Source: Candidatus Bathyarchaeota archaeon (GTDB taxonomy: Archaea; Thermoproteota; Bathyarchaeia; Bathyarchaeales; Bathycorpusculaceae). Taken from it: a DNA stretch of 64,000 bases. The position numbers and the translations under genes are program-made. Shown here piece after piece: positions 1 through 64,000 of this stretch (the first letter of the stretch is position 1; the number at the start of each line of letters is the position of its first letter). The DNA lies in contig CAVRFW010000005.1 in assembly GCA_963720565.1 (NCBI GenBank), positions 1-64,000 on the forward strand. The letters run 5' to 3'. The notes under the pieces are model-generated. The model was not told where the DNA came from. It searched no databases and saw only the letters and a program-made list of their open reading frames with translations.

Positions 1-118
1 GCGCGTCCGAAGCTACCGAATAGGCCTTCAGCCCCCAAAAAAGCAATAGGCTTCAAAACGCGCAGTGAATGCTCAAAAGCCTTTAATTGGTTCAAATTAT
101 TGATTAGCATCGATTAGC

Positions 119-916
119 ATGTCCCTTGGAAAAGGTTGGAGAGCGTTTTTTGGTTCCTTCCTTCTTCTAATGATTTCTTACTTACTCTATCTTGTTCGAT
201 ACCCCATGTGGCAGTTCTTCACATCAATAGAACCCATATTTGCAGTGTTGATTCTATCTTATTCCATTATTCTGGTTGTTGCCTTGGTTCTTATCAAGAA
301 AGACATGAAGGAGTCTCTTCAAGAAGTCTTCAAGTTCCGCGGTTATCGCATGATCTTGACCGGCGCAAGCCTTGCAGCTCTTTTCCAAGCATTATGGTTT
401 CTAATCGTCACTGTCATGGGTAGCAAGTTGGAGTTTACCTCTTTTCCAAGCCTCAGGGGTTACGAGAATTATGCCTTCTATTCTCTGTCACTAGCATTTG
501 CCTTTTATGCTTTGTTCTCGGTTTTTGGGGCTTTTTCGGAAGAGGTTGCCTACCGAGGGTATGTTCAGGCAAGAATCTCGAGGAGATATGGTTTCATCGT
601 CGGGATCTTTTTTTCATCACTATTTTTCTCATTGCAGCATATTCACATTTTTCAAACAGTTTGGATTGAAACCTTCTTCCGAAATCAGTTCATCTATGTT
701 TTTATGTTCGGGTTGTTTGTTGGCTATCTCTTCTTGAGAAGTGGAGAGAATATTTGGAGCGTTTTTGCGTTTCACTCTTTGATGAATATCTTCAATATCA
801 TTTTGCCTTTTGAAATCGAAAATCCCTCTCTTGCGGTAAACACATTTTCGACCGTGATTAGTTTCTTGATACTATTTCTGATTCTTCGGTTGTTTGGCAG
901 ATCAAGGCGAAGTTGA
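119..916 (+). CDS. CPBP family (CAAX-like) intramembrane metalloprotease
   Basis: EEVAYRG, FSLQH and HSLMN motifs in a multi-TM protein. Confidence 0.85.
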   Translation: MSLGKGWRAFFGSFLLLMISYLLYLVRYPMWQFFTSIEPIFAVLILSYSIILVVALVLIKKDMKESLQEVFKFRGYRMILTGASLAALFQALWFLIVTVMGSKLEFTSFPSLRGYENYAFYSLSLAFAFYALFSVFGAFSEEVAYRGYVQARISRRYGFIVGIFFSSLFFSLQHIHIFQTVWIETFFRNQFIYVFMFGLFVGYLFLRSGENIWSVFAFHSLMNIFNIILPFEIENPSLAVNTFSTVISFLILFLILRLFGRSRRS

Positions 917-1014
917 GCAATCGCTTTTTCAAAAAATCCAACATTTATGTGTTTATGGGTTTGCGCTTAGTGTTGACTAAGCGAATTATACCCTCGCGTG
1001 AAGGCTTCACCTTT

Positions 1015-2139
1015 CTAGAATGCCCACCAGCCTCGTGCGAAGAGAACTGTAAAATAGCAAAGCAAGGCTCCAAATGTAGTCACAACCGCAATGGTGACCG
1101 GTTTTCTTCGAATCAGCAGGGCCAACAGGATAAACATGGGAAACAAAGTCATCACATAGCGTGGAACACTGATCCACCACGAAGTTGAAACTGCAAGTCC
1201 CCAAGAGAGAAACATGTACACCGTGTAAACTGGACGAATACGATGCAAAACGCTAATTCCGACCATGACTAACCCGAAGACGGCGAAAGCTATGGGTGCA
1301 GCACCAACAGTGACGTTATCAGGGTAAGAGGCGCCCGTTGCCCAACCATAAGCATTCGTTAAGCCGCTCCACGGGTCAAGATTTGTTCCCCAATGTGTCG
1401 ACTGTATCTGCATGAATGTGAAAGCGTTTCCTGTAACCTGCGCGTTTACGCCAAGGTATATGAGAAAGCCAGTCAAGGCGAGAAATGGCCATAGAACGTT
1501 CAAGTCTACTTTTCTTGGTTTATGCATTTTCTGGTGAAAATACTCGACGAGAAGCACAGGCAAGAGCAAGAATCCAGCGAGTCGAGTTAAGGTTGCAAAC
1601 AATCCAAGCAGGCCTGCAAAATGCCATTTACCCAGCCGAGAATAGTAGATGCTGGCGATGGCGAAGGCAAGGAAGGGTCCTTCGGTGTAGGGGGCTGTGA
1701 GGAAGTAGGCTGTGGGGAAAACGCTGAGCAGAAGCACCGCCTTTGCTGCTATGTTCTCGTTGAATTCAAGTTTTGCGATTTTGTAGATGTAGAGGAAAGC
1801 GATTAGACTGCTGATGTTTGAGACTGCGAGGGCTGAGAGGTTTATGTAGTTTATGTCAAACGTGAACATTCGGGTCAGGATGGGGTAGAGTGGGAAGAAA
1901 ACGATGAAGTTGTAGGCATCAAGAGCTGGGTTGCTTGCGTACCAGTTCTTGGCTATGTCAACGTAGTGTGGAGCGTCCCATCTGTTGAACATGTCCATAG
2001 CTATCGTGAGGGGCGGGGCAGGGCCAGTGTTCAGGTAGGTTACGATGTATCCGATTGCTAAAACCAGTGTTTTGGTTGCTATCAGGGTGAGGATTGCTTG
2101 TTTTGCTGGGGAGGATATGTTTTGGATTGCTGAAGCCAA
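1015..2139 (-). CDS. GT-C membrane mannosyltransferase (PIG-V-like)
   Basis: RWDAPHY, FFPLYP and YTE motifs; many TM helices. Confidence 0.8.
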   Translation of the reverse strand: MASAIQNISSPAKQAILTLIATKTLVLAIGYIVTYLNTGPAPPLTIAMDMFNRWDAPHYVDIAKNWYASNPALDAYNFIVFFPLYPILTRMFTFDINYINLSALAVSNISSLIAFLYIYKIAKLEFNENIAAKAVLLLSVFPTAYFLTAPYTEGPFLAFAIASIYYSRLGKWHFAGLLGLFATLTRLAGFLLLPVLLVEYFHQKMHKPRKVDLNVLWPFLALTGFLIYLGVNAQVTGNAFTFMQIQSTHWGTNLDPWSGLTNAYGWATGASYPDNVTVGAAPIAFAVFGLVMVGISVLHRIRPVYTVYMFLSWGLAVSTSWWISVPRYVMTLFPMFILLALLIRRKPVTIAVVTTFGALLCYFTVLFARGWWAF

Positions 2140-2520
2140 GGCTTTAATCTTCAGGGTGTTTCCGTTCCTACGCGTTTTTCAAAATCTTTCACGATATGAT
2201 GTGAGTTATATAAGTCGGGTTTTTGCGAACTATCATGTCACATTGGTGTAGAAGGCGTCAACTCCTATTTCTGATTTATGGAAAGCATGATGTTGTGAGA
2301 AGTGTTAAGCGCGCGGGCATTGATTGCAGCAGCTATTCTGACTATCCTGAATAAAAGACGTGATCACAAGAAAGCTACCGCAGCTTAGGTGCCCCTCCCC
2401 TTTCTCGTTCCCACAAGCGCACGGACCGAGATTACTTTCAATACTTATTGAACAGACATAAGTCTAAAATAATCGCTGAATCGACATTGCATTTATATCA
2501 TTCACCCTAACGGTGTCAAA

Positions 2521-3117
2521 ATGGGCCTCTTTAAGAGCTTCACGAACAAGTTCACAGCGCCAAAAGCGAATCTTCAACTAAATCTTAGCAAGTTCAGCGC
2601 TGAATTAGGCGAAAACCTGACGGGGTCTTTGGTGGTTGGCTCAGGAGAAGATTTCGACGTTACCGAAGTGCGATGCGAAGTTCAATGTGTCGAGCAAGCC
2701 AGAGTCATAAAACAAGTATACGATCCTGGTCTAAAACGGATGTTGCCTAAGGAAGTAATGGATTCTGCAGTTCTGTTCGCAGCGAAACCGACCTTAAGCG
2801 GTCCATCGAGCTTATCAAACGGTGAGACAAAGAGTTTTCCAGTTTCACTAAACATTCCCGCGGGAGGTCGTCCAACTTATCAGGGCATGGACAGAAGGGT
2901 CACTTGGTCAGTAAAGGGAGTTGTGGCCGTCGATGGCAGGCCTGACGTTACTTCCAGAACAGCTGAGATTCAGGTCATTCCTCCTGTTGCTCAACCAGTA
3001 ATTAGAGAAAAAGAGATTATTCGCGAAATCGTCAGGATTCCGTGTAAATATTGCCAGGGCTTGATGGATCAGACTCTGACCACTTGTCCTAACTGCGGGG
3101 CAACCAGAACTGCCTGA
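2521..3117 (+). CDS. Arrestin/Spo0M-like beta-sandwich protein with C-terminal zinc ribbon
   Basis: beta-rich N-terminal part; CKYC...CPNC at the C-terminus. Confidence 0.6.
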   Translation: MGLFKSFTNKFTAPKANLQLNLSKFSAELGENLTGSLVVGSGEDFDVTEVRCEVQCVEQARVIKQVYDPGLKRMLPKEVMDSAVLFAAKPTLSGPSSLSNGETKSFPVSLNIPAGGRPTYQGMDRRVTWSVKGVVAVDGRPDVTSRTAEIQVIPPVAQPVIREKEIIREIVRIPCKYCQGLMDQTLTTCPNCGATRTA

Positions 3118-3499
3118 TAGCTAGCGCGTGCTGTACTCGTAGTTTCTTTAGATCGTTCTTAGCCTGACTTAGGGTCTGAAATTTCCGCGTAGGTTATAAG
3201 AGCTTCTATCTTCATTTCTTTGCTTCCGACGACAACTCCAATCCACGCGGGAACATGCCAGTTTCTCATTGAAGCTGCGGTTTTCTCAGAACCAATGGGA
3301 TTTGTGGGCATGATATTCTCATGTTTTTTTTAGATTCGCGTGCTTTCGCCGAAATGCCAACAATCTGGTCTTTGAGGAAAATGGTTCCTTCAGCATTTAT
3401 GGCAAATGCGCATGTTAACATCTATTTCTCTAATCGCTTGCGAGGTGCCTGCTTCTTTTTCGGATTTGCTTCTCGTGTTATTTTGTCAACTGCTTCCGC

Positions 3500-3748
3500 T
3501 TAGTCTGTGTCAAAAGGCAGATCTCGCAAGTCCACCTGCAACGGTTTGTGAAGGTCATCGAACTTGACCGAAGCATAGTTTTTATCTATTTGATATTCAA
3601 ACATCGAGTTCGGTAGTACATTTGAGCAGTAGGGACAAACATAGCATTCAACATCCTTCACTGAGGAATGAGGAATGTATGTTCCCGTTTTTTGGCTAAA
3701 CTCCAGGTTGTAAACTGCAAATACACCAGCACCTGCTATAGTTGCCAA
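3500..3748 (-). CDS. Small hypothetical protein (CPYC), possibly a fragment
   Basis: ORF only. Confidence 0.3.
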   Translation of the reverse strand: MATIAGAGVFAVYNLEFSQKTGTYIPHSSVKDVECYVCPYCSNVLPNSMFEYQIDKNYASVKFDDLHKPLQVDLRDLPFDTD

Positions 3749-3970
3749 TCTCTGCTAGCAATTGGGACATTCCAAGGGATTTACAACGCTTCCGTCACTC
3801 ATACTGAGGCCTTCTTGAGTTGCATTCACCCTAATGGTATAGCTCTCTTACAATAACAGAGTGCTACTAAGCTAAAATACTCCGCATGCGTGGGGCGGGT
3901 TGTTCGTGAAAACACACAAGCGAATGGCATGACCCGGGGCACACGTTACAAGTGGGTGATCATAAGGTTT

Positions 3971-4067
3971 GCTGGGGCTCTGGAGCTATACTGTAAGGAG
4001 AAAGGAAAGAAATTCAACTCTTGACTGCTGACTAGACAGCCATGACTTGTTCCAGAGCCCACTCAGC
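3971..4067 (+). other. Intergenic hairpin with AGGAGAAAGGA inside
   Basis: GGGCTCTGGA (3975-3984) pairs with TCCAGAGCCC (4051-4060); outer GCTG/CAGC. Confidence 0.5.
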
Positions 4068-4153
4068 CCAATCTGACTTTCCTTCCTTTTCCACTGCAAT
4101 CGTTATTAGTTGACTAAAAAAGGGGAAAGAGAAGATTTTGACTTCTCAAGAGT

Positions 4154-6700
4154 TTACTTTTTTCTAAGCATCAGCGCGATTATTGCTATGCCGACTGCTG
4201 CGATTGCTGCGACTATGATGCCTATTCCTGGCAACATGTACTGGTCAGCCAAAGATGCTGGCGCCTGTGTTGGTTCTGGAGTAGCTTCCGGAGCGTCTAA
4301 AACTCCTAAGTAGGTTTGCGCGGTTGATTTCCAGTAAGACTCGGAACCTGCGAAAGAAGCGATAACAGTGTATTCACCTGGAACTTCCGGAGTGAACATC
4401 AGTTTGTAACCTCCGCTAGCATCACTTGTGGTTCTGCCTACCTCGTAATAGTTGTTGTTAGGGTCAAGCACGCTTAAGACAACTTCAACGCCGACCGCGT
4501 CTGCCGGATATGTTTGTTGCATGTACACGTACTCCATCCATGGAGACATGTATTCATCAGCGATAGCCGGAACACCATGTGGAAAGCGAGCAATCCTGTC
4601 GGAATCCTTTGTTCCCGGAGACTCATCAGTAACAGAGCCGGTAATCAGCACGCTGTCGCCGTTTGTTATCACGTCATCTTGGATTGACACTGTGGTGGCA
4701 GTTTGGCCCTTGCCGAAAGTGTATATTTGGTTGTCGAAGCAGTTCCATGTCGTTATCATGCTATCTGCATGAGCAGTGACTACCTTGATGCCTGCGAACA
4801 GTATGCTCCAGACCAGTTCTCCGGTTGTTGCGTTTATGGCTAGTTGCTTAGATGGGAACAGTGGTGGGTTGTACTCGTGACCTTCTGAGAGGAATACTTT
4901 TCCGTCGCAAATAGATCCATAGCTAAAGTACCAAATTGGATATACGCCGAAGGGAGTGTCGTATCCAGCGCTTCCGCGAGTGAAAGTCCATTTGATTTCT
5001 CCTGTTTCAAGGTCAAGAGCGTTAACAAAGCCGCCGAAGTCTACAATGTAAGCCATGCCGTAGCCGCAAGCTCCAGTGTATGCCATATGGCTCCAAGCGT
5101 TTCCTGGAAGACTGACTGGACCCCACAGCAGTTGTCCTGTTTTTAGTGAGTAGCCCCATGCTTGACATGAAGTCTTGCTGGTTGTCACGTAAACGTCGTT
5201 GCTGTAGCAGGTGACGCCTATTGCTTCATCTGTTGGGATTGTTTGGTTTATTGGGCCCCAGAGTTTCTGTCCTGTTTTTGCGTTGTAGCCTGCTGTGGTC
5301 TGATAGCCGTAACTCAAGCCTATGAACATGCCGGGTGTGGGTGCGTTGCGAAGCAGTATTACTTCGGAGGTTTTTGCGGCTATGCTGGAGGGTACACCTG
5401 GCTCGAGTGGTACTGTCCACATTATTCCCTTTGAAAAGTCATATTCTCCCTGTGCGCGGAAAGTGCTCTGGTACGGTACGTTGCCAGGCATGTAGAACGG
5501 GCCTCTTCCGAGGTTGTATGCTATGCATTGGGTTGAGTTCCACAGATTGAGATATGCGCCTGTGGCGTTGAAGGTAGTGTACCAGCCTAGGAAGGTTCCC
5601 TTCTCGTTGCAGTCGTAGTCCCTTAGGTCGAGTGCACTGGATGCGTTTTCAATGACAGCGAGGTATTTTCCGGTGATTGGGTCATACAGTCTGTAGTTCA
5701 TAGGGGTGGATGGTCCGAAAAAGCTCGCGCCGCCTTCTTGGCTCCATAGGTACGGGATAGCTCCGTATTCCTGTATTGAATGCCACTGTAATGCTTGGAC
5801 TCTGACTATTGACTCGGCACCTGTCTCTCCTGCTGTCCTTGTCCACAGGGTTTCTCCTGTGCGCATGTCTACTGCAGCCCAGCCGGTTACTGTAGAGGTT
5901 GAACTAGCGTACTGATTGTAGTAGATTATTCCGTTAAGGATTCTTGGGTTGAAGTAAGTTATGAGTAGCGATGTTGACATGTACTGGCTCTGTTGATCAG
6001 CGTCATTTGGTGCACCTGGTTGACCTCCGAAATGTGTAGGTTTCGTCCACAGTATGTGCCCGGTGTTTGGTGCTGTCGTGTACATTTGGACGTTGCTGTC
6101 TCCATACCAGTTCCCGCCGAGCTGAGCCCACTCGTAGTTTGTTGAGTATATGGGGCGAGACCAGTATTCGGTTGGAAGCGGAGGAGTTTTGTATATTGGT
6201 ACCACTTGTTCGTCTTGTACGAGCAGGGTTACTTTTTCGCTTGTAGAGGGTTTCATGTATGAGCCGATTAGCTCGAGGGCGCCTGCGCCTTCAGTGCTGC
6301 GCTTGAGAGGATTAGTGCCTGTCAGGATTTGTCCAGGGTAAAACGCTTGAATTGTGTAGTTTCCGGTTGTGGCGGGTGTGTACGAAAGATATATGCCACC
6401 TACAGAGTCAGCCATGTATGGTCCAAAAGTCTCCTTAGTTCCGTCGGGGCGCGTCACTTCCACTGTAACATTTTCATGTCTGTCTCCAGGCAAACCAGTA
6501 GACGTGGGCATCGGCTGAGCGAAAAAGAGGTTTATGTAGACTACTTGTCCGACGCCGATTGGGTTAGGATTTACACTTAAGAGCAGGTTCGAAGTAATGT
6601 CACGTGCTTGAACAGATGGTATCATCATCATGGATGCAACTATGGTCGTCATTAGAAACAAAGCAATCGCAATAGTTTTTTTGCCTTTAATCATTTTCAT
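4154..6700 (-). CDS. Secreted PQQ-like beta-propeller surface protein with C-terminal TM anchor
   Basis: signal peptide; repeated A(L/I)(D/N)xxTG.xW motifs; C-terminal TM followed by RKK. Confidence 0.85.
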   Translation of the reverse strand: MKMIKGKKTIAIALFLMTTIVASMMMIPSVQARDITSNLLLSVNPNPIGVGQVVYINLFFAQPMPTSTGLPGDRHENVTVEVTRPDGTKETFGPYMADSVGGIYLSYTPATTGNYTIQAFYPGQILTGTNPLKRSTEGAGALELIGSYMKPSTSEKVTLLVQDEQVVPIYKTPPLPTEYWSRPIYSTNYEWAQLGGNWYGDSNVQMYTTAPNTGHILWTKPTHFGGQPGAPNDADQQSQYMSTSLLITYFNPRILNGIIYYNQYASSTSTVTGWAAVDMRTGETLWTRTAGETGAESIVRVQALQWHSIQEYGAIPYLWSQEGGASFFGPSTPMNYRLYDPITGKYLAVIENASSALDLRDYDCNEKGTFLGWYTTFNATGAYLNLWNSTQCIAYNLGRGPFYMPGNVPYQSTFRAQGEYDFSKGIMWTVPLEPGVPSSIAAKTSEVILLRNAPTPGMFIGLSYGYQTTAGYNAKTGQKLWGPINQTIPTDEAIGVTCYSNDVYVTTSKTSCQAWGYSLKTGQLLWGPVSLPGNAWSHMAYTGACGYGMAYIVDFGGFVNALDLETGEIKWTFTRGSAGYDTPFGVYPIWYFSYGSICDGKVFLSEGHEYNPPLFPSKQLAINATTGELVWSILFAGIKVVTAHADSMITTWNCFDNQIYTFGKGQTATTVSIQDDVITNGDSVLITGSVTDESPGTKDSDRIARFPHGVPAIADEYMSPWMEYVYMQQTYPADAVGVEVVLSVLDPNNNYYEVGRTTSDASGGYKLMFTPEVPGEYTVIASFAGSESYWKSTAQTYLGVLDAPEATPEPTQAPASLADQYMLPGIGIIVAAIAAVGIAIIALMLRKK

Positions 6701-6926
6701 TTCTCCTTTTGTTCTGTGAACTAAAGTTATTGTGTGCGTTTATAAGATTAACCAAAAAGCGTACGTTATGCTATTTTAAATTAAGTAGATAGTACCAATA
6801 TTATTAATAAAAATGCTTCTTTTTCTTTTTTGCGCATTTTTGTTTAGGAGAACAAAATTTATGCAGGGTTTTTAAAGAAGCTTTATGTAAGCGGCACAAT
6901 TGGTTTATCTGAGGAAAAAATGAACA

Positions 6927-7394
6927 CTGACTGTTGATATTGACGAGACTGACGACAAGATTCTACATGTTCTAATACAAGATGCACGCACAAGCTTGAA
7001 AGATATAGCCAAGGAATGCGGCTTATCTTCAGTCTCAGCTTTAAACAGAATTAAGCGGCTGAAAAAACTCGGAGTGATAACGGGGGCAGCTCTTTTCCCT
7101 GTCCTCAACCCACTTGGAGTTCAAATTATGGCGACTATCGGGATGGAAACAGACGCAAACATAGATGAGATCGTCGAGTTTCTCAAGAAGCACACTCACT
7201 TAGTTGAGCCCTCGAAAAGCGTTGGGGAATACGATTTATGCGCACTAGTTTATGCCGAAAACATCGCGAATTTGAATGAAAAAATAGATGCGTTGAAAAG
7301 GCAATTCGAGATAAGAAAGGTAGTTGTCAACGTCTGGTCCGGCATGCCGCACATGACTTACGAAAACATCGATTTGAGGCCGATGAAAAAATGA
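6927..7394 (+). CDS. Lrp/AsnC transcriptional regulator
   Basis: IDETDDKILHVLIQDARTSLKDIAK HTH; the frame is open upstream of the listed 6996 start (CTG at 6927). Confidence 0.85.
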   Translation: MTVDIDETDDKILHVLIQDARTSLKDIAKECGLSSVSALNRIKRLKKLGVITGAALFPVLNPLGVQIMATIGMETDANIDEIVEFLKKHTHLVEPSKSVGEYDLCALVYAENIANLNEKIDALKRQFEIRKVVVNVWSGMPHMTYENIDLRPMKK

Positions 7395-7883
7395 TCAAGA
7401 TGGACAGCCTGGATTTTCTCATACTGAGCGAATTGTTGAAGGATGCCACACTTTCGTTGGTTGAAGTTGCAAAAAAAGTAGGCACCTCACCTTACACTGT
7501 CAGGAGGCGGTTCGCCATAATGAAGAAGGAAGGAATAATCGTCAGATCTATAGTGTCAATTGACCTTACAAAATTGGGATACCAGGGCAAAGCCTTCTTG
7601 TTGATAACATGTGTCTCCGAGCGGCGACAAATCTCAGGCAATATCTTACCTGAAGAAAGTGCGGAACATTATTGTGGTTACGGAGTTGGTTGGGCCTTAC
7701 GATATTCTCGCGATCGCCCCCATCACGGACTTAAACAGCATTCAGACACTAGTCGCAGAAGCAAAGCGGGCACCTGACGTGCTTCTGGTTAAATTAGCCT
7801 GTGTTGATGACACTTATTTTCCTGTTAGCCAAAATTTAGGCACAATGCTAAGCCAAAAAAGCTACACTATAGCAACTGCTTAG
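7391..7883 (+). CDS. Lrp/AsnC transcriptional regulator (frameshift near 7615)
   Basis: HTH in ORF 7391; RAM domain (VGPYDILAI) in ORF 7611. Confidence 0.8.
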
Positions 7884-7927
7884 TGCGCTAAGAAAGAAAT
7901 TGGTCGGGACTGAGTCGAGTCTTTATG

Positions 7928-8027
7928 TTATTTTATGCAATAAAGTAAATTTCATGCACTCTTATGCACTAAAGTAAATTTTATTTATTTTATGCAATAA
8001 AGTAAATTTTATGCACCTTTATGCAAT
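7928..8027. repeat. AT-rich 57-bp tandem repeat with six ATGCA units
   Basis: TTATTTTATGCAATAAAGTAAATTT at 7928 and 7985. Confidence 0.8.
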
Positions 8028-8074
8028 TAAGCTTATAATTGCGGTTTTTCTTGTGTTTTAAGTGTGATTTAAGC

Positions 8075-8293
8075 TTGGATGCTTCAAGTATCGCTGCTTT
8101 GGTTACTAGCGCTTTGACTATAATCGGCGTTTTGGCGGGTGCGAAGTGGCAGCTGGGCAAAAGCAAGGCTGCGCAGTTAACGCAGCTTCTGAATCTCATT
8201 TTGAGTGCAGCTGAGGACAACACTGTCAGTGAAGAAGAGTTCCAGGGCATAGTAACGGCAGCTAAGGCTTTGATGGATAAACCGGCGGTGTAG
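8075..8293 (+). CDS. Small membrane protein of the element
   Basis: TTG start; N-terminal TM helix. Confidence 0.6.
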   Translation: MDASSIAALVTSALTIIGVLAGAKWQLGKSKAAQLTQLLNLILSAAEDNTVSEEEFQGIVTAAKALMDKPAV

Positions 8294-8296
8294 AAA

Positions 8297-8533
8297 ATGC
8301 GTTGGACATCAAAGGTGCTATTGGTTTTCTTGGCTTTCTGCAGGAATCTTCAACCCTGTCTATCTCGGCTTGTACGCAACATTCGGCTGCGCCGTTGTTG
8401 GCAACCGTATTTTTTAGGCGTAGAGGTCTATCGAAAACTGAGCCTTTGCGCGTCCAGTTTATGCCTCGCCTTGTCGGTGCTGGGGTGGTTCGTCTTCGAA
8501 AGTCAAGCGTTGAAGCGGGTAAGGCTAAAGTGA
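8297..8533 (+). CDS. Small hydrophobic protein, possibly frameshifted
   Basis: fills the gap between neighbours; stop overlaps the next start. Confidence 0.35.
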   Translation: MRWTSKVLLVFLAFCRNLQPCLSRLVRNIRLRRCWQPYFLGVEVYRKLSLCASSLCLALSVLGWFVFESQALKRVRLK

Positions 8534-9018
8534 AGCTATCGAGCGTTTTGCCTAGCAAAAAGATGATTGCGGGCTTCGCTGCTGTCGCTGTCGTTGCCCT
8601 TCTGGCTGGCGTGGTGATTGGGGCGACTCTTGTCCAGTACCGGTTCAACGGTTCCGGCAGAATCGTTATTCCTCCCAGCCTAGGCGTCTACAGTGATCAG
8701 GCGTGCACGGTTGAGGTTTCAGCGATTGATTTTGGCAGTTTCAGTCCCGGAGAAAACGTGACTCGCACCTTGTACGTGCGGAATGAGGGCAGCGAGACCG
8801 GCGTGTTGAGTTTGGCGACTCAGAACTGGAATCCAACGGTTGCTAAAGAGTACCTTGTTTTCAGCTGGAACCTTGAAGGCGCCGAGATTGATGGAGGCGC
8901 TGTCTTCGAGTCGCAGTTTAACATACGTGCCTTGTCGACTTTGACGAGTGACAGTGGCGTATCGAACTTCAGTTTTGACGCTGTAATTTCCCTGTCGGTC
9001 GAGTCGGAGGCCGGCTGA
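8530..9018 (+). CDS. Membrane-anchored Ig-like/beta-sandwich protein
   Basis: GTG start; N-terminal TM; IDFGSFSPG...LYVRNEG. Confidence 0.6.
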   Translation: MKLSSVLPSKKMIAGFAAVAVVALLAGVVIGATLVQYRFNGSGRIVIPPSLGVYSDQACTVEVSAIDFGSFSPGENVTRTLYVRNEGSETGVLSLATQNWNPTVAKEYLVFSWNLEGAEIDGGAVFESQFNIRALSTLTSDSGVSNFSFDAVISLSVESEAG

Positions 9019-9020
9019 CG

Positions 9021-9342
9021 ATGGCGTACAGCGTGGCTGCTGACGTGAAGACCGTTCTGCAGATCGCTAGCGGGGTTTCGACGTATGACACGGAGATTAC
9101 CGCTTGCATCGTGAGCGCTGACGCTTTGATTGACAAGTTTCTTGCGAAGGCGGACTTGTCAGTTCCCGCTGCCTGTTCCTCAGACGATTGAGGACGCTTC
9201 GATTCATTTTGCCGCTTGGCTGTTCCGCCACCGAAGAGACCCCTCGAACGCTGACGTGTTCTGGAGTGAGGCGATGAAGTTTCTGGATGCTTACATCGAG
9301 ACCGAGGCTGAGGTAGCTTTGAACGTGGTGACTGACGAGTGA
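9021..9342 (+). CDS. Head-tail connector (gp6/gp36-like), +1 frameshift near 9150
   Basis: MAYSVAADVK...ADALID joins to LPVPQTIEDASIHFAAW, a typical adaptor pattern. Confidence 0.6.
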
Positions 9343-9774
9343 TAACTGTCGAGGTTGTCCGGAGCGGTTTGCAGCTGGAAGTGCTTGCGGACAAGGTTTT
9401 GCCGGAGCTCAAGCAGAAGCTAATTGAGCGTTTGGCTGATGTAGCTTGGTCTTCTGCGTTTTATGAGGCTCCCTGGCGGACGGGGTATCTTGCTCAGAGC
9501 CTAGTGAAGCAGGTAGAACAGTTCAGCGCGACTGTCAGTCCGATGGCCAGTTACGCTATATTTGTTGAGGAGGGCACTCGTCCGCATGAGATTCGTCCTG
9601 TCCGTGCGAGGGCTCTTTGTTTCGAGTCAGCTAGCGGCGGCTTGGTGTTTACGCAGCTTGTTCATCATCCCGGAACGAAGGCTAATCCGTTCATGCGCAG
9701 AGCAGCAGACGAGACAGCCAGGCAGGCTCCCGCGGTATTTCGAGGAGTTGTGGAACTCGGAGGTTAAGGATTAA
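9339..9774 (+). CDS. HK97 gp10-like neck/tail component (frameshift near 9740)
   Basis: APWRTGYL, YAIFVEEGT and HPGTKANPFM motifs. Confidence 0.8.
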
Positions 9775-9777
9775 GGT

Positions 9778-9889
9778 GCTGGGAGAGGCAGAGGGGACGC
9801 GTAGCTTAGGGCTTTGCGTTGTTTGTTCTATGGATCTTCTCCTTTCTCCTCGGGAACAAAAAGCTAGCGTTCCTGCATTTTCTCCCAGC
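9778..9889. other. Hairpin of about 112 nt between virion genes
   Basis: nested arms GCTGGGAGA/TCTCCCAGC, ACGCGTAGCTT/AAGCTAGCGT and TTTGTTC/GAACAAA. Confidence 0.7.
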
Positions 9890-9915
9890 TCTCAACGCTT
9901 AGTGGAGGTCTGCTA

Positions 9916-10395
9916 GTGGGTTTCTACAGCAGCTATAAGGCTGTTTTAGACGCTGTTGTCACTGCCGTCGACGGGAAAGCTTCGATTGGAACCGTGCTCT
10001 TGGGAGAACAGTTCACTGTCGGAGCTCTGCCCAAAGCTGTGATTAACGCGTTGCCTAGCCCCGTGGTTCAAGCGTCGCTGGACGGTGTCCTCGAGGTTCA
10101 TGTGGCTTTCAGCGTTATCCTGGTGATTTTGGAGTATGAGCCTAACGACTGGTTTGCCGACATTGTAACGGTGATGGGCGACGCTGTGGACGCTGTTTTG
10201 GCTGATGTGACTTTGGGCGGAAAGGCATTGAACGTTTATCCGACCTTGTTTAGTCCCGGCGAAATAAAATTCAAAGACAAGGTCTACTACGGGGGCCAGG
10301 TGAATTTTGACCCGTTGATAAATGAGAGCGATAGGACAAACCCTACCCCATTCTTCTTTTTTTGTTGCGGCTGTGATTTGACCAGGCGCGCTTAA
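9916..10395 (+). CDS. Tail terminator/completion-like protein, C-terminus probably replaced near 10310
   Basis: position after gp10; AVLADVTLGG motif; odd FFFFCCGC tail. Confidence 0.55.
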   Translation: MGFYSSYKAVLDAVVTAVDGKASIGTVLLGEQFTVGALPKAVINALPSPVVQASLDGVLEVHVAFSVILVILEYEPNDWFADIVTVMGDAVDAVLADVTLGGKALNVYPTLFSPGEIKFKDKVYYGGQVNFDPLINESDRTNPTPFFFFCCGCDLTRRA

Positions 10396-10712
10396 TAGAA
10401 TATGGGGGGTTGCATCGAAAATACGCAGTTTATCAAAATCAAGATAACTGATGGAATCACAATAATAGCATAAAATGTGAATAGTCTTCGTTTGTCTTCA
10501 TCCTCAAAAAATTGCCTTCCAATTCCGATTATTCCAACTGTGAGAAGAATTGTTCCTCCAAGCATAGAAATCCAGAAAATAGGCATCGTGGGCAACGATG
10601 TCAACATGTTGTCTAAACCAATAACATTCGAATAGAGAGCAGCAAAAAGTATTGATAGAGAAATAGTTCCCAAGATTGCAATGAATCCATAAACAAGTTT
10701 AGGATGTTTCAT
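10392..10712 (-). CDS. MKH(P/S)xL family 3-TM protein, copy 1
   Basis: shared MKHP..YGF and GI.GIGRQ motifs. Confidence 0.75.
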   Translation of the reverse strand: MKHPKLVYGFIAILGTISLSILFAALYSNVIGLDNMLTSLPTMPIFWISMLGGTILLTVGIIGIGRQFFEDEDKRRLFTFYAIIVIPSVILILINCVFSMQPPIFY

Positions 10713-10733
10713 CTTTTCGCCTCCATAGTGATT

Positions 10734-11058
10734 CTAGAGCCCAACAGGCGCACTCACCGACAAGAAAATGTACAAGAAGAAGATGCAAGCCACAATTAGT
10801 TGAATAGCATATAGAGCAAATAGGCTTCCGTTGTTCCTTGGAATATTGCTTGCCTATTCCCCATATTCCAGCAGTAAGAAGAACTGTTCCTCCAGGCAGA
10901 CAGAACAAGAAAATAGGGGTAAAAAGTGGTATGGATAACAATGAAGCAAATGTGCTTCCTGAACCAAAATTCTTTTGATAAAGAATTGCAAAGAATATTG
11001 TGAGAAGGACAATTCCCAAAACTGCAATGAATCCGAGAATAAATGCAGGATGTTTCAT
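10734..11058 (-). CDS. MKH(P/S)xL family, copy 2 (frameshift near 10825)
   Basis: shifted frame gives LFALYAIQLIVACIFFLYIFLSVSAPVGL-stop at 10734. Confidence 0.7.
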
Positions 11059-11079
11059 CTCTTTGACTCCATAGCGATT

Positions 11080-11415
11080 TTAGTATCCAATGGTTAGTGT
11101 GTTCATCCAAAAATAAAAAAGCAAGCTGAAGATGAGCAATGGAACTAAAACAACATGAAACCAAAACAACCTTTGAGACATGTTCTTGAAGAAATATTGC
11201 TTTCCAACTCCACACACTCCAAGAGCCAGTGAGAATGTTCCACCAATGAAGAATAATATGCGAAGATTACTAGAAACATCATTAAGAAGGCTTTGAGAGT
11301 GCACTAACGCCAGAAGGTCAAACCAATCAGCAAGACTCCAAGGCAGCGCAACAAAGATTAGAGAGACAACTCCTAAAACCGCAAAGAATCCATAAACAAG
11401 CCTAGGATGCTTCAT
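11080..11415 (-). CDS. MKH(P/S)xL family, copy 3
   Basis: MKHPRLVYGF; GVGKQY. Confidence 0.75.
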   Translation of the reverse strand: MKHPRLVYGFFAVLGVVSLIFVALPWSLADWFDLLALVHSQSLLNDVSSNLRILFFIGGTFSLALGVCGVGKQYFFKNMSQRLFWFHVVLVPLLIFSLLFYFWMNTLTIGY

Positions 11416-11435
11416 CGTTTAGCTCCATAGTGATT

Positions 11436-11785
11436 TTAGAATCCAACTGTTAATGCACCCATCCAGAAATACAAAAACAAGCCAAACACAACTGATAGAA
11501 TTACAATCACAGCAAGTATTGTAAATGAGTCTACACGCCTGCGTGTAAATGGGTTTGGACTATTCACTAGATATTGCCTTCCAATTCCCACTATCCCAGC
11601 TTTGAGAAAAAATGTTCCACCCAACAAACAAAACCAGATAAAACAACCTAAAGATGCTGGACAGAGGAAAACAATCTCCAAACACTATTGTAAACAGCAT
11701 TATCAGCAATAATCGTAAAAAGTGTTGACAGAAGGACAATTCCTAGGACTGCCATGAATACATAAACAAGTCTAGAATGTTTCAC
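11436..11785 (-). CDS. MKH(P/S)xL family, copy 4 (frameshift near 11690)
   Basis: GTG-KHSRLVYVF at 11785 joins ORF 11436-11681. Confidence 0.7.
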
Positions 11786-12056
11786 TACTATTTTCCTGCA
11801 AGGCTTAAGCACTCAACTGGTTAAAGCTGTAGATATTTGGGTTTTATGAATACACAGTAAAGTTTTCTCTACGCACCAAAAACTGTTACCATGTTTCTGA
11901 AAGCTAGCCAGCATCAAAGTTTCCCTATGCAAGAAAATAAAATAGGAAAGAAGCAAGCGCATATGACTAAGCATTCTAAGCTGTTTATAGAGTGTTTTCA
12001 AGCCCTTTCTGGACCAAAGTAAGCTGTATTATCGCATTTTGATTTTCAACAATTGA

Positions 12057-12674
12057 TTATGGTAATGTGAATTGAGCCCTGCCATTATTACAATCCCAAC
12101 TACCACCAAGTATTACAAGATACTCTCCTGATGGAAGAGTAGTGTTAAAATTCACAGCAAAAGTTTTTTCTGAACCACCTGGCAAGACACATAATCCTTC
12201 GTCATTGCACAATGATGCAGCCAAGGTGCCATTGCTGTAATCGACATATGCACTGAAAATTCTACTATCACTGCTAACAATTGATTTAACACTAAGAGAG
12301 AGGACAAGTGGACTATCATCAACCACTATGACTTGTGTTATTTCACTCCTCATTGGGGGGTATAGGAACAGTGTATTGTCAGCAATCGCTGTAGTTGCAG
12401 AAAACACTGCGGCAAAAGTCAACACAGGAACCAAAACAGCAGCAAGCGCAGTGAAAAGCCGCTTGTGGCTCTTAAGATGCTGCCTTCCAATTCCAACAAT
12501 TCCAACCGTCAGAAAGAATACTCCAATAAGCAAGAAATAGAGTAAAAATTTAAATGGCAATGCAAAAACGCTTATTGCGTCTATACAGTTCAAGTAGTAG
12601 CCTACAAGACACAATGTCAGGAAGACTATTCCCAAGATTGCAAGTAATCCATAGAAAAGTCTGGAGTGCTTCAC
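12057..12674 (-). CDS. MKH(P/S)xL family, copy 5, with extra C-terminal Ig-like domain
   Basis: same N-terminus plus a beta-rich extension (LPSGEYLVIL). Confidence 0.75.
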   Translation of the reverse strand: MKHSRLFYGLLAILGIVFLTLCLVGYYLNCIDAISVFALPFKFLLYFLLIGVFFLTVGIVGIGRQHLKSHKRLFTALAAVLVPVLTFAAVFSATTAIADNTLFLYPPMRSEITQVIVVDDSPLVLSLSVKSIVSSDSRIFSAYVDYSNGTLAASLCNDEGLCVLPGGSEKTFAVNFNTTLPSGEYLVILGGSWDCNNGRAQFTLP

Positions 12675-12765
12675 TTTTGGCTAGCCTGCAGGAATCCGTT
12701 GGACCTGTTAATATTTGGTTTTTATGAATACACAGTAAAGTTTTCTCCACTCACCAAAAAAAACT

Positions 12766-13047
12766 CTATGTTGTGCTTTGTCTTGCCTCTCTGCCTCTTC
12801 CCAGCTTGATGATAAAATATAGATTGACCACGACTGATAGCCAGAAGATCACGAATGGAAAATTAGGAATAATGACAAACCCAAGCATGTTGTTTGAGGG
12901 TGTAGCTTGAATCCAGAGCCAGTTAGAGAACACTATGCACCCATTGCAAATCATCCAGACATAGGCATTGCCCCAGACAAAAAGCAAACACAACAAAACA
13001 TTAACCAAAATCACAAGTTTCATATGTTTGGACACAGGCTCACCCAA
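12766..13047 (-). CDS. Small 2-TM protein (paralog of 15033-15344)
   Basis: KLVILVN...PF.IFW....NLYFIIKL.R. Confidence 0.7.
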   Translation of the reverse strand: MGEPVSKHMKLVILVNVLLCLLFVWGNAYVWMICNGCIVFSNWLWIQATPSNNMLGFVIIPNFPFVIFWLSVVVNLYFIIKLGRGREARQSTT

Positions 13048-13175
13048 TACAGAACAAGTTCAAAGAGAGATTTAATTTTTCTGCAAAGTTTTCTCTACAC
13101 ACCAAATTTCTTAAACAAAACTATCATAATAAGAAGACACATAGAAAATAAACACTAAGAGTAGTTGCAATTAGC

Positions 13176-13670
13176 ATGTCATTTTCACCTGTCGCAATTC
13201 CTCCAATGTGGGATTATATACAGTATTATACATGGCTAATGGGAGCATTCATCATAGCAGGAATAGTTGCCTTGCTAGCTTACCCAGCACATTATCGAAA
13301 AGTAGCCTTGTTCTGGGGCATCACTGGACTCTCCCAAATAGTTGTTTCCGGACTTACTTATTATCCAGACTTTATCTTTGTTGTTTTTCCATACGCAACA
13401 CTAGGACTTTTTGCTCTAACATGCGGAACAGTAATGCTAACATATGGTTCAATAACATCAAAGCAAACCAGCAACGCGATGGGCGTAGGATTTCTAGTAT
13501 TGGGCTGCATCTTGCTTCTTCCCATCATCAATTTCTTAGCAATGTACTTTGTTCTAGTTCAAATAGAATTTCTAGTATCTGGACTTATCACCATAGCTTG
13601 TGGAATCTTGATTTTATACAAAGCAAAGTTTTCTCTACGCACCCAGACTCATTTGCGTTTCTTGAAGTAA
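13176..13670 (+). CDS. Multi-TM membrane protein; reads through a repeat copy
   Basis: hydrophobic ORF; 3' end spans the 13625 motif. Confidence 0.65.
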   Translation: MSFSPVAIPPMWDYIQYYTWLMGAFIIAGIVALLAYPAHYRKVALFWGITGLSQIVVSGLTYYPDFIFVVFPYATLGLFALTCGTVMLTYGSITSKQTSNAMGVGFLVLGCILLLPIINFLAMYFVLVQIEFLVSGLITIACGILILYKAKFSLRTQTHLRFLK

Positions 13671-14605
13671 ACAAGCAAACCTATGGCAGCCAAAACTATC
13701 CCAATTATTGAGACTGCTATGAGAACAACTTGAACATCCACAGGTTCTTGAATTGACTGGACTACAGGTAGAATAGATGAGAAATTCGGAATAGCCAAAG
13801 GATTCACCAAGGGATGATTATCCTGAAATACTCTTTTCTCAAAACCTATAGAATCCGGAAAAGAATAAGGCATATTCCACACTCCAGAAGAATCAACTTC
13901 TGATGCATTTGGATATCTCGTTGAATAGTCGCTCCAATAGTTTCTGTCAAATGTTTCATCTCCACTAAGGGCTAAATGAGCCCCAAAAACAATGTTATTC
14001 TCTGTTACCGTGTTGCCACTGACAGCAAAATGCATGTAGATTGCAGGTGAACCCCCAATAGTACAATGAGTAATATTATTGCCTGAACTACCCCAAAACA
14101 AAATACCCAAACTATCCCCAGAGAAATTACCTGTTCCATTTTGAGTAACAAAGTCATTTGAGATGCAATTGCCATAAAAGGTATGTTTACCTCCAAAATC
14201 ACATTTTATGCCCCACTTGAAGTTTGTTATTCGCAGGTTTCTTACAGTTACGTTCCAAATATCCAGTTCAGAAGGATGCCCTGTTGCTTCGCTTGATATG
14301 TCTATTCCTGTCCCATTATTGCCATTAAGGGTGAATCCAACCCCATCAATTACAATGTTGCTTTTTCGCACCTGTATGTTGCCTGAAATGTTACCAGTAA
14401 AAGTGTAAGTGTTCAAGTTGCGTTGGATCTGGTTAGTTCCTTCTATGCTTCCATCATCATTGATGGTTATTACTACTTCTCTTTGTTGAAGTGTTTGGGC
14501 ACTAACTATAGAAGGTTGAGCATTTGCCAAATTTACTATCTGACTTTCAACTGCTATGACTAATAACAGAAGTGCCAACGTCAGCACTAACGCTGTCTTC
14601 TTCAT
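13649..14605 (-). CDS. NosD/right-handed beta-helix surface protein
   Basis: signal peptide; NIVIDGVG; NYWSDY; C-terminal TM followed by KKRK. Confidence 0.85.
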   Translation of the reverse strand: MKKTALVLTLALLLLVIAVESQIVNLANAQPSIVSAQTLQQREVVITINDDGSIEGTNQIQRNLNTYTFTGNISGNIQVRKSNIVIDGVGFTLNGNNGTGIDISSEATGHPSELDIWNVTVRNLRITNFKWGIKCDFGGKHTFYGNCISNDFVTQNGTGNFSGDSLGILFWGSSGNNITHCTIGGSPAIYMHFAVSGNTVTENNIVFGAHLALSGDETFDRNYWSDYSTRYPNASEVDSSGVWNMPYSFPDSIGFEKRVFQDNHPLVNPLAIPNFSSILPVVQSIQEPVDVQVVLIAVSIIGIVLAAIGLLVYFKKRK

Positions 14606-14754
14606 ATCAGCACCATCTTACACAACGTCTCAAAGGCTTACTTAGCTCTCCACGAAGAACAGTCTGTTCTCCTAAAAGAACACTAAAATGATGCTTTACT
14701 CATAAAGAACCAGTCTTTCTGTACGCACCAAAAAGTAGAGTATTACAGAGTTGG

Positions 14755-14958
14755 TCATGCTATTGGTGTGCCGTAAGAATAGAACAGAACCAAAAAGACC
14801 ATGTAAACAGCATAAGCGATAACGCTAATGATTAAGACCTGAGTTTCCTTCTTCTTAACATGTTCCGCCTTTTTTGCTACTGACCAAAGCACCGCATTAG
14901 CTCCAACTAACGCCAACAACCCCAATAGAGTAAACACCAAGAAGTCCATAGGACCCAT
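14755..14958 (-). CDS. Small 2-TM protein
   Basis: ATG at 14958; two hydrophobic segments. Confidence 0.6.
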   Translation of the reverse strand: MGPMDFLVFTLLGLLALVGANAVLWSVAKKAEHVKKKETQVLIISVIAYAVYMVFLVLFYSYGTPIA

Positions 14959-15032
14959 TTTCTCACTATTCCGATTACTGAAATCCTTTCGCAATACAAA
15001 GTTTTCTCTACGCACCAATAAGAACAAGGACT

Positions 15033-15344
15033 CTATGTTGTGTTTTGTTTTTCCTCCTTGCTCCTTTCAAGCTTAATGATGAAATACAGATTTGCTGCAA
15101 GCATAATCCAGAATATCCAAAATGGAATATTATTCATTTGCTGGACAGGCACCATATGAATACTCTCTGCAATCGGAAACGCAGTAACCTTGAGTGCAGA
15201 CCATTGAGTTCCATACCCAAAATTAAACAAACGATTAACATCTCCCCACAAACTAAAAGAGAAAAAAGCATAAAGCAAACCCAACAAGGCATTAACCAAA
15301 ATAACAAGTTTCAGCTGTTTAAACACGGACCCACCCCTATACAA
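15033..15344 (-). CDS. Small 2-TM protein (paralog of 12766-13047)
   Basis: shared N- and C-terminal sequence. Confidence 0.7.
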   Translation of the reverse strand: MYRGGSVFKQLKLVILVNALLGLLYAFFSFSLWGDVNRLFNFGYGTQWSALKVTAFPIAESIHMVPVQQMNNIPFWIFWIMLAANLYFIIKLERSKEEKQNTT

Positions 15345-15520
15345 TAGAAGAGCATTTAGGATTTAATTTTTCTGCAAGTTTTTGTACGCACTCAGACTAA
15401 GATGCAGTATCACATATTGGTCAATTGGCAATGGCAAGTTTTCAACATCTGGTAAGCTGAGTTGAACTGGGCACATTTTTATATGGCTATAACTCTGTTA
15501 TATTATTGGACCTGTGATTC

Positions 15521-16025
15521 ATGCAGACCTGGAAAGATGGTGAATTCTGGCTAGCCACATCAATAATCTTTGTCACCATTGCTGTATCAATCATAGTGTA
15601 TCTGAGATTGTTTAATCTGAATTTCTTTGTTGGACCTTTCAGACTGACTCACTGGTTCACTTGGATAGGAACTCTCTTCATAGCAATCTACACTCCAATC
15701 TACCATGCGGCTAAACAGAAGTATCCTACAAAATTGAGCACCCTGCTTAGAATCCATGTTTTTGGAAACCTTTTCTCCTTCATGTTGATAACTGCACATT
15801 TCGCCCAGCAAATTAGCAGACCTGCAGAATCCTTTCCAGACCTAGGCACCGGAATGGCACTCTACATAGTTATGCCACTTCTTAGTGCTAACAGGTTACA
15901 TGCAAAGATTTAGTGTATTGAAAAGCATGAAACCTCAAACCAAGAGGTTTGTGCATATTGCTTTAGCCCTCACATTCTACATAACAATAGTTGTCCACAT
16001 CCTTCACGGACTAAATATCATTTAG
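15521..16025 (+). CDS. His-rich membrane protein, possibly heme b-binding (frameshift near 15885)
   Basis: TM helices with His; shifted frame TGYMQRF...VHILHGLNII-stop. Confidence 0.55.
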
Positions 16026-16141
16026 CACAACACCATTCTTTCTTTTCTTTCATTTTCTGCAAAGTTTTCTCTACGCACCAAACACTAATCTTTCCAAAAC
16101 AAGATGCTTTGTCGAATCTTAGAAAAACAAAGAATTATTCA

Positions 16142-16667
16142 CTAAAGTAGCAACTCTAAATGAATATCCTTTGGCTCCAACATGTACAGTTTTGGATTCA
16201 CTTTAGAAACTAACTTACAGCCCATATGCAAGTAAAAACCAATTGTATTCTTTGATGGCGTTGCCGAAATATACAATCTCTTAGCACCCAACTCTTTAGC
16301 CTTCATCACAACCTTTCTAAACAATCGTCCTCCAACGCCCTTATGCCTATAATTGCTGTCTACCTGATGAAAAACTAATTGAAGCTGATCCTTATTCTCC
16401 CCTATGAACTCAGACTCCAAAGCAGAGACCCCGATTAGCCTATTTTCCGCAAAGGCACCTAACAAGACACCATTTCTATCATAAATATCATAGAGACGGG
16501 CAATGCTCCTGTCAAGTTCAGCAGCATTCCAACCTTTCATATCATAAAATTCGTCTTTAAGAACAAGTTTTCCATCGATTAAATAGTAAACCTGCTCCAC
16601 TACCTCATTTTCTAGTAATATTCCTCACTTTTTCTATTTCATTTCTTCTAAGAGTTCTAATTTCCAT
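16142..16667 (-). CDS. GNAT acetyltransferase (frameshift near 16610)
   Basis: VDSNYRHKGVG motif A; FYLHMG; MEIRTLRR start at 16667. Confidence 0.85.
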
Positions 16668-16855
16668 TTTAGTATATAGAGGAGCAACTCTTCCATCTTA
16701 ACTTTTTCATTCTTAGCAAGGTTTCCCAGACGCTCCAAAACTGTTCTTTAATGGTCATTACAAGCATGCGCGCGCGGGGAAGGATAAAACATAAGAACGC
16801 GAACAAACAATCCACTGCCGAAAAGGAAAATGTATTTTTAAGAGAGGAGAATTCG

Positions 16856-17527
16856 TTGAGCCTTCTAAAGAAAGCTCCAATCAGGGTTGTCCTCGCAGCC
16901 TTAATCATCTTTGCAGTTACGCTCCTCATCACCTACTCGGCGATAAGCTTAGCCACGCCAGAACAACTCGGATACTCCACACCTTCCGATGACATGCCAA
17001 CCAAACCTTCTCCAAACGTCGGAGGAGAAGCATTCGCCGAAGACAATTGGGTAGGAGTCTTCGTCGTCGGTCCAGCTCCCGGAGATACAAACGTCTCCCG
17101 AGACACCTTCATCTTCTTATTCGAAACAAGACCAGTAGCAATTGACTTGCACCTGACCCCCGAAACGCCTATCGCTCGAACAACAAAAGAACCGGATGGC
17201 ATGTCTGAGATCACAACGCTTTACCCGGATGGGCTTCTTGAGCCCAACACAACATACAACGTTTCAGGAACCATCATGGGGCTGTCAGCCTGGTGGACCT
17301 TCAAGACCAGTTTTGAACCAACCCAGCCGAGAATGGAGCGCATTCTACCTCAAAACACTTGGTTAATCACCATCGGTGCAGCAACCTTGACAACATTAAT
17401 CTTCACCTTAACAGCCATACTGTGGCACCGTCACAAGTTGACCCTGTTTCGCAGAATCGCCAAGGAAAATGACAAAGGAACCATAGCGAAAGCGCGCGCT
17501 CTACTTGGTGCGAGGATTGCCGGGTAA
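16856..17527 (+). CDS. Membrane-anchored Ig-like (Big_5-like) protein
   Basis: GAGGAG then TTG; PAPGDTNVS...LEPNTTYNV...WTFKT. Confidence 0.65.
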   Translation: MSLLKKAPIRVVLAALIIFAVTLLITYSAISLATPEQLGYSTPSDDMPTKPSPNVGGEAFAEDNWVGVFVVGPAPGDTNVSRDTFIFLFETRPVAIDLHLTPETPIARTTKEPDGMSEITTLYPDGLLEPNTTYNVSGTIMGLSAWWTFKTSFEPTQPRMERILPQNTWLITIGAATLTTLIFTLTAILWHRHKLTLFRRIAKENDKGTIAKARALLGARIAG

Positions 17528-17568
17528 TTCAGATGCAGTTTAAGCAAACATATGGCATATGGGAATAA
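17505..17568 (+). pseudogene. 3' fragment of a zinc-ribbon microprotein gene
   Basis: WCEDCRVIQMQFKQTYGIWE-stop; homologous to 18821-18884. Confidence 0.6.
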
Positions 17569-17654
17569 AGTGTGCATGATTCAGAACAGAGAACCAACTC
17601 AAACGGTCTGCCAAACAGATATAAAATAAGGAAGAGCGTGCGCCTAGGACGCAG

Positions 17655-18092
17655 TTACTTGGCTTCTTCTGGAAAGAGATTCTTTCCTTTTTCTGTGATT
17701 TTGATAGCACCTATTTGTTTAAACATATCTATGTTGTCAGTGACGTTCCAGTATTCTGCAAGTTTGCCATTAACTATGCGATAGATGTCAACACCCTTAG
17801 TTGTTATCTTATTGCCAGTAGGGGCTAATCCAAAAAATTCGTTTTTATGGGTCCCCGTGTAAGTAAGGCGAACCCACACCTTATCCCCTTCAGCAATTAT
17901 GTCTTCAATAGTTTCATGCCAATCGGGGAAGGCTTTAAGACCCATAGCAAATAGTTGTTTGAGTCCTTCTCGGTCTACCTTGTTGGTGTGGTCAACATAA
18001 TCTGGTGCTATAAACTCGTTGAAATCCAAGTTTCGCTTATTGTAGGCTTCAATCCACCTACGAACAATTGCCTTATTCTCTTCCAATGACAT
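17655..18092 (-). CDS. SnoaL-like ester cyclase
   Basis: ENKAIVRR, AFPD, IAEGDKV and APTG motifs. Confidence 0.9.
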   Translation of the reverse strand: MSLEENKAIVRRWIEAYNKRNLDFNEFIAPDYVDHTNKVDREGLKQLFAMGLKAFPDWHETIEDIIAEGDKVWVRLTYTGTHKNEFFGLAPTGNKITTKGVDIYRIVNGKLAEYWNVTDNIDMFKQIGAIKITEKGKNLFPEEAK

Positions 18093-18127
18093 ATAACATC
18101 ACCCGGCTGGTCTCTCTTTTTCAATAT

Positions 18128-18622
18128 TTAACGGTTCTGCTTAAGGTTCTGAGCAAACTCTTCTGCATGTTTGAGGTCTTCAGCATTAGGTCTGCCCTTA
18201 TTTATTCCCCCAAATAGTCTATTGAAACTATTAGTGTTAAAACCTGCACAACTAAATTCGTCAACAATCAAGTAACCTTTAGATTGCAGTTTTTCCCTAA
18301 GCGACGAGTGATTTTTGGCAACATACTTAGTAAACTCTGTTTTGTCTAGCTCCATGAACTTCATTGGAGCTCCACAGGTTGAGAAGATGAAAGCTTTCTT
18401 TTCAGTGACTTGTGGCAGTGCATCAGCAAAGTCAAGTAGTTCTCTGTAGTGTTTTCCGCTATCTATTCCTGCTCCAAAACCTACAAGGTCATGTTGATTT
18501 AGTTCTTCAGGATTAGTCTGTTGCGGAGACTTCACCTTTGCATCAAGCACCTTAGCTATAGCCTGGGCTACTTTTTGGGTGTTGTTATGATGGTAAGAAT
18601 ACACAACTAACAAAGACTTCAT
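18128..18622 (-). CDS. Flavodoxin family protein
   Basis: SYHHNNTQKVA; DLVGFGAG; GRPNAEDL. Confidence 0.85.
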   Translation of the reverse strand: MKSLLVVYSYHHNNTQKVAQAIAKVLDAKVKSPQQTNPEELNQHDLVGFGAGIDSGKHYRELLDFADALPQVTEKKAFIFSTCGAPMKFMELDKTEFTKYVAKNHSSLREKLQSKGYLIVDEFSCAGFNTNSFNRLFGGINKGRPNAEDLKHAEEFAQNLKQNR

Positions 18623-18740
18623 AGCAGACTCTTCCTTTCCAACTTCATTTCTTAGCCACTTCTCTGGTTTAATCACGAATAGAATCTAAGTCTCTTAAAT
18701 CATTGACCCCAGATTTAGGTTCAAAAAATGAAGATGGTTA

Positions 18741-18884
18741 ATGTGTCCTGTCTGCAAAAAAGAAGCCCGTCACTGCACCAAAGACACACATGAAGGTCCT
18801 GTCTCGAAGATGCGTAGAATTTGGTGCGAGGACTGCCGAGTAGTTCAGATGCAGTTTTAAACAAACAAACGGCAAATGGGAATA
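18741..18884 (+). CDS. Zinc-ribbon microprotein (CPVC...CEDC)
   Basis: MCPVCKKEARHC...WCEDCRVVQMQF; an extra T near 18857 truncates KQTNGKWE. Confidence 0.55.
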
Positions 18885-18993
18885 GAAAGTACTACTTCTG
18901 AGCATAGAAGCACCTTTAGCGCGCATTAAATTTAATGCCAATTGTTAAATAGAAAATAAGCTGATAGACACTAACCTGGAGAAAGGGGTAAAA

Positions 18994-19452
18994 GTGAAGT
19001 TTTACGAGAAGTATGCATGGGTGATATTACTAGCTGTAGGGCTGCTATGGTTGGTGGTTGGAATAGTTGCTGTGTTCCAGCCAGAAGGAATATTTGAGGC
19101 GGACGCCCAATCTGTCACAAACATGCCCTGGAGTGAGCTCAAGGCTTCGAGCCCTGTGGCCGCTCACTTTGTTATCTTCGTATACGGGCAAATGGGCCTA
19201 CTCAAGATAAGCTGGTCATTGTTCATATTAGCCATAACTCTAACGGGTTATCGTAGGGGAGAAAAATGGGCTTGGTATATAATGTTATTAGCTCCTATCC
19301 TCCTGGTAAGCGATGCAGTTTTCAGCGTAGTCTTCATCGGCGACATCAACCAAGTACTACAGTTTATCCCAATTACAGCCATAACGATGCTTGGGCTACT
19401 TCTGCCCTACAGGATATTCTTCCCAAAGAAACCATCGGATGTGCAACAATGA
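18994..19452 (+). CDS. Membrane protein
   Basis: 4 TM; GYRRGEKWAW. Confidence 0.7.
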   Translation: MKFYEKYAWVILLAVGLLWLVVGIVAVFQPEGIFEADAQSVTNMPWSELKASSPVAAHFVIFVYGQMGLLKISWSLFILAITLTGYRRGEKWAWYIMLLAPILLVSDAVFSVVFIGDINQVLQFIPITAITMLGLLLPYRIFFPKKPSDVQQ

Positions 19453-19853
19453 ATATAAAACTGGTACTGAGTGCAGCGTTTGCAGTTGCAGCTTACTTTT
19501 TAGGCATTATAGCCGACGCGAACCATAATACGGACAGCGTGATTTATCCCGCCGCATGTTTTTCCAAAATATTCCTCTTCTTGGCAGCCATTCCGCTTGC
19601 TAACTCTGCTGGCAAAAGCATCAGAAAACAGTTGGGCACAACGGGGATTCCAGGTTTAAGGTTCACAAGTTGGATCCTGTATGGCGTTGCAATAGTTCAT
19701 TTTGCATTTTTCTTTATGTGGCCCACTATTGCAAGCGGAAATACCCAGCTCCCAGACGGGCAAATAACGGTTGATGCTACGATTTTTCTTATGGCGTCGA
19801 TGTTTATGATTGCAGACGCCTGGAATTCACAAAAAGGCAAAGATAGTGTATAA
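19449..19853 (+). CDS. Membrane protein
   Basis: ATGA overlap with the previous gene; 4 TM. Confidence 0.6.
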   Translation: MNIKLVLSAAFAVAAYFLGIIADANHNTDSVIYPAACFSKIFLFLAAIPLANSAGKSIRKQLGTTGIPGLRFTSWILYGVAIVHFAFFFMWPTIASGNTQLPDGQITVDATIFLMASMFMIADAWNSQKGKDSV

Positions 19854-19860
19854 CTTGAAA

Positions 19861-20799
19861 ATGAAAGCAGCCCTCTACGAGAAATATGGATCGCCCGAGG
19901 TTTTAAACCTCAAAGAAATAGAAAAACCAGTTCCAAAAGACAATGAAGTACTGATAAAAATCCACGCCACAACTGTAGCAGCGGGAGACATAAGAATGCG
20001 AGGCTTCAAAGTCCCAAAGAAATTTTGGCTCCCTATGCGGTTCGCTTTAGGTTTAACAGGGCCAAAAAATAAAGTCCTTGGGATGGAGGTGTCTGGGGTA
20101 GTCGAGACAGTTGGCAAAGGTGTGGAAAAATTTAGGGTTGGTGATGAAGTCTTTGCTGCAACCGGTTTTGGTGGGGGGTATGCAGAGTATATTTGTCTTC
20201 CAGAGACAGACGTGGTGGGTAGAGTAGTTATAGAGGTCGCAAAGAAACCGGCAAATTTGACTTTTGAGGAAGCTGCTGCTGTTCCCATTGGGGGAATGAC
20301 TGCACTGGCTTTTCTTAGGAAAGCAAACGTCAAGAACGGGCAGAAAGTACTTGTGTTCGGAGCGTCGGGAAGTGTTGGCACTTATGCGGTTCAGCTTGCT
20401 AAGTATTACGGTGCAGAAGTTACCGGCGTATGTAGCGCCTCAAATTTGGAGTTAGTCAGATCTTTAGGGGCGGATATTGTGATTGATTACGTCAAAGAAG
20501 ACTTCGCCGAAAACGGTCAGAAATATGACCTTGTTTTTGACGCCGTAGGCAAAATATCGAGTTCACACGCTAAAGGATCGCTGACAGAAAACGGCGTCTT
20601 TCTCTCCACTTGGGGAGACCCAGGCGTCGAGCCAGATGACTTGTCAACACTTAGCGGTCTAATTGAAGCTGGCACACTAAAAGCGGTTATCGACAGAACA
20701 TACCCCTTGGAGCAGATAGCTGAGGCTCACAGGTATGTTGAATTGGGACACAAAAAGGGAAATGTCGTCATAACTGTGGAACATAATAATAGAACCTGA
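19861..20799 (+). CDS. NAD(P)-dependent MDR oxidoreductase (quinone reductase/ADH-like)
   Basis: GASGSVG, YAEY and AEAHRY...GNVV motifs. Confidence 0.9.
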   Translation: MKAALYEKYGSPEVLNLKEIEKPVPKDNEVLIKIHATTVAAGDIRMRGFKVPKKFWLPMRFALGLTGPKNKVLGMEVSGVVETVGKGVEKFRVGDEVFAATGFGGGYAEYICLPETDVVGRVVIEVAKKPANLTFEEAAAVPIGGMTALAFLRKANVKNGQKVLVFGASGSVGTYAVQLAKYYGAEVTGVCSASNLELVRSLGADIVIDYVKEDFAENGQKYDLVFDAVGKISSSHAKGSLTENGVFLSTWGDPGVEPDDLSTLSGLIEAGTLKAVIDRTYPLEQIAEAHRYVELGHKKGNVVITVEHNNRT

Positions 20800-20858
20800 C
20801 AAAGTAACCTTGGAAGAAAGCGGGTCTGCCAGCTTCGTCTGACTTGCGATTGTTAGGC
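20794..20858 (+). other. Degenerate attC-like site
   Basis: ACCTGAC (contains the stop codon) ... GTTAGGC; 65-bp imperfect inverted repeat. Confidence 0.4.
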
Positions 20859-20910
20859 GTGGCATAGGCATATAAGCTCTATGAAGCGTAAATTGAAGTC
20901 GTGTATTACA

Positions 20911-21621
20911 ATGTCAGGAATTAACATAACAAACCGAATCGCAGATTTATCGCCACGCAAGACCGCAAGAATGGCGGGGCTGTTTTACCTAATTTTCATA
21001 ATAACTACTGTTTTAGCCACGTATATCCGCGATAGATTTATTGTATCCGGAGATGCAGCAGCCACAGCCAATAATATTATGGCTTCTCAGGAGCTATTCC
21101 GAGTTGGTTTTGTAACCGAACTAGTCTCCGCAACGTTTTTCGTTTTAGCAGCATGGGCGCTTTATGTGTTGTTAAAACCTGTTAACAAAAACCTGGCTTT
21201 GCTTTTCTTGTTATTAAACTTGGGCGGCGTCGCCGTAGAGTGTATTAATGCGCTAAATCTATTTGCAGCCCTTCAGTTTTTGAGCAGCGCTAATTACCTA
21301 AGCGTATTTCAAACAGGTCAGCTGCAAGCAATGGCAATGTCATCTCTTAATCTATACACAAATGGGTTTTTAATCGCACAGATATTTTTCAGCGTTTGGC
21401 TACTTCCTCTTGGTTACTTAGTTTACAAATCGCGCTTCCTTCCTAAATTTTTAGGTCTACTGCTGATCCTTGATTTCTTCGGCAATATGAGTTGGTTTTT
21501 ACAGGGTTTCCTTCTCCCCGACTACAAAATATTAGCATACCCAGGAAATGCAATTAGCTTTATTGCAGAAATTGCTCTTACTGCGTGGCTTTTGATCATG
21601 GCTGTTAAAGAACAGAAATAG
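20911..21621 (+). CDS. DUF4386 family membrane protein
   Basis: ARMAGLFYL, DAAATANNI and LPKFLG motifs. Confidence 0.85.
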   Translation: MSGINITNRIADLSPRKTARMAGLFYLIFIITTVLATYIRDRFIVSGDAAATANNIMASQELFRVGFVTELVSATFFVLAAWALYVLLKPVNKNLALLFLLLNLGGVAVECINALNLFAALQFLSSANYLSVFQTGQLQAMAMSSLNLYTNGFLIAQIFFSVWLLPLGYLVYKSRFLPKFLGLLLILDFFGNMSWFLQGFLLPDYKILAYPGNAISFIAEIALTAWLLIMAVKEQK

Positions 21622-21652
21622 AATGACTATGATAAAGTGAAGAGGGAGAAAA

Positions 21653-22123
21653 ATGACCCAATCGAAAGATATCTGGAGAAAAATAGTAGTGCTGGCGGTC
21701 GTGGGTGGATTAACCTTCTGGGCGACTTCCATCATAACTTCCCTGCTTCCCATCGCAACAGATTATAGAGTTGCGCGATGGAGTGCGGAAACAGTTTGGG
21801 TTGGTTCTTTGCCTGCTGGTCTGGTTATCGGATTCTTGGTCAGCTTTTTCTTGGTTCGTTTCTTTGGCAAGATTCCGACAAAGAATCCAATTCTAAAATC
21901 CGTGATTCTAAGCTTGATCGCTTTAGTCATTGCCACAATTCTACTCGAAGCCCCCGCAAGTTTTGGGACGAGTGATGCCCTTTATTACTTCCTCTTCGGC
22001 ACAATGCTTAATGTACCAAGGTTTCTCTTTGTTGGAATAGTTATTGGCTATCTATACAAAAGGTTGTACAAAGGAGTCAATCCAGCCGTAGTTGCTTCCA
22101 AGTCTCCTCAAGTGGATAGTTAA
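21653..22123 (+). CDS. Membrane protein (tandem paralog A)
   Basis: KIPTKNPILKS...GIVIGYLYKRLYKG. Confidence 0.75.
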   Translation: MTQSKDIWRKIVVLAVVGGLTFWATSIITSLLPIATDYRVARWSAETVWVGSLPAGLVIGFLVSFFLVRFFGKIPTKNPILKSVILSLIALVIATILLEAPASFGTSDALYYFLFGTMLNVPRFLFVGIVIGYLYKRLYKGVNPAVVASKSPQVDS

Positions 22124-22129
22124 ACAACC

Positions 22130-22582
22130 ATGGAACCCCCAGCCACAGATCGAACTAAGCACCAGACGTCACATGAGTTCTACAAGAAACTGATTAAACT
22201 GACTGTAGCGGGAGGATTAGCCTTCTGGATAGTTGACTTTGCAGTCTCTCTGTCTCCCATCTCTGCGGAGTATATGGCTGCTTTTTCAATTTCTTCTCTT
22301 CCATTGGCTCTTGTTGAAGCTTTGGTTGGTGGTCTGATTATCGGATTCTTTGTCAGCTTTTTCTTGCTTCGTTTTTTTGACAAGATTCCGACAAATAATC
22401 CAATTCTAAAGTCCTTGATTCTCAGCTTTGCTGCCATAGTCGTTATCGAAGTCCTTTCAACTTTTGGCAATCCAAGCAATGCCTACGTCTACCTTTTAAT
22501 CGACACAATAATGAACATTCCAAGGATTCTCGCTCTTGGAATAGTTATTGGCTATCTATACAAAAGGCTGTACAAAGGATGA
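22130..22582 (+). CDS. Membrane protein (tandem paralog B)
   Basis: same motifs as 21653. Confidence 0.75.
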   Translation: MEPPATDRTKHQTSHEFYKKLIKLTVAGGLAFWIVDFAVSLSPISAEYMAAFSISSLPLALVEALVGGLIIGFFVSFFLLRFFDKIPTNNPILKSLILSFAAIVVIEVLSTFGNPSNAYVYLLIDTIMNIPRILALGIVIGYLYKRLYKG

Positions 22583-22843
22583 GCATGCCATATATTATAT
22601 GCAATACTCGTCGCGCGTTGTTCTTCATGGGTCTGGAACGTTCAAGGGGCAAACGCTGTTATTGTCAGGCGACTTTGGAATTGCCAATGACAACATTCAC
22701 TATAGTGCGCGCGTGTAAAGATTCCTTGACTCAAAATTTTCTCTACGCACCAAAACTTCATTTGCGTTTCCTTTGTCTGGCTCTGATGAGTTTCACCTGA
22801 AATCATAAATTGTTAGACACGCATATCGTAGTTAGGTCACTAC

Positions 22844-23368
22844 ATGAACAAACATCATGTAAGTGTCATAATCTACATTTCAATGGTCCTCGTTATCCCA
22901 ATACTAATTATCAGCGCTGCCTCCAAAGATGTCTCCTGGATCAGCGAAGTGGAGAATCACATCAAAAAAGAGAATTGGGTACCTGATGTGGAATACGTGC
23001 CCCTTGCCTTTGGAAGTTTCTTCTTATACGAGAATGGAGAAGAACAATTCTTTGTCCTGACTTCTGAGAGAGAATTTGAATCTTACATGGATGCTTTAGC
23101 AAGCAGAGTTTCTATTCAAACTAAAACCTCCATCACAAGGGAAGCTCTGGATGAAATATTAGCTGCAGACAAAGTCCTGAGTTATGTCCACAGGTTTCCA
23201 GAAAGTTTTGGTCCACTAGGGTCATGCGGAAGCTTTGAAGTAGCCTATTTCATCTTAGAAGACAAACTGGAGCAGGGTCTAGAAGGCAAAATAGTAATGC
23301 AGGACAGACGCGCAGGAGAATACTCTCACTATAGCGTTTGGCAGATACCAGACTGGATCTTTTGGTAG
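22844..23368 (+). CDS. Secreted/membrane-anchored hypothetical protein
   Basis: N-terminal TM; lies between two repeat copies. Confidence 0.65.
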   Translation: MNKHHVSVIIYISMVLVIPILIISAASKDVSWISEVENHIKKENWVPDVEYVPLAFGSFFLYENGEEQFFVLTSEREFESYMDALASRVSIQTKTSITREALDEILAADKVLSYVHRFPESFGPLGSCGSFEVAYFILEDKLEQGLEGKIVMQDRRAGEYSHYSVWQIPDWIFW

Positions 23369-23510
23369 TTTTCTATGTTTTCCAGACGCTCTCACACTCT
23401 ATGTGGATTAACCTGATTCTGCGTTGGATTTTGATTTTTGATCCAGAACAGGCTATTTTGCCCAACATCACCAATGCAGCAAGCGAGTATTTTGACAGTT
23501 TTGGGTAGTT

Positions 23511-23569
23511 TCCGTGAGACCCCCTAACAAGGAAACTCCGTGAAGGGGGGTCACAAGGAGTCTCCTTGA
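23511..23569. promoter_or_regulatory. 26-bp-period repeats TCC(G/T)TGA-N7-TNACAAGGA
   Basis: units at 23511, 23537 and a partial unit at 23563. Confidence 0.5.
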
Positions 23570-23623
23570 AGGTGCCAGATAGTTTTTGAATTCAGGCTGC
23601 ACCACAGTTTCAGGTGACAAAGA

Positions 23624-23884
23624 TTGGTTAATATTGTGGATGAATGGGCAAACCTTGAAAGGTACGCCCGGCAAGCCTCAGCAGACAAGCTGACGGGTCT
23701 TTATCAGCTATTGGAAATTGATGGAAAACTGGAAATCCGAGTCTGGATCGGAGACTGCGGCTTCAAAAAAACGTTTGAAAACATAAAAGACCAAGAAATA
23801 ATCGATATCCGCGATTTCTGCTGGAAAGAACAGTACACCCAAATCCGCGGTAACATTCCAAACGACAAATTCTTCGACCCATAA
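23624..23884 (+). CDS. Hypothetical element protein
   Basis: first ORF of a co-directional module. Confidence 0.6.
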   Translation: MVNIVDEWANLERYARQASADKLTGLYQLLEIDGKLEIRVWIGDCGFKKTFENIKDQEIIDIRDFCWKEQYTQIRGNIPNDKFFDP

Positions 23885-23898
23885 AGGGGCATAAGGCG

Positions 23899-24051
23899 AT
23901 GACAACAGCAAAATGCAAAGCTAGAAGGGCACTCACGACCTTCCGCGTCAGGTCCATCGCACGGGAAATAGCCAACGAAGTAATCGAAGATCACCTAAAC
24001 GATTACGAGCACACACTCAAGAAGCCAGAAGAAACCGAGTTGGAGGACTAA
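23899..24051 (+). CDS. Small hypothetical protein (50 aa)
   Basis: MTTAKCK...ELED-stop fills the gap in the operon. Confidence 0.45.
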   Translation: MTTAKCKARRALTTFRVRSIAREIANEVIEDHLNDYEHTLKKPEETELED

Positions 24052-24056
24052 CACCG

Positions 24057-24419
24057 ATGGACAACCAGGTTGAGTTTCTAGTCAAGCTCCGAGACGCAGG
24101 CCAACTCGTTGCCGACGCAGCAAACCAGTACCTTGAATCCATGGCGCCTCCCGAAACAAAAACCAACAAACAAACAGCCGTATCGGAGACAACCTTCACC
24201 GAGTTAAGGTTCCAGCCTCAGCAAGGCGCCAGACTCGGCGAGTACGAAACAGCACACAAAACAGACAATCCACAAGACCAGTGGCGCCAAGCATACAACA
24301 TCCTAAGAGACAGCAATGCAACAATCAGAGACCGCTACCACCCGGAAGGCTACCAGCACGGATACTGGATCTACGACGAAGACAGAATCTACAGACAAAA
24401 ACTAAAGCCCAAACCCTGA
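24057..24419 (+). CDS. Hypothetical element protein
   Basis: GGAGG upstream; operon context. Confidence 0.65.
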   Translation: MDNQVEFLVKLRDAGQLVADAANQYLESMAPPETKTNKQTAVSETTFTELRFQPQQGARLGEYETAHKTDNPQDQWRQAYNILRDSNATIRDRYHPEGYQHGYWIYDEDRIYRQKLKPKP

Positions 24420-24441
24420 AACAGGCAGGACTGAAAGGATC

Positions 24442-24771
24442 ATGCTGAAAACTGCAGTGGACCTTTGGCCAGGCAATGAAGTCTTGCTCTGCCCGGTTTG
24501 CGGATGCGAATACGTCCACCCGCTCAAAGTGAAAGTGGCAACCGACAATGGAATCGTTACAATCGATTCAGAAGGCTGCAGCATCATCCAAGGCGACACG
24601 GCCGAAACCAATGAAGCCGCGCAAGCACGTGGCGTACGCATAATTTTAGAGTACCGCTGCGAAGACGGGCATCATGGCAACCTGATCCTGCAGTTCCACA
24701 AAGGCAGCACGTTTGTTCATCACGAAATCTTGCCGACGGATGATGGACTGAAAACTCTATGGCGCAGCTAA
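24442..24771 (+). CDS. Zinc-binding protein (CPVC...CEDGH)
   Basis: LCPVCG...YRCEDGH...FHKGST. Confidence 0.65.
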   Translation: MLKTAVDLWPGNEVLLCPVCGCEYVHPLKVKVATDNGIVTIDSEGCSIIQGDTAETNEAAQARGVRIILEYRCEDGHHGNLILQFHKGSTFVHHEILPTDDGLKTLWRS

Positions 24772-27295
24772 CCATCACACAATATCAGGCGAAGCTGCAT
24801 CTGGCTATTCTGGGCAAAAGAGACCTCTACCATGCAGTAGCCAAGAACTACGAAAACGGCAAAGTGGTAAACGCCTGGCTAAGAGAAAGCGAAATCACCG
24901 ATTGGGCACTTGAAAAGAACGGCGAGGGCTACACGTGCTGGGTAAGCCTCAACGACAAAGAAGAAGGTGAAGACAGCATCGAAGGCGTCAAAGCCCTCAA
25001 CGTTTTCTGGCTAGACATCGACTCCAAACGAAACAGCAAGACCATTCCCGCAACCAAAGAACAGCTAAAAGAGACCCTTCAAAGAGCACAAAACCTCAAA
25101 GAACAAATCGAAAACGAGTACGCAGCCAAGGGCTTTTTGGCCTGCAGCGGCAACGGCTACCACATCTTCTTTCCCCTGCCAAGATTCGAGTTAGTGGGCG
25201 CTGGGTTTCGGCGCGAGATCAACCAAAAAGTGAAACAGTTCGCCAAACAAGCCTCCGAGAAAGTCAATGCGGAAATCGACAGCACATACGACATCCGCAG
25301 AGTCACCACCCTAATAGGCTCACCCAACCTCAAGATCCCCACTAGCCCGCTTGAGACACAGTGGATCACCAACTCTGAACAAGAGCGTCCAACTTCCGTT
25401 ACAGAAGTTGATCAAGCAAGAATCGCAAACAGAGTCCTCTTGGAAGCTATCCTAAACACAGAAACAAGAAGCCAAACCAGCATCTATGCAAAGCCAAGAC
25501 CAGAAACACCGTTCACTCGAGAAGCTGCTTTCGGAAGACGCCAAGCTCTGCTGACCTCTTTAGGGGCAACTGGCAAAAGTATGGTTACAAGAGCAGAAGC
25601 GAAGCCGAACAAGCCGTCATCACAAAGCTTGTCCTGAGAGGATTCAGCGACGACGAGATCAACATTGCCATGGAGAAATGCGGCATAGGAAAATGGCGAG
25701 AAAAACCAGACAGCTACCGAACCTTGAGCATAGAAAACGCGAGAAAACACGCCAAAACAAACAATTTCTCGGCAAGCGACAGCTCGCATTACGAGCCTGA
25801 GAGTGAGGCGGAGACCAAAGAAAAGCGAAAGGAAAAGCCCAAGCTTCACAAGGCATGCGGCCTTGCAGAACAAGGATACTACGAATCCATCTACCACAAA
25901 GAAAAACCCGCCTTCCTCGTAGCAAGTGATGGCGCCTTCAGAGTCTGCGAAGAGGTAACCGCTGAAAACGAAACCTTCCTGCCCAAAGAATACCCACACG
26001 AGTTCCCCTACGAACCATACGGCCACTACGAAAGCACTTTGCCCAGCAGGGAAGAGTTGTTCTGGAAGATCCGAGAAGAATTCGACCTGTTTCTGGATTT
26101 GGAGCCGATCTGGAAGGATTACCTTGCAGCCTGCGTCCTGCTCAGCTACCAGCAGGAAAAAACCCGAACCATCCCATACGTGTACTTTGTCGGCGATAAC
26201 GAAAGCGGAAAAACAGTCGCCCTAAGCCTGCTCAACTGGCTCTGCTACAGGCCCATGCTCGGCGTAACAATACCATCAGCCGACACCTACGGCTACCTGG
26301 ACGACGCTGAAGCTCCCGGAGTAATCCTAGAAGACGAGGCTCAGGGGCTCTACAAGGATCTGGATAAGGCCAAGATCTACAAGGCAGGCTACAAGCAAGG
26401 CGCCGTCGTCCCGCGAACGATGATAACGCAGAGCAAGCGCTTCATCAAGTACTTCCGCGTCTTCTGCTTCAAAGCCTGCGCAGCCGAAGAAATCCCCCGG
26501 GTCAAAGGCCTCTTGGAACGCTTCATCTTCATACCCATGACGGAAGGCTACCCCAGAAAAGACTGGGCAGACTTCAATGAACAGACGAGAAACGCGCTCC
26601 GCGAACTGCGGAATATGCTTCTGAAATGGCGCATAGCCATCCATGGACTGGAAGATTCCGGAAATCGACCTACCGGTTAAAGGACGATCTGAAGGAGCTC
26701 TGGAAACCCATCATCCAGATCGTCTCCGGCTTAACCGTGGAGAAGGACCTAAGAGCACACCTTGAGCAGCTGCAGAAGGAGACGGCTTAACGAGAAAATC
26801 AACACCTTAGAAGGGCACATCGTCAAGGTTGTCTGCGAGCTTTATGCTCCAAACGCAGCCTCTCGCCTTCGCGTGACATCTGGGACGCCTTAGCCAGACG
26901 ATTTGGAGGGGAAACTGGATGACAAGAAGCCTAACAAGATGGACACACCCGAGTTCGGGGAAGTTACCAAGCAGAAAATCGGCTACAGGCTCCGTGAAGT
27001 GCTAAGCGGCAAAAAGAACAACACGAGGGGACAAAAAGGTCCGGCAGAATCTACGATTTCGACGAAGGCAAACTCAAGCGCATTGCCAAGAAGTACGGCT
27101 GTACTCTTGCAAACAAGTTAACAAGTTTAACGAGTTGCGAAGGTCCGAGGCATCAAAACCCGAAAGTGAAGTTCAAGAAAAACGGTTCTTTTCAGAAAAT
27201 CAGGCCAATTTACAGAGTGAAGAAACAGGAAAAAGACGCGTTGAGACACCGGAGAAGTCGTTTCACTCGTTAACTCGTTTGCAAACCTCAGCGTG
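24759..27295 (+). CDS. AEP primase-polymerase fused to a P-loop helicase-like domain; several frameshifts; end approximate
   Basis: LDIDS and SGNGYH (AEP); SRSEAEQA helical domain in a shifted frame; GDNESGKT Walker A; ILEDE Walker B. Confidence 0.75.
27107..27284. repeat. 30-bp inverted repeat built of AAC(A/G)AGTT octamers; candidate origin
   Basis: 27107-27136 vs 27255-27284, 25/30 complementary. Confidence 0.7.
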
Positions 27296-27338
27296 AAGAG
27301 TTGGAAGCCAAAACCAAGGTCGGTAGCAGCGGTTAACC

Positions 27339-27484
27339 ATGGACTTCGGAATCGAAACCTGTGTAGCCTGCGGCACTAAAGGCCAGTCCGGACTGGCAAG
27401 GTGACACTTTTTGACGACTCTTGGGGTTTCCTCTGCGGAACATGCGGCCAGAAGCTTTCTGAGAGGCTGAGCAAAAATGAGTAA
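27339..27484 (+). CDS. Zinc-finger microprotein (frameshifted)
   Basis: CVAC and CGTC in different frames. Confidence 0.35.
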
Positions 27485-27492
27485 AACACTTC

Positions 27493-27873
27493 TTGAAGGA
27501 CCTCATAGTCGTCCGCTACGTTGACCATGTGCTCTACAATCGAGCTTCCGCTCTGGCAATGCAGCCCCAAATCAGAGAAGCAGTAGGCTGGCTTGTCTAC
27601 GAGTGCCAACAATACGTGACGCTTGCTTGGGATCATGACGCCCAACCGCCATCTCTGCATGGCGGGGACCCGAAAGCCTCAGGACTAGTGCTATTGAAGT
27701 CGGATATTTTGGAGCTCAAGAAGCTTGACGCCGCCTCTTCGCCATTACAAAAAAATTCAGAATGGCAAATAAATCCAACAGAACCCATAGCTAAAGCAGA
27801 GTATGCGCTTCAGACAGAGAAGCGAAAAACTCAAAAGAAAAATAAAGATTCGAAGAGAGAGACGGCAAAATGA
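27493..27873 (+). CDS. Hypothetical virus-like protein
   Basis: VRYVDH...VGWLV pattern; ATGA overlap with the integrase. Confidence 0.55.
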   Translation: MKDLIVVRYVDHVLYNRASALAMQPQIREAVGWLVYECQQYVTLAWDHDAQPPSLHGGDPKASGLVLLKSDILELKKLDAASSPLQKNSEWQINPTEPIAKAEYALQTEKRKTQKKNKDSKRETAK

Positions 27874-29306
27874 CAGCCGAAACCATTACTGAAGCAATCA
27901 GCCGCCAACCCATAACGCGAACACGCCAGCTCACAGTTGACGAACTAAAAACCCTGCAGCTCCCCATAACTATTCAAGACGACAAAATCATCATCACCCA
28001 CAGCCTAAGAGGCTGGAAACTCCGGCAACCAGTCATCCTAAGCCTAAACAAAGTGCTCGCAGCCAAAGAAAGAGGCCTAGTCACCTACATCCTAACTGCC
28101 TTTCTAAGCGATCGCCCACCAATGATCCCCTTAGTCTTCGACAACCAAAGCCTACTCAAGATGGCACGCCACTTCCTACGCCACTGCTCCGGCTCACACC
28201 ACAGCTGCATCATCTACACGGTCAAAGTCAACAAATACGCAGCCTGGCTAGGCTACAGCCCCGACCTAATCATCCAAGACCTAAAACCAGTCGGAAACAT
28301 CCCAGACCCGCAAAGAGTCCAAAACCACCAAGGATACCTCAACGACTACTTAGCCGAGCTCCAAGACGACGGGCTCAAACCAGGCACAGTCAACAACTGC
28401 ATAAAAGCAGTAAAAACATTCTACCGCGTAAACGGAGCCAAAATCGAGCTCACAGAACCCCTCAGCAGACGAGTAACCTACAAGGACCGAGCGCCAAAAC
28501 CCGAAGAACTCGCCAAACTCTTAGACCTAGCCGATCTACGCGGAAAAGTCATAGTGTCATGCTTAGCTCTGGGCGCCTTCAGGGAAGAAACCTTCACAAA
28601 ACTCAAGTACCGACACGTACGAGAAGACATCGAAAACAACAGAACCCCCATCCACGTACACGTAGAAGCAGAAATCACCAAAGGAAAATACCACGACTAC
28701 GACACCTTCATCGGAGCAGAAGCAGCCCACTACCTCAAGCTGTACCTGGAGCAGAGAAGAAAAGGCACCATCAAAACGCCGCCCGAACAACTAACCGACG
28801 AGTCACCGCTAATCCGCAACGAAACAAGAGCAAGCCCGCAAGACATTAGCGCAAAGCAAATCCGAAAACACGTCCATGAACTCTACCTCAAAGCAGAGCT
28901 AATAAAAAAACAAAACGGCAGAATGTACAACCTCAGAGTCCACAGCCTACGCAAATACTTCAAAACCCAACTCCTCGCCTTAGGCGTCCAACCCGACTAC
29001 GTCGACTACATGATGGGCCACACCGTAGACACCTACCACGACATCCAAAGCATAGGAATAGACAGACTCCGCAACGCCTACGCATCATCCGGACTAGCCA
29101 TACGACAAAAAACAAGCATCAGCAAAGTCGAAGCCCTCAAAGAAATCATACGCGCCTGGGGCATGAACCCAGAACAACTCCTATCCAGAGACGCCCTATC
29201 CGACGGCGCAACAACCAACAAAAACCAAGAAGACCTCGAAAACCGTCAACTGATCATCCTGAGCAACCAACTAAAACAGCTAATCCAGCACGCAGCAACA
29301 CCATAA
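27870..29306 (+). CDS. Tyrosine recombinase/integrase
   Basis: GAFR (R), TKG (K), HSLRKYF (HxLR), MMGH and TYH (Y); SAM-like N domain. Confidence 0.92.
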   Translation: MTAETITEAISRQPITRTRQLTVDELKTLQLPITIQDDKIIITHSLRGWKLRQPVILSLNKVLAAKERGLVTYILTAFLSDRPPMIPLVFDNQSLLKMARHFLRHCSGSHHSCIIYTVKVNKYAAWLGYSPDLIIQDLKPVGNIPDPQRVQNHQGYLNDYLAELQDDGLKPGTVNNCIKAVKTFYRVNGAKIELTEPLSRRVTYKDRAPKPEELAKLLDLADLRGKVIVSCLALGAFREETFTKLKYRHVREDIENNRTPIHVHVEAEITKGKYHDYDTFIGAEAAHYLKLYLEQRRKGTIKTPPEQLTDESPLIRNETRASPQDISAKQIRKHVHELYLKAELIKKQNGRMYNLRVHSLRKYFKTQLLALGVQPDYVDYMMGHTVDTYHDIQSIGIDRLRNAYASSGLAIRQKTSISKVEALKEIIRAWGMNPEQLLSRDALSDGATTNKNQEDLENRQLIILSNQLKQLIQHAATP

Positions 29307-29334
29307 AAACAGTATAAATACGCTTCCGGTGAAG

Positions 29335-29427
29335 CGGGTCCGAGGGGATTTGAACCCCTGTTCTTCGGCTTTCTTCCACATACGTGTCCGGAGGCCGACG
29401 CCTTAATCCGTGCTGGGCTACGGACCC
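29335..29427 (-). tRNA. tRNA-Arg(CCG) with a 17-nt intron at 37/38 (29371-29387)
   Basis: GGGTCCG/CGGACCC acceptor stem; TCGGC/GCCGA anticodon stem; GGTTCAAATCC T arm; BHB-like intron. Confidence 0.92.
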
Positions 29428-29471
29428 GACCGCAAATCAAACGGGCTTCAAAATTTAAGGCTATTTCCCGA

Positions 29472-29981
29472 TCACTCTTGAATCAGTTCTTCGTCTATCC
29501 ACCACGCCTTCTTCTTGCCGGATTTCTCGCCCGCATAGTAGTCTATTATGGGTTTGCCAAACTGTTTTTTCGAGCCGCGCTGTATTTTCCTAAGCCTGTT
29601 GAGCACCATCCACCTGTTCGTCTTGATGTACTCAGCCAACTCCGGCGTTGTCGCGCCCTTATAGTGCAGAAGGTAATCCACTATCTTGTGATCTATTTCG
29701 TCTATGCAGAACGTGTGAGCGTTAATCTTTCCATGCTGGTATGTTAACAGCTCCAAGTCAGCAAGGTACTTTCTGACCTCGCCCATCTCATTTTCAATCT
29801 TGACCATTCGATTCTCAAGATCCAGAAGCTTATCCGCTCTAGGCGTTCTTTGAAGTTTCTCGATCAGAGCTTCTCGAATGAAGTTGCTTCTGTCGCCTTC
29901 TGGAACGCGCAAAGCCATCTCATTGTACACTTCCTCGGGGATTTTTGCTGAAACCACTCGGACCTCACTCATCGCTGGCAC
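29472..29981 (-). CDS. RHH (CopG-like) plus wHTH DNA-binding protein
   Basis: VSAKIPE...RSNFIREAL; TTPELAEY. Confidence 0.7.
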   Translation of the reverse strand: MPAMSEVRVVSAKIPEEVYNEMALRVPEGDRSNFIREALIEKLQRTPRADKLLDLENRMVKIENEMGEVRKYLADLELLTYQHGKINAHTFCIDEIDHKIVDYLLHYKGATTPELAEYIKTNRWMVLNRLRKIQRGSKKQFGKPIIDYYAGEKSGKKKAWWIDEELIQE

Positions 29982-30268
29982 CCTTCTAAAGTGGATATGT
30001 GCCTCTTATTATTTCACGGTTTCTCCGAACCAGCGCCAATGGCAGAATCTCAGGCGACGAAGAAGGAAATCCAATGATCGTCGGCATGTTTGATGAAACG
30101 GCATTCAGCTTAGCCAGACGAGAATCCATGAAAAACGCCTACACACTAAGGAACATGGGCGAGTTAGAACCAGCTCGACTAAACGACGAAGACACGGAAT
30201 ACACTACGATTCAACAAGTCCTCGAAAAGCTTGGAAAACGCTTCAAATCTCTTAAAATGACAAATAAA

Positions 30269-30823
30269 TCAGGGGGACATATGCGCCAAGGCAGTTAAGG
30301 CTAAGCGCCTGTTCTCGACAAGCTCCCGCAGCCTCTTGCAAAGCTCAATTCCAACAATCTTTTTTCTCTTCAGAAGCTCCACCTTCTTGGCGAGTTCAAA
30401 ATCACCCATTTCTTTGAACCAGGCTTCAAAATCCCCCCGGTTTAGGTGAAAATTAATTGAGTCTACGTCGACCTTGAGAATTTTACTTGAGAAATCTTGA
30501 AGACTCGTCGCGTAAAGGTTTGACGGTTTCCCTATGTCAAAGTAGAAGTGAAAAGCCTTGTTAGGCGGAGTTTGCGCTATTATGGCTCTTGCGTCTTCCG
30601 GGGTAATTTTAGGTAAACCTAAGGCTTGTTTGCCCTTTTCTGTTATTGTATACTGTCCTTTTTCGGGCGAAAAAGCGTACCCCATGCGTGTGAGACCAAG
30701 TATGTGCATCATAACTGGCTTGAATTCTTTCCCAGTTTCCTCAGCAATCTGTGTGGCCCTCGCTGGTTTATCGATTATTAGCATGCTTTCAAGTATCTCT
30801 TGCTTGATAAGGGATAAGCTCAT
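30269..30823 (-). CDS. wHTH plus DUF5752-like protein
   Basis: AFHFY...SINFHLNRGDFEAW. Confidence 0.75.
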   Translation of the reverse strand: MSLSLIKQEILESMLIIDKPARATQIAEETGKEFKPVMMHILGLTRMGYAFSPEKGQYTITEKGKQALGLPKITPEDARAIIAQTPPNKAFHFYFDIGKPSNLYATSLQDFSSKILKVDVDSINFHLNRGDFEAWFKEMGDFELAKKVELLKRKKIVGIELCKRLRELVENRRLALTALAHMSP

Positions 30824-30975
30824 TGTGTGAATTCCACCTAGGTAGTATTATGTGCATAAGACCTATTCAAACTTTCAGTTTTCAAAAGGGATTTTCAGGT
30901 TTATTGAACAGCAATAAGCAAAGCTTTAGTATGAAGATACGGTATGCTAAAACTGGAAACTGGTGAAAGCCAAGA

Positions 30976-32226
30976 ATGAAGATTGCTGTGTTTGTTTACG
31001 AGTATCCACCCAAGATTGTGGGCGGATTGGGTACTTATGCGGCGGAGATAACGCGCAAGTTTGTGTTGATGGATCATGATGTTACTGTTTTCACGATGAA
31101 TGATGACGGTGGAACTCTGCCAACCAGGGAGATTTGGCGCGGCATAGAAATTCACCGCCCATTACACATTGACATTTCAGATTCACTTCCGGACGTGATC
31201 TCGGAAGACATCAAGAAGTGGGGCAGAGGACAGATTCTCTTCGGCAAACTCATGGTGTACAATTATCTTTCCGCTTCAAAACTCGTCAACGACCTCATCA
31301 AGAAGGAAGGGATGAAATACGACTTGGTGATTGCTCACGACTGGCTCTCAGTCATGGGTGGAACCACCGTGAAAAAGGAAACCGGATTGCCTCTGGCATT
31401 TCATGTTCACTCAACAGAGAAGGGAAGAACCCTCGGAAACGGATCCAACGTCGTAAGCAACATTGAAATGCGCGGCGCCAACATGGCCGACATGATCGTC
31501 ACAGTATCATACGCCATGAAAGACGAACTCGTCCAACTTGGGTTCCCCAAGGAAAAGATTCAGGTCAGCTACAACGGCGTCGACCCACAGAAATACGACC
31601 CCGCGAAAGTGCCTGCAGATAAAGTACGCGCAATAAGAGAACGCTACGGCATTAAAGACCAAGATTCCATGATTCTCTTTCTAGGAAGACTCGTGGCGGT
31701 TAAAGGCGTAGACAAGCTAATCATGGCTATGCCCCATATTCTCACCAAGGTTCCCAACGCAAAACTGGTCATTGTGGGCGTTGGAGAACTACAGGAATAC
31801 TTGACAAACTTAACCCGAACTCTGCGACTGGACGACTACGTGAAATTCTGTTTCGACTTCATCCCCGAGGAAGAACGCATCCAACACTACGCTGCCTGCG
31901 ACCTAGCAGCTTTCCCAAGCTTCTACGAGCCCTTCGGCATAGTTGCGCTCGAGGCCATGAGCATGGAAAAACCCGTTGTAGTAGGCGCTGCCGGAGTCAG
32001 CGGAATGCGGGAAATAGTCATTTGCCGAGGCGAAGAACAATGCGGGTTCCACGTAGACCCCAACAACCCATCGGACATTGCATGGGGAGTAACAAGCGCG
32101 CTAGAAGATCCGGAAAGAAGCAAATGGATAGGAAAGAACGGCAGAAAACGGGTTCTAAGCGAGTTTACCTGGGGCAAAATCGCAGAGAAGACTGTGGAGC
32201 TATACGAAAAAATAGTCAAGCAATAG
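30976..32226 (+). CDS. GT4 glycosyltransferase (glycogen synthase-like)
   Basis: EYPP..GGLG, AHDW and EPFGIVALEAM motifs. Confidence 0.9.
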   Translation: MKIAVFVYEYPPKIVGGLGTYAAEITRKFVLMDHDVTVFTMNDDGGTLPTREIWRGIEIHRPLHIDISDSLPDVISEDIKKWGRGQILFGKLMVYNYLSASKLVNDLIKKEGMKYDLVIAHDWLSVMGGTTVKKETGLPLAFHVHSTEKGRTLGNGSNVVSNIEMRGANMADMIVTVSYAMKDELVQLGFPKEKIQVSYNGVDPQKYDPAKVPADKVRAIRERYGIKDQDSMILFLGRLVAVKGVDKLIMAMPHILTKVPNAKLVIVGVGELQEYLTNLTRTLRLDDYVKFCFDFIPEEERIQHYAACDLAAFPSFYEPFGIVALEAMSMEKPVVVGAAGVSGMREIVICRGEEQCGFHVDPNNPSDIAWGVTSALEDPERSKWIGKNGRKRVLSEFTWGKIAEKTVELYEKIVKQ

Positions 32227-32227
32227 C

Positions 32228-32866
32228 TTGTTGGATTTCACGGTGAATAGCGCGGACAGCACTCCTGATTTGAGGTGTAGAATTGCTAGAGAAGCGGCTG
32301 TCCTACTTTATTTTGGATCTGAAAAGGAGTATAAACTAGCCAAGGTTAAGGCCGCGGGAGCTTTGAGGGCTCATTTTCTCCCAACAAACCTGGAAGTTGC
32401 GTTGGAACTTGACAGATTGGCGGAGGAGAACGAAGGAGACGCGAGAAAAGAGAGGCTGGTTCGAATGCGCAAGGAAGCCTTGAAGATCATGAAACCCCTC
32501 AGGCATTACCATCCCGTCCTGATAGGAAGCGTCTGGCGCGGAACCATTCGCCGGGGAAGCGACATCGACATCGCAGTCTACCATGATATTCCAAATGAAG
32601 TCTTGCTCCTGCTTAAGGAAAACAGTTTCACAATGTCAAACGCTGAGTGGGTCACCGTGACTAAGAAAGGAAAACCGCAAACGTCTTTCCACATACTCGG
32701 CAAACTATCAACTGAATTTCAATTCGAGATTGTTGTCCGAAACCAGGAAGAATCCGCTCAAAAAAGAAAATGCGAAGTTTTCGGAGATGAACTAAAAGGA
32801 TTGAACCTCAAAGAGCTTGAGCAACTGCTAAAGGAAAACCCCACTCAAAAATTCATCCCTTCATAG
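32228..32866 (+). CDS. Pol beta-type nucleotidyltransferase
   Basis: GSVWRG...SDIDI. Confidence 0.8.
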   Translation: MLDFTVNSADSTPDLRCRIAREAAVLLYFGSEKEYKLAKVKAAGALRAHFLPTNLEVALELDRLAEENEGDARKERLVRMRKEALKIMKPLRHYHPVLIGSVWRGTIRRGSDIDIAVYHDIPNEVLLLLKENSFTMSNAEWVTVTKKGKPQTSFHILGKLSTEFQFEIVVRNQEESAQKRKCEVFGDELKGLNLKELEQLLKENPTQKFIPS

Positions 32867-32973
32867 CAAGAACGTATCACAGAATATTTTCGATGAAAAC
32901 CGCGTTTTTCGGGGAAAAAGGCACATAAGCATGAACTCCCGTAATTTTTTATCAAAAGGCTGGCCTAAAAACT

Positions 32974-33327
32974 ATGGTTTCGGAGACTGACAAGAAAACC
33001 TTCAGAAGAGTGTTCCCACACCTAGCGGACGAACTGGAGCAGGAAGAAGGCAAAGTTCCCATAGACTCGGTACGGACGGATCCCGAATGGGCTGAAGAGA
33101 CCGCAGTTGACGAATTCCGCCACTTTAACCCCACCGTAATAGACTTCATAAGACGCTGCGACACCGAAGCAGAAGCAGAAGCAATCATCCGGCATTTAGA
33201 GAATCGAGGCGAAGTGAGCAAAGAATACTCTGAAGAACTCAGGAAACAACTCAAAGAAGAAGGCGTGAGAAGCTTCGGCCCTAAGAAAGAGGAAAACTAC
33301 TATTTCAAAAAAGCCGGACTCTGCTAG
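32974..33327 (+). CDS. DUF2095-like archaeal protein
   Basis: FPHLADELE; PTVIDFIRRC; GVRSFG. Confidence 0.75.
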   Translation: MVSETDKKTFRRVFPHLADELEQEEGKVPIDSVRTDPEWAEETAVDEFRHFNPTVIDFIRRCDTEAEAEAIIRHLENRGEVSKEYSEELRKQLKEEGVRSFGPKKEENYYFKKAGLC

Positions 33328-33538
33328 ATTTCTCAAGGAACGACCCGAATTATCTTCTTGCCTTAGCCAAAAAGACAGATTGAAGCGATATCGACTTCTC
33401 TGACAGTTACACCAAACGATTCCCATGCTTAAATCAGCTCAGATTTAGGTTGCCACTCCGCTCCTACGGGCTTCTCATTTTTCGGGCGTAACTAAACAGT
33501 TATATTCGCGTTAAGGAAAGGGAATACCGAGTGAGACA

Positions 33539-33823
33539 ATGCAGTTTTCGAAAGTTGAAGGCGAAAAAAAGAGTCACAAGGTCATTGTATACGCTCTGAG
33601 CACTTGCGTCTGGTGCAAAATGACCAAGCAGTTTCTGAAGGACAACAGTGTAGAATATGAGTATGTTAACGTGGACCTCTGCAGCGAAGAAGACAAAGAG
33701 AAAATCCGTCAAGAAATCCAGAATAAAGGCGGAAGCCTGAGTTACCCCACCACAATTATTGACGACAAGACGGTGGTTACGGGTTTTCGCAAGGACCTGC
33801 TTAAGGTGGTGCTTGAACTTTGA
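33539..33823 (+). CDS. Glutaredoxin (NrdH-like)
   Basis: CVWC; SYPT. Confidence 0.85.
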   Translation: MQFSKVEGEKKSHKVIVYALSTCVWCKMTKQFLKDNSVEYEYVNVDLCSEEDKEKIRQEIQNKGGSLSYPTTIIDDKTVVTGFRKDLLKVVLEL

Positions 33824-34365
33824 CTCAGACAACTATTGAAAAGATCCAGAAAAGGGCAGAAGCCGACGCCAAAACGTTTGGCTACTACCTAACTCCTGAC
33901 GCTGACCTTCTGCAAGGCTTGCTTGAGGGCTTAAAAACAAACGAGGAGCGTTACGGTTACCCCTCATGCCCGTGCAGGCTAGCGGCAAACGTGTTTGATT
34001 ACGACCGAGACATAATCTGCCCGTGCGACTATAGAGACCCAGACGTCGCAGAATTCGGTGCTTGTTATTGCAGACTCTACGTTAGCAAAGAGGTTTACGA
34101 GGGCAAGACTGAATTGCCAACTGTTCCTGAACGTAGACCCTTGGCAAAGCAGGCTAAAGCGTTTGCACCTGCAGTTCCGCCGCGGGAAGAAAAGCAACTA
34201 GCTGCTGAAAAAGAGGAGATGGTTGAGATAATGCCGAAAATCTGGTACTGCAAACAATGCGGTTACATGGTTTTCAGAGAGGAGCCGCCTTACATCTGCC
34301 CGATATGTAAAGCAAAAAAGGAATTGTTCGCGGAGATAAAAACACGAATAGACATCCGCGGATAG
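33820..34365 (+). CDS. Ferredoxin:thioredoxin reductase catalytic chain fused to rubredoxin
   Basis: CPCR, CPC and CYC; C-terminal CKQC/CPIC. Confidence 0.9.
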   Translation: MTQTTIEKIQKRAEADAKTFGYYLTPDADLLQGLLEGLKTNEERYGYPSCPCRLAANVFDYDRDIICPCDYRDPDVAEFGACYCRLYVSKEVYEGKTELPTVPERRPLAKQAKAFAPAVPPREEKQLAAEKEEMVEIMPKIWYCKQCGYMVFREEPPYICPICKAKKELFAEIKTRIDIRG

Positions 34366-34372
34366 CCTTTTT

Positions 34373-34522
34373 TTAGATTGAAATTTCAATCTTTATTTTT
34401 TTCCAATCGGCGTTTATTCCTTTAAGTGAAGTCACGCCGCCCACGATTGCACCTGTCAAGATTTTTTCAACAAAATCATTAAGCGGGATATCATTCCCGT
34501 CAACCTGAAGCTTCATTTTCAT
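34373..34522 (-). CDS. 49-aa protein resembling a MobB C-terminal domain
   Basis: MKMKLQVDGNDIPLNDFVEKILTGAIVGGVTSLKG. Confidence 0.55.
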   Translation of the reverse strand: MKMKLQVDGNDIPLNDFVEKILTGAIVGGVTSLKGINADWKKIKIEISI

Positions 34523-34592
34523 CAGATTCACCTCAGACACTGCTAGTGCGGCTTGCAGTAAAAGTTTTTGTAGAAAGAAGAATCACTAAGTA

Positions 34593-35267
34593 ATGAAGGC
34601 TACGATCGTGAAGAAACCAGAAGTCTATCTTGAACCCAAAGACCGAGTATTACAGATTATCGAGCTGCTTGAGAAGGAGCATCCGGACGCGAAAATCGCT
34701 CTTAACTTCTCCAATCCCCTCGAGTTGCTAGTGGCGACCATACTGTCTGCTCAGTGCACCGACGAGCGAGTCAACATCGTGACCAAGAATTTGTTCAAGA
34801 AATATACGAAAGCAGAAGACTATGCAGACGCAGACCTAAAGGAGTTCGAACAGGACATCAGGTCCACTGGATTTTACCACAACAAAGCCAAGAACATAAA
34901 GAAAGCCGCTGGCTTGCTGGTTGAAAAATTCAATTCAAAAGTTCCTGGCACGATGGAGGAGCTGCTTGAACTTTCCGGAGTGGCGAGGAAGACCGCCAAC
35001 ATCGTCATATTCAACGCTTACGGCGTTATCGCTGGGGTGGCGGTTGATACCCATGTGCGCAGACTCTCTCAAAGACTTGGCTTATCCGAGAACGAGGATC
35101 CAAACAAGATAGAAAAAGATTTGATGAACATCGTGCCTAAGGAATGTTGGATGCGAATTACTGACCTACTGATTTTTCATGGTAGACGCATTTGCCCAGC
35201 AAAAAAGCCGAAATGCGGGGCTTGTGTGCTGAACAAAATCTGCCTTTCAGCTTTCACTTTCGGGTAA
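34593..35267 (+). CDS. nth: Endonuclease III
   Basis: LSAQCTD; HhH GVARKTAN; VDTHV; CX6CX2CX5C. Confidence 0.95.
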   Translation: MKATIVKKPEVYLEPKDRVLQIIELLEKEHPDAKIALNFSNPLELLVATILSAQCTDERVNIVTKNLFKKYTKAEDYADADLKEFEQDIRSTGFYHNKAKNIKKAAGLLVEKFNSKVPGTMEELLELSGVARKTANIVIFNAYGVIAGVAVDTHVRRLSQRLGLSENEDPNKIEKDLMNIVPKECWMRITDLLIFHGRRICPAKKPKCGACVLNKICLSAFTFG

Positions 35268-35373
35268 GAACCCCTTTCACTACGGGTTCTGGTGGTTGCG
35301 CTGTAGTGCTGTTGTCAGCGGCACAGTCTTTCGTCTATTGTCAATTGGCTTTTTGCGTCGCCAAAAAGGTTTG

Positions 35374-35799
35374 TCAGCCGAGTCGTTTGTGTTCAATCAT
35401 GATGCACTTGTCCATTATAACGGATAACCCCGCTTCCTGGGCTGTTTTCGCCGCGTCCTCGTTGACAATCCCCAACTGCATCCAGACAACGTCTGGTTTT
35501 CCATGCGTTTCCCTCAGCTTAATCGCCTGCTCCACTATCGAGGGAACATCCTCTGCCGGCCTAAAAATGTCAATGATGTCTACAGCTTTCTGAATCTCAA
35601 ACGGAATGTCAACGAGACTCTTATAACTTTTCTCGCTCAGAATTCTGTCCGCAGTCGGATTAACGGGTATTATGGTGAAACCATGTTCTTTCATGTATAA
35701 GCTAACCCTGTGGCTGGCTTTTTCCGGGTCTCTGGAGAGCCCAACAACCGCAATGACTTTGGATTTCTGCAGAATCTCATGAATTTCTCTCCGGCTCAA
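35374..35799 (-). CDS. CoA-binding protein
   Basis: IAVVGLS, PVNP and WMQLGI motifs. Confidence 0.9.
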   Translation of the reverse strand: MSRREIHEILQKSKVIAVVGLSRDPEKASHRVSLYMKEHGFTIIPVNPTADRILSEKSYKSLVDIPFEIQKAVDIIDIFRPAEDVPSIVEQAIKLRETHGKPDVVWMQLGIVNEDAAKTAQEAGLSVIMDKCIMIEHKRLG

Positions 35800-35833
35800 G
35801 ACAACAACCCCTCTCTAATCGCTAACCAGTCTG

Positions 35834-36769
35834 TTAGGGGGTTTCCTTCAGAGTTAATTCGAAGAAGTGTTCTCTTCCGTTTCGCAGTGCGAAAATTCTG
35901 ACTTTCTCCCCGACCGGCCTCTTGCGTATTTCTCTGACCAAGTCTTCGATTCTATGGGTTTCTGCATTGTCTATTTCCAGGATTATGTCCTCTTGCTCCA
36001 TTCCGGCTTCTTCTGCAGGACTTCTTCCTGCGACTCTTGTCACGAATACCCCTTTTGTCACGGGCAACCTGTAGTAGCGCGCTATTTCGGCAGTTATGCT
36101 TAAACCCACGATGCCCAGCCATGCCCGTTTAGCTGTCCCTTCAGTAACGATCCCGTCGGTGCACGTCTTTGCCGATTCAATGGGAATCGCGAAACCTATG
36201 CCCTGGGCGAAAGGAATTATCGCCGTATTTATTGCGATGACTTTGCCTTCTAGATTTACCAATGGACCCCCACTGTTTCCCGGATTGATGGCCGCGTCCG
36301 TTTGAACTAGGTTTTCCAGTAGTCCGCCTTGAGAGTCTATGGTTCTGTTGACGGCGCTGACTACTCCAGAGGTTACGCTGGGTCCCCCTGCCAAGCCCAA
36401 GGGGTTTCCGATTGCGTAGACTCTTTGACCAACTTTAAGATTGCTCGAATCGCCTAGTTCAGCGGGGGGCAAGTCTTTGGCATCCACTTTGATCACGGCG
36501 ATGTCGTGTACGGCACATGAACCCACAATTGTGCCTTCCAAGACTTGATTGTTCCAGAGGGTTACATCGATTTTGTCTGCGCCGTGGACTACGTGGTTGT
36601 TGGTGAGGATGAGACCTTCAGAGTCGATTATGGTGCCAGAGCCCATTCCCGCGACTGGAACCGCTTGATAGAACATGTTGCTGACGAGTTTCACGGTGCT
36701 GATGTTAACGACACTCTTGCTTACCTTATCGATTAATTCTAGAACTTTCTCTTCATCGTAAGTGGGCAA
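35834..36769 (-). CDS. HtrA-like serine protease with PDZ domain
   Basis: TNNHV; GNSGGP; PDZ. Confidence 0.92.
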   Translation of the reverse strand: MPTYDEEKVLELIDKVSKSVVNISTVKLVSNMFYQAVPVAGMGSGTIIDSEGLILTNNHVVHGADKIDVTLWNNQVLEGTIVGSCAVHDIAVIKVDAKDLPPAELGDSSNLKVGQRVYAIGNPLGLAGGPSVTSGVVSAVNRTIDSQGGLLENLVQTDAAINPGNSGGPLVNLEGKVIAINTAIIPFAQGIGFAIPIESAKTCTDGIVTEGTAKRAWLGIVGLSITAEIARYYRLPVTKGVFVTRVAGRSPAEEAGMEQEDIILEIDNAETHRIEDLVREIRKRPVGEKVRIFALRNGREHFFELTLKETP

Positions 36770-36847
36770 TCTACGTTTCCGCCTCGGGAATCATGTTAGC
36801 TCCGTTTTTAATATATTTTCAACCTGCCAAGAAAACACGGAGCGGGC

Positions 36848-37228
36848 CTATATGGAAATGCAGAAAGTGCATGATTCGGCCCAGGTCTCGTTCATCTTGC
36901 TCTTGCAGAGCGAGCAAAGTAGCCCTTTTCTGCGGATTGTTTTGCAGGTGACGCAAAAAAGTGTGAGTATTTCCTGTTTTTTTTGCGGTTCGTTTAGGAT
37001 AAAGTGTGTCATCTCTTCTATGAGTTTTTGCACTTCGGGAACATTTTCGATTGACATGAGGTTTCCCCTGCCTTTGTTGACGTATCGACTTACTGCGGAT
37101 TGGGACAAGCCCAGTATGTCAGCGGCCTGTTGTTCTTTCATTCCGTGTTTCTCCACTATGGTTCTAGCCATTAGGGCTTTCACGGCTGGCAAAACTGTTC
37201 TTACCCCGACTTCGCATGGCAACAGCAT
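36848..37228 (-). CDS. Archaeal HTH transcriptional regulator
   Basis: PCE...LPA; LGLSQSAVSRY. Confidence 0.8.
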   Translation of the reverse strand: MLLPCEVGVRTVLPAVKALMARTIVEKHGMKEQQAADILGLSQSAVSRYVNKGRGNLMSIENVPEVQKLIEEMTHFILNEPQKKQEILTLFCVTCKTIRRKGLLCSLCKSKMNETWAESCTFCISI

Positions 37229-37391
37229 TTTTTCACCAATTTTACTTATGTTTACTGGAAACGCATATAAATATGTCGCGTGTCATGATTATATGACGCG
37301 TGTCATTACGGGACCAGCTTCTAAATCAACCCCACAACCCAACTCTCAACCCCTACCCGTCAGACCACACGTCAAAGAGAGGAATCGAAAA

Positions 37392-38336
37392 ATGAGAGCC
37401 GCAACAGCCCACCGTGAAAAATCGGAAAAAAATCACGACCTTACGAACATGCTTGAAACTTTAGACGCCAAATGCCGCAAATGCGCGCCCCTAAATCCAC
37501 TCGAATGCATAACCAACTGCAGAGTTTGGAAACTGAAGAACGAACTCAGAAGACTACACGAAGCCATGAGCAACCCAAATTTCACAAAGGACCTACTTAA
37601 TACGCTAAAGAACGAAAAGCGCCTGCACATCTTGAAAGCAATTGTAAGAGGACAATGCAGCCTAACCCAAATTCAGCAGGAACTAAAGAAAACAGGCTGC
37701 TCATGCAGTCAAGACACAATCAGCGAAGAATACTTGAGCCCGTTATTGGAAGTGGGACTTGCAGCCGAAACCCAAGACAGATACCAAGCGACAGCATTTG
37801 GCGGAAGACTAACTGAAATGCTAAAAGGTTTCCCCGAATTCATCAACGTTCTACCCAGCAGTTCCGAGTGCTACGAAGAGGTTCTCCTCAGCGCATTGTT
37901 GCCAGGACCAAAAACGTTCGAAGGCGTCGAAGCAGTAATCTCTCCAACGATTGTTTCGCGTACACTAAAACGACTCAAAACAGCAGGCTTAATCACAACC
38001 TCAGAAGACAGAGACTACATATTCTTCTTCCGATCAAAGCGTGATTTGAACAAGGAAACACTCTCGCCAGCCCAGAAGCGAGTTTACGAAAGCATCCCCG
38101 ACGCTGGAATCGCAGCGAAGAAACTTGCCGAGAAGACTAATCTGTCCGTAAGACGAACGTACAAGTATTTGCGGGAACTAAAGGGAAAGAAACTGACGTT
38201 CACAAGAAAAACCCCGAAAGTCTATCGTTTAACCGGAAAAGGCGAAAAATTGGCTCTCATGCTTCATGACCTGCAGAAAATGGTTGAAGAAGCTTGGAAT
38301 TCATCCGAACAGATAGTCAGCAAAGAAAATTCCTAG
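37392..38336 (+). CDS. Multi-wHTH protein with a Cys cluster
   Basis: probable ATG at 37392; wHTH-like repeats (YRLTGKG). Confidence 0.65.
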   Translation: MRAATAHREKSEKNHDLTNMLETLDAKCRKCAPLNPLECITNCRVWKLKNELRRLHEAMSNPNFTKDLLNTLKNEKRLHILKAIVRGQCSLTQIQQELKKTGCSCSQDTISEEYLSPLLEVGLAAETQDRYQATAFGGRLTEMLKGFPEFINVLPSSSECYEEVLLSALLPGPKTFEGVEAVISPTIVSRTLKRLKTAGLITTSEDRDYIFFFRSKRDLNKETLSPAQKRVYESIPDAGIAAKKLAEKTNLSVRRTYKYLRELKGKKLTFTRKTPKVYRLTGKGEKLALMLHDLQKMVEEAWNSSEQIVSKENS

Positions 38337-38507
38337 AATCAACTTGACTTTTTATCAGTGCACTTCGTTCCGAGTTTGACAGTGCTGCCTACTCGAATGA
38401 AGACCTCAAGAAGAGGAAAGTCAGACTTGAACTGGGCTTAGCGTTGTCAGGGAACTGAACGCGCTTAACCTAAACAGTTAAGATGAGGTTGCATTAATCA
38501 GTTATCT

Positions 38508-38948
38508 ATGCAAGAAGAGAAATTCACGTCTGAACTCATCGCGCCATGCGGAATGAACTGCGGAATATGTGTATCATTTTTTGGTTATACAATGGAAGGT
38601 AAAAAGAGAAAACATACCTGCATCACCTGCCGGTCAAGAGCCAGCAGATGCGCGTTTGTCCAACAACAATGCGGAAAACTGGCAACCAAACAAATCAAGT
38701 ATTGCTTTGAATGTACAGATTTTCCATGCGCAAACCTAAGAGCACTTGACAACCGCTACAGAAACAAGTATGGAATGAGCATGATTGAGAACCTGAACTA
38801 CATCAAGGCAAATGGCATCAAGCAATTCCTGAAAAACGAACAAGAAAGATGGAAATGCCCCGGCTGCGGCGGAATCATTTGCGTCCACAACGGAACGTGC
38901 TACACCTGCAATCAAACCCGAGAAGCTCGCGGAAACCTTCAAGGTTGA
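38508..38948 (+). CDS. DUF3795 Cys-rich protein
   Basis: APCGMNCGIC; CFECTDFPC. Confidence 0.85.
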   Translation: MQEEKFTSELIAPCGMNCGICVSFFGYTMEGKKRKHTCITCRSRASRCAFVQQQCGKLATKQIKYCFECTDFPCANLRALDNRYRNKYGMSMIENLNYIKANGIKQFLKNEQERWKCPGCGGIICVHNGTCYTCNQTREARGNLQG

Positions 38949-39026
38949 AATCCAGACTCAAAACTGTCCGGGATATTTGCGTAACAAATACGGATTCTCG
39001 AAAAGATTGAGATGCGACTTCTGTCT

Positions 39027-40400
39027 CTAGGCGGGCGCGAGGTTTCCGAATGCCTGCTGGACCACTTCGGTGAGGGCTGGATGTATGTGCATTGCGCGCA
39101 ATATTGGCGCGTAGCTTTTTGTTTCAGTGATTATAACGTTGACTATTTCCTGGATGAGTACGGATGCTTCAGCGCCGATTATGTGTCCGCCCAGAACTTT
39201 GCCTGTTTCTCGTTCAACTATGACTTTAACGAACCCTTCTGGTTCACCCATAGCTGCACCCATAGCCGTGTTCTTGTATTGGGCTTTGCCAACTAAAATT
39301 TTGTAGCCCTGGTTTTTGGCCTCTTCCTCTTTTAAGCCTACTGCGGCAACCTGCGGGTGACTGAATATTGCATGTGGTGCGGCTGAATAATCCATCGGCA
39401 CCTTGTGTTCGTGAATTGAGTTGTGCCACACTATGCCCGCTTCGTAGTTAGCGACGTGTTTGAACATTTTTTTTCCTATCGCGTCGCCGAATGCCCATAT
39501 GTTCTTCTTGCCTGTTTCAAGGAACTCGTTCACTTTAATGTACCCGCGCTCATCCAGAGCAACGCCTGTTTTTTCCGGCTTAAGGGTGTCTGAGTTGGGA
39601 ATTCTTCCTGCTGCAATCATTAACGCCTCTGCAGAGAAGTCTTGGAGAGCACCGTTTTCCCGGTTTTTCGCAGTCACTATTTTCATGTTATCCTCTTGTC
39701 TGACCTCTAACACCTCGAAGCCCAAGTGTATCTCAATTCTCTGCTCCAGTTCTTTTTTGAGCAAATCTGAGATTTCCGGTTCCTCATCCGGTAGGAGTCT
39801 ATTGGGTCTTTGAAGTATCGTTGTTTTGACGCCTATTCCGGTGAAGAAGTGGCCGTACTCTACACCTATGTAGCCTCCGCCCACGATGATGACGCTCTTT
39901 GGCGGATTCTCCAACTCTAGAACTGTGTCGCTTGTCAGGTAATCTACGTTCTCAACGCCTTTTATCTTGGGGATTCCAACTCGTGCACCAGACGCGATGA
40001 ATATTTTATCTGCCTTGATAGTTTGGGTCCCCACTTGCAAAGAATAATCGCCTATGAACTCTCCCTTGTTTTTGAACCACTTGAGGTTAGGAGTAGCTTC
40101 GACACCTCTTGTCTGAGCCCCAGTGTCTTCCTTGACTAGGGTGTGCATTCGCGTCATTATTTTCTTGAAGTCGACGGAGTTTATGGTGGCGTTAACGCCG
40201 ATTTTTTCAGCTTCCCGCGCAAGGGTAGCGACGTCCGCGGGGTAAATCAGCATCTTCGAAGGGACGCAACCGCGGTTTATGCAGGTTCCTCCCATGGGTC
40301 CGTTGTCAACGACTGCTGTGGTCAAGCCGTTCTCAACTGCTGCAGACGCAACAATCATTCCAGAACCGGTGCCTATTACGAGAACATCAAAACTTTCCAT
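39027..40400 (-). CDS. Dihydrolipoamide dehydrogenase-family flavin disulfide oxidoreductase
   Basis: GGTCINRGCVP; GGGYIG; HIHPALTE. Confidence 0.9.
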   Translation of the reverse strand: MESFDVLVIGTGSGMIVASAAVENGLTTAVVDNGPMGGTCINRGCVPSKMLIYPADVATLAREAEKIGVNATINSVDFKKIMTRMHTLVKEDTGAQTRGVEATPNLKWFKNKGEFIGDYSLQVGTQTIKADKIFIASGARVGIPKIKGVENVDYLTSDTVLELENPPKSVIIVGGGYIGVEYGHFFTGIGVKTTILQRPNRLLPDEEPEISDLLKKELEQRIEIHLGFEVLEVRQEDNMKIVTAKNRENGALQDFSAEALMIAAGRIPNSDTLKPEKTGVALDERGYIKVNEFLETGKKNIWAFGDAIGKKMFKHVANYEAGIVWHNSIHEHKVPMDYSAAPHAIFSHPQVAAVGLKEEEAKNQGYKILVGKAQYKNTAMGAAMGEPEGFVKVIVERETGKVLGGHIIGAEASVLIQEIVNVIITETKSYAPILRAMHIHPALTEVVQQAFGNLAPA

Positions 40401-40524
40401 AGCAATTTCAACTCAAACAAAGATGCACGAAGAACACAAATAAACCTTTCAACCGCGATCACCGAACCGGTCTGCTGGAAAATCTTTTATTTACATTCCA
40501 GAAATATCTATTGTTGGGTTGATT

Positions 40525-40638
40525 ATGTCAGAAGAAAAGAAGAAAGAAATTTACTACAAGAAGAAAGAGAAAACGGCAAAAGAAGTCAAGGCAAAAGAGA
40601 AAAAACCGAAAAAACCAAAGAAAGTCAAGAAGAAGTAG
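40525..40638 (+). CDS. Lysine-rich 37-aa microprotein
   Basis: MSEEKKKEIYYKKKEKTAKEVKAKEKKPKKPKKVKKK. Confidence 0.45.
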   Translation: MSEEKKKEIYYKKKEKTAKEVKAKEKKPKKPKKVKKK

Positions 40639-41410
40639 TTTCCTGCCGGTCCAGAAAATTCGGTATGCACCGCTTATCATGGATGGGGTCGAACTTTTCA
40701 AGTTCGGTCTTCTCCAAAGGCAAGACGTTCCTTGAGACTAAGCCGTTCAAGCTGTATGGCAACCTGATTAATCGCATCTCGCCCGCGGTTACCCACTCGT
40801 CGATTGCGAAACCCTTATTTTTTGCGGTTCTCGCAATCTCCAGCCTTTTTTTGTAATCAAACAGGTAGGCTTCTTTGTCGAAAACGTGGATGTGAAAGCC
40901 CCTGCCAGAATACGCGATTCGCATGCGCGAAAACTGGTTCTCAAGAAACTCATAAAGATGCAGGGCTTCTTCCTTAACCATTTCCAGTTCTAACTTGCAG
41001 AAACTCAAGCCTTGACCTCGCTTCATTTTGTCGGCAAGACTGCCGTGAACAGGGCAATTCACGTTTTCCGGATCAAGATCAAACGCTAGTTCTTGACCTA
41101 TCTTGCGAGCGCTATCATCATAGACGTTTCGGTCGTAGTACGCAGCCTCAGGTTCAAACTCGACTATCTGACCCCGCACGTCATCTAGGTCTTCGTACTC
41201 GTCAATTATTATCGTGGTCTCAGCGTCCTCTTGGTATTTCCTGGGGTATATTCGCGTGTGCCTGCCTATTATGACTGCAAACCTTACTTTGCCCATCACA
41301 TTACGAAACCACTCATCTACTTTCTTAACGCTAAATTCCTCACTGTAGAATTCTCTTCGTTCTTCAAGCGTTGCGTATCGCATACCCCTGGGTAATCTGT
41401 ATCTAGCCAT
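40625..41410 (-). CDS. PriS-like archaeo-eukaryotic primase
   Basis: ELAFDLD, YSGRGFHI and RLIRLPYSLN motifs. Confidence 0.8.
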   Translation of the reverse strand: MARYRLPRGMRYATLEERREFYSEEFSVKKVDEWFRNVMGKVRFAVIIGRHTRIYPRKYQEDAETTIIIDEYEDLDDVRGQIVEFEPEAAYYDRNVYDDSARKIGQELAFDLDPENVNCPVHGSLADKMKRGQGLSFCKLELEMVKEEALHLYEFLENQFSRMRIAYSGRGFHIHVFDKEAYLFDYKKRLEIARTAKNKGFAIDEWVTAGEMRLIRLPYSLNGLVSRNVLPLEKTELEKFDPIHDKRCIPNFLDRQETTSS

Positions 41411-41539
41411 GCAATTCCCTACTGATTACTCGAATTGTTAACCGAAATATCTTGCGGAAAACAACAGCGCTATGCTTGAAGCTTGAATTCAGAAACACTA
41501 ATATTTAGTTTCTCACGAAATATGGGTAGGTGAACTTTC

Positions 41540-41878
41540 TTGCCGATAGACCCTGATTTCCAGAAGAACCGACAGGTCGCCGGAGAACACAACGGACATA
41601 AAGTTTGGGGACCCCTGGAACCACCCACGAAGCAGGGCATACACGGAACCAATGTTGCTGTCGACTGGGACGTATGTACTGGAGATGGCGTGTGCATCGA
41701 CATATGCCCCGTATCTCTATATGATTGGGGAGAAGCTATTGGACACCCGCTCTCGGAGAAGAAATCGGATCCTGCCCGAGAAGTCGATTGCATACAATGC
41801 CTAGCCTGCGAATTACAATGCCCGACTCAGGCGATAAAAATAACTGCTCCAATAGAAAGTCGCGGTCGAGAACCGTAG
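41540..41878 (+). CDS. Zinc-containing (Zfx-type) ferredoxin
   Basis: IDPDFQKNRQVAGEHNGHKVWGP...GIHG N-extension; two Fe-S motifs. Confidence 0.85.
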   Translation: MPIDPDFQKNRQVAGEHNGHKVWGPLEPPTKQGIHGTNVAVDWDVCTGDGVCIDICPVSLYDWGEAIGHPLSEKKSDPAREVDCIQCLACELQCPTQAIKITAPIESRGREP

Positions 41879-41969
41879 ATCTTCACTATTTTTTCTAGTG
41901 ACTGCAGTATTTCATTAGAACTTAGTCGAGATTTAGAAAAGGAAGAAAAGAGAGGATGGTGTTCAAAAC

Positions 41970-42596
41970 TTACTGTTTTGTTTTGAGGATTGTGTTTGCG
42001 TTGTCCCAGTTGACGACGTTCCAGAAACCCTCGACGAATTTGGCGCGGTCATTCTTGTAGTCAACGTAGTATGCGTGCTCCCAAACATCTAGAACCAGCA
42101 GAAAGCGCAAAGCTGGGTAAACGTTAACATTGTGCTTCTCGATTTGCATAATTAAAGGCCGATCGATGCATGGGTGCATAGCAAGAGCAGCCCAGCCGGA
42201 GCCTTCAACGCTGGTAGCAGCCTGGGAAAACTCCTTCTTGAACCGTTCGTAACTTCCAAACTCTTTCATGAGTGCTTCTGCGATAAGTCCTTCGGGTTTT
42301 CCTCCGCCGCCTTTTCCCGGTGGTGCCATGCTATTCCAGAAAGTGGTGTGTAACATGTGGCCCCCTATGTGGAAAGACAGTTCCTTCAAGGTTGACTTGA
42401 CATCTATTTCTGCGTTCTCTTGTCTGGCTTTATCCAGTTTCGCAAAGATTGCGTTGGCACCGTTTACATATGCTAGATGATGTTTGTCATGATGAAGCGT
42501 CAACTGGAGCTCAGAAAGGTACGGTTCTAGAGCTTTGTAGTCGTAAGGCAATTTGGGCAAACTAAAAGTTTTTACAGCTTCCATTCTTATCACCAA
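41970..42596 (-). CDS. sod: Fe/Mn superoxide dismutase
   Basis: [14 protein letters not shown]. Confidence 0.95.
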
Positions 42597-42748
42597 AAAC
42601 TGAGAATTTCAAGAGGATTCAATATTAATATACCTTGCCGTTTGCTGTTTCACCATCCGTCTTTGGCTTTTCGTTAGTAACTGGCGAGAAAAAATCTTGA
42701 AGGGTAATCGTAACCTATAATGGAGAGCTTTGTAATTACAGTAGCCAG

Positions 42749-43261
42749 GTGAATAACACGACAAAAACTGATGAAAACTTGAAAGCCGCATTTGCAGGCG
42801 AATCACAAGCAAACAGGCGATACTTGGCTTTTGCTCAGAAGGCTGAAGAAGAAGGCTTCACTCAAGCCGCTAAGCTCTTCAGGGCAGCTGCAGAGGCAGA
42901 AACCATCCATGCGCTAAATCATGTAAGAATAACGGGACAGGTAAAATCAACCCTTGACAACCTAGGTGCAGCAGTTGCTGGCGAAACAGAGGAGTTCAAG
43001 AGCATGTACCCAGGATTCATAGACGTAGCTAAGAAAGAAGGAAACAAGCAGGCTGTTTGGAGCTTTGATGTTGCAAACAAAGTCGAAAAAGTGCACGCTG
43101 GTCTTTTCCAGAGGGCGATGGATGCACTAAAAACGCAGAAGCCAATTGAAAAGGTAGATTATTATGTCTGCGGTGTCTGCGGAAACACTGTAGAGGGTTC
43201 GCCACCAGACAAATGTCCGATTTGCGGCGCTCCAAAAGAGAAGTTCTACAAGCCATCCTAA
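42749..43261 (+). CDS. rbr: Rubrerythrin
   Basis: AFAGESQA; ETIH; C-terminal CGVC/CPIC. Confidence 0.92.
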   Translation: MNNTTKTDENLKAAFAGESQANRRYLAFAQKAEEEGFTQAAKLFRAAAEAETIHALNHVRITGQVKSTLDNLGAAVAGETEEFKSMYPGFIDVAKKEGNKQAVWSFDVANKVEKVHAGLFQRAMDALKTQKPIEKVDYYVCGVCGNTVEGSPPDKCPICGAPKEKFYKPS

Positions 43262-43356
43262 CGGATGCAACATCACCATTTTTTCTCTCTCCAAGAAAAA
43301 TGGCTGCTCATTTTACGATCTAACAAAGATTATATTGCCTAACATGAAAGCTTAGA

Positions 43357-43587
43357 TTGGTGATTTTAATGGGTTGTTGGAAATGGTTTAACGGAGTTTT
43401 GAAAGAAGCCAATTTGGAAGCCACAGACAAGAACAAAGAAAAAATTGACGCTGTCATCCACAAGTACATAGGAGAACAGTCAAATCTAGGCCGCTGCTCA
43501 GCTGACTGGAAGAAAGCCCGCAAAGAAATTCAGGAAAACCCTGAGATGAAAAAGGAGCTCATATCTAAGCTCAAAACGCTCGTCTAA
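43357..43587 (+). CDS. Small hypothetical protein
   Basis: ORF with plausible composition. Confidence 0.5.
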   Translation: MVILMGCWKWFNGVLKEANLEATDKNKEKIDAVIHKYIGEQSNLGRCSADWKKARKEIQENPEMKKELISKLKTLV

Positions 43588-43765
43588 AGCAGCCTTCCCG
43601 GGCAACCAACTTCCCCCTATTTCCTTTTCAGCTGAATACCCCAAAAAGCATGTACAGTAGTTTAACCTAATTCTAAAAAAATGGCTCAAAAGAAAAAACA
43701 AAAAAAGAAAAGAAGTGGCTTACGACATGCCCGCTTCTCTGTAAAAAAAGCGCTGAATGCGCATA

Positions 43766-44950
43766 TTAAGTTTTTATTTTGGCAGCGACTTGTTGTCCGA
43801 ACTCGAAGCATTTTTTCAGGTCTTCTTGGTCAGGAATGTATTTTATTTCGATTCCTGGTTCTAAGGTTTGGAAGCCAACTTTCTTGACGGTTTCAGTCAT
43901 GTTTCTAACTGCGCCTCCACCCCACCCGTAGGATCCGAAGAAGGCCCACAGCTTGTCTTTTGGTCTTAATCCCGTGGCGTACGTTAAGAATTGACCAATC
44001 GTGGGGAACATTTGGTTATTAAGTGTCGGCGAACCCACTACCACTGCTTTTGCGTCTAGTATTTCTGTCATGGCTTCAGTGCTGTCTGAAGAGCGCAGTT
44101 TGAGCATTTTGACGTCTACGCCTTGGCTTGTTACTCCTTCAGCTATGGCGCGCGCCATCTTGTCAGTGCTGCCCCACATGGTGTCAAAAACTATGACCAC
44201 TTTGTTCTGGGATTTGCCACTGCTCCATTCCAGGTAGGCGTTGATTATTTTTGACGGGTTAGAACGCCAGATTATTCCGTGGCTTGGCGCAATCATGTCG
44301 ATGGGTATTCCGAGTTGAACTACTTCCTGGATTTTGCGGGTTATCATACCGCCTAAGAGCATTAGTATATTGGCATAGTAGGTTTTGGCTTCCTCCATCA
44401 AGACGTGTTCGTCAACTTCGTCGTCGAATCGTTGCGGAGTGGCAAGATGCTGTCCGAACGCGTCGTTGGGCATTAGGATTTTGTCTTCCACGATGTATGT
44501 GAACATGCTGTCAGGCCAATGCAGCATCGGCGCTTCGAGGAATTTCAGTGTCCTTTTTCCTAGTTTCAATTCGTCGCCTGACTTGACGGTTTGAATATTG
44601 AAGTCGGGACCGTAATGCTCGATTATGGCGTCTTTTCCTTTCTGAGATGCGATGATTGTCGCGTTCTTAGCGTATTTTGCGACTATGGGCAGGCTGCTTG
44701 AATGGTCCATCTCCACGTGGTTGATTATGATGTAGTCTATTTTTTCAGGGTCAACTAGTTCGCTCACTTTCTGCATGAGTTCACTGGAAAACGCCTGTTT
44801 AACGGTGTCGACAAGGGCGGTTTTCTCGTCTTTGATTAGGTACGCGTTGTAAGTGCTGCCTCTGCGGGTTGTGTAACCGTGAAAGTCACGTATGTTCCAG
44901 TCGACTACTCCAACCCAGTTTATGTTTTCTGCTAGTGTAATTTTGTTCAT
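43766..44950 (-). CDS. fprA: Flavodiiron protein
   Basis: HVEMDHS, HWPD and APSHG; flavodoxin domain. Confidence 0.92.
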   Translation of the reverse strand: MNKITLAENINWVGVVDWNIRDFHGYTTRRGSTYNAYLIKDEKTALVDTVKQAFSSELMQKVSELVDPEKIDYIIINHVEMDHSSSLPIVAKYAKNATIIASQKGKDAIIEHYGPDFNIQTVKSGDELKLGKRTLKFLEAPMLHWPDSMFTYIVEDKILMPNDAFGQHLATPQRFDDEVDEHVLMEEAKTYYANILMLLGGMITRKIQEVVQLGIPIDMIAPSHGIIWRSNPSKIINAYLEWSSGKSQNKVVIVFDTMWGSTDKMARAIAEGVTSQGVDVKMLKLRSSDSTEAMTEILDAKAVVVGSPTLNNQMFPTIGQFLTYATGLRPKDKLWAFFGSYGWGGGAVRNMTETVKKVGFQTLEPGIEIKYIPDQEDLKKCFEFGQQVAAKIKT

Positions 44951-44971
44951 GTTTTTTCACTCGCTCACCAA

Positions 44972-45391
44972 TTATTCTCTTTGGGTGTGTAATTTATACG
45001 TTATTTTGACGCCGGCTCTCTCGAATAGTATTCCAACGGGGCAATTTTTGAGAGTCACGTCATGTAGCCTTTGGACCTTATCGTCTGGCGCGTCAATTCT
45101 GAAGAGTATGTCAAAAGCTTCCTCAGTTATCGTGCCTACTTCTGCGTTTTTTGCAGCTTCGAGTTTGACCTCGCAACCTTTCAGCTGAAGACGCATTTTC
45201 TTTGCCGTTAATGCGGCGATGGTGGCGTAGCAGCCTGCGTGACTCATAACGCAGAGTTCAAGCGGGGTTGGTCCAAGACCTGGGGAAGTTTCAGTAGGCT
45301 GATCTGCCACGGAACATTGTGACCTACCATTATCCAGAATTAGCTCATATCCTTGGATTATTCGGGCTCTCGCATTAATTTTGCCAGTCAA
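44972..45391 (-). CDS. OsmC family protein
   Basis: GPTPLEL....AGC; NCPV. Confidence 0.8.
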   Translation of the reverse strand: MTGKINARARIIQGYELILDNGRSQCSVADQPTETSPGLGPTPLELCVMSHAGCYATIAALTAKKMRLQLKGCEVKLEAAKNAEVGTITEEAFDILFRIDAPDDKVQRLHDVTLKNCPVGILFERAGVKITYKLHTQRE

Positions 45392-45588
45392 GTTTTCATC
45401 TCCAATTTTTCCTATACTCCTATTTATCCAAAGTTCAACAGCGAGTCTCAACCATGAAATTGTTAATATTACTTTCGTCCTCGAATCGAGTTACTCTGAA
45501 TGGATGTGCAGACGTCGCAAAGATAATATTTGAGGGCATTTAGATTACTAAAGGAGCAACGTGCTGTTAGCGATTTGTCAGTTAGAGG

Positions 45589-46242
45589 TTGATGCTATTG
45601 AGTCTATTACCTGATGATAAGAAAGAAGTACTCAGAAACGAGCTGAAAGAGAAAATGGTCGATCCAGTCAGCATTATAATGTTCACTCAGGAAGTTGAGT
45701 GCCGGTTCTGTTCTGACACGCGACAGTTGGTTCAGGAATTTCAGACTTTAAGCGACAAAATCAAGGTTGAAGTTTACGATTTCATGGCTGACGGTGACAA
45801 AGCCAAACAATATGGGATTGAAAAGATTCCGGCTTTGGCAATTGTCGGCAAGAAGGATTATGGTGTGAGAATTTACGGGATTCCTTATGGATACGAGCTG
45901 CAGACACTGGTCGAAGCAATCGTTAACGTGTCAAAGGGAACAACTGACCTCTCGGAAAAAACTAAAAGCATATTAGCCGATGTAAAAGCACCCGTGCACA
46001 TACAGGTTTTCGTCACTTTGACTTGCCCTCATTGTCCCACAGCGGCAGCTGTGGCGCATAAACTGGCTATTGAAAGTGACTTCGTTAAAGCTGACGTAAT
46101 TGACAGCAGCGAGTTCCCGCAACTTGCTCAGAAATACTCCGTAATGGGCGTGCCTAAAATAGTGATTAACGAGAAAGTGGAGTTTGTTGGAGCGTTCAGC
46201 GAGGATTTATTCGCTGAGCACGTGTTACTCGGGGCAATCTAA
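45589..46242 (+). CDS. Protein disulfide oxidoreductase (two thioredoxin folds)
   Basis: CRFC and CPHC; GIPYGYE. Confidence 0.9.
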   Translation: MMLLSLLPDDKKEVLRNELKEKMVDPVSIIMFTQEVECRFCSDTRQLVQEFQTLSDKIKVEVYDFMADGDKAKQYGIEKIPALAIVGKKDYGVRIYGIPYGYELQTLVEAIVNVSKGTTDLSEKTKSILADVKAPVHIQVFVTLTCPHCPTAAAVAHKLAIESDFVKADVIDSSEFPQLAQKYSVMGVPKIVINEKVEFVGAFSEDLFAEHVLLGAI

Positions 46243-46419
46243 CTGCGTCAATAATGATAAAAGCGTTCTTCATTCTGACGCTTGAGGTGCGACGCGGTTG
46301 CTGGAAACCTCTGCCACATAAACGGAGAACAAGTTTTTCAACCATCTGAAAATTGATGCACAAAAAAGTAGAGGAAGAAAAGTGGAGCTCAAGAAACGGA
46401 GTAGTCTATTTTCTGCGGT

Positions 46420-46611
46420 TTAGCATTTGTCGCAACCGCATCCGCATTGTGAATGTCCTTTCGACGAGTCGCTGACGAATTTTGTCGGACTCTTATCGAA
46501 GGTTGCCTTGCAGGATGGTGCGCAGAAATAGTAGGTTTTGCCTTTGTACTCTGTTTTGTGCTTTGCTGTTTTTTCGTCCACTTTCATTTTGCAAACTGGA
46601 TCTATAGCCAT
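46420..46611 (-). CDS. YHS/TRASH metal-binding protein
   Basis: DPVCKM...YYFCAPSC. Confidence 0.88.
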   Translation of the reverse strand: MAIDPVCKMKVDEKTAKHKTEYKGKTYYFCAPSCKATFDKSPTKFVSDSSKGHSQCGCGCDKC

Positions 46612-46641
46612 TTGTTTTTCACCTCCATGTGAAACGCTGTT

Positions 46642-48757
46642 TTAACCGTTAAACTTTTCGAATTTAAATTTCGCCAGCTTAAGCAATGCGGAATTGCTGA
46701 CTACTGTTAGGCTGCTTATCGCCATTGCTCCTGCGGCGTAGATTGGGTTTAACAATCCTGCTGCGGCGATTGGAATCATTACCGTGTTGTACGCAAATGC
46801 CCAGAATAGGTTTGTGTTGATTTTCGTCATGGTTTTCTTGCTGAGTTCTACTCCGAGCGCTACGTCTCGCAGATCGTCTTTGATGAGCACGATTCCACCT
46901 GTTTCTTTGGCAATGTCTGTTCCGCTGCCTATGGCGATGCCGACGTCTGCCTGCGCCAATGCTGGAGCATCGTTTATGCCGTCGCCGACCATAGCCACCA
47001 CTTTGCCTTCGCCCTGCAATCTCTTGATAGAATCCACCTTCTGCCAAGGCAAAACGTTAGCTATGACGTTATCAATGCCTAATTTTGCGGCTATGGATTT
47101 GGCTGTTTTCTCGTTGTCACCGGTTAGCATAACCACTTCCATGTTCATGCTTTTCAACGCTTGAACCGCTTCCTGAGCGCTTTCTTTTGGCGTATCCATG
47201 GCAGCGATTGCGCCTGCAACTTGGCCGTCTACGGTCAGAATCATGGTTGTTTTTCCTTCACTTTCCAACTTGTCGACGTCCGCTTCCACGTGTGCTGTTG
47301 AAATGTTTTCTTCCTGGAAGAGCTTACGGTTTCCAAGGAGGACTTTCCTGCCGTTCACGATGCATTTTATGCCTCGCCCGGGTAACGCTTCGAAAGCTTC
47401 TGCGTCTACCAGTTTCGCTTCTATTTCCCGAGCTTTCCTGACAATTGCCTCAGCAAGCGGATGCTCTGAGGCTTTTTCAGCCGATCCAGCATATACCAAC
47501 ACGTCTTTCGCGGTGAACGCGCCGTATGTTTTAACGTCGGTTACTGATGGTTCGCCTTTGGTGAGGGTTCCCGTCTTGTCGAAGACCACTGTGTCGAGTT
47601 TTCTGGATTTTTCGATGTATTCACCGCTTCGGAGGAGCACTCCGTATTCAGCGCCTTTGCCCACGCCCGCCAGTATAGCAGTGGGTGTGGCGATGCCCAA
47701 CGCGCACGGACAGGCTATCAGCAACACTGCAAGCAAGGTTAGAAAAGCTGTTGAAAAGCCGGCTGTGAAGTACCAGTAGGTGAAGGAGATTGCGGCTACG
47801 GCGAATACTATTGGAACGAATCTGGCTACGACTTTGTCGGCGAACTTTTGAGCGGGAGCGCTTGAGGCTTGGGCTTCTTCCACGAGGTGTACGATTTGTG
47901 CGAGGGCGGTCTCTTCGCCTACTTTTGTGGCTTTGAATTGTATTGTGCCTGTTTTGTTTATGGTTGCGCCAATTACTTCACTGCCTATGTTTTTCTCTAC
48001 AGGTATGCTTTCCCCGGTGAGGAGTTTTTCGTCGACCGAGGAGTACCCTGCGATGACAACGCCGTCTGTGGGAATCTTTTCGCCCGGCTTTACAATTACA
48101 ATATCATCGACCTGCAGATCATCTATGGATATTTCAGTTTCTTTTCCATCGCGGATTACTATTGCCATTGTCGGTCTGAGTTCAAGGAGTTTCCTTATGG
48201 AAGCGGCTGATCTTCTGCGGATGAGTTCTTCGACATATTTGCCCAGCAATACGAAGGCTAGAATGCCTATCGAGATTTCGAGGTATGCTATTCCATCGTT
48301 TGCGATGGCGGCTAACGCCGGTATGAACGTGGTGACTGCTCCGTATAACCAGCCTGCTATGACGCCAGCTGGCGACCAGTACGTCCATGTTTATCTTACG
48401 GTTTCTAAGTGAGAAGTAAGCGCCTTTGATTATGCTGAATCCAGCGATCCACACGATGGGGGTGGAGACTATGAATATTGCTAGCCCATAGACTGATAAT
48501 CCACCGATGATTTCAAGAGTCATTATGGCTGCGACAAGCCCGAAGGTTGCAACTACGCGCAGTCCTAGTGCCGCTACTACCCCGATTAAGGTGAGTGAGA
48601 CTCTGCGTCTCATTGCTTTGAGTTCGCGTTCGGGTGCAGTGTACACGTCTGCGCATGATTGGCTGCAGAAGTAGTATGTCCGGTCGCCTATCTTGCGTTT
48701 GATGGCGGTTTCTGTGTCAACCATCATTCCGCACACGGGATCTCTTGCTGTTGCCAT
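46642..48757 (-). CDS. copA: Cu-transporting P1B ATPase with N-terminal YHS (frameshift near 48375)
   Basis: CPC, DKTGT, SEHP, GDGIND and YN motifs. Confidence 0.9.
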
Positions 48758-48911
48758 AGTTGTTCTAAGCTCCAAAATTGTGATGTAAAGAATTGTCTCG
48801 GCAAAGCTTATAAATATATCTGTAGAAGATATATCTTTCCACACGTATCAAAGTCTAAAATCTAAGAAGCAAACCCACCTAAGCACAAGGAATACGATGA
48901 AGAACCAGCCA

Positions 48912-49187
48912 TTATGCTAGACGCTTAATAATGTGGCAACCAAATTTCGTCTTAACCACAGCCGAAACATCACCCTTGTTCAACGCAAAGGCAGCGTTCT
49001 CAAACTCCTTCACCATCTTCCCCCGCGTGAACGTTCCAAGATCTCCGCCACGTTTCCCAGACGGACAAAGCGAAACATCCTGGGCGATGGCACCGAATTT
49101 CTCACCCTTCTTTAACCTCTCCAACACGGCTTTGGCTTCAGTCTCAGATTTGACTAGTATATGGGCACAGTGTACTTTGTCCGCCAT
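48912..49187 (-). CDS. ppiC: Parvulin-type PPIase
   Basis: HILV; GGDLG; MVKEFE; FGCHII. Confidence 0.9.
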   Translation of the reverse strand: MADKVHCAHILVKSETEAKAVLERLKKGEKFGAIAQDVSLCPSGKRGGDLGTFTRGKMVKEFENAAFALNKGDVSAVVKTKFGCHIIKRLA

Positions 49188-49336
49188 AGCTATCTTTATG
49201 TTGCATTTCAACTAATAACTCTTCCTTGCCAATTTCTCAGAGTCCTTTTCGAGCACACACAATTTCCAAAACAAAGGCGTAACGCTAACTGGAAGCTGCA
49301 ATATATTTAAACGAAGCAAGGCGCTATGGGTTTTTC

Positions 49337-49735
49337 ATGCACGAATGGGCTTTAGCCGAGGCCGTAATCGCAACAGCACAACAGATCGCTGAAAAAGAAA
49401 AGCTGAAAGAAGTCAAAGAAGTAACCATAAAGGTCGGAGAGTTGCAGCAGGTTGAGAAAGACATACTTCTTTTCGCGCTCTCACAACTTAAGCCACCAAG
49501 CTTTAAAAACGCCAAATTCCGCATAACCAGAGCGAAAAGCAAGCTTAAATGCCGAGCCTGCGAAACCACTTGGCTTTTCAGCAAGCAAAAGCTAGACAAG
49601 GAGACCGTAGAGGCTATTCACTTCGTTCCCGAAGTGGCACACACGTATATCAAATGTCAGAAATGCGGCAGTCCCGACTTTGAAATTATCGAGGGACGTG
49701 GCATCTGGCTACAGAACATAAAGGGAATACGATAG
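49337..49735 (+). CDS. hypA: Hydrogenase nickel chaperone HypA
   Basis: MHE start; two CxxC. Confidence 0.92.
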   Translation: MHEWALAEAVIATAQQIAEKEKLKEVKEVTIKVGELQQVEKDILLFALSQLKPPSFKNAKFRITRAKSKLKCRACETTWLFSKQKLDKETVEAIHFVPEVAHTYIKCQKCGSPDFEIIEGRGIWLQNIKGIR

Positions 49736-49737
49736 AC

Positions 49738-50464
49738 ATGGTTGATCCTCGGATATCTGTGATAGACGAGAGGCTTAGACAGGTAAGCAGAATAATCGCT
49801 GTTTCAAGTGGAAAAGGGGGAGTCGGCAAGAGCATGGTGGCAACCACTCTTGCGTTGACGCTGGCTCAAAGCTGCAAAGTGGGCCTTTTCGATTTGGATT
49901 TCACAAGCCCGTCCACTCATCTAATTCTGGGGGTAAAGAAAGCGCTGCCGAAAGAGGACAAGGGAATAATTCCCCCCGAGGTCAAGGGCTTAGTTTACAT
50001 GTCTCTCATTTATTATTCCAAGGATCAGGCAGTTCCGTTGCGTGGGGCAGATGTCTCGAACGCATTAATCGAGTTGCTCGCCGTCACCCAGTGGGGTAAA
50101 TTAGATTTTCTGATAATTGACATGCCACCAGGCATTGGGGACGCAGTGCTGGATCTCTTGAGGCTGGTTAAACGCGTAGAATTCCTAATCGTCACAACGC
50201 CTTCGCTGCCTAGCTTTTGAAACTGTGAAGAAGCAGGCGACTTTACTGAGGGAGTTGAAGTTTCCAATAATCGGCGTTCTTGAAAACATGAAAATGAACA
50301 ATTCAGACAGCATCCAACTGGAAACTGGAAAACTCGGTTTGAATTTCCTCGCAGAAATCCCTTACGACCCAAAAGTTGAAGAAGCAATTGGAAACAAGAA
50401 CAAGCTTCTTGAAACCATGATTGCAGAGAAAATCAGAGAAATACTTCAAGTCAAAGCTCTATAG
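49738..50464 (+). CDS. Mrp/NBP35 ATPase (frameshift near 50215)
   Basis: SGKGGVGKS; DMPPG; GVLENM. Confidence 0.85.
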
Positions 50465-50592
50465 CGCGCATTTTTTGACTTACGAATCCAAACTGACTAA
50501 TGTTACTTATCGTAGATTCATAAGTTGCCCTATTATTTTGAATTCATAAGCGTCTTAAGCACGTTTGGTTCTACAGCTATCTCGGTGGAAAA

Positions 50593-50811
50593 TTGGGTCT
50601 GCGTCGCCGAGCCTTGACTATTCTATTTCTTCCCATCGTAGTTCTCGTTTTCATGGTTGGTTGGATCTTTTATTACATGGGAAAACAACAGGATAGAGGC
50701 ATCGAAGCACAGCGAAAAAGCAGTGTACAGCAAGGCACAGGCATCAACGAAGAAGACTATGTTGAAGTTGGGTTAATAGAAGACCTCATGGAGAAAACAG
50801 TCCAAAACTGA
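50593..50811 (+). CDS. Small membrane protein
   Basis: single TM. Confidence 0.5.
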   Translation: MGLRRRALTILFLPIVVLVFMVGWIFYYMGKQQDRGIEAQRKSSVQQGTGINEEDYVEVGLIEDLMEKTVQN

Positions 50812-50990
50812 GAATCATAGTCAAATAGCAGCAGAAAACATCAAAAGCTAATTTAGAAACAACCATTTGCCATAGAAGCATTAGTGTTGATACCTTGTGA
50901 CAAAGGGTTAACTATCACGAAAACTCTTAAATGAGACCGAGAATTACTCAATCAAGAATTCGCGTATAGCGATCAACGAGATGAAGTTGA

Positions 50991-51965
50991 ATGGTTACCT
51001 CAATCGATAACAAGCTTGAAATTCTGAGTTACGATGAAGCAGAAAAGGTTTTCAACGTTAAGTCCCCCGCTGGGAACACTGTGAAAGTGCAAGATACTTT
51101 CGCCGAGATGTTTCCCTTGTGGGCTGGAAGAATTCTAATTACAGCGGAAAACGAAAGATGGGCGGAAATTGCTGCAAATGTGACTACGGGTTTTGCCACA
51201 AGCGTCATTATGGCGCCAGCGGAGGCGGCAATTGAAAGGTTTGTGCCGGCTTCTGAAACGCCTGATAATCGTCCGGGAGCACTTGTGCAAATCTATAATC
51301 GCGATCGTTTTGAATTGAAGCATCAACTTATGGAACGCATTGGGCAATGCATTATGACTTGCCCAACGACTACGGCATTCAATGGTTTGACAGGCAGAAG
51401 AGTGCTTAGAGTCGGCAGTAGTTTGCGTTATTTTGGCGATGGATTCCAGAAGAAAGCTTTGGTTAATGGGAGAAAATGCTGGAAAATTCCTGTCATGGAA
51501 GGTAACTTTCTGGTTGAAGACGGTTTTGGAGCCCAAGAAGCTGTAGCCGGCGGCAACTTCATGATATTTGCTGAGAACCAGCAGGCAGGCCTCAGAGCTG
51601 GAGAGGCAGCGGCAGACGCTATACGAAAGTACGCGCCAGACGTTATCATGCCGTTCCCGGGTGGAGTGTGCAGAGCAGGCAGCAAAGCCGGATCGTTGAA
51701 GTATAAGATGAAGGCTTCCACGAATCATCCGTACTGTCCTACATTGAGAACGCTTGTGCCTGATTCGGTGGTTCCCGAAAACGTTGAAAGCGTCTATGAG
51801 ATCGTTATGAACGGTTTGAGCTTGGACGCCGTTAAGAACGCTATGAAACAGGGTGTGACCGCAGCCGCAGGCTTTCCGGGCGTTGTGAAGATTTCATCCG
51901 GTAACTACGGTGGAAAACTCGGGCCTTTCAAGGCGTTCCTGAAAGAGGCGATTGGAGCACAGTAA
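50991..51965 (+). CDS. ftr: Formylmethanofuran:H4MPT formyltransferase
   Basis: DTFAEMF, RIGQCIMTCPTT and GNYGGKLG motifs. Confidence 0.93.
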   Translation: MVTSIDNKLEILSYDEAEKVFNVKSPAGNTVKVQDTFAEMFPLWAGRILITAENERWAEIAANVTTGFATSVIMAPAEAAIERFVPASETPDNRPGALVQIYNRDRFELKHQLMERIGQCIMTCPTTTAFNGLTGRRVLRVGSSLRYFGDGFQKKALVNGRKCWKIPVMEGNFLVEDGFGAQEAVAGGNFMIFAENQQAGLRAGEAAADAIRKYAPDVIMPFPGGVCRAGSKAGSLKYKMKASTNHPYCPTLRTLVPDSVVPENVESVYEIVMNGLSLDAVKNAMKQGVTAAAGFPGVVKISSGNYGGKLGPFKAFLKEAIGAQ

Positions 51966-52079
51966 CTGCTTTTTTGAAGTAGCATCTTTTGTCTTAACCT
52001 ACACAGCCTAAGTTATGATTTAAGGCAAATTCACGGTTAATACAATTGAGCACCGCGAAAGAGGCGTCCCTTGAGTTTT

Positions 52080-52367
52080 TCAGACTTGCGTGCGCTTGCC
52101 GGCTATTACTTGTTCAATGTTGGCTTTTTCGGAGTCTGCTATTAGGAGTCTTTTTTGTCTTGATGTTGAGCCTGAGATTATTTCTACTTTGGCGTGGAAG
52201 ATTCTTGAGAGTTCTTTTATGATTTCCTTGTTTACTTTTCCCTCTACTGGTTCTTCGGTTGAATAGATAGTTATTTCGTCGTTATCGGCTATAATATTGA
52301 ATTTGTGAGAGTTTGGTTTTACAAATACTTCGATTAGGACACCATGTTTCGTTTGTGTGATTTTCAT
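52080..52367 (-). CDS. DUF167 (YggU-like) protein
   Basis: VKPNS, PVEGKVN and SGSTSRQK motifs. Confidence 0.85.
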   Translation of the reverse strand: MKITQTKHGVLIEVFVKPNSHKFNIIADNDEITIYSTEEPVEGKVNKEIIKELSRIFHAKVEIISGSTSRQKRLLIADSEKANIEQVIAGKRTQV

Positions 52368-54011
52368 GCTGTGATGCACTCGGCGCTGGTTCTGCCTCCG
52401 CTTTGGAGGGCCCAACTGAACTTCTTTCGGAGCGTTGCAGGGTAGAACTTTTCCAGGTTGAAGTCGACTTTTTTAGCCCATTTGACGTAGGCTTTTGGGT
52501 CAATGTAAGATTTGAGGGAAGTACCCAGATTGTATTCTTTCGTGAGTTTGGTCAGCTCTAAGTCGAGTTTGGCTTTTTCTATTCTAGTAGTCAGGGATTC
52601 GGTTTTCTTGCCTTCGGCTTTTTTCTGTTTAAGCTGGGTTTCCATTTGTTTTAGTTTTTCGTCTTTCTTGGCGAGACGTTCATCGAAGGTAGGTGGGACT
52701 TTGCGTTTGTGGTTTGCAACTTCGGCTACCTTGAGGTTTGCCTTCTTCGCGGCGTAGTTCTTGAGGTATTCGGGGTCTTCTTTTCCTATTCCGCTCTTGT
52801 CGAGTTCTTCGTTTACGGTTTTTGTGCATCTCCAAGTGCGGAAAACCTTGGCGGTTAGTCCAGGCATCTTTTCTGAGAGGAACCGTGAGACTTTTTTGGA
52901 GTCTACTCCTTCGAAGAGGTATTCCTTGCTTGTTTTTGAGTATTCTCTTATGTTTCTGATGACTGAGGGCGGGGCCTTGACTGTTTTTATCCATCTGACT
53001 GAGTCTTTGCCTAAAAAGTCGAAGTGTAATGTGTCGTCCTCAATTTTAATGTGTTCAGATCTCAGCGTGATTGCGCCAACAGTGTCTGCTTCGTCAGGGT
53101 CTTTTTCGTCGCCGACCCTCATGTTTGGGTTGAGTATGAGCCAGCAGACAGTGGATACTTTCCGTTTTCCCTCGTCTTTGGAGTCGAGGTTTCTCATTAT
53201 GTGCTCTTCAATCTTTCCGATTTGCTTGCCCAAAGCTTCGGCTTTCTTGAATTTCTCTTTCTCGCGGTTTTGCTTTAGAAAAGCAGAGTCGCTGAACCAG
53301 ACGTACTTGATTTTTCCCGTTAGCTTGTCTTCCCATTTAGCCACGTACATCCTGTCTGGTTCCCACACAGTTTTCCAGCCTTCCAGTTTTGGTGCGTCAG
53401 GAGACAAGTTGAGAATTATGTCCTCTTTGCTTGGGCCTTCTTTCCATCTTCCACGCTGTGGGTGATCTCCGCGTCCGGCGAATAGGCATGAGGGTTCTGA
53501 GGTCCAGTTTGCTACTTCCAGTTTTTGCCCATCAACTTCAGCTACGCCGTATTTGGCTTTCATTTCTTCTCTGATTACTTTTCTTTCTGCTGCTTTCTGT
53601 TTCTTCTCGGCCTGCGACATTGTTTCTTTAGTTAGTCTTTCCTGTTTCACGAAATCCGTGATTTGGCTAAAGTCGATGTCTTTGTGGATAGGAGAGATCA
53701 GAGTTGCCGATGTCGGTTCCACTGTAACTGCGGATTTTCTTGTTGTATTCTGACGAGAAGTTTTCCATGAATTGTAGTGAAGGGTTTTCGCGTTTTAGTT
53801 GTTCTAGGAATTCGTGCATAAAGTTTTCCATGAATACTTTGTCAGGTGGAGACAGTTCAGACTGCCTTTTTCTGATCCATGCGATTGCCATCTGCTCGGT
53901 CTTGGAACTCAAGGGGATTGTTGTCCCACGAATTTTGACTTTGAATCCTTTGTGCTCGTATTGCGGAATGTATATGCCCTGGTGTTTTAGGCTTTTCATG
54001 ACCTGTTTCAT
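52364..54011 (-). CDS. DNA topoisomerase IB (frameshift near 53700)
   Basis: GRGDHP, RVGDEK, FDFLGKDS, AKVFRT, NH and SLKSYIDP motifs. Confidence 0.92.
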
Positions 54012-54170
54012 ATGGTGATCCTCTTGTAATGGGTTTGAAATGTGTTTGATTTCACTGTTTGAAACCTTTCAACTTAGCTTCTAAGCTTCTATGGCTTTTT
54101 TACTTTTTGTGCTTAGAATATAGTTTCTGTTTTCAGTCTTTCTCGCGCCTTAAAAATGTTCACTGCCAGT

Positions 54171-54587
54171 CTACTTGGAAAGGTATGAGGCAAGTCCAGA
54201 TTTTTTTGAGGCTCTATTGCGCTGTAGTTTAATGTAAAGTTGTTCGACGATTTTTCGTTCCACGTACCCTTTGTGGGGCCGGAAGCCGCCTGAAAAACCG
54301 CCTGGGATGTGCAGGAGCTCGTGAATCAGAGTTTTCTCTTTGTCCTCTTTGGACATTTTGTCGTATATTTCAGAGATAACCTCGATCGTGTAGGAAGGTG
54401 GTATGTTGAGGACACCCTGCCAGATTTTGCCTAAGCCGTGGATTCGCGCGATTGTTCTTCTGGCTTTTGAGCCTTTGGAGCGGACGCAGAAAACGAATTG
54501 CGGTACAACGTGGTACAACTCCAAGTCAGAAGCGATCTGGTCTACTTGTTGTTTGATTTCGGGGGCGTCATAATACTTAATCGGCAT
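54171..54587 (-). CDS. HEXXH zinc metallopeptidase
   Basis: TLIHELLHIP; ARIHG. Confidence 0.8.
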   Translation of the reverse strand: MPIKYYDAPEIKQQVDQIASDLELYHVVPQFVFCVRSKGSKARRTIARIHGLGKIWQGVLNIPPSYTIEVISEIYDKMSKEDKEKTLIHELLHIPGGFSGGFRPHKGYVERKIVEQLYIKLQRNRASKKSGLASYLSK

Positions 54588-54668
54588 AGTTCTTATCTTC
54601 AGATTGGGTATAGGTCATTGGATCAATTCGAGTTAAAAAGGTAACGTGTGAAGCTAGTTTCCAATGCC

Positions 54669-57600
54669 CTAAGGGAAAAATCCCCCTGAGGGACCAAGCC
54701 TCGTAACCTTAGTGTAGATGGTGAAACTAGTGTACTTGGTTCCAGGTGTATAAGTTCCACCTGAGTAGAGACCGTCAATGATCGTGCCAGTGCAGCTTCC
54801 TCCAACATAGACATCATAAGTGGAGCCCAATGCGAGACTAGGAAGCGAAAAAACTATCGACTGATACTGTTTCGTAGGCTTTAAGGTGAAGATCCCAGTT
54901 CCGTCGCTGGCTTGGACATGGATTAGAGTGCCTGCTGGATATGGAGACCGGAAATTTAGCATAACCGAATATTGAGTCGACAGATTCCCAGGAGGCAAAG
55001 CCATACCTGAACTTCCCACCGCATACAGAAAGCCACCAGTGATGTTGAACGCAATGTGATCCAAAGCGCTATTCATGTTAGACGATGGACCGTCAACCAG
55101 CACATAGCCGCCAGTCATCACTACTGCGCCATTTGAGTCAATACCATCTCCCAACGCGTTAACCGCGAGATACCCGCCGTTGATATAGAGATAGTAGTTG
55201 CCTGTGTATGTGGAGAAGCCTATCCCTTGACCTGGACCCGGAAAACCGGAATCAACTCCCATGTTTATGCCGTCATCGCGCGAAACAACATGGATGACTC
55301 CGTTGTTGATTGTCACAACCGGAGCTTCAATGCCCTCGTAAGATCTTGGGATACTAATCTCTCCATTGTTTATTGTAATTGAGGAGTCAGCGTGAATTCC
55401 ATCGTCTCCCGTAGAAAGGACTAGAGAACCGCCATTGATAGCCACATTCCCATTCGAGTGAACGGCATCGTCAGCCGAGTCAATCACAAAAACACCTGCA
55501 TCAATCGTCACACCAACAGCCCCCTTAATGCCCTTCGCGGAAACAACTCCAACTGCCCCACTACTACCCCCTCCAGACACCAGATTGAAGCTTCCACTAG
55601 TGACTAAAACGTTCCCCGCGGCATCAACAGCGTCTCCGCCGGACCGGATACCTATCACACCGCCCCTAACAGATATGTAGCCCATCGTGGCATCCACCAT
55701 ATTGTCGGATTTCAAACCGTCACCACCAACATCCAAAACAAGATTTCCACCGTTAGCAACGAGAAAGTCTTTACCCCGAATGCCGTCGTCAACCGCACTA
55801 ATTGTGATATTGCCACTCTCAATGGTCAACCCGTCTTTGCTCGCGACACCATCATTAAAGTTACCCTCAACATTCAACGAGCCACTGCCCAAGATTACAA
55901 GATTAGATCTGCAGAAGATAGCCGCATTCGGCTCATCCACGCCAGGATTCGCGAAAATATAGGAAGTCCCATCTGACACAGAATTCTCAGTGCCCGCTTC
56001 GAGAGAGAGGATAACATCTTCAGCGTCCAAAACGCAGATTGGAGCACTCGTGGAACAACTAACATGGGAACCGTTCAAAATCAGTTTCACGACACCGGAG
56101 TCCTTTGTGTTAACGATTATTTGCCCATCATTCAAGGAGCCAACTATTCTGTAGGTTCCAGCATACCTGATTGTCAGTTTGCTGCCGTTGACAACCGCAG
56201 GGCGCGAAGAACTAACCGTTATCGAGTTCCCGTTCAGAGCTACATCAACAACCATGGCGGTATCCCATGGTTCATCTCCTGGATCCTGAGATGAATTCGC
56301 AATATCGATGTCTCCATCGGCAATCTGCACAGAACCATCAGCGTAGATTGTTTCATCGCCAGACAATAGAACAAGAGAGCCTCCTCTCACTGTTACCACC
56401 CCATTAGAGTGGAGAGCATCATCAGCCGAATCGATATCAAAAGTGCCGCCGTTTATGGTCACACTAACCGAGGCTTTGATGCCTTTCGCAGAAGCGCCTG
56501 TACTTATAATGCTGTTGCTACCCCCGCCCGAAGTCAGACGAAAGTTTCCACCGTCAATCAATATGTTCTTCTCAGCTTGAATAGCATCCCCGCCAGACGA
56601 GATACCTATCACGCCTTTTACTATCGATACAATCCCAGAGTTCGGGTTTCCGATAATTGCTACGGCATCTATGCCGTCGTCGCTTGAAACGATGTTTATG
56701 TCTCCATCGTTAAGGGTGACAATGGCGCTTTCTATGCCCTCGAAGGATTGCAGGATGTCGATGTCTCCGCCATTAATCTCAACAGAACCGTCAGCGTGAA
56801 TAGCGTCATCCCCAGATGAAAGAACGGTAAAGCCACCGTTCACTGTTACGGTTCCGTTTGAACGTATTGTATTGTTCCCAGAGCTGTTAGTGTTAGTATT
56901 TTGGGTGTCTGCAATTGCGTGTATGGCGTCTATGGTTGAGGTAATGTTTAGATTGCCGTCATTGATGGTGACAGCAGCACCTTCGATACCCTCGACAGAT
57001 TTTGCGACGTTGATGTCTCCTTTATTGACGTCCACAGAGCAGTCAGCGTGAATGGCGTCATCGCCAGATGAAATTGTAAAAGATCCCTCGTTCAACGTTA
57101 CCGTTCCATTCGAATGAAGAGCATCATCAGCCGAATCAATCTCGAAAGTCCCGCCGCTAATAATCACGCTAGCAAGTCCTTTGATGCCTTTTGCAGAAAC
57201 ACTATTCGCAATAACGCGGCCACTTCCCCCACCAGACTTTAGGCTAAAATTTCCATCGGTAATCAAAACGTCTTTCTCTGCCTGAACAGCGTCTCCGGCT
57301 GAGACAATGCTAATCGTCCCTTCTTCAACCGATACGTAACCTAACGTGGCGTTCTCTGCGTTATCAGATTTCAAACCGTCACCACCAACATTCAAGTCGA
57401 TGCTGCCCCCCTTGACAATGATGTAGTCTCTGCCTCGGATGCCATCATCTACCGATTGGACAGTGATGGTGCCACTTTGAATAACCAGCCCATCTTTACT
57501 TGCTATGCCGTCATTGTAGTTCCCGATAACCCTCAACGAACCCTCACCGGAAAAAGTCAAATCAGATTTGCTGAAGATAGCTGCGTTAGGCTCGTCCTCA

Positions 57601-58028
57601 TTGGGACTATCATAAACATATGATAGCCCATCTCCTACAAAGTTTTGGGTGTCAGCTTCGAGAAAGATGACAGCTTCTTCGGCATCTATGACACAGATCG
57701 GAGAGCTTGTGGAACAGTTAATAGTGACGCCGTTAAAGATGAGTTTCACTGGTCCATCATCTTGGGTGTAAACGATTATCTGGCCATCGCTTAGAGAGCC
57801 ACTTATCTTGTACGTGCCCGAAGACCCAATAGTCATCCTGCTGCCGTTGACGACTGCGCGGCTTGGCGAACTGACAGTGATAGAATTTCCCTGCAACTCC
57901 ACATAGACGATCTCTGAACTGTCAACGGGACTGTCACCGGGAGAATGAGACACTAACAGCTGGTATCCTACAAAGAATGCCAGCATAGAAATGCACGCAA
58001 TTGCCACAGCCACTAGACCCTTGTCCAT
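54669..58028 (-). CDS. Large secreted beta-helix carbohydrate-binding protein (DUF4353-like, duplicated)
   Basis: repeated DDA(L/I)H and GIKG motifs; two homologous modules. Confidence 0.8.
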   Translation of the reverse strand: MDKGLVAVAIACISMLAFFVGYQLLVSHSPGDSPVDSSEIVYVELQGNSITVSSPSRAVVNGSRMTIGSSGTYKISGSLSDGQIIVYTQDDGPVKLIFNGVTINCSTSSPICVIDAEEAVIFLEADTQNFVGDGLSYVYDSPNEDEPNAAIFSKSDLTFSGEGSLRVIGNYNDGIASKDGLVIQSGTITVQSVDDGIRGRDYIIVKGGSIDLNVGGDGLKSDNAENATLGYVSVEEGTISIVSAGDAVQAEKDVLITDGNFSLKSGGGSGRVIANSVSAKGIKGLASVIISGGTFEIDSADDALHSNGTVTLNEGSFTISSGDDAIHADCSVDVNKGDINVAKSVEGIEGAAVTINDGNLNITSTIDAIHAIADTQNTNTNSSGNNTIRSNGTVTVNGGFTVLSSGDDAIHADGSVEINGGDIDILQSFEGIESAIVTLNDGDINIVSSDDGIDAVAIIGNPNSGIVSIVKGVIGISSGGDAIQAEKNILIDGGNFRLTSGGGSNSIISTGASAKGIKASVSVTINGGTFDIDSADDALHSNGVVTVRGGSLVLLSGDETIYADGSVQIADGDIDIANSSQDPGDEPWDTAMVVDVALNGNSITVSSSRPAVVNGSKLTIRYAGTYRIVGSLNDGQIIVNTKDSGVVKLILNGSHVSCSTSAPICVLDAEDVILSLEAGTENSVSDGTSYIFANPGVDEPNAAIFCRSNLVILGSGSLNVEGNFNDGVASKDGLTIESGNITISAVDDGIRGKDFLVANGGNLVLDVGGDGLKSDNMVDATMGYISVRGGVIGIRSGGDAVDAAGNVLVTSGSFNLVSGGGSSGAVGVVSAKGIKGAVGVTIDAGVFVIDSADDAVHSNGNVAINGGSLVLSTGDDGIHADSSITINNGEISIPRSYEGIEAPVVTINNGVIHVVSRDDGINMGVDSGFPGPGQGIGFSTYTGNYYLYINGGYLAVNALGDGIDSNGAVVMTGGYVLVDGPSSNMNSALDHIAFNITGGFLYAVGSSGMALPPGNLSTQYSVMLNFRSPYPAGTLIHVQASDGTGIFTLKPTKQYQSIVFSLPSLALGSTYDVYVGGSCTGTIIDGLYSGGTYTPGTKYTSFTIYTKVTRLGPSGGFFP

Positions 58029-58088
58029 GTCTCAATTCCACCGTTCGCAAGCTCTAATAATCTTTCGCCAAGAGATGACAGAATCAAG

Positions 58089-58839
58089 TTATTCAGCACC
58101 CTTGCATTGCAGGATGCAAGCTGGATTTCCGGCCCTCAACATGTCCTGATCCCTGCACATAACAAACTTGCCCACAGCAGACTGCGGACGAATCGTATCG
58201 GGAAACAAACCGCAGATGAAGAGAGGAAGCACTTCATCGTACTTTATCTCCAGAATAACATCGGATTCCTTGACAATGCTCATTGTGCAAATGTCGCGGT
58301 CAAAAAAGGAGACCAGACCCAAACCCATTCGCAATCCTGTGTCAAATGTTATCCGAACATTGCCCACAGGGTGAAAATAGGCTATGTCGCTCATACTCAA
58401 CAACAGCAACGGGTTTGATGAGGTTGCAGCGACATTCTTGATAGAAATCTCGGAGAAGTTGATGGTCCGAATTAGCCAGGAAACCGACGTCTCCAGCAAT
58501 AATGCGATCAGCCTCTTCCCGAGTGAGCCTCACAGTCTCCTTGAAAACGTATCTCTGAATCTTCGTCTTCCGCTCAAACTTGATGACTAAATCGCTGCGA
58601 TTGTATATGCGAATGCGATATTTCTTGCGTCTGTAAACGCCTGCCTGCTTTTCCCAATAAGCCGAGTTCCTGAAATCATCGAAATACAGGCTTCTAATGT
58701 GGTATCGACCATTAGCCTCCATATGAGGGTCAGGCTTGAGAACCATAGCAAGGTTCTTATGCAGAACGTCAAACTGCAGGCGGTCGATTCTGTACTTAAG
58801 TTCATGTCTCAAGCATGAAGCTCTACGGCTATCCATCAT
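58089..58839 (-). CDS. VTC-domain polyphosphate polymerase (frameshift near 58385)
   Basis: RHELKY, IRSLYFD, KYRIRIY, RITFD and LEIKY motifs. Confidence 0.85.
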
Positions 58840-59468
58840 TCTTCCTCCGTCCTCGCACCCTGCCGCTCAAAACCACCAAAACGCACACCGCAAGAGACAA
58901 TGCGATGAAAACCCAAACAGGCCAATCCGAAGAAACGCCAGTCCTGAGGATTCTCCATGTTTGCTTCGCCTGCGGTTGGATTCAGTATGTAACTCCAAGT
59001 TGAGCTTCCATCAGGCAGCCGCCCATAAGAAACATCCCTGAGTTGCTTACCAAACGAAACCTGATCAATAACAGTTACACCATCAGTAGACAAAAGAGTC
59101 AAGGTTCCCCCATTCGCGTTCGGTGAAAAATTGGTGTGAAGCATCCCCGCCCCCGAACCTCTATTACCCCAAACCAAAAGAAAACTGCCAGGAGCCACTA
59201 CGGTGCCATTTGGAAACTGCCAATTAATGCTGCTCAGTTCTTCGGTGAGGTACATTCCGCTTAGGTCAACCGATGTGTTGCCACTATTGTAAAGCTCAAT
59301 CCAGTCCGGAAAAGTCATATAAGGTCCCCCAACAGCAGCATCGTTGTCAGCCATGAACTCGTTTATAACCAGACTGCTGCTTGAATCCCCGGCCGCTACA
59401 GCAAGCACTGACAGCAATATGAGCAGCGCAGTTAATACAGCAAGCACTGAATTCTTCGTAATATTCAC
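58836..59468 (-). CDS. Lamin-tail-domain surface protein
   Basis: VINEFMA, DWIELYN and VSYGR.PDG motifs. Confidence 0.8.
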   Translation of the reverse strand: MNITKNSVLAVLTALLILLSVLAVAAGDSSSSLVINEFMADNDAAVGGPYMTFPDWIELYNSGNTSVDLSGMYLTEELSSINWQFPNGTVVAPGSFLLVWGNRGSGAGMLHTNFSPNANGGTLTLLSTDGVTVIDQVSFGKQLRDVSYGRLPDGSSTWSYILNPTAGEANMENPQDWRFFGLACLGFHRIVSCGVRFGGFERQGARTEEE

Positions 59469-59533
59469 CTATTAGTGAAAGCCATTTGGGATTTTACTAA
59501 ACCGTTTTTTCCTATGTGGTTGCCGGCACGGTT

Positions 59534-60197
59534 TTAGGATGAATCGGATCTGTAGCTGACGATTGATGCGTCTTTTACGCCTTTTATCTTCAGGAGCTCG
59601 TCTACCTTAACAGCGTCTTTGTTGCTCATTCTTACTTCTCCCATGAACTCTACGCCGTCAGCGTTAACCGTTCGAGATCGAAGCCTGTATCGAGGTAGAG
59701 CAGCCTGAACTGCTTCTTCAGCATCACTCGCATAATGAACTACTAGCAAATATGGGTCAGGACCGCGAAAGCTAGTACGCTCCAGCACCAATAGCAGACA
59801 GACCGATTACTGGAACACCGACGATTGCAATCATGTACAAACCTGCACCGCAGATAATTCCTACAGCTATAGACCAGAAAGTGAAAACAATGTCTTTCGG
59901 ATCTTTGATAGCAGTGCGAAAACGGATGATGCTAAGGGCACCCACCATTCCAAGGGATAAGGCGATGTTGGAGCTTATCGGCAAAACAACCAGAGCCACG
60001 ACCAAACCAGTTAAAACTAAACCGACGTTAAACTCTCGAGTGTAAACTACACCCTTGAAGGTTTTTCTGTAAATGTAGAAAATAAACAAGTTAATAACGA
60101 ATGTCACAATGAGCGCCACCAAAACACGGTCTATTGTTAGCGATTGATAGGTGTTTGGCGGGTTTAAGAAGTCGGTTATAAACTGTTCCCAATCCAT
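59534..60197 (-). CDS. DUF4956 membrane protein (frameshift near 59790)
   Basis: LSLGMVGALSIIRFRTAIKDP. Confidence 0.88.
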
Positions 60198-60459
60198 TTA
60201 GGCCAACTCACACGTCTTTTCCTGCTATTTACTATATAGTTTTTGCGTCTTTTCAATTTGGATAGCATCTATTCGTGTTCCTAAATTCGTTTTGAAGACG
60301 GACATTTCCCTCTCTACGTCTGAGTGCTTCTCCGTTAGAAAATCATGGCTTGATATGCCCCTCAACCTGAGGCAAACAAGAAACACTCATTAGAATATTC
60401 AGCAGCAGCTACGTGCGCTAAAGTGATTAGTGTCATTCCGAATTTTCCTGCGCAGTTGG

Positions 60460-63400
60460 TTACCCTTCTGTAAGAGGTATTTCGTCTTTGAGGAATCTTT
60501 GCCCAGTCATCTTCTTTATCTTGAGGAAACTTGCCGTGCCTTCCGGTGTATCTCTTTCGCGAATAGTTATCTCTCCGTCGAACAGGCCTACAACAGCCTG
60601 CAACTCTTCAGCAGGATGCATGCCCGGGTCGATTACTGCGAGGATAGTGAAGCCTTTGGATTTCAGGGTTGGCAGGATGGAGCTCAACCACCTTCGCGTC
60701 GTCACAGCATGATGCTGCAACAGGACGTCTGACACCAGGTCGATGCAAATCCTCTTTGGACCAGTTCGCGATGAATCAAGCGTGCGGAAAGCCTTGGTCA
60801 GGGTGATGTCTATGTCTGTGAGGTTTTCTACGCCTTTGAGTTTGAACACGTTTGGCGCGCTCTGCACCGTGGTTTCGGCCTGGGGGCTGCAAACGATGAG
60901 GTGGAAGTTGGAGGGGTATTTTTCAGCCAGCTTCTTTGCGCCTGCAGCCCCGGTTGTTATGTGGAATGCTGTTTCACCAGTTTCAAGGCCTGCTTCCAAG
61001 AAGATTTCAACGAGCAGTGTTCTTTCGTCGCTGGAAGGCGCAGCTAGTACCACCGCATACTTTTCCGGTATCCCTCCCAACAGTAGCATATCGAGTTCAA
61101 TGCTTCCGGTAGAGACCCTTCCTGGCAGCGTCTCATGCATCGGCTGCGGTTTCTGGGCCGTTATTGTGGGGGGGCTGACCTTAAACGCCCTTGTTACGCC
61201 CTGGTCATCCATGTAGATGACTTCCGGGTTCAAGCTGTAACTTCCAGCTTTCGTTGCTCTAAGTTTCAGTCTAATGGTCTCAACCTGAAACGCGCCAATA
61301 CGTTTCCCTTTCGTCACGAGAACCCCGTTCTGCATGCTACAATAAGAGGGGAGATTGTTTAAGCTAAACTCAGCCGGAATTAAGCCTTCGATTCTGATGA
61401 GTGTTCCAAGCCCTCGACCAACGTTGACCAGATCAAGTCGCATTTCAAACTCTTCGTCAACTACGACTTGTCTGCGAACCATCAAATGTGCTTTGATGTC
61501 TTCTTGCCTGAAACTCTCTTCTGTCTCACAGTCCGCTCTTCTCTTTTCATCACGGATAGCCTTCGCTTCATCAAAACGCCCTTGTTTATCAAGCGCCCAG
61601 GCATAAACAAGCTTGAATCTCAACAAAGCTGCTAAAGGAAAGGTCGGCTGCATACGCTCAAAACGTTCAATGGATTCCTCAAACATTTGGTTTGATTCCT
61701 TCCACCGATTGTTCCCCGCAAGGAAAACGGGCTTTGGAAAGTCTATTTCCACGAATCTGTGAGTTAGGATTTCTGGCGGAAATTTCATTAGTTTGTCAAA
61801 GAACTCCGATGAACGATTCATGTTCCCAAGTATAGCGTACTCTATAACCAGGTTGGAGTAAACCATTGCGTGTGAAACCGCTGAATCTGTCTTCCCGGTC
61901 AGCTCTAGAGCTTTAAGACTGTAAGCCAAACCTTTCTCAAAATCACCGAAGTACCAGTAAGACCGAGCTGCCGTCGCATAGGTATAGACTTGCCTAAGAT
62001 AGTCACCCATCTTCATTCTTTCATCTATTTCTATGGCTTTGGAAAACATATCTAATGCTTCATGATCGAGGAGACTCAATGAGAGTGCCAAGCCTACAAC
62101 AAAATATGCTTCCATCTGCCACCGATAGTCTCCTATTTCTCGAAAAATGGCAATTGAGCATAGTGATTCAGCCAATCCTTTCTTTCGCTCATATTCCGTT
62201 TGAGCATATATTGTATGCTGACCACCTGTTCCAATTAAAGCCCAGGCAGCATCCCAAACAGAATATTCTTCTTCAAAAACCTGTAAGGCTGTCTCCCAAT
62301 TCCCGATAGCAGCAAGATAATTACCCTGTAATGCAAAACTTCTTCCTTTGCTTACTAGGTATTCTTAGTATTTTCCAGCCGATCAGCAGCAGCAAATGGC
62401 TCTGCAGCCTTTGCCAGGTCCATTAGGCGAGTCATATCTCCGTATTGGAAAACAGCTTCCATTGCTTTTCTGAATGCTCGCAATTTCAAAGCGCTGTTTG
62501 CAGATGCCTTGGCAATGTCCTCAAATATTGTGATTGCGTCTTTGAACATGCTGTTTGCGTAGTAGGAATCTCCAGTTTTTCGAGTGCAATTTCTCTATCG
62601 GCAACGCGTCCAGGAGCTTCCCTGATTACCTGCAGCACGTAGGTGAAATGTTTAATGGCCTCGGCATTGCTCCATCTCCCTAGAGCGTCCTCACCTGCAG
62701 CCAACGCTTGTCGTACTGCGTTTTCCTCGTCGCCAGCCTGAGCGAAGTGATAGGCCAATTCTCCATATGGCAACTTGCCGTTTTTGTAGGTTTTTACAAG
62801 CTGGGCCGCCAACCTTAGCATGATAGACTCTTTTCAGAGCAGGAGAAAGTTCTTCATAAATTACGTCACGAGTCCTAGCACGGTCAAATCGATACAAGTC
62901 TCCCTCACATTGAAGCAGGGAGGTAGTTTGATTTATCAGATCTAATGTTTCAACAACTTCAGAATAATCTTGATTGAGCATAGAAGCGAGGAGATACGCG
63001 TCAAACTTCTCTCCGATAACTGAAGCCGCTTCAACCATCTTCCTCTGCTGACGCAACAGACAGCTTAGCCTTTGAAGTACAATGTCCTTAATCTTTGCTG
63101 GTATTCCCAATTTGCCGCTAGTGAAACGCCACTTGTCACGGTCCTGAACAAGTTCGTTACGTTCGTTCAGCATTCTTAGTAGTTCGACAACAAGAGCGGA
63201 TTTCCTTGGCTCTCCACTGAGAGTTTCTCTGCCTAGTTCATGTTCTAGTTGACCGTCAAGCATGTTCATTGCGAGCTCGAAGACTCCATCTTGGTTAAGG
63301 CTGGCGACTCTGATTTCCACAACCAAGTCTTCTCGCGTCAATAGTCTTAGAGTTTCAACAAGCGGGCGGGGTCTGCCCTCAGCATCAGTTTTGAGTTCTT

Positions 63401-63947
63401 CGCTTCTGAAGGTGGCTATGAGGAGAACTCTCTCGTCTCTTATGGCGCGGGCGATATAGTGGATTAGTGCCAGAGAGGCTGAGTCTGCCCAATGCAGATC
63501 GTCTATGAAAAGCACAACGGCTTCTTTCTTAGAAAGGGACAGAAGAGTTTTGGTTACAGCTGCGAATGTTTGGTCCTTCCAAACTTGAGGTGTGTACTCT
63601 TGGAGTACCCCGGGGTGGTTAGCTTGGGTTGGACCTTTCAGCCATGTCGTTACATTTTCGGTCTCTGCTGTCTCTTCTTGTGCAAAATACGCGTTGAAGG
63701 CTTCAAAGAACGGGAAGTAGGGAACAGCAGTATTGCTGAGGCACCATCCACTCAACACGGTTGCTCCTTGGCTCTTGGCTGTGTTCAAGAATTCAGCGGT
63801 GAGTCTCGTTTTTCCTGTTCCTGCTTCGCCTGAAACGAAGACTGTTGCTCCTCTTCCTTGAAGATACAGTTTTAGGCAACTCTCCAGCTGGTCAAGTTCA
63901 CGTTCTCTCCCTACAATAGCTGGTTCAGCCAAGATTTTGGATGGCAA
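60460..63947 (-). CDS. AAA/STAND-like ATPase, TPR repeats, Ig-like domain and degenerate KaiC/RAD55 domain; several frameshifts
   Basis: VGREREL, GEAGTGKT and IDDLHWAD; TPR-like helices; STGSIELD.LLLGG C-terminal domain. Confidence 0.8.
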
Positions 63948-64000
63948 TCGGACTAACCTTCCGTCGACTGAGACGAATTTTTCCGTGATAAATTATTTAT

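Follow-up and report, generated by a model that had tools for sequence, protein, structure and literature searches.

A co-oriented repeat bounding gene units in Bathyarchaeia and its linkage to a split, tRNA-targeting integrase

To our knowledge, integrons are the one well-known system dedicated to cassette capture. Searches for them depend on attC and IntI, and the system described here is therefore invisible to such searches. A search of largely open-access literature found no description of the site reported below or of cassette arrays beside split integrases.

The window, a 64,000-nt stretch of a Bathyarchaeota assembly, contains an array that can be compared with integrons and CALINs, including the integrons of archaea (Ghaly et al., 10.1101/2022.02.06.479319). 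As far as the accessible text of that preprint goes, both have tandem one-gene units between co-oriented sites. Like integrons, the present system has at one end a recombinase gene pointing outwards, whose 5′ end adjoins a site; like CALINs, it includes orphan arrays that lack the enzyme. It differs from integrons in having no attC boxes, hairpin or IntI, in that the enzyme-proximal site has the same sequence as the unit sites, in that genes face both ways (51 versus 35 single-gene units), and in that its linked enzyme, a split integrase, targets tRNA genes. The string "Bathy" does not occur in the main text of the preprint, the supplements of which may list Bathyarchaeia genomes. In the genome of the window, the best score against the IntI model TIGR02249 is 27.7 bits versus a cut-off of 265 (the assembly is 89% complete); neither the integrase at 27870 nor that of locus L072 matches this model.

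Three other systems are close, again judged from those parts of the cited papers that are accessible. The integrases of SSV1, pTN3 and pT26-2 (PMC8371274, PMC7253208) share with the family studied here an att site inside the gene, int(N) at a tRNA gene, int(C) after a half-tRNA, and domain PF16795. They differ in that the present family has a CxxC N-terminal domain of no clear known fold, includes both 5′-half and 3′-half targeting, and forms several tandem units, none being observed in the PMC7253208 set. Furthermore, a repeated upstream site bounds cassettes here, and the word "cassette" is absent from the accessible text of PMC8371274 and PMC7253208. The pdif sites of Acinetobacter plasmids (PMC13141974) are likewise short, double-stranded sites bounding modules that are deleted, cointegrated and reshuffled. 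Those modules are served by host XerC/XerD and show inversions, whereas here all copies are co-oriented, no XerA exceeds its cut-off, and the site is tied to the promoter of an element-borne integrase. Finally, CIMEs and ICE-IME accretion (PMC5704250) also pile integrase-less units beside a tRNA gene before an integrase-bearing unit; however, the junctions of accretion are att copies, whereas the junction site here is not the tRNA att.

The repeat and its distribution

The repeat is present in 11 co-oriented copies, all on the plus strand, of which eight are strong and three decayed. Seven have at most two mismatches (11859, 12737, 13085, 13625, 14998, 16061 and 22733, all +), with matches in none of 100 shuffles. 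The other four are degenerate. That at 16718 has six mismatches to the 22-mer, yet scores 37.6 bits on a wider profile. The copy at 14711 scores 11.9 bits; the copy at 23374 scores 10.6 bits and is weak when taken alone, because six matches of at least 8 bits appear in the reversed genome; and the copy at about 15376, which has a two-base deletion, was recognised by eye. No profile match lies elsewhere in the window, and a six-mismatch word at 54105 (−) does not score. The original prediction of 11 copies, in one orientation and confined to this region, is thus reproduced. The 22-bp length given for the site is not, as the site extends past 22 bp in both directions, on the left into a T-rich flank and on the right, more weakly, as far as about position 36.

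Within the site, a 6–7 bp block at positions 4–10 is nearly invariant in 145 of 191 cases. Dyad symmetry is imperfect, with a mean complementarity of 0.45 at the best centre. Box pairs of the attC type (RYYYAAC...GTTRRRY) are found at none of the 11 window copies, and these copies show no hairpin beyond that of shuffles (folding z −1.4 to +2.0), bearing out the claim that the site is not attC. Over 192 contexts, median site MFE is −1.2 and −1.9 kcal/mol. The array is not a CRISPR array, with regular spacers of 25–45 bp, since site spacing is 286–1,889 bp (5th–95th percentile, 170 units). An origin in a tRNA end or primer-binding site was also rejected (no match by eye to the listed tRNA genes of the genome; Rfam negative).

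A profile scan of this genome and of related Bathyarchaeia, suggested along with the original prediction, showed the site to be clustered and to recur in relatives. In the genome of the window, 21 of 22 matches of at least 12 bits fall within four clusters, three of them outside the window, and core genes lack any copy. The motif is hence not spread genome-wide near core promoters. Matches of any kind occur in 14 of 401 genomes of the class. Where a locus has at least two copies, they lie on one strand (56 of 56, some loci overlapping), and 540,869 reversed bases gave no match. Among 30 loci from genome collections, 19 were excluded as chance, being single matches in bacterial records; three single matches inside phage genes of viral contigs were also taken as chance.

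The features of the array and its surroundings are as follows (window coordinates, strand, content).

10386–10391, no strand: GCGCGC sequence word, left edge of the array, abutting provirus-like head/tail genes
10392–11785, −: leftmost unit, four paralogous genes in tandem for small membrane proteins, two with broken frames, no site between paralogues
11859–11880, +: site copy 1, exact
12057–12674, −: unit 2 gene for a membrane protein of 205 aa, a fifth paralogue in addition to the four above; matches L113 at 81% as far as the site
12737–12758, +: site copy 2; in run X2 the start of unit 5 comes next instead
12766–13047, −: unit 3 gene, 93-aa membrane protein
13085–13106, +: site copy 3, divergent junction
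13176–13670, +: unit 4 gene for a membrane protein of 164 aa, its frame running through site copy 4
13625–13646, +: site copy 4, convergent junction
13649–14605, −: unit 5 gene, 318 aa, probably secreted and membrane-anchored, no Pfam match
14711–14732, +: site copy 5, left half decayed; homology to C9 387917–387606 begins here
14755–15027, −: unit 6 gene for a small membrane protein, which probably starts near 14960
14998–15019, +: site copy 6
15033–15344, −: unit 7 gene, 103 aa, paralogous to that of unit 3; matches a unit of L090/L106 between sites at 89%
15376–15395, +: site copy 7, decayed, two-base deletion; in run X2 an intact site here is joined to unit 6
15521–16026, +: unit 8 gene for a membrane protein, frame interrupted near 15880
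16061–16082, +: site copy 8, exact, convergent junction; in run X1 unit 6 comes next
16142–16600, −: unit 9 gene for a GNAT acetyltransferase; matches the unit next to the integrase in L106 at 97.7%, left neighbour different
16718–16739, +: site copy 9, integrase-proximal (attI-like); flanks as at L106:1601, where a split-integrase start comes next
16740–16775, +: split-integrase promoter-region remnant, cut at GCGCGCGC (16768), integrase gene gone
17492–23489, no strand: cargo block of about 6 kb from GCGCGCGC, with SnoaL, flavodoxin, zinc ADH, DUF4386 and others
22733–22754, +: site copy 10, left side overlapped by an operator-like palindrome copy at 22717
22844–23368, +: unit 11 gene, 174 aa; in run X5 its end is joined to the integrase-proximal flank at 16735
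23374–23395, +: site copy 11, decayed, 10.6 bits; homology to L114 stops at 23374
27870–29306, +: tyrosine integrase (478 aa) belonging to the provirus-like element around the array, no array linkage elsewhere
29334–29427, −: tRNA-Trp gene (intron of 17 nt), at which the surrounding element probably inserted

Units and their neighbours

As had been proposed, nine of the ten intervals hold one gene, that at 15521–16026 being frame-broken, and junctions are tandem, divergent and convergent. In the original prediction this mix was taken to argue against a promoter or terminator role; that is incomplete, as the right half of the site lies within the integrase promoter region and the site is not wholly unrelated to promoters. 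Of the cargo labels, GNAT holds and NosD does not (no Pfam match at E 0.01). None of 12 window proteins has a PADLOC match to a defence system. Across loci, site-to-site units have a median length of 625 bp and mostly contain one gene (86 of 130), in either direction.

Units are found beside different neighbours in different arrays, with the breaks at the site. Among 22 pairs of homologous units with less than 99% identity, the neighbour differs in 14, is the same in 2 and is uninformative in 6. Pairs of at least 99% identity show unchanged order in 27 of 27 cases, so shuffling is not fast. One of 44 alignments between the window and other loci crosses a site. Contigs from four public runs join units of the window in other orders, at sites; no public run contained more than 0.16 of the stretch's words. 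Gene order thus varies between arrays and strains. For example, unit 4 is also present on contig C9 of the same genome, with 93.9% identity and both neighbours different. In C9 and several metagenome loci, a site marks where homologues of the paralogues at 10392–11785 stop. Loci L072 and L117 have a segment of 1,724 bp in common (99.8%), one end of which is at the tRNA anticodon loop while the other falls within the site. The left boundaries of homologous units are less regular: no more than 34 of 61 pairs line up to within 10 bp, and the boundaries of the GNAT unit differ between loci, which counts against the explanation that we favour below.

Alleles of the site are mixed within arrays, at positions 11–12 in 40 of 51 and at positions 13–19 in 38 of 51, which is awkward for a double exchange that depends on homology. 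Crossover cores at 5–10, 8–14, 11–17 and 13–19 are each contradicted by some pair or by allele mixing; the only range we offer is 12 to about 20 of the 22-mer. The GCGCGC word also lies at the far end of the C9 (371854) and C3 (170214) arrays. It was rejected as a general unit junction, being just downstream of 1 of 205 copies.

A split integrase beside the terminal site

The terminal copy of an array can lie 90–110 bp upstream of a gene for a split ("suicidal") integrase of the SSV1/pTN3 type (PF16795). Integrase starts follow 9 of 49 terminal copies and 1 of 101 inner copies, and the distance is 90–110 bp in 13 of 14 cases. The right half of the site is joined to the promoter at 42 of 49 integrase starts, compared with 3.3% of random windows. 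No more than 10 of the 49 have the full site and most have just its right half, which weakens the case made below. Further copies upstream number 48 co-oriented and 5 opposite, the reversed control also giving 5. After a mixed cluster of secreted proteins, the split integrase is the commonest family near sites (21 loci), and no second recombinase family was found to recur there. The geometry of a putative insertion site beside the 5′ end of a recombinase gene is therefore present, with an enzyme other than IntI.

The family is assigned through PF16795 (L039 scores 39 bits, cut-off 27). R257, K307, R350, R373 and Y383, conserved in at least 90% of 56 sequences, are presumably the tyrosine-recombinase residues, and the fold matches the SSV1 Int catalytic domain. 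The N-terminal domain carries CxxC and has no clear fold match (best Z 4.0). Intact and split forms both occur: L072 has a joined form of 409 aa and L117 a split form, identity between the forms stops at the anticodon loop, and, of 120 homologues listed, 31 combine the N-terminal domain with a full set of catalytic motifs. Half-tRNAs precede int(C) in 32 parsed cases. In the genome of the window, int(N) extends to tRNA-Arg genes on C3 and C9; these two N-terminal halves were found and the catalytic half was not, in an assembly 89% complete.

The target for which this integrase is proven is the tRNA anticodon arm. The cassette site as a whole is unlike it, again to the detriment of our preferred explanation, and lies about 400 bp from the tRNA att, upstream of the gene. 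One arm of the integrase's own att, after the anticodon loop, resembles site positions 15–23 in 11 of 32 cases versus 5% expected, a comparison in which the register was chosen post hoc, the sequences are related and 11 more cases are unparsed. This similarity and the linkage of promoter and terminal copy suggest the split integrase as a putative recombinase of the cassette site. The copy at 16718 is, by its flanks, such a promoter-linked copy from which the integrase gene was deleted. The array in the window is an orphan, which has lost its integrase gene and now lies inside a different provirus-like element.

Candidate recombinases and other readings

The original prediction named the tyrosine recombinase at 27870 as a possible driver. 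None of 20 regions around its relatives (45–81% identical, 1.6–20 kb) contains an array, although one lone weak copy was seen, and we reject it as the array enzyme; in many loci the split family sits by terminal sites instead. The predicted capture or shuffling system survives as a direction-fixed, non-attC site bounding exchangeable units, with a different candidate enzyme. We regard it as evenly balanced whether the repeat serves tRNA-integrating elements as a second recombination site, the probable enzyme being the intact split integrase. Under this proposal, small elements with an SSV1/pTN3-type split integrase would carry the repeat as the core of that second site, with one copy directly upstream of the integrase promoter and others bounding cargo units of about 0.3–2 kb, which would bring promoters of their own and point in either direction. 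A unit would run from a right half-site through the cargo to a left half-site. Exchange between copies of like orientation, crossing over between 12 and about 20 of the 22-mer, would add, remove and reorder units, possibly by way of circles. The most likely enzyme would be the intact integrase, encoded by the circle after excision and by tandem junctions; its binding at the site may repress or sense its own promoter. A relative, Int-pTN3, does recombine non-att sequences, according to the accessible text of PMC5495485.

It is rather unlikely that the arrays are instead relics of accretion, in which elements stack at one tRNA, integrase parts are deleted, and a promoter-upstream motif (an operator or arm-type site) remains with the cargo, later exchange being homologous or due to relaxed specificity, with no dedicated cassette reaction. 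The right half is indeed a conserved piece of the integrase upstream region, and integrase units do occur in tandem on one contig, some stopped or truncated (G527:C8, L188). Promoters are cut off after the site in the window (16768) and similarly on C9 (387095), integrase C-terminal scraps follow some copies (L023), the left ends of units are ragged, and CIMEs are known to accrete and decay (PMC5704250, accessible part). Yet the promoter core is kept at only 4 of 150 copies without an integrase after them, GCGCGC is as rare downstream as noted above, and units are compact, mostly single-gene, with junctions free of tRNA remnants. Breakpoints lie inside the 22–35 bp site and not in long paralogous genes, whereas relaxed Int-pTN3 activity, in the available portion of PMC5495485, was shown on about 100 bp or more. 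We also consider it unlikely that the same site-bounded cassettes are served in trans by a host Xer-like or another tyrosine integrase, including that at 27870, the site being one for multimer resolution or cointegration, like pdif of Acinetobacter plasmids. The difference between the site and the tRNA att would suit such an enzyme, as would the arrays in a genome where the catalytic half was not found and the presence of other tyrosine recombinases in 40 of 61 related genomes. The nearly invariant block at positions 4–10 could be a spacer, and deletions and cointegrates between spacer-matched pdif sites are on record (PMC13141974, accessible text). Against this, XerA exceeds the NF040815 cut-off in 0 of 61 genomes (a divergent XerA could score below it), and a site in so few genomes of the class is not a shared chromosomal dif; a host dif was rejected on these two counts. 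The regions around 27870 relatives and the lack of a second recurrent recombinase family point the same way.

A purely regulatory reading, with the site as a transcription-factor operator and the genes as a regulon gathered in islands, is highly improbable. The left half resembles the palindrome GTCAAG-N4-CTTGAC, which occurs about 27 times in the genome of the window, often just upstream of TATA-like boxes; several copies have the same spacing from a TATA box, and the right half abuts the integrase promoter. However, copy orientation tracks the array and not the genes, copies at convergent junctions (36 of 157 classified) are conserved no less than others, core genes have no copies, and homology breaks at the site, which largely refutes a role as operator only.

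We advance only tentatively, and lean slightly against, the broader idea that one archaeal tyrosine recombinase has two jobs at two unrelated sites, namely tRNA integration that splits its own gene, and cassette collection and shuffling beside its own promoter. If so, this would be an independently evolved equivalent of the integron. Integration would switch shuffling off, excision or tandem insertion would switch it back on, and host genes may be captured together with their promoters through recombination with operator-like sequences that mimic the left half-site. If the integrases also shuffle cargo, this would explain why such self-disrupting, suicidal enzymes stay common. Bathyarchaeia are abundant and uncultured. 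Of 301 genomes searched in the family, 87 have starts of the split integrase, and the system may be a main route of accessory-gene turnover in the group. The proposal is testable in vitro, as the site is concrete, the candidate enzyme occurs in nature in intact form, and natural sequence pairs show the states before and after.

The surroundings of the array add two observations. An Rfam scan of 9000–30000 found tRNA-Trp only. In runs X1 and X2, 72 bases stand in place of the cargo block of about 6 kb, much of which is also present in genome G002, there without sites and beside a relative of the 27870 integrase.

Form and distribution of the site

In the window, the 22-bp cassette site has seven matches with ≤2 mismatches, all on the + strand, and 100 shuffles give none. 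Four degenerate copies (14711, ~15376, 16718 and 23374, the last weak when judged alone) bring the total to 11, in line with the roughly 11 same-orientation copies claimed in the original prediction. Its description of most intervals as holding one gene applies to nine of ten. Small membrane proteins without Pfam matches predominate in the cargo, joined by one GNAT and one 318-aa, probably secreted protein; the first two types had been named correctly, and the label NosD for the third was unconfirmed.

Surroundings of the window array, and site clusters in the window's own genome (C, contig)
Window, one side of array: head/tail-like genes (Mu gp36-like, HK97 gp10-like; both under cut-off)
Window, other side: module ending in the 478-aa integrase, adjoining tRNA-Trp with intron
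Window 29334-29427, − strand: tRNA-Trp, 17-nt intron
Window; C3 168-169.5 kb; C9 368-371 kb; C9 387.6-388.4 kb: site clusters, single orientation within each

The whole genome holds 18 copies with ≤2 mismatches. Scanning with a broader profile places 21 of the 22 hits that reach 12 bits in these four clusters; the reversed genome gives 2. The C3 cluster and the first C9 cluster end beside tRNA-Arg genes, a small CxxC ORF separating array from tRNA. Among relatives, one of 40 carries the site at ≤2 mismatches; a looser pattern matches 14 of 401 genomes of the class, this one included, and the site is not a shared dif. An exact degenerate scan returned 30 loci from genomes, 11 of them from five Bathyarchaeia assemblies, and at least 125 metagenome stretches. 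When a profile was run over 77 metagenome loci among the matches listed, nine Bathyarchaeia loci and three own-genome regions, it scored 259 hits, of which 199 are distinct; 540,869 bases of reversed sequence yielded no hit. Wherever a locus has at least two copies (56 loci, several of which overlap or are re-assemblies), its copies all lie on one strand. The profile scan suggested with the original prediction finds the site confined to clusters in this genome and recurring in other Bathyarchaeia. From left to right, the consensus reads: T-rich flank, AGY, AAAG TTTTCT, CT or AG, ACGCTCCAAAA, with a weaker right extension to about position 36. The cassette site formed no fold.

The array resembles integrons in its way of working, but fails both attC and IntI tests. 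It also differs from CIME accretion, where, according to the available part of PMC5704250, junctions are att copies; here they are not. The array is real: it represents a variant form of cassette-array system for which a candidate enzyme can be named. Archaeal-integron preprint supplements aside, we found no description of this system in the literature searched, and "cassette" is absent from the main text of a Bathyarchaeia virus paper (PMC10848311) and an Asgard mobile-element paper (PMC11529989).

Units between sites

Units have a median length of 625 bp (n = 170). The 130 distinct units contain one ORF in 86 cases, two in 25, more in 10 and none in nine; single ORFs face against the site in 51 units and with it in 35. 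Convergent junctions account for 36 of 157 classified copies (50 further copies are unclassified), with scores no lower than elsewhere. Unit 13085-13646 matches C9 370702-370141 at 93.9%, with different neighbours on both sides, and unit 14716-15018 matches C9 387917-387606 at 84%. A gene-order comparison had been proposed at the outset: among 22 homologous pairs below 99% identity, the neighbour differs in 14, is the same in two and is uninformative in six, and all 27 pairs at ≥99% are without order change. When window 10-24 kb is aligned to other loci, one alignment in 44 crosses a site. Contigs from four public runs (four studies; placed at 85% likeness; from relatives, not this strain) show a new order in which 15377 leads through an intact site to 14739 (shorter side 174 bp). 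Further joints at sites connect 16082 to 14747, 12758 to 13656 and 23380 to 16735; these are the best-supported joints only, and others fall away from sites. The cassette site is direction-fixed, neighbours change there, and it is tied to a split-integrase promoter.

Five paralogous small membrane-protein genes lie at window 10392-12674, four in tandem without sites between; the family occurs in 11 site-bearing loci. Many frame-broken genes occur in the window (10699-11058, 11436-11785, 15521-16026, 24759-26790) and elsewhere in the genome (C5 65.5 kb, C9 323 kb, C13 120.6 kb), three other tyrosine recombinases among them; the breaks may be assembly indels instead of decay.

A linked split integrase

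The CxxC frame beside arrays is the N-terminal half, int(N), of an integrase found whole in other loci (PF16795; weak likeness to the SSV1 integrase catalytic domain in sequence and fold). Locus L072 has an intact 409-aa integrase with the tRNA-Arg 5′ half inside the gene; in L117 the same N-terminal half runs into a complete tRNA-Arg. This "suicidal" design is described in the available parts of PMC8371274 and PMC7253208. The two loci share 1,724 bp at 99.8%. One end of this shared stretch is at the anticodon loop; the other lies within the cassette site, where positions 11-12 differ and agreement runs from 13 onward. After integration the N-terminal domain persists as a stand-alone frame. 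For residues 1-66 of L072 the predicted fold is a confident one, comprising four strands, one helix and a CxxC pair; no structure matched it clearly.

In metagenome loci, an integrase start follows nine of 49 terminal site copies and one of 101 inner ones; the distance is 90-110 bp in 13 of 14 cases, always co-oriented. An int(N) search was positive in 87 of 301 genomes. Forty places picked by hand from it, together with seven regions from a separate list, all chosen blind to the motif, yielded 49 starts. The site's right half, leading into a conserved GGTC and TATA-like box, is present at 42 (random windows, 3.3%), the full site at only 10. Further upstream, 48 right-half copies are co-oriented, a few belonging to other integrase starts, and five opposite (reversed control, 5 in 421 kb). 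Kin being non-independent, these linkage figures are counts, not tests.

Several split-integrase units stand in tandem at G527:C8 (L172, L173) and G170:C18 (L188), in two other genomes; some tandem units are rejoined as hybrid genes with an early stop. For Thermococcales suicidal integrases, the available part of PMC7253208 reports no tandem insertion observed.

We consider it an even prospect that the cassette site is a second recombination site of tRNA-integrating elements, probably worked by the intact split integrase. Exchange between site copies would be catalysed, crossing over somewhere from position 12 to about position 20. The integrase is favoured because of its linkage, its intact forms (31 of 120 homologues among those listed), the relaxed specificity of Int-pTN3 (available part of PMC5495485) and a modest likeness of site positions 15-23 to the arm after the anticodon loop in its att site (likeness exceeding the 95th percentile of coding sequence in 11 of 32 cases; register post hoc, 11 cases unparsed). 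Recombination sites that overlap the promoter of their own recombinase are well known, Tn3 res being one. Counted against the integrase are the site's overall unlikeness to tRNA att, its imperfect symmetry, core alleles mixed within arrays, and unit left ends whose registers agree to within 10 bp for just 34 of 61 pairs. That another enzyme acts on the site is improbable, if only slightly more so than the relic model discussed below. That the cassette site is an operator only seems very improbable.

It is also possible, though unlikely, that arrays are relics, accretion of integrase units followed by deletion leaving the site behind. Tandem and decayed units exist, which shows that these islands are shaped by accretion and deletion as well and keeps this model alive; however, the promoter core is retained at only four of 150 non-integrase copies.

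The window array and neighbouring motifs

Copy 16718 has the flanks of the integrase-proximal copy in locus L106. The preceding GNAT unit matches its L106 counterpart at 97.7% identity. The integrase promoter after copy 16718 breaks off at GCGCGCGC (16768), with no int(N) beyond. Judged by sequence, the window array is an orphan of its integrase. In this genome int(N) occurs only at C3 and C9, and a search for the catalytic half found none. The 27870 integrase, originally suggested as the possible enzyme, is instead part of the element surrounding the array: none of 20 regions around its relatives holds an array. In one such region much of the cargo block (17.5-22.6 kb) is present, free of sites; block 17492-23489 is absent from public runs X1 and X2. 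The tRNA-Trp escapes a tRNA search without intron mode, and a search of the window's contig for another copy of its 3′ end found none. Two 47-bp AT-rich direct repeats (7928-8031) border the provirus-like genes on the left and may be an element end or origin; a similar stretch lies at C9 18975-19078.

GCGCGC words lie at homology breakpoints and array ends, both in the window (10386, 16768, 17492, 18919, 22707) and elsewhere (C9 371854 and 387095, C3 170214); in two places they truncate the integrase promoter. Their genome-wide enrichment is mild (468 versus 360 expected); they possibly reflect a separate deletion or joining mechanism. The palindrome GTCAAG-N4-CTTGAC (window 22717; about 27 genome copies, many at C7 54-92 kb) often occurs as pairs, 34-37 bp apart, that precede the TATA-like boxes of secreted-protein genes, and is probably an activator site. 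The left half of the cassette site resembles it, and in C3, L051, L053, L095 and L177 palindrome copies with 28-65 bp spacing extend as far as a cassette site. An intergenic repeat of 60-70 bp that begins TTGGTG(C/T)GAGGA (cargo block 17505-17567 and 18821-18884; C8 1710) has the same opening letters as the minus strand of the site. Genes at C3 159757-162586, a few kb away from the array there, are Ku-like, ligase-like and primase-polymerase-like as judged from sequence starts, and look like a non-homologous end-joining set.
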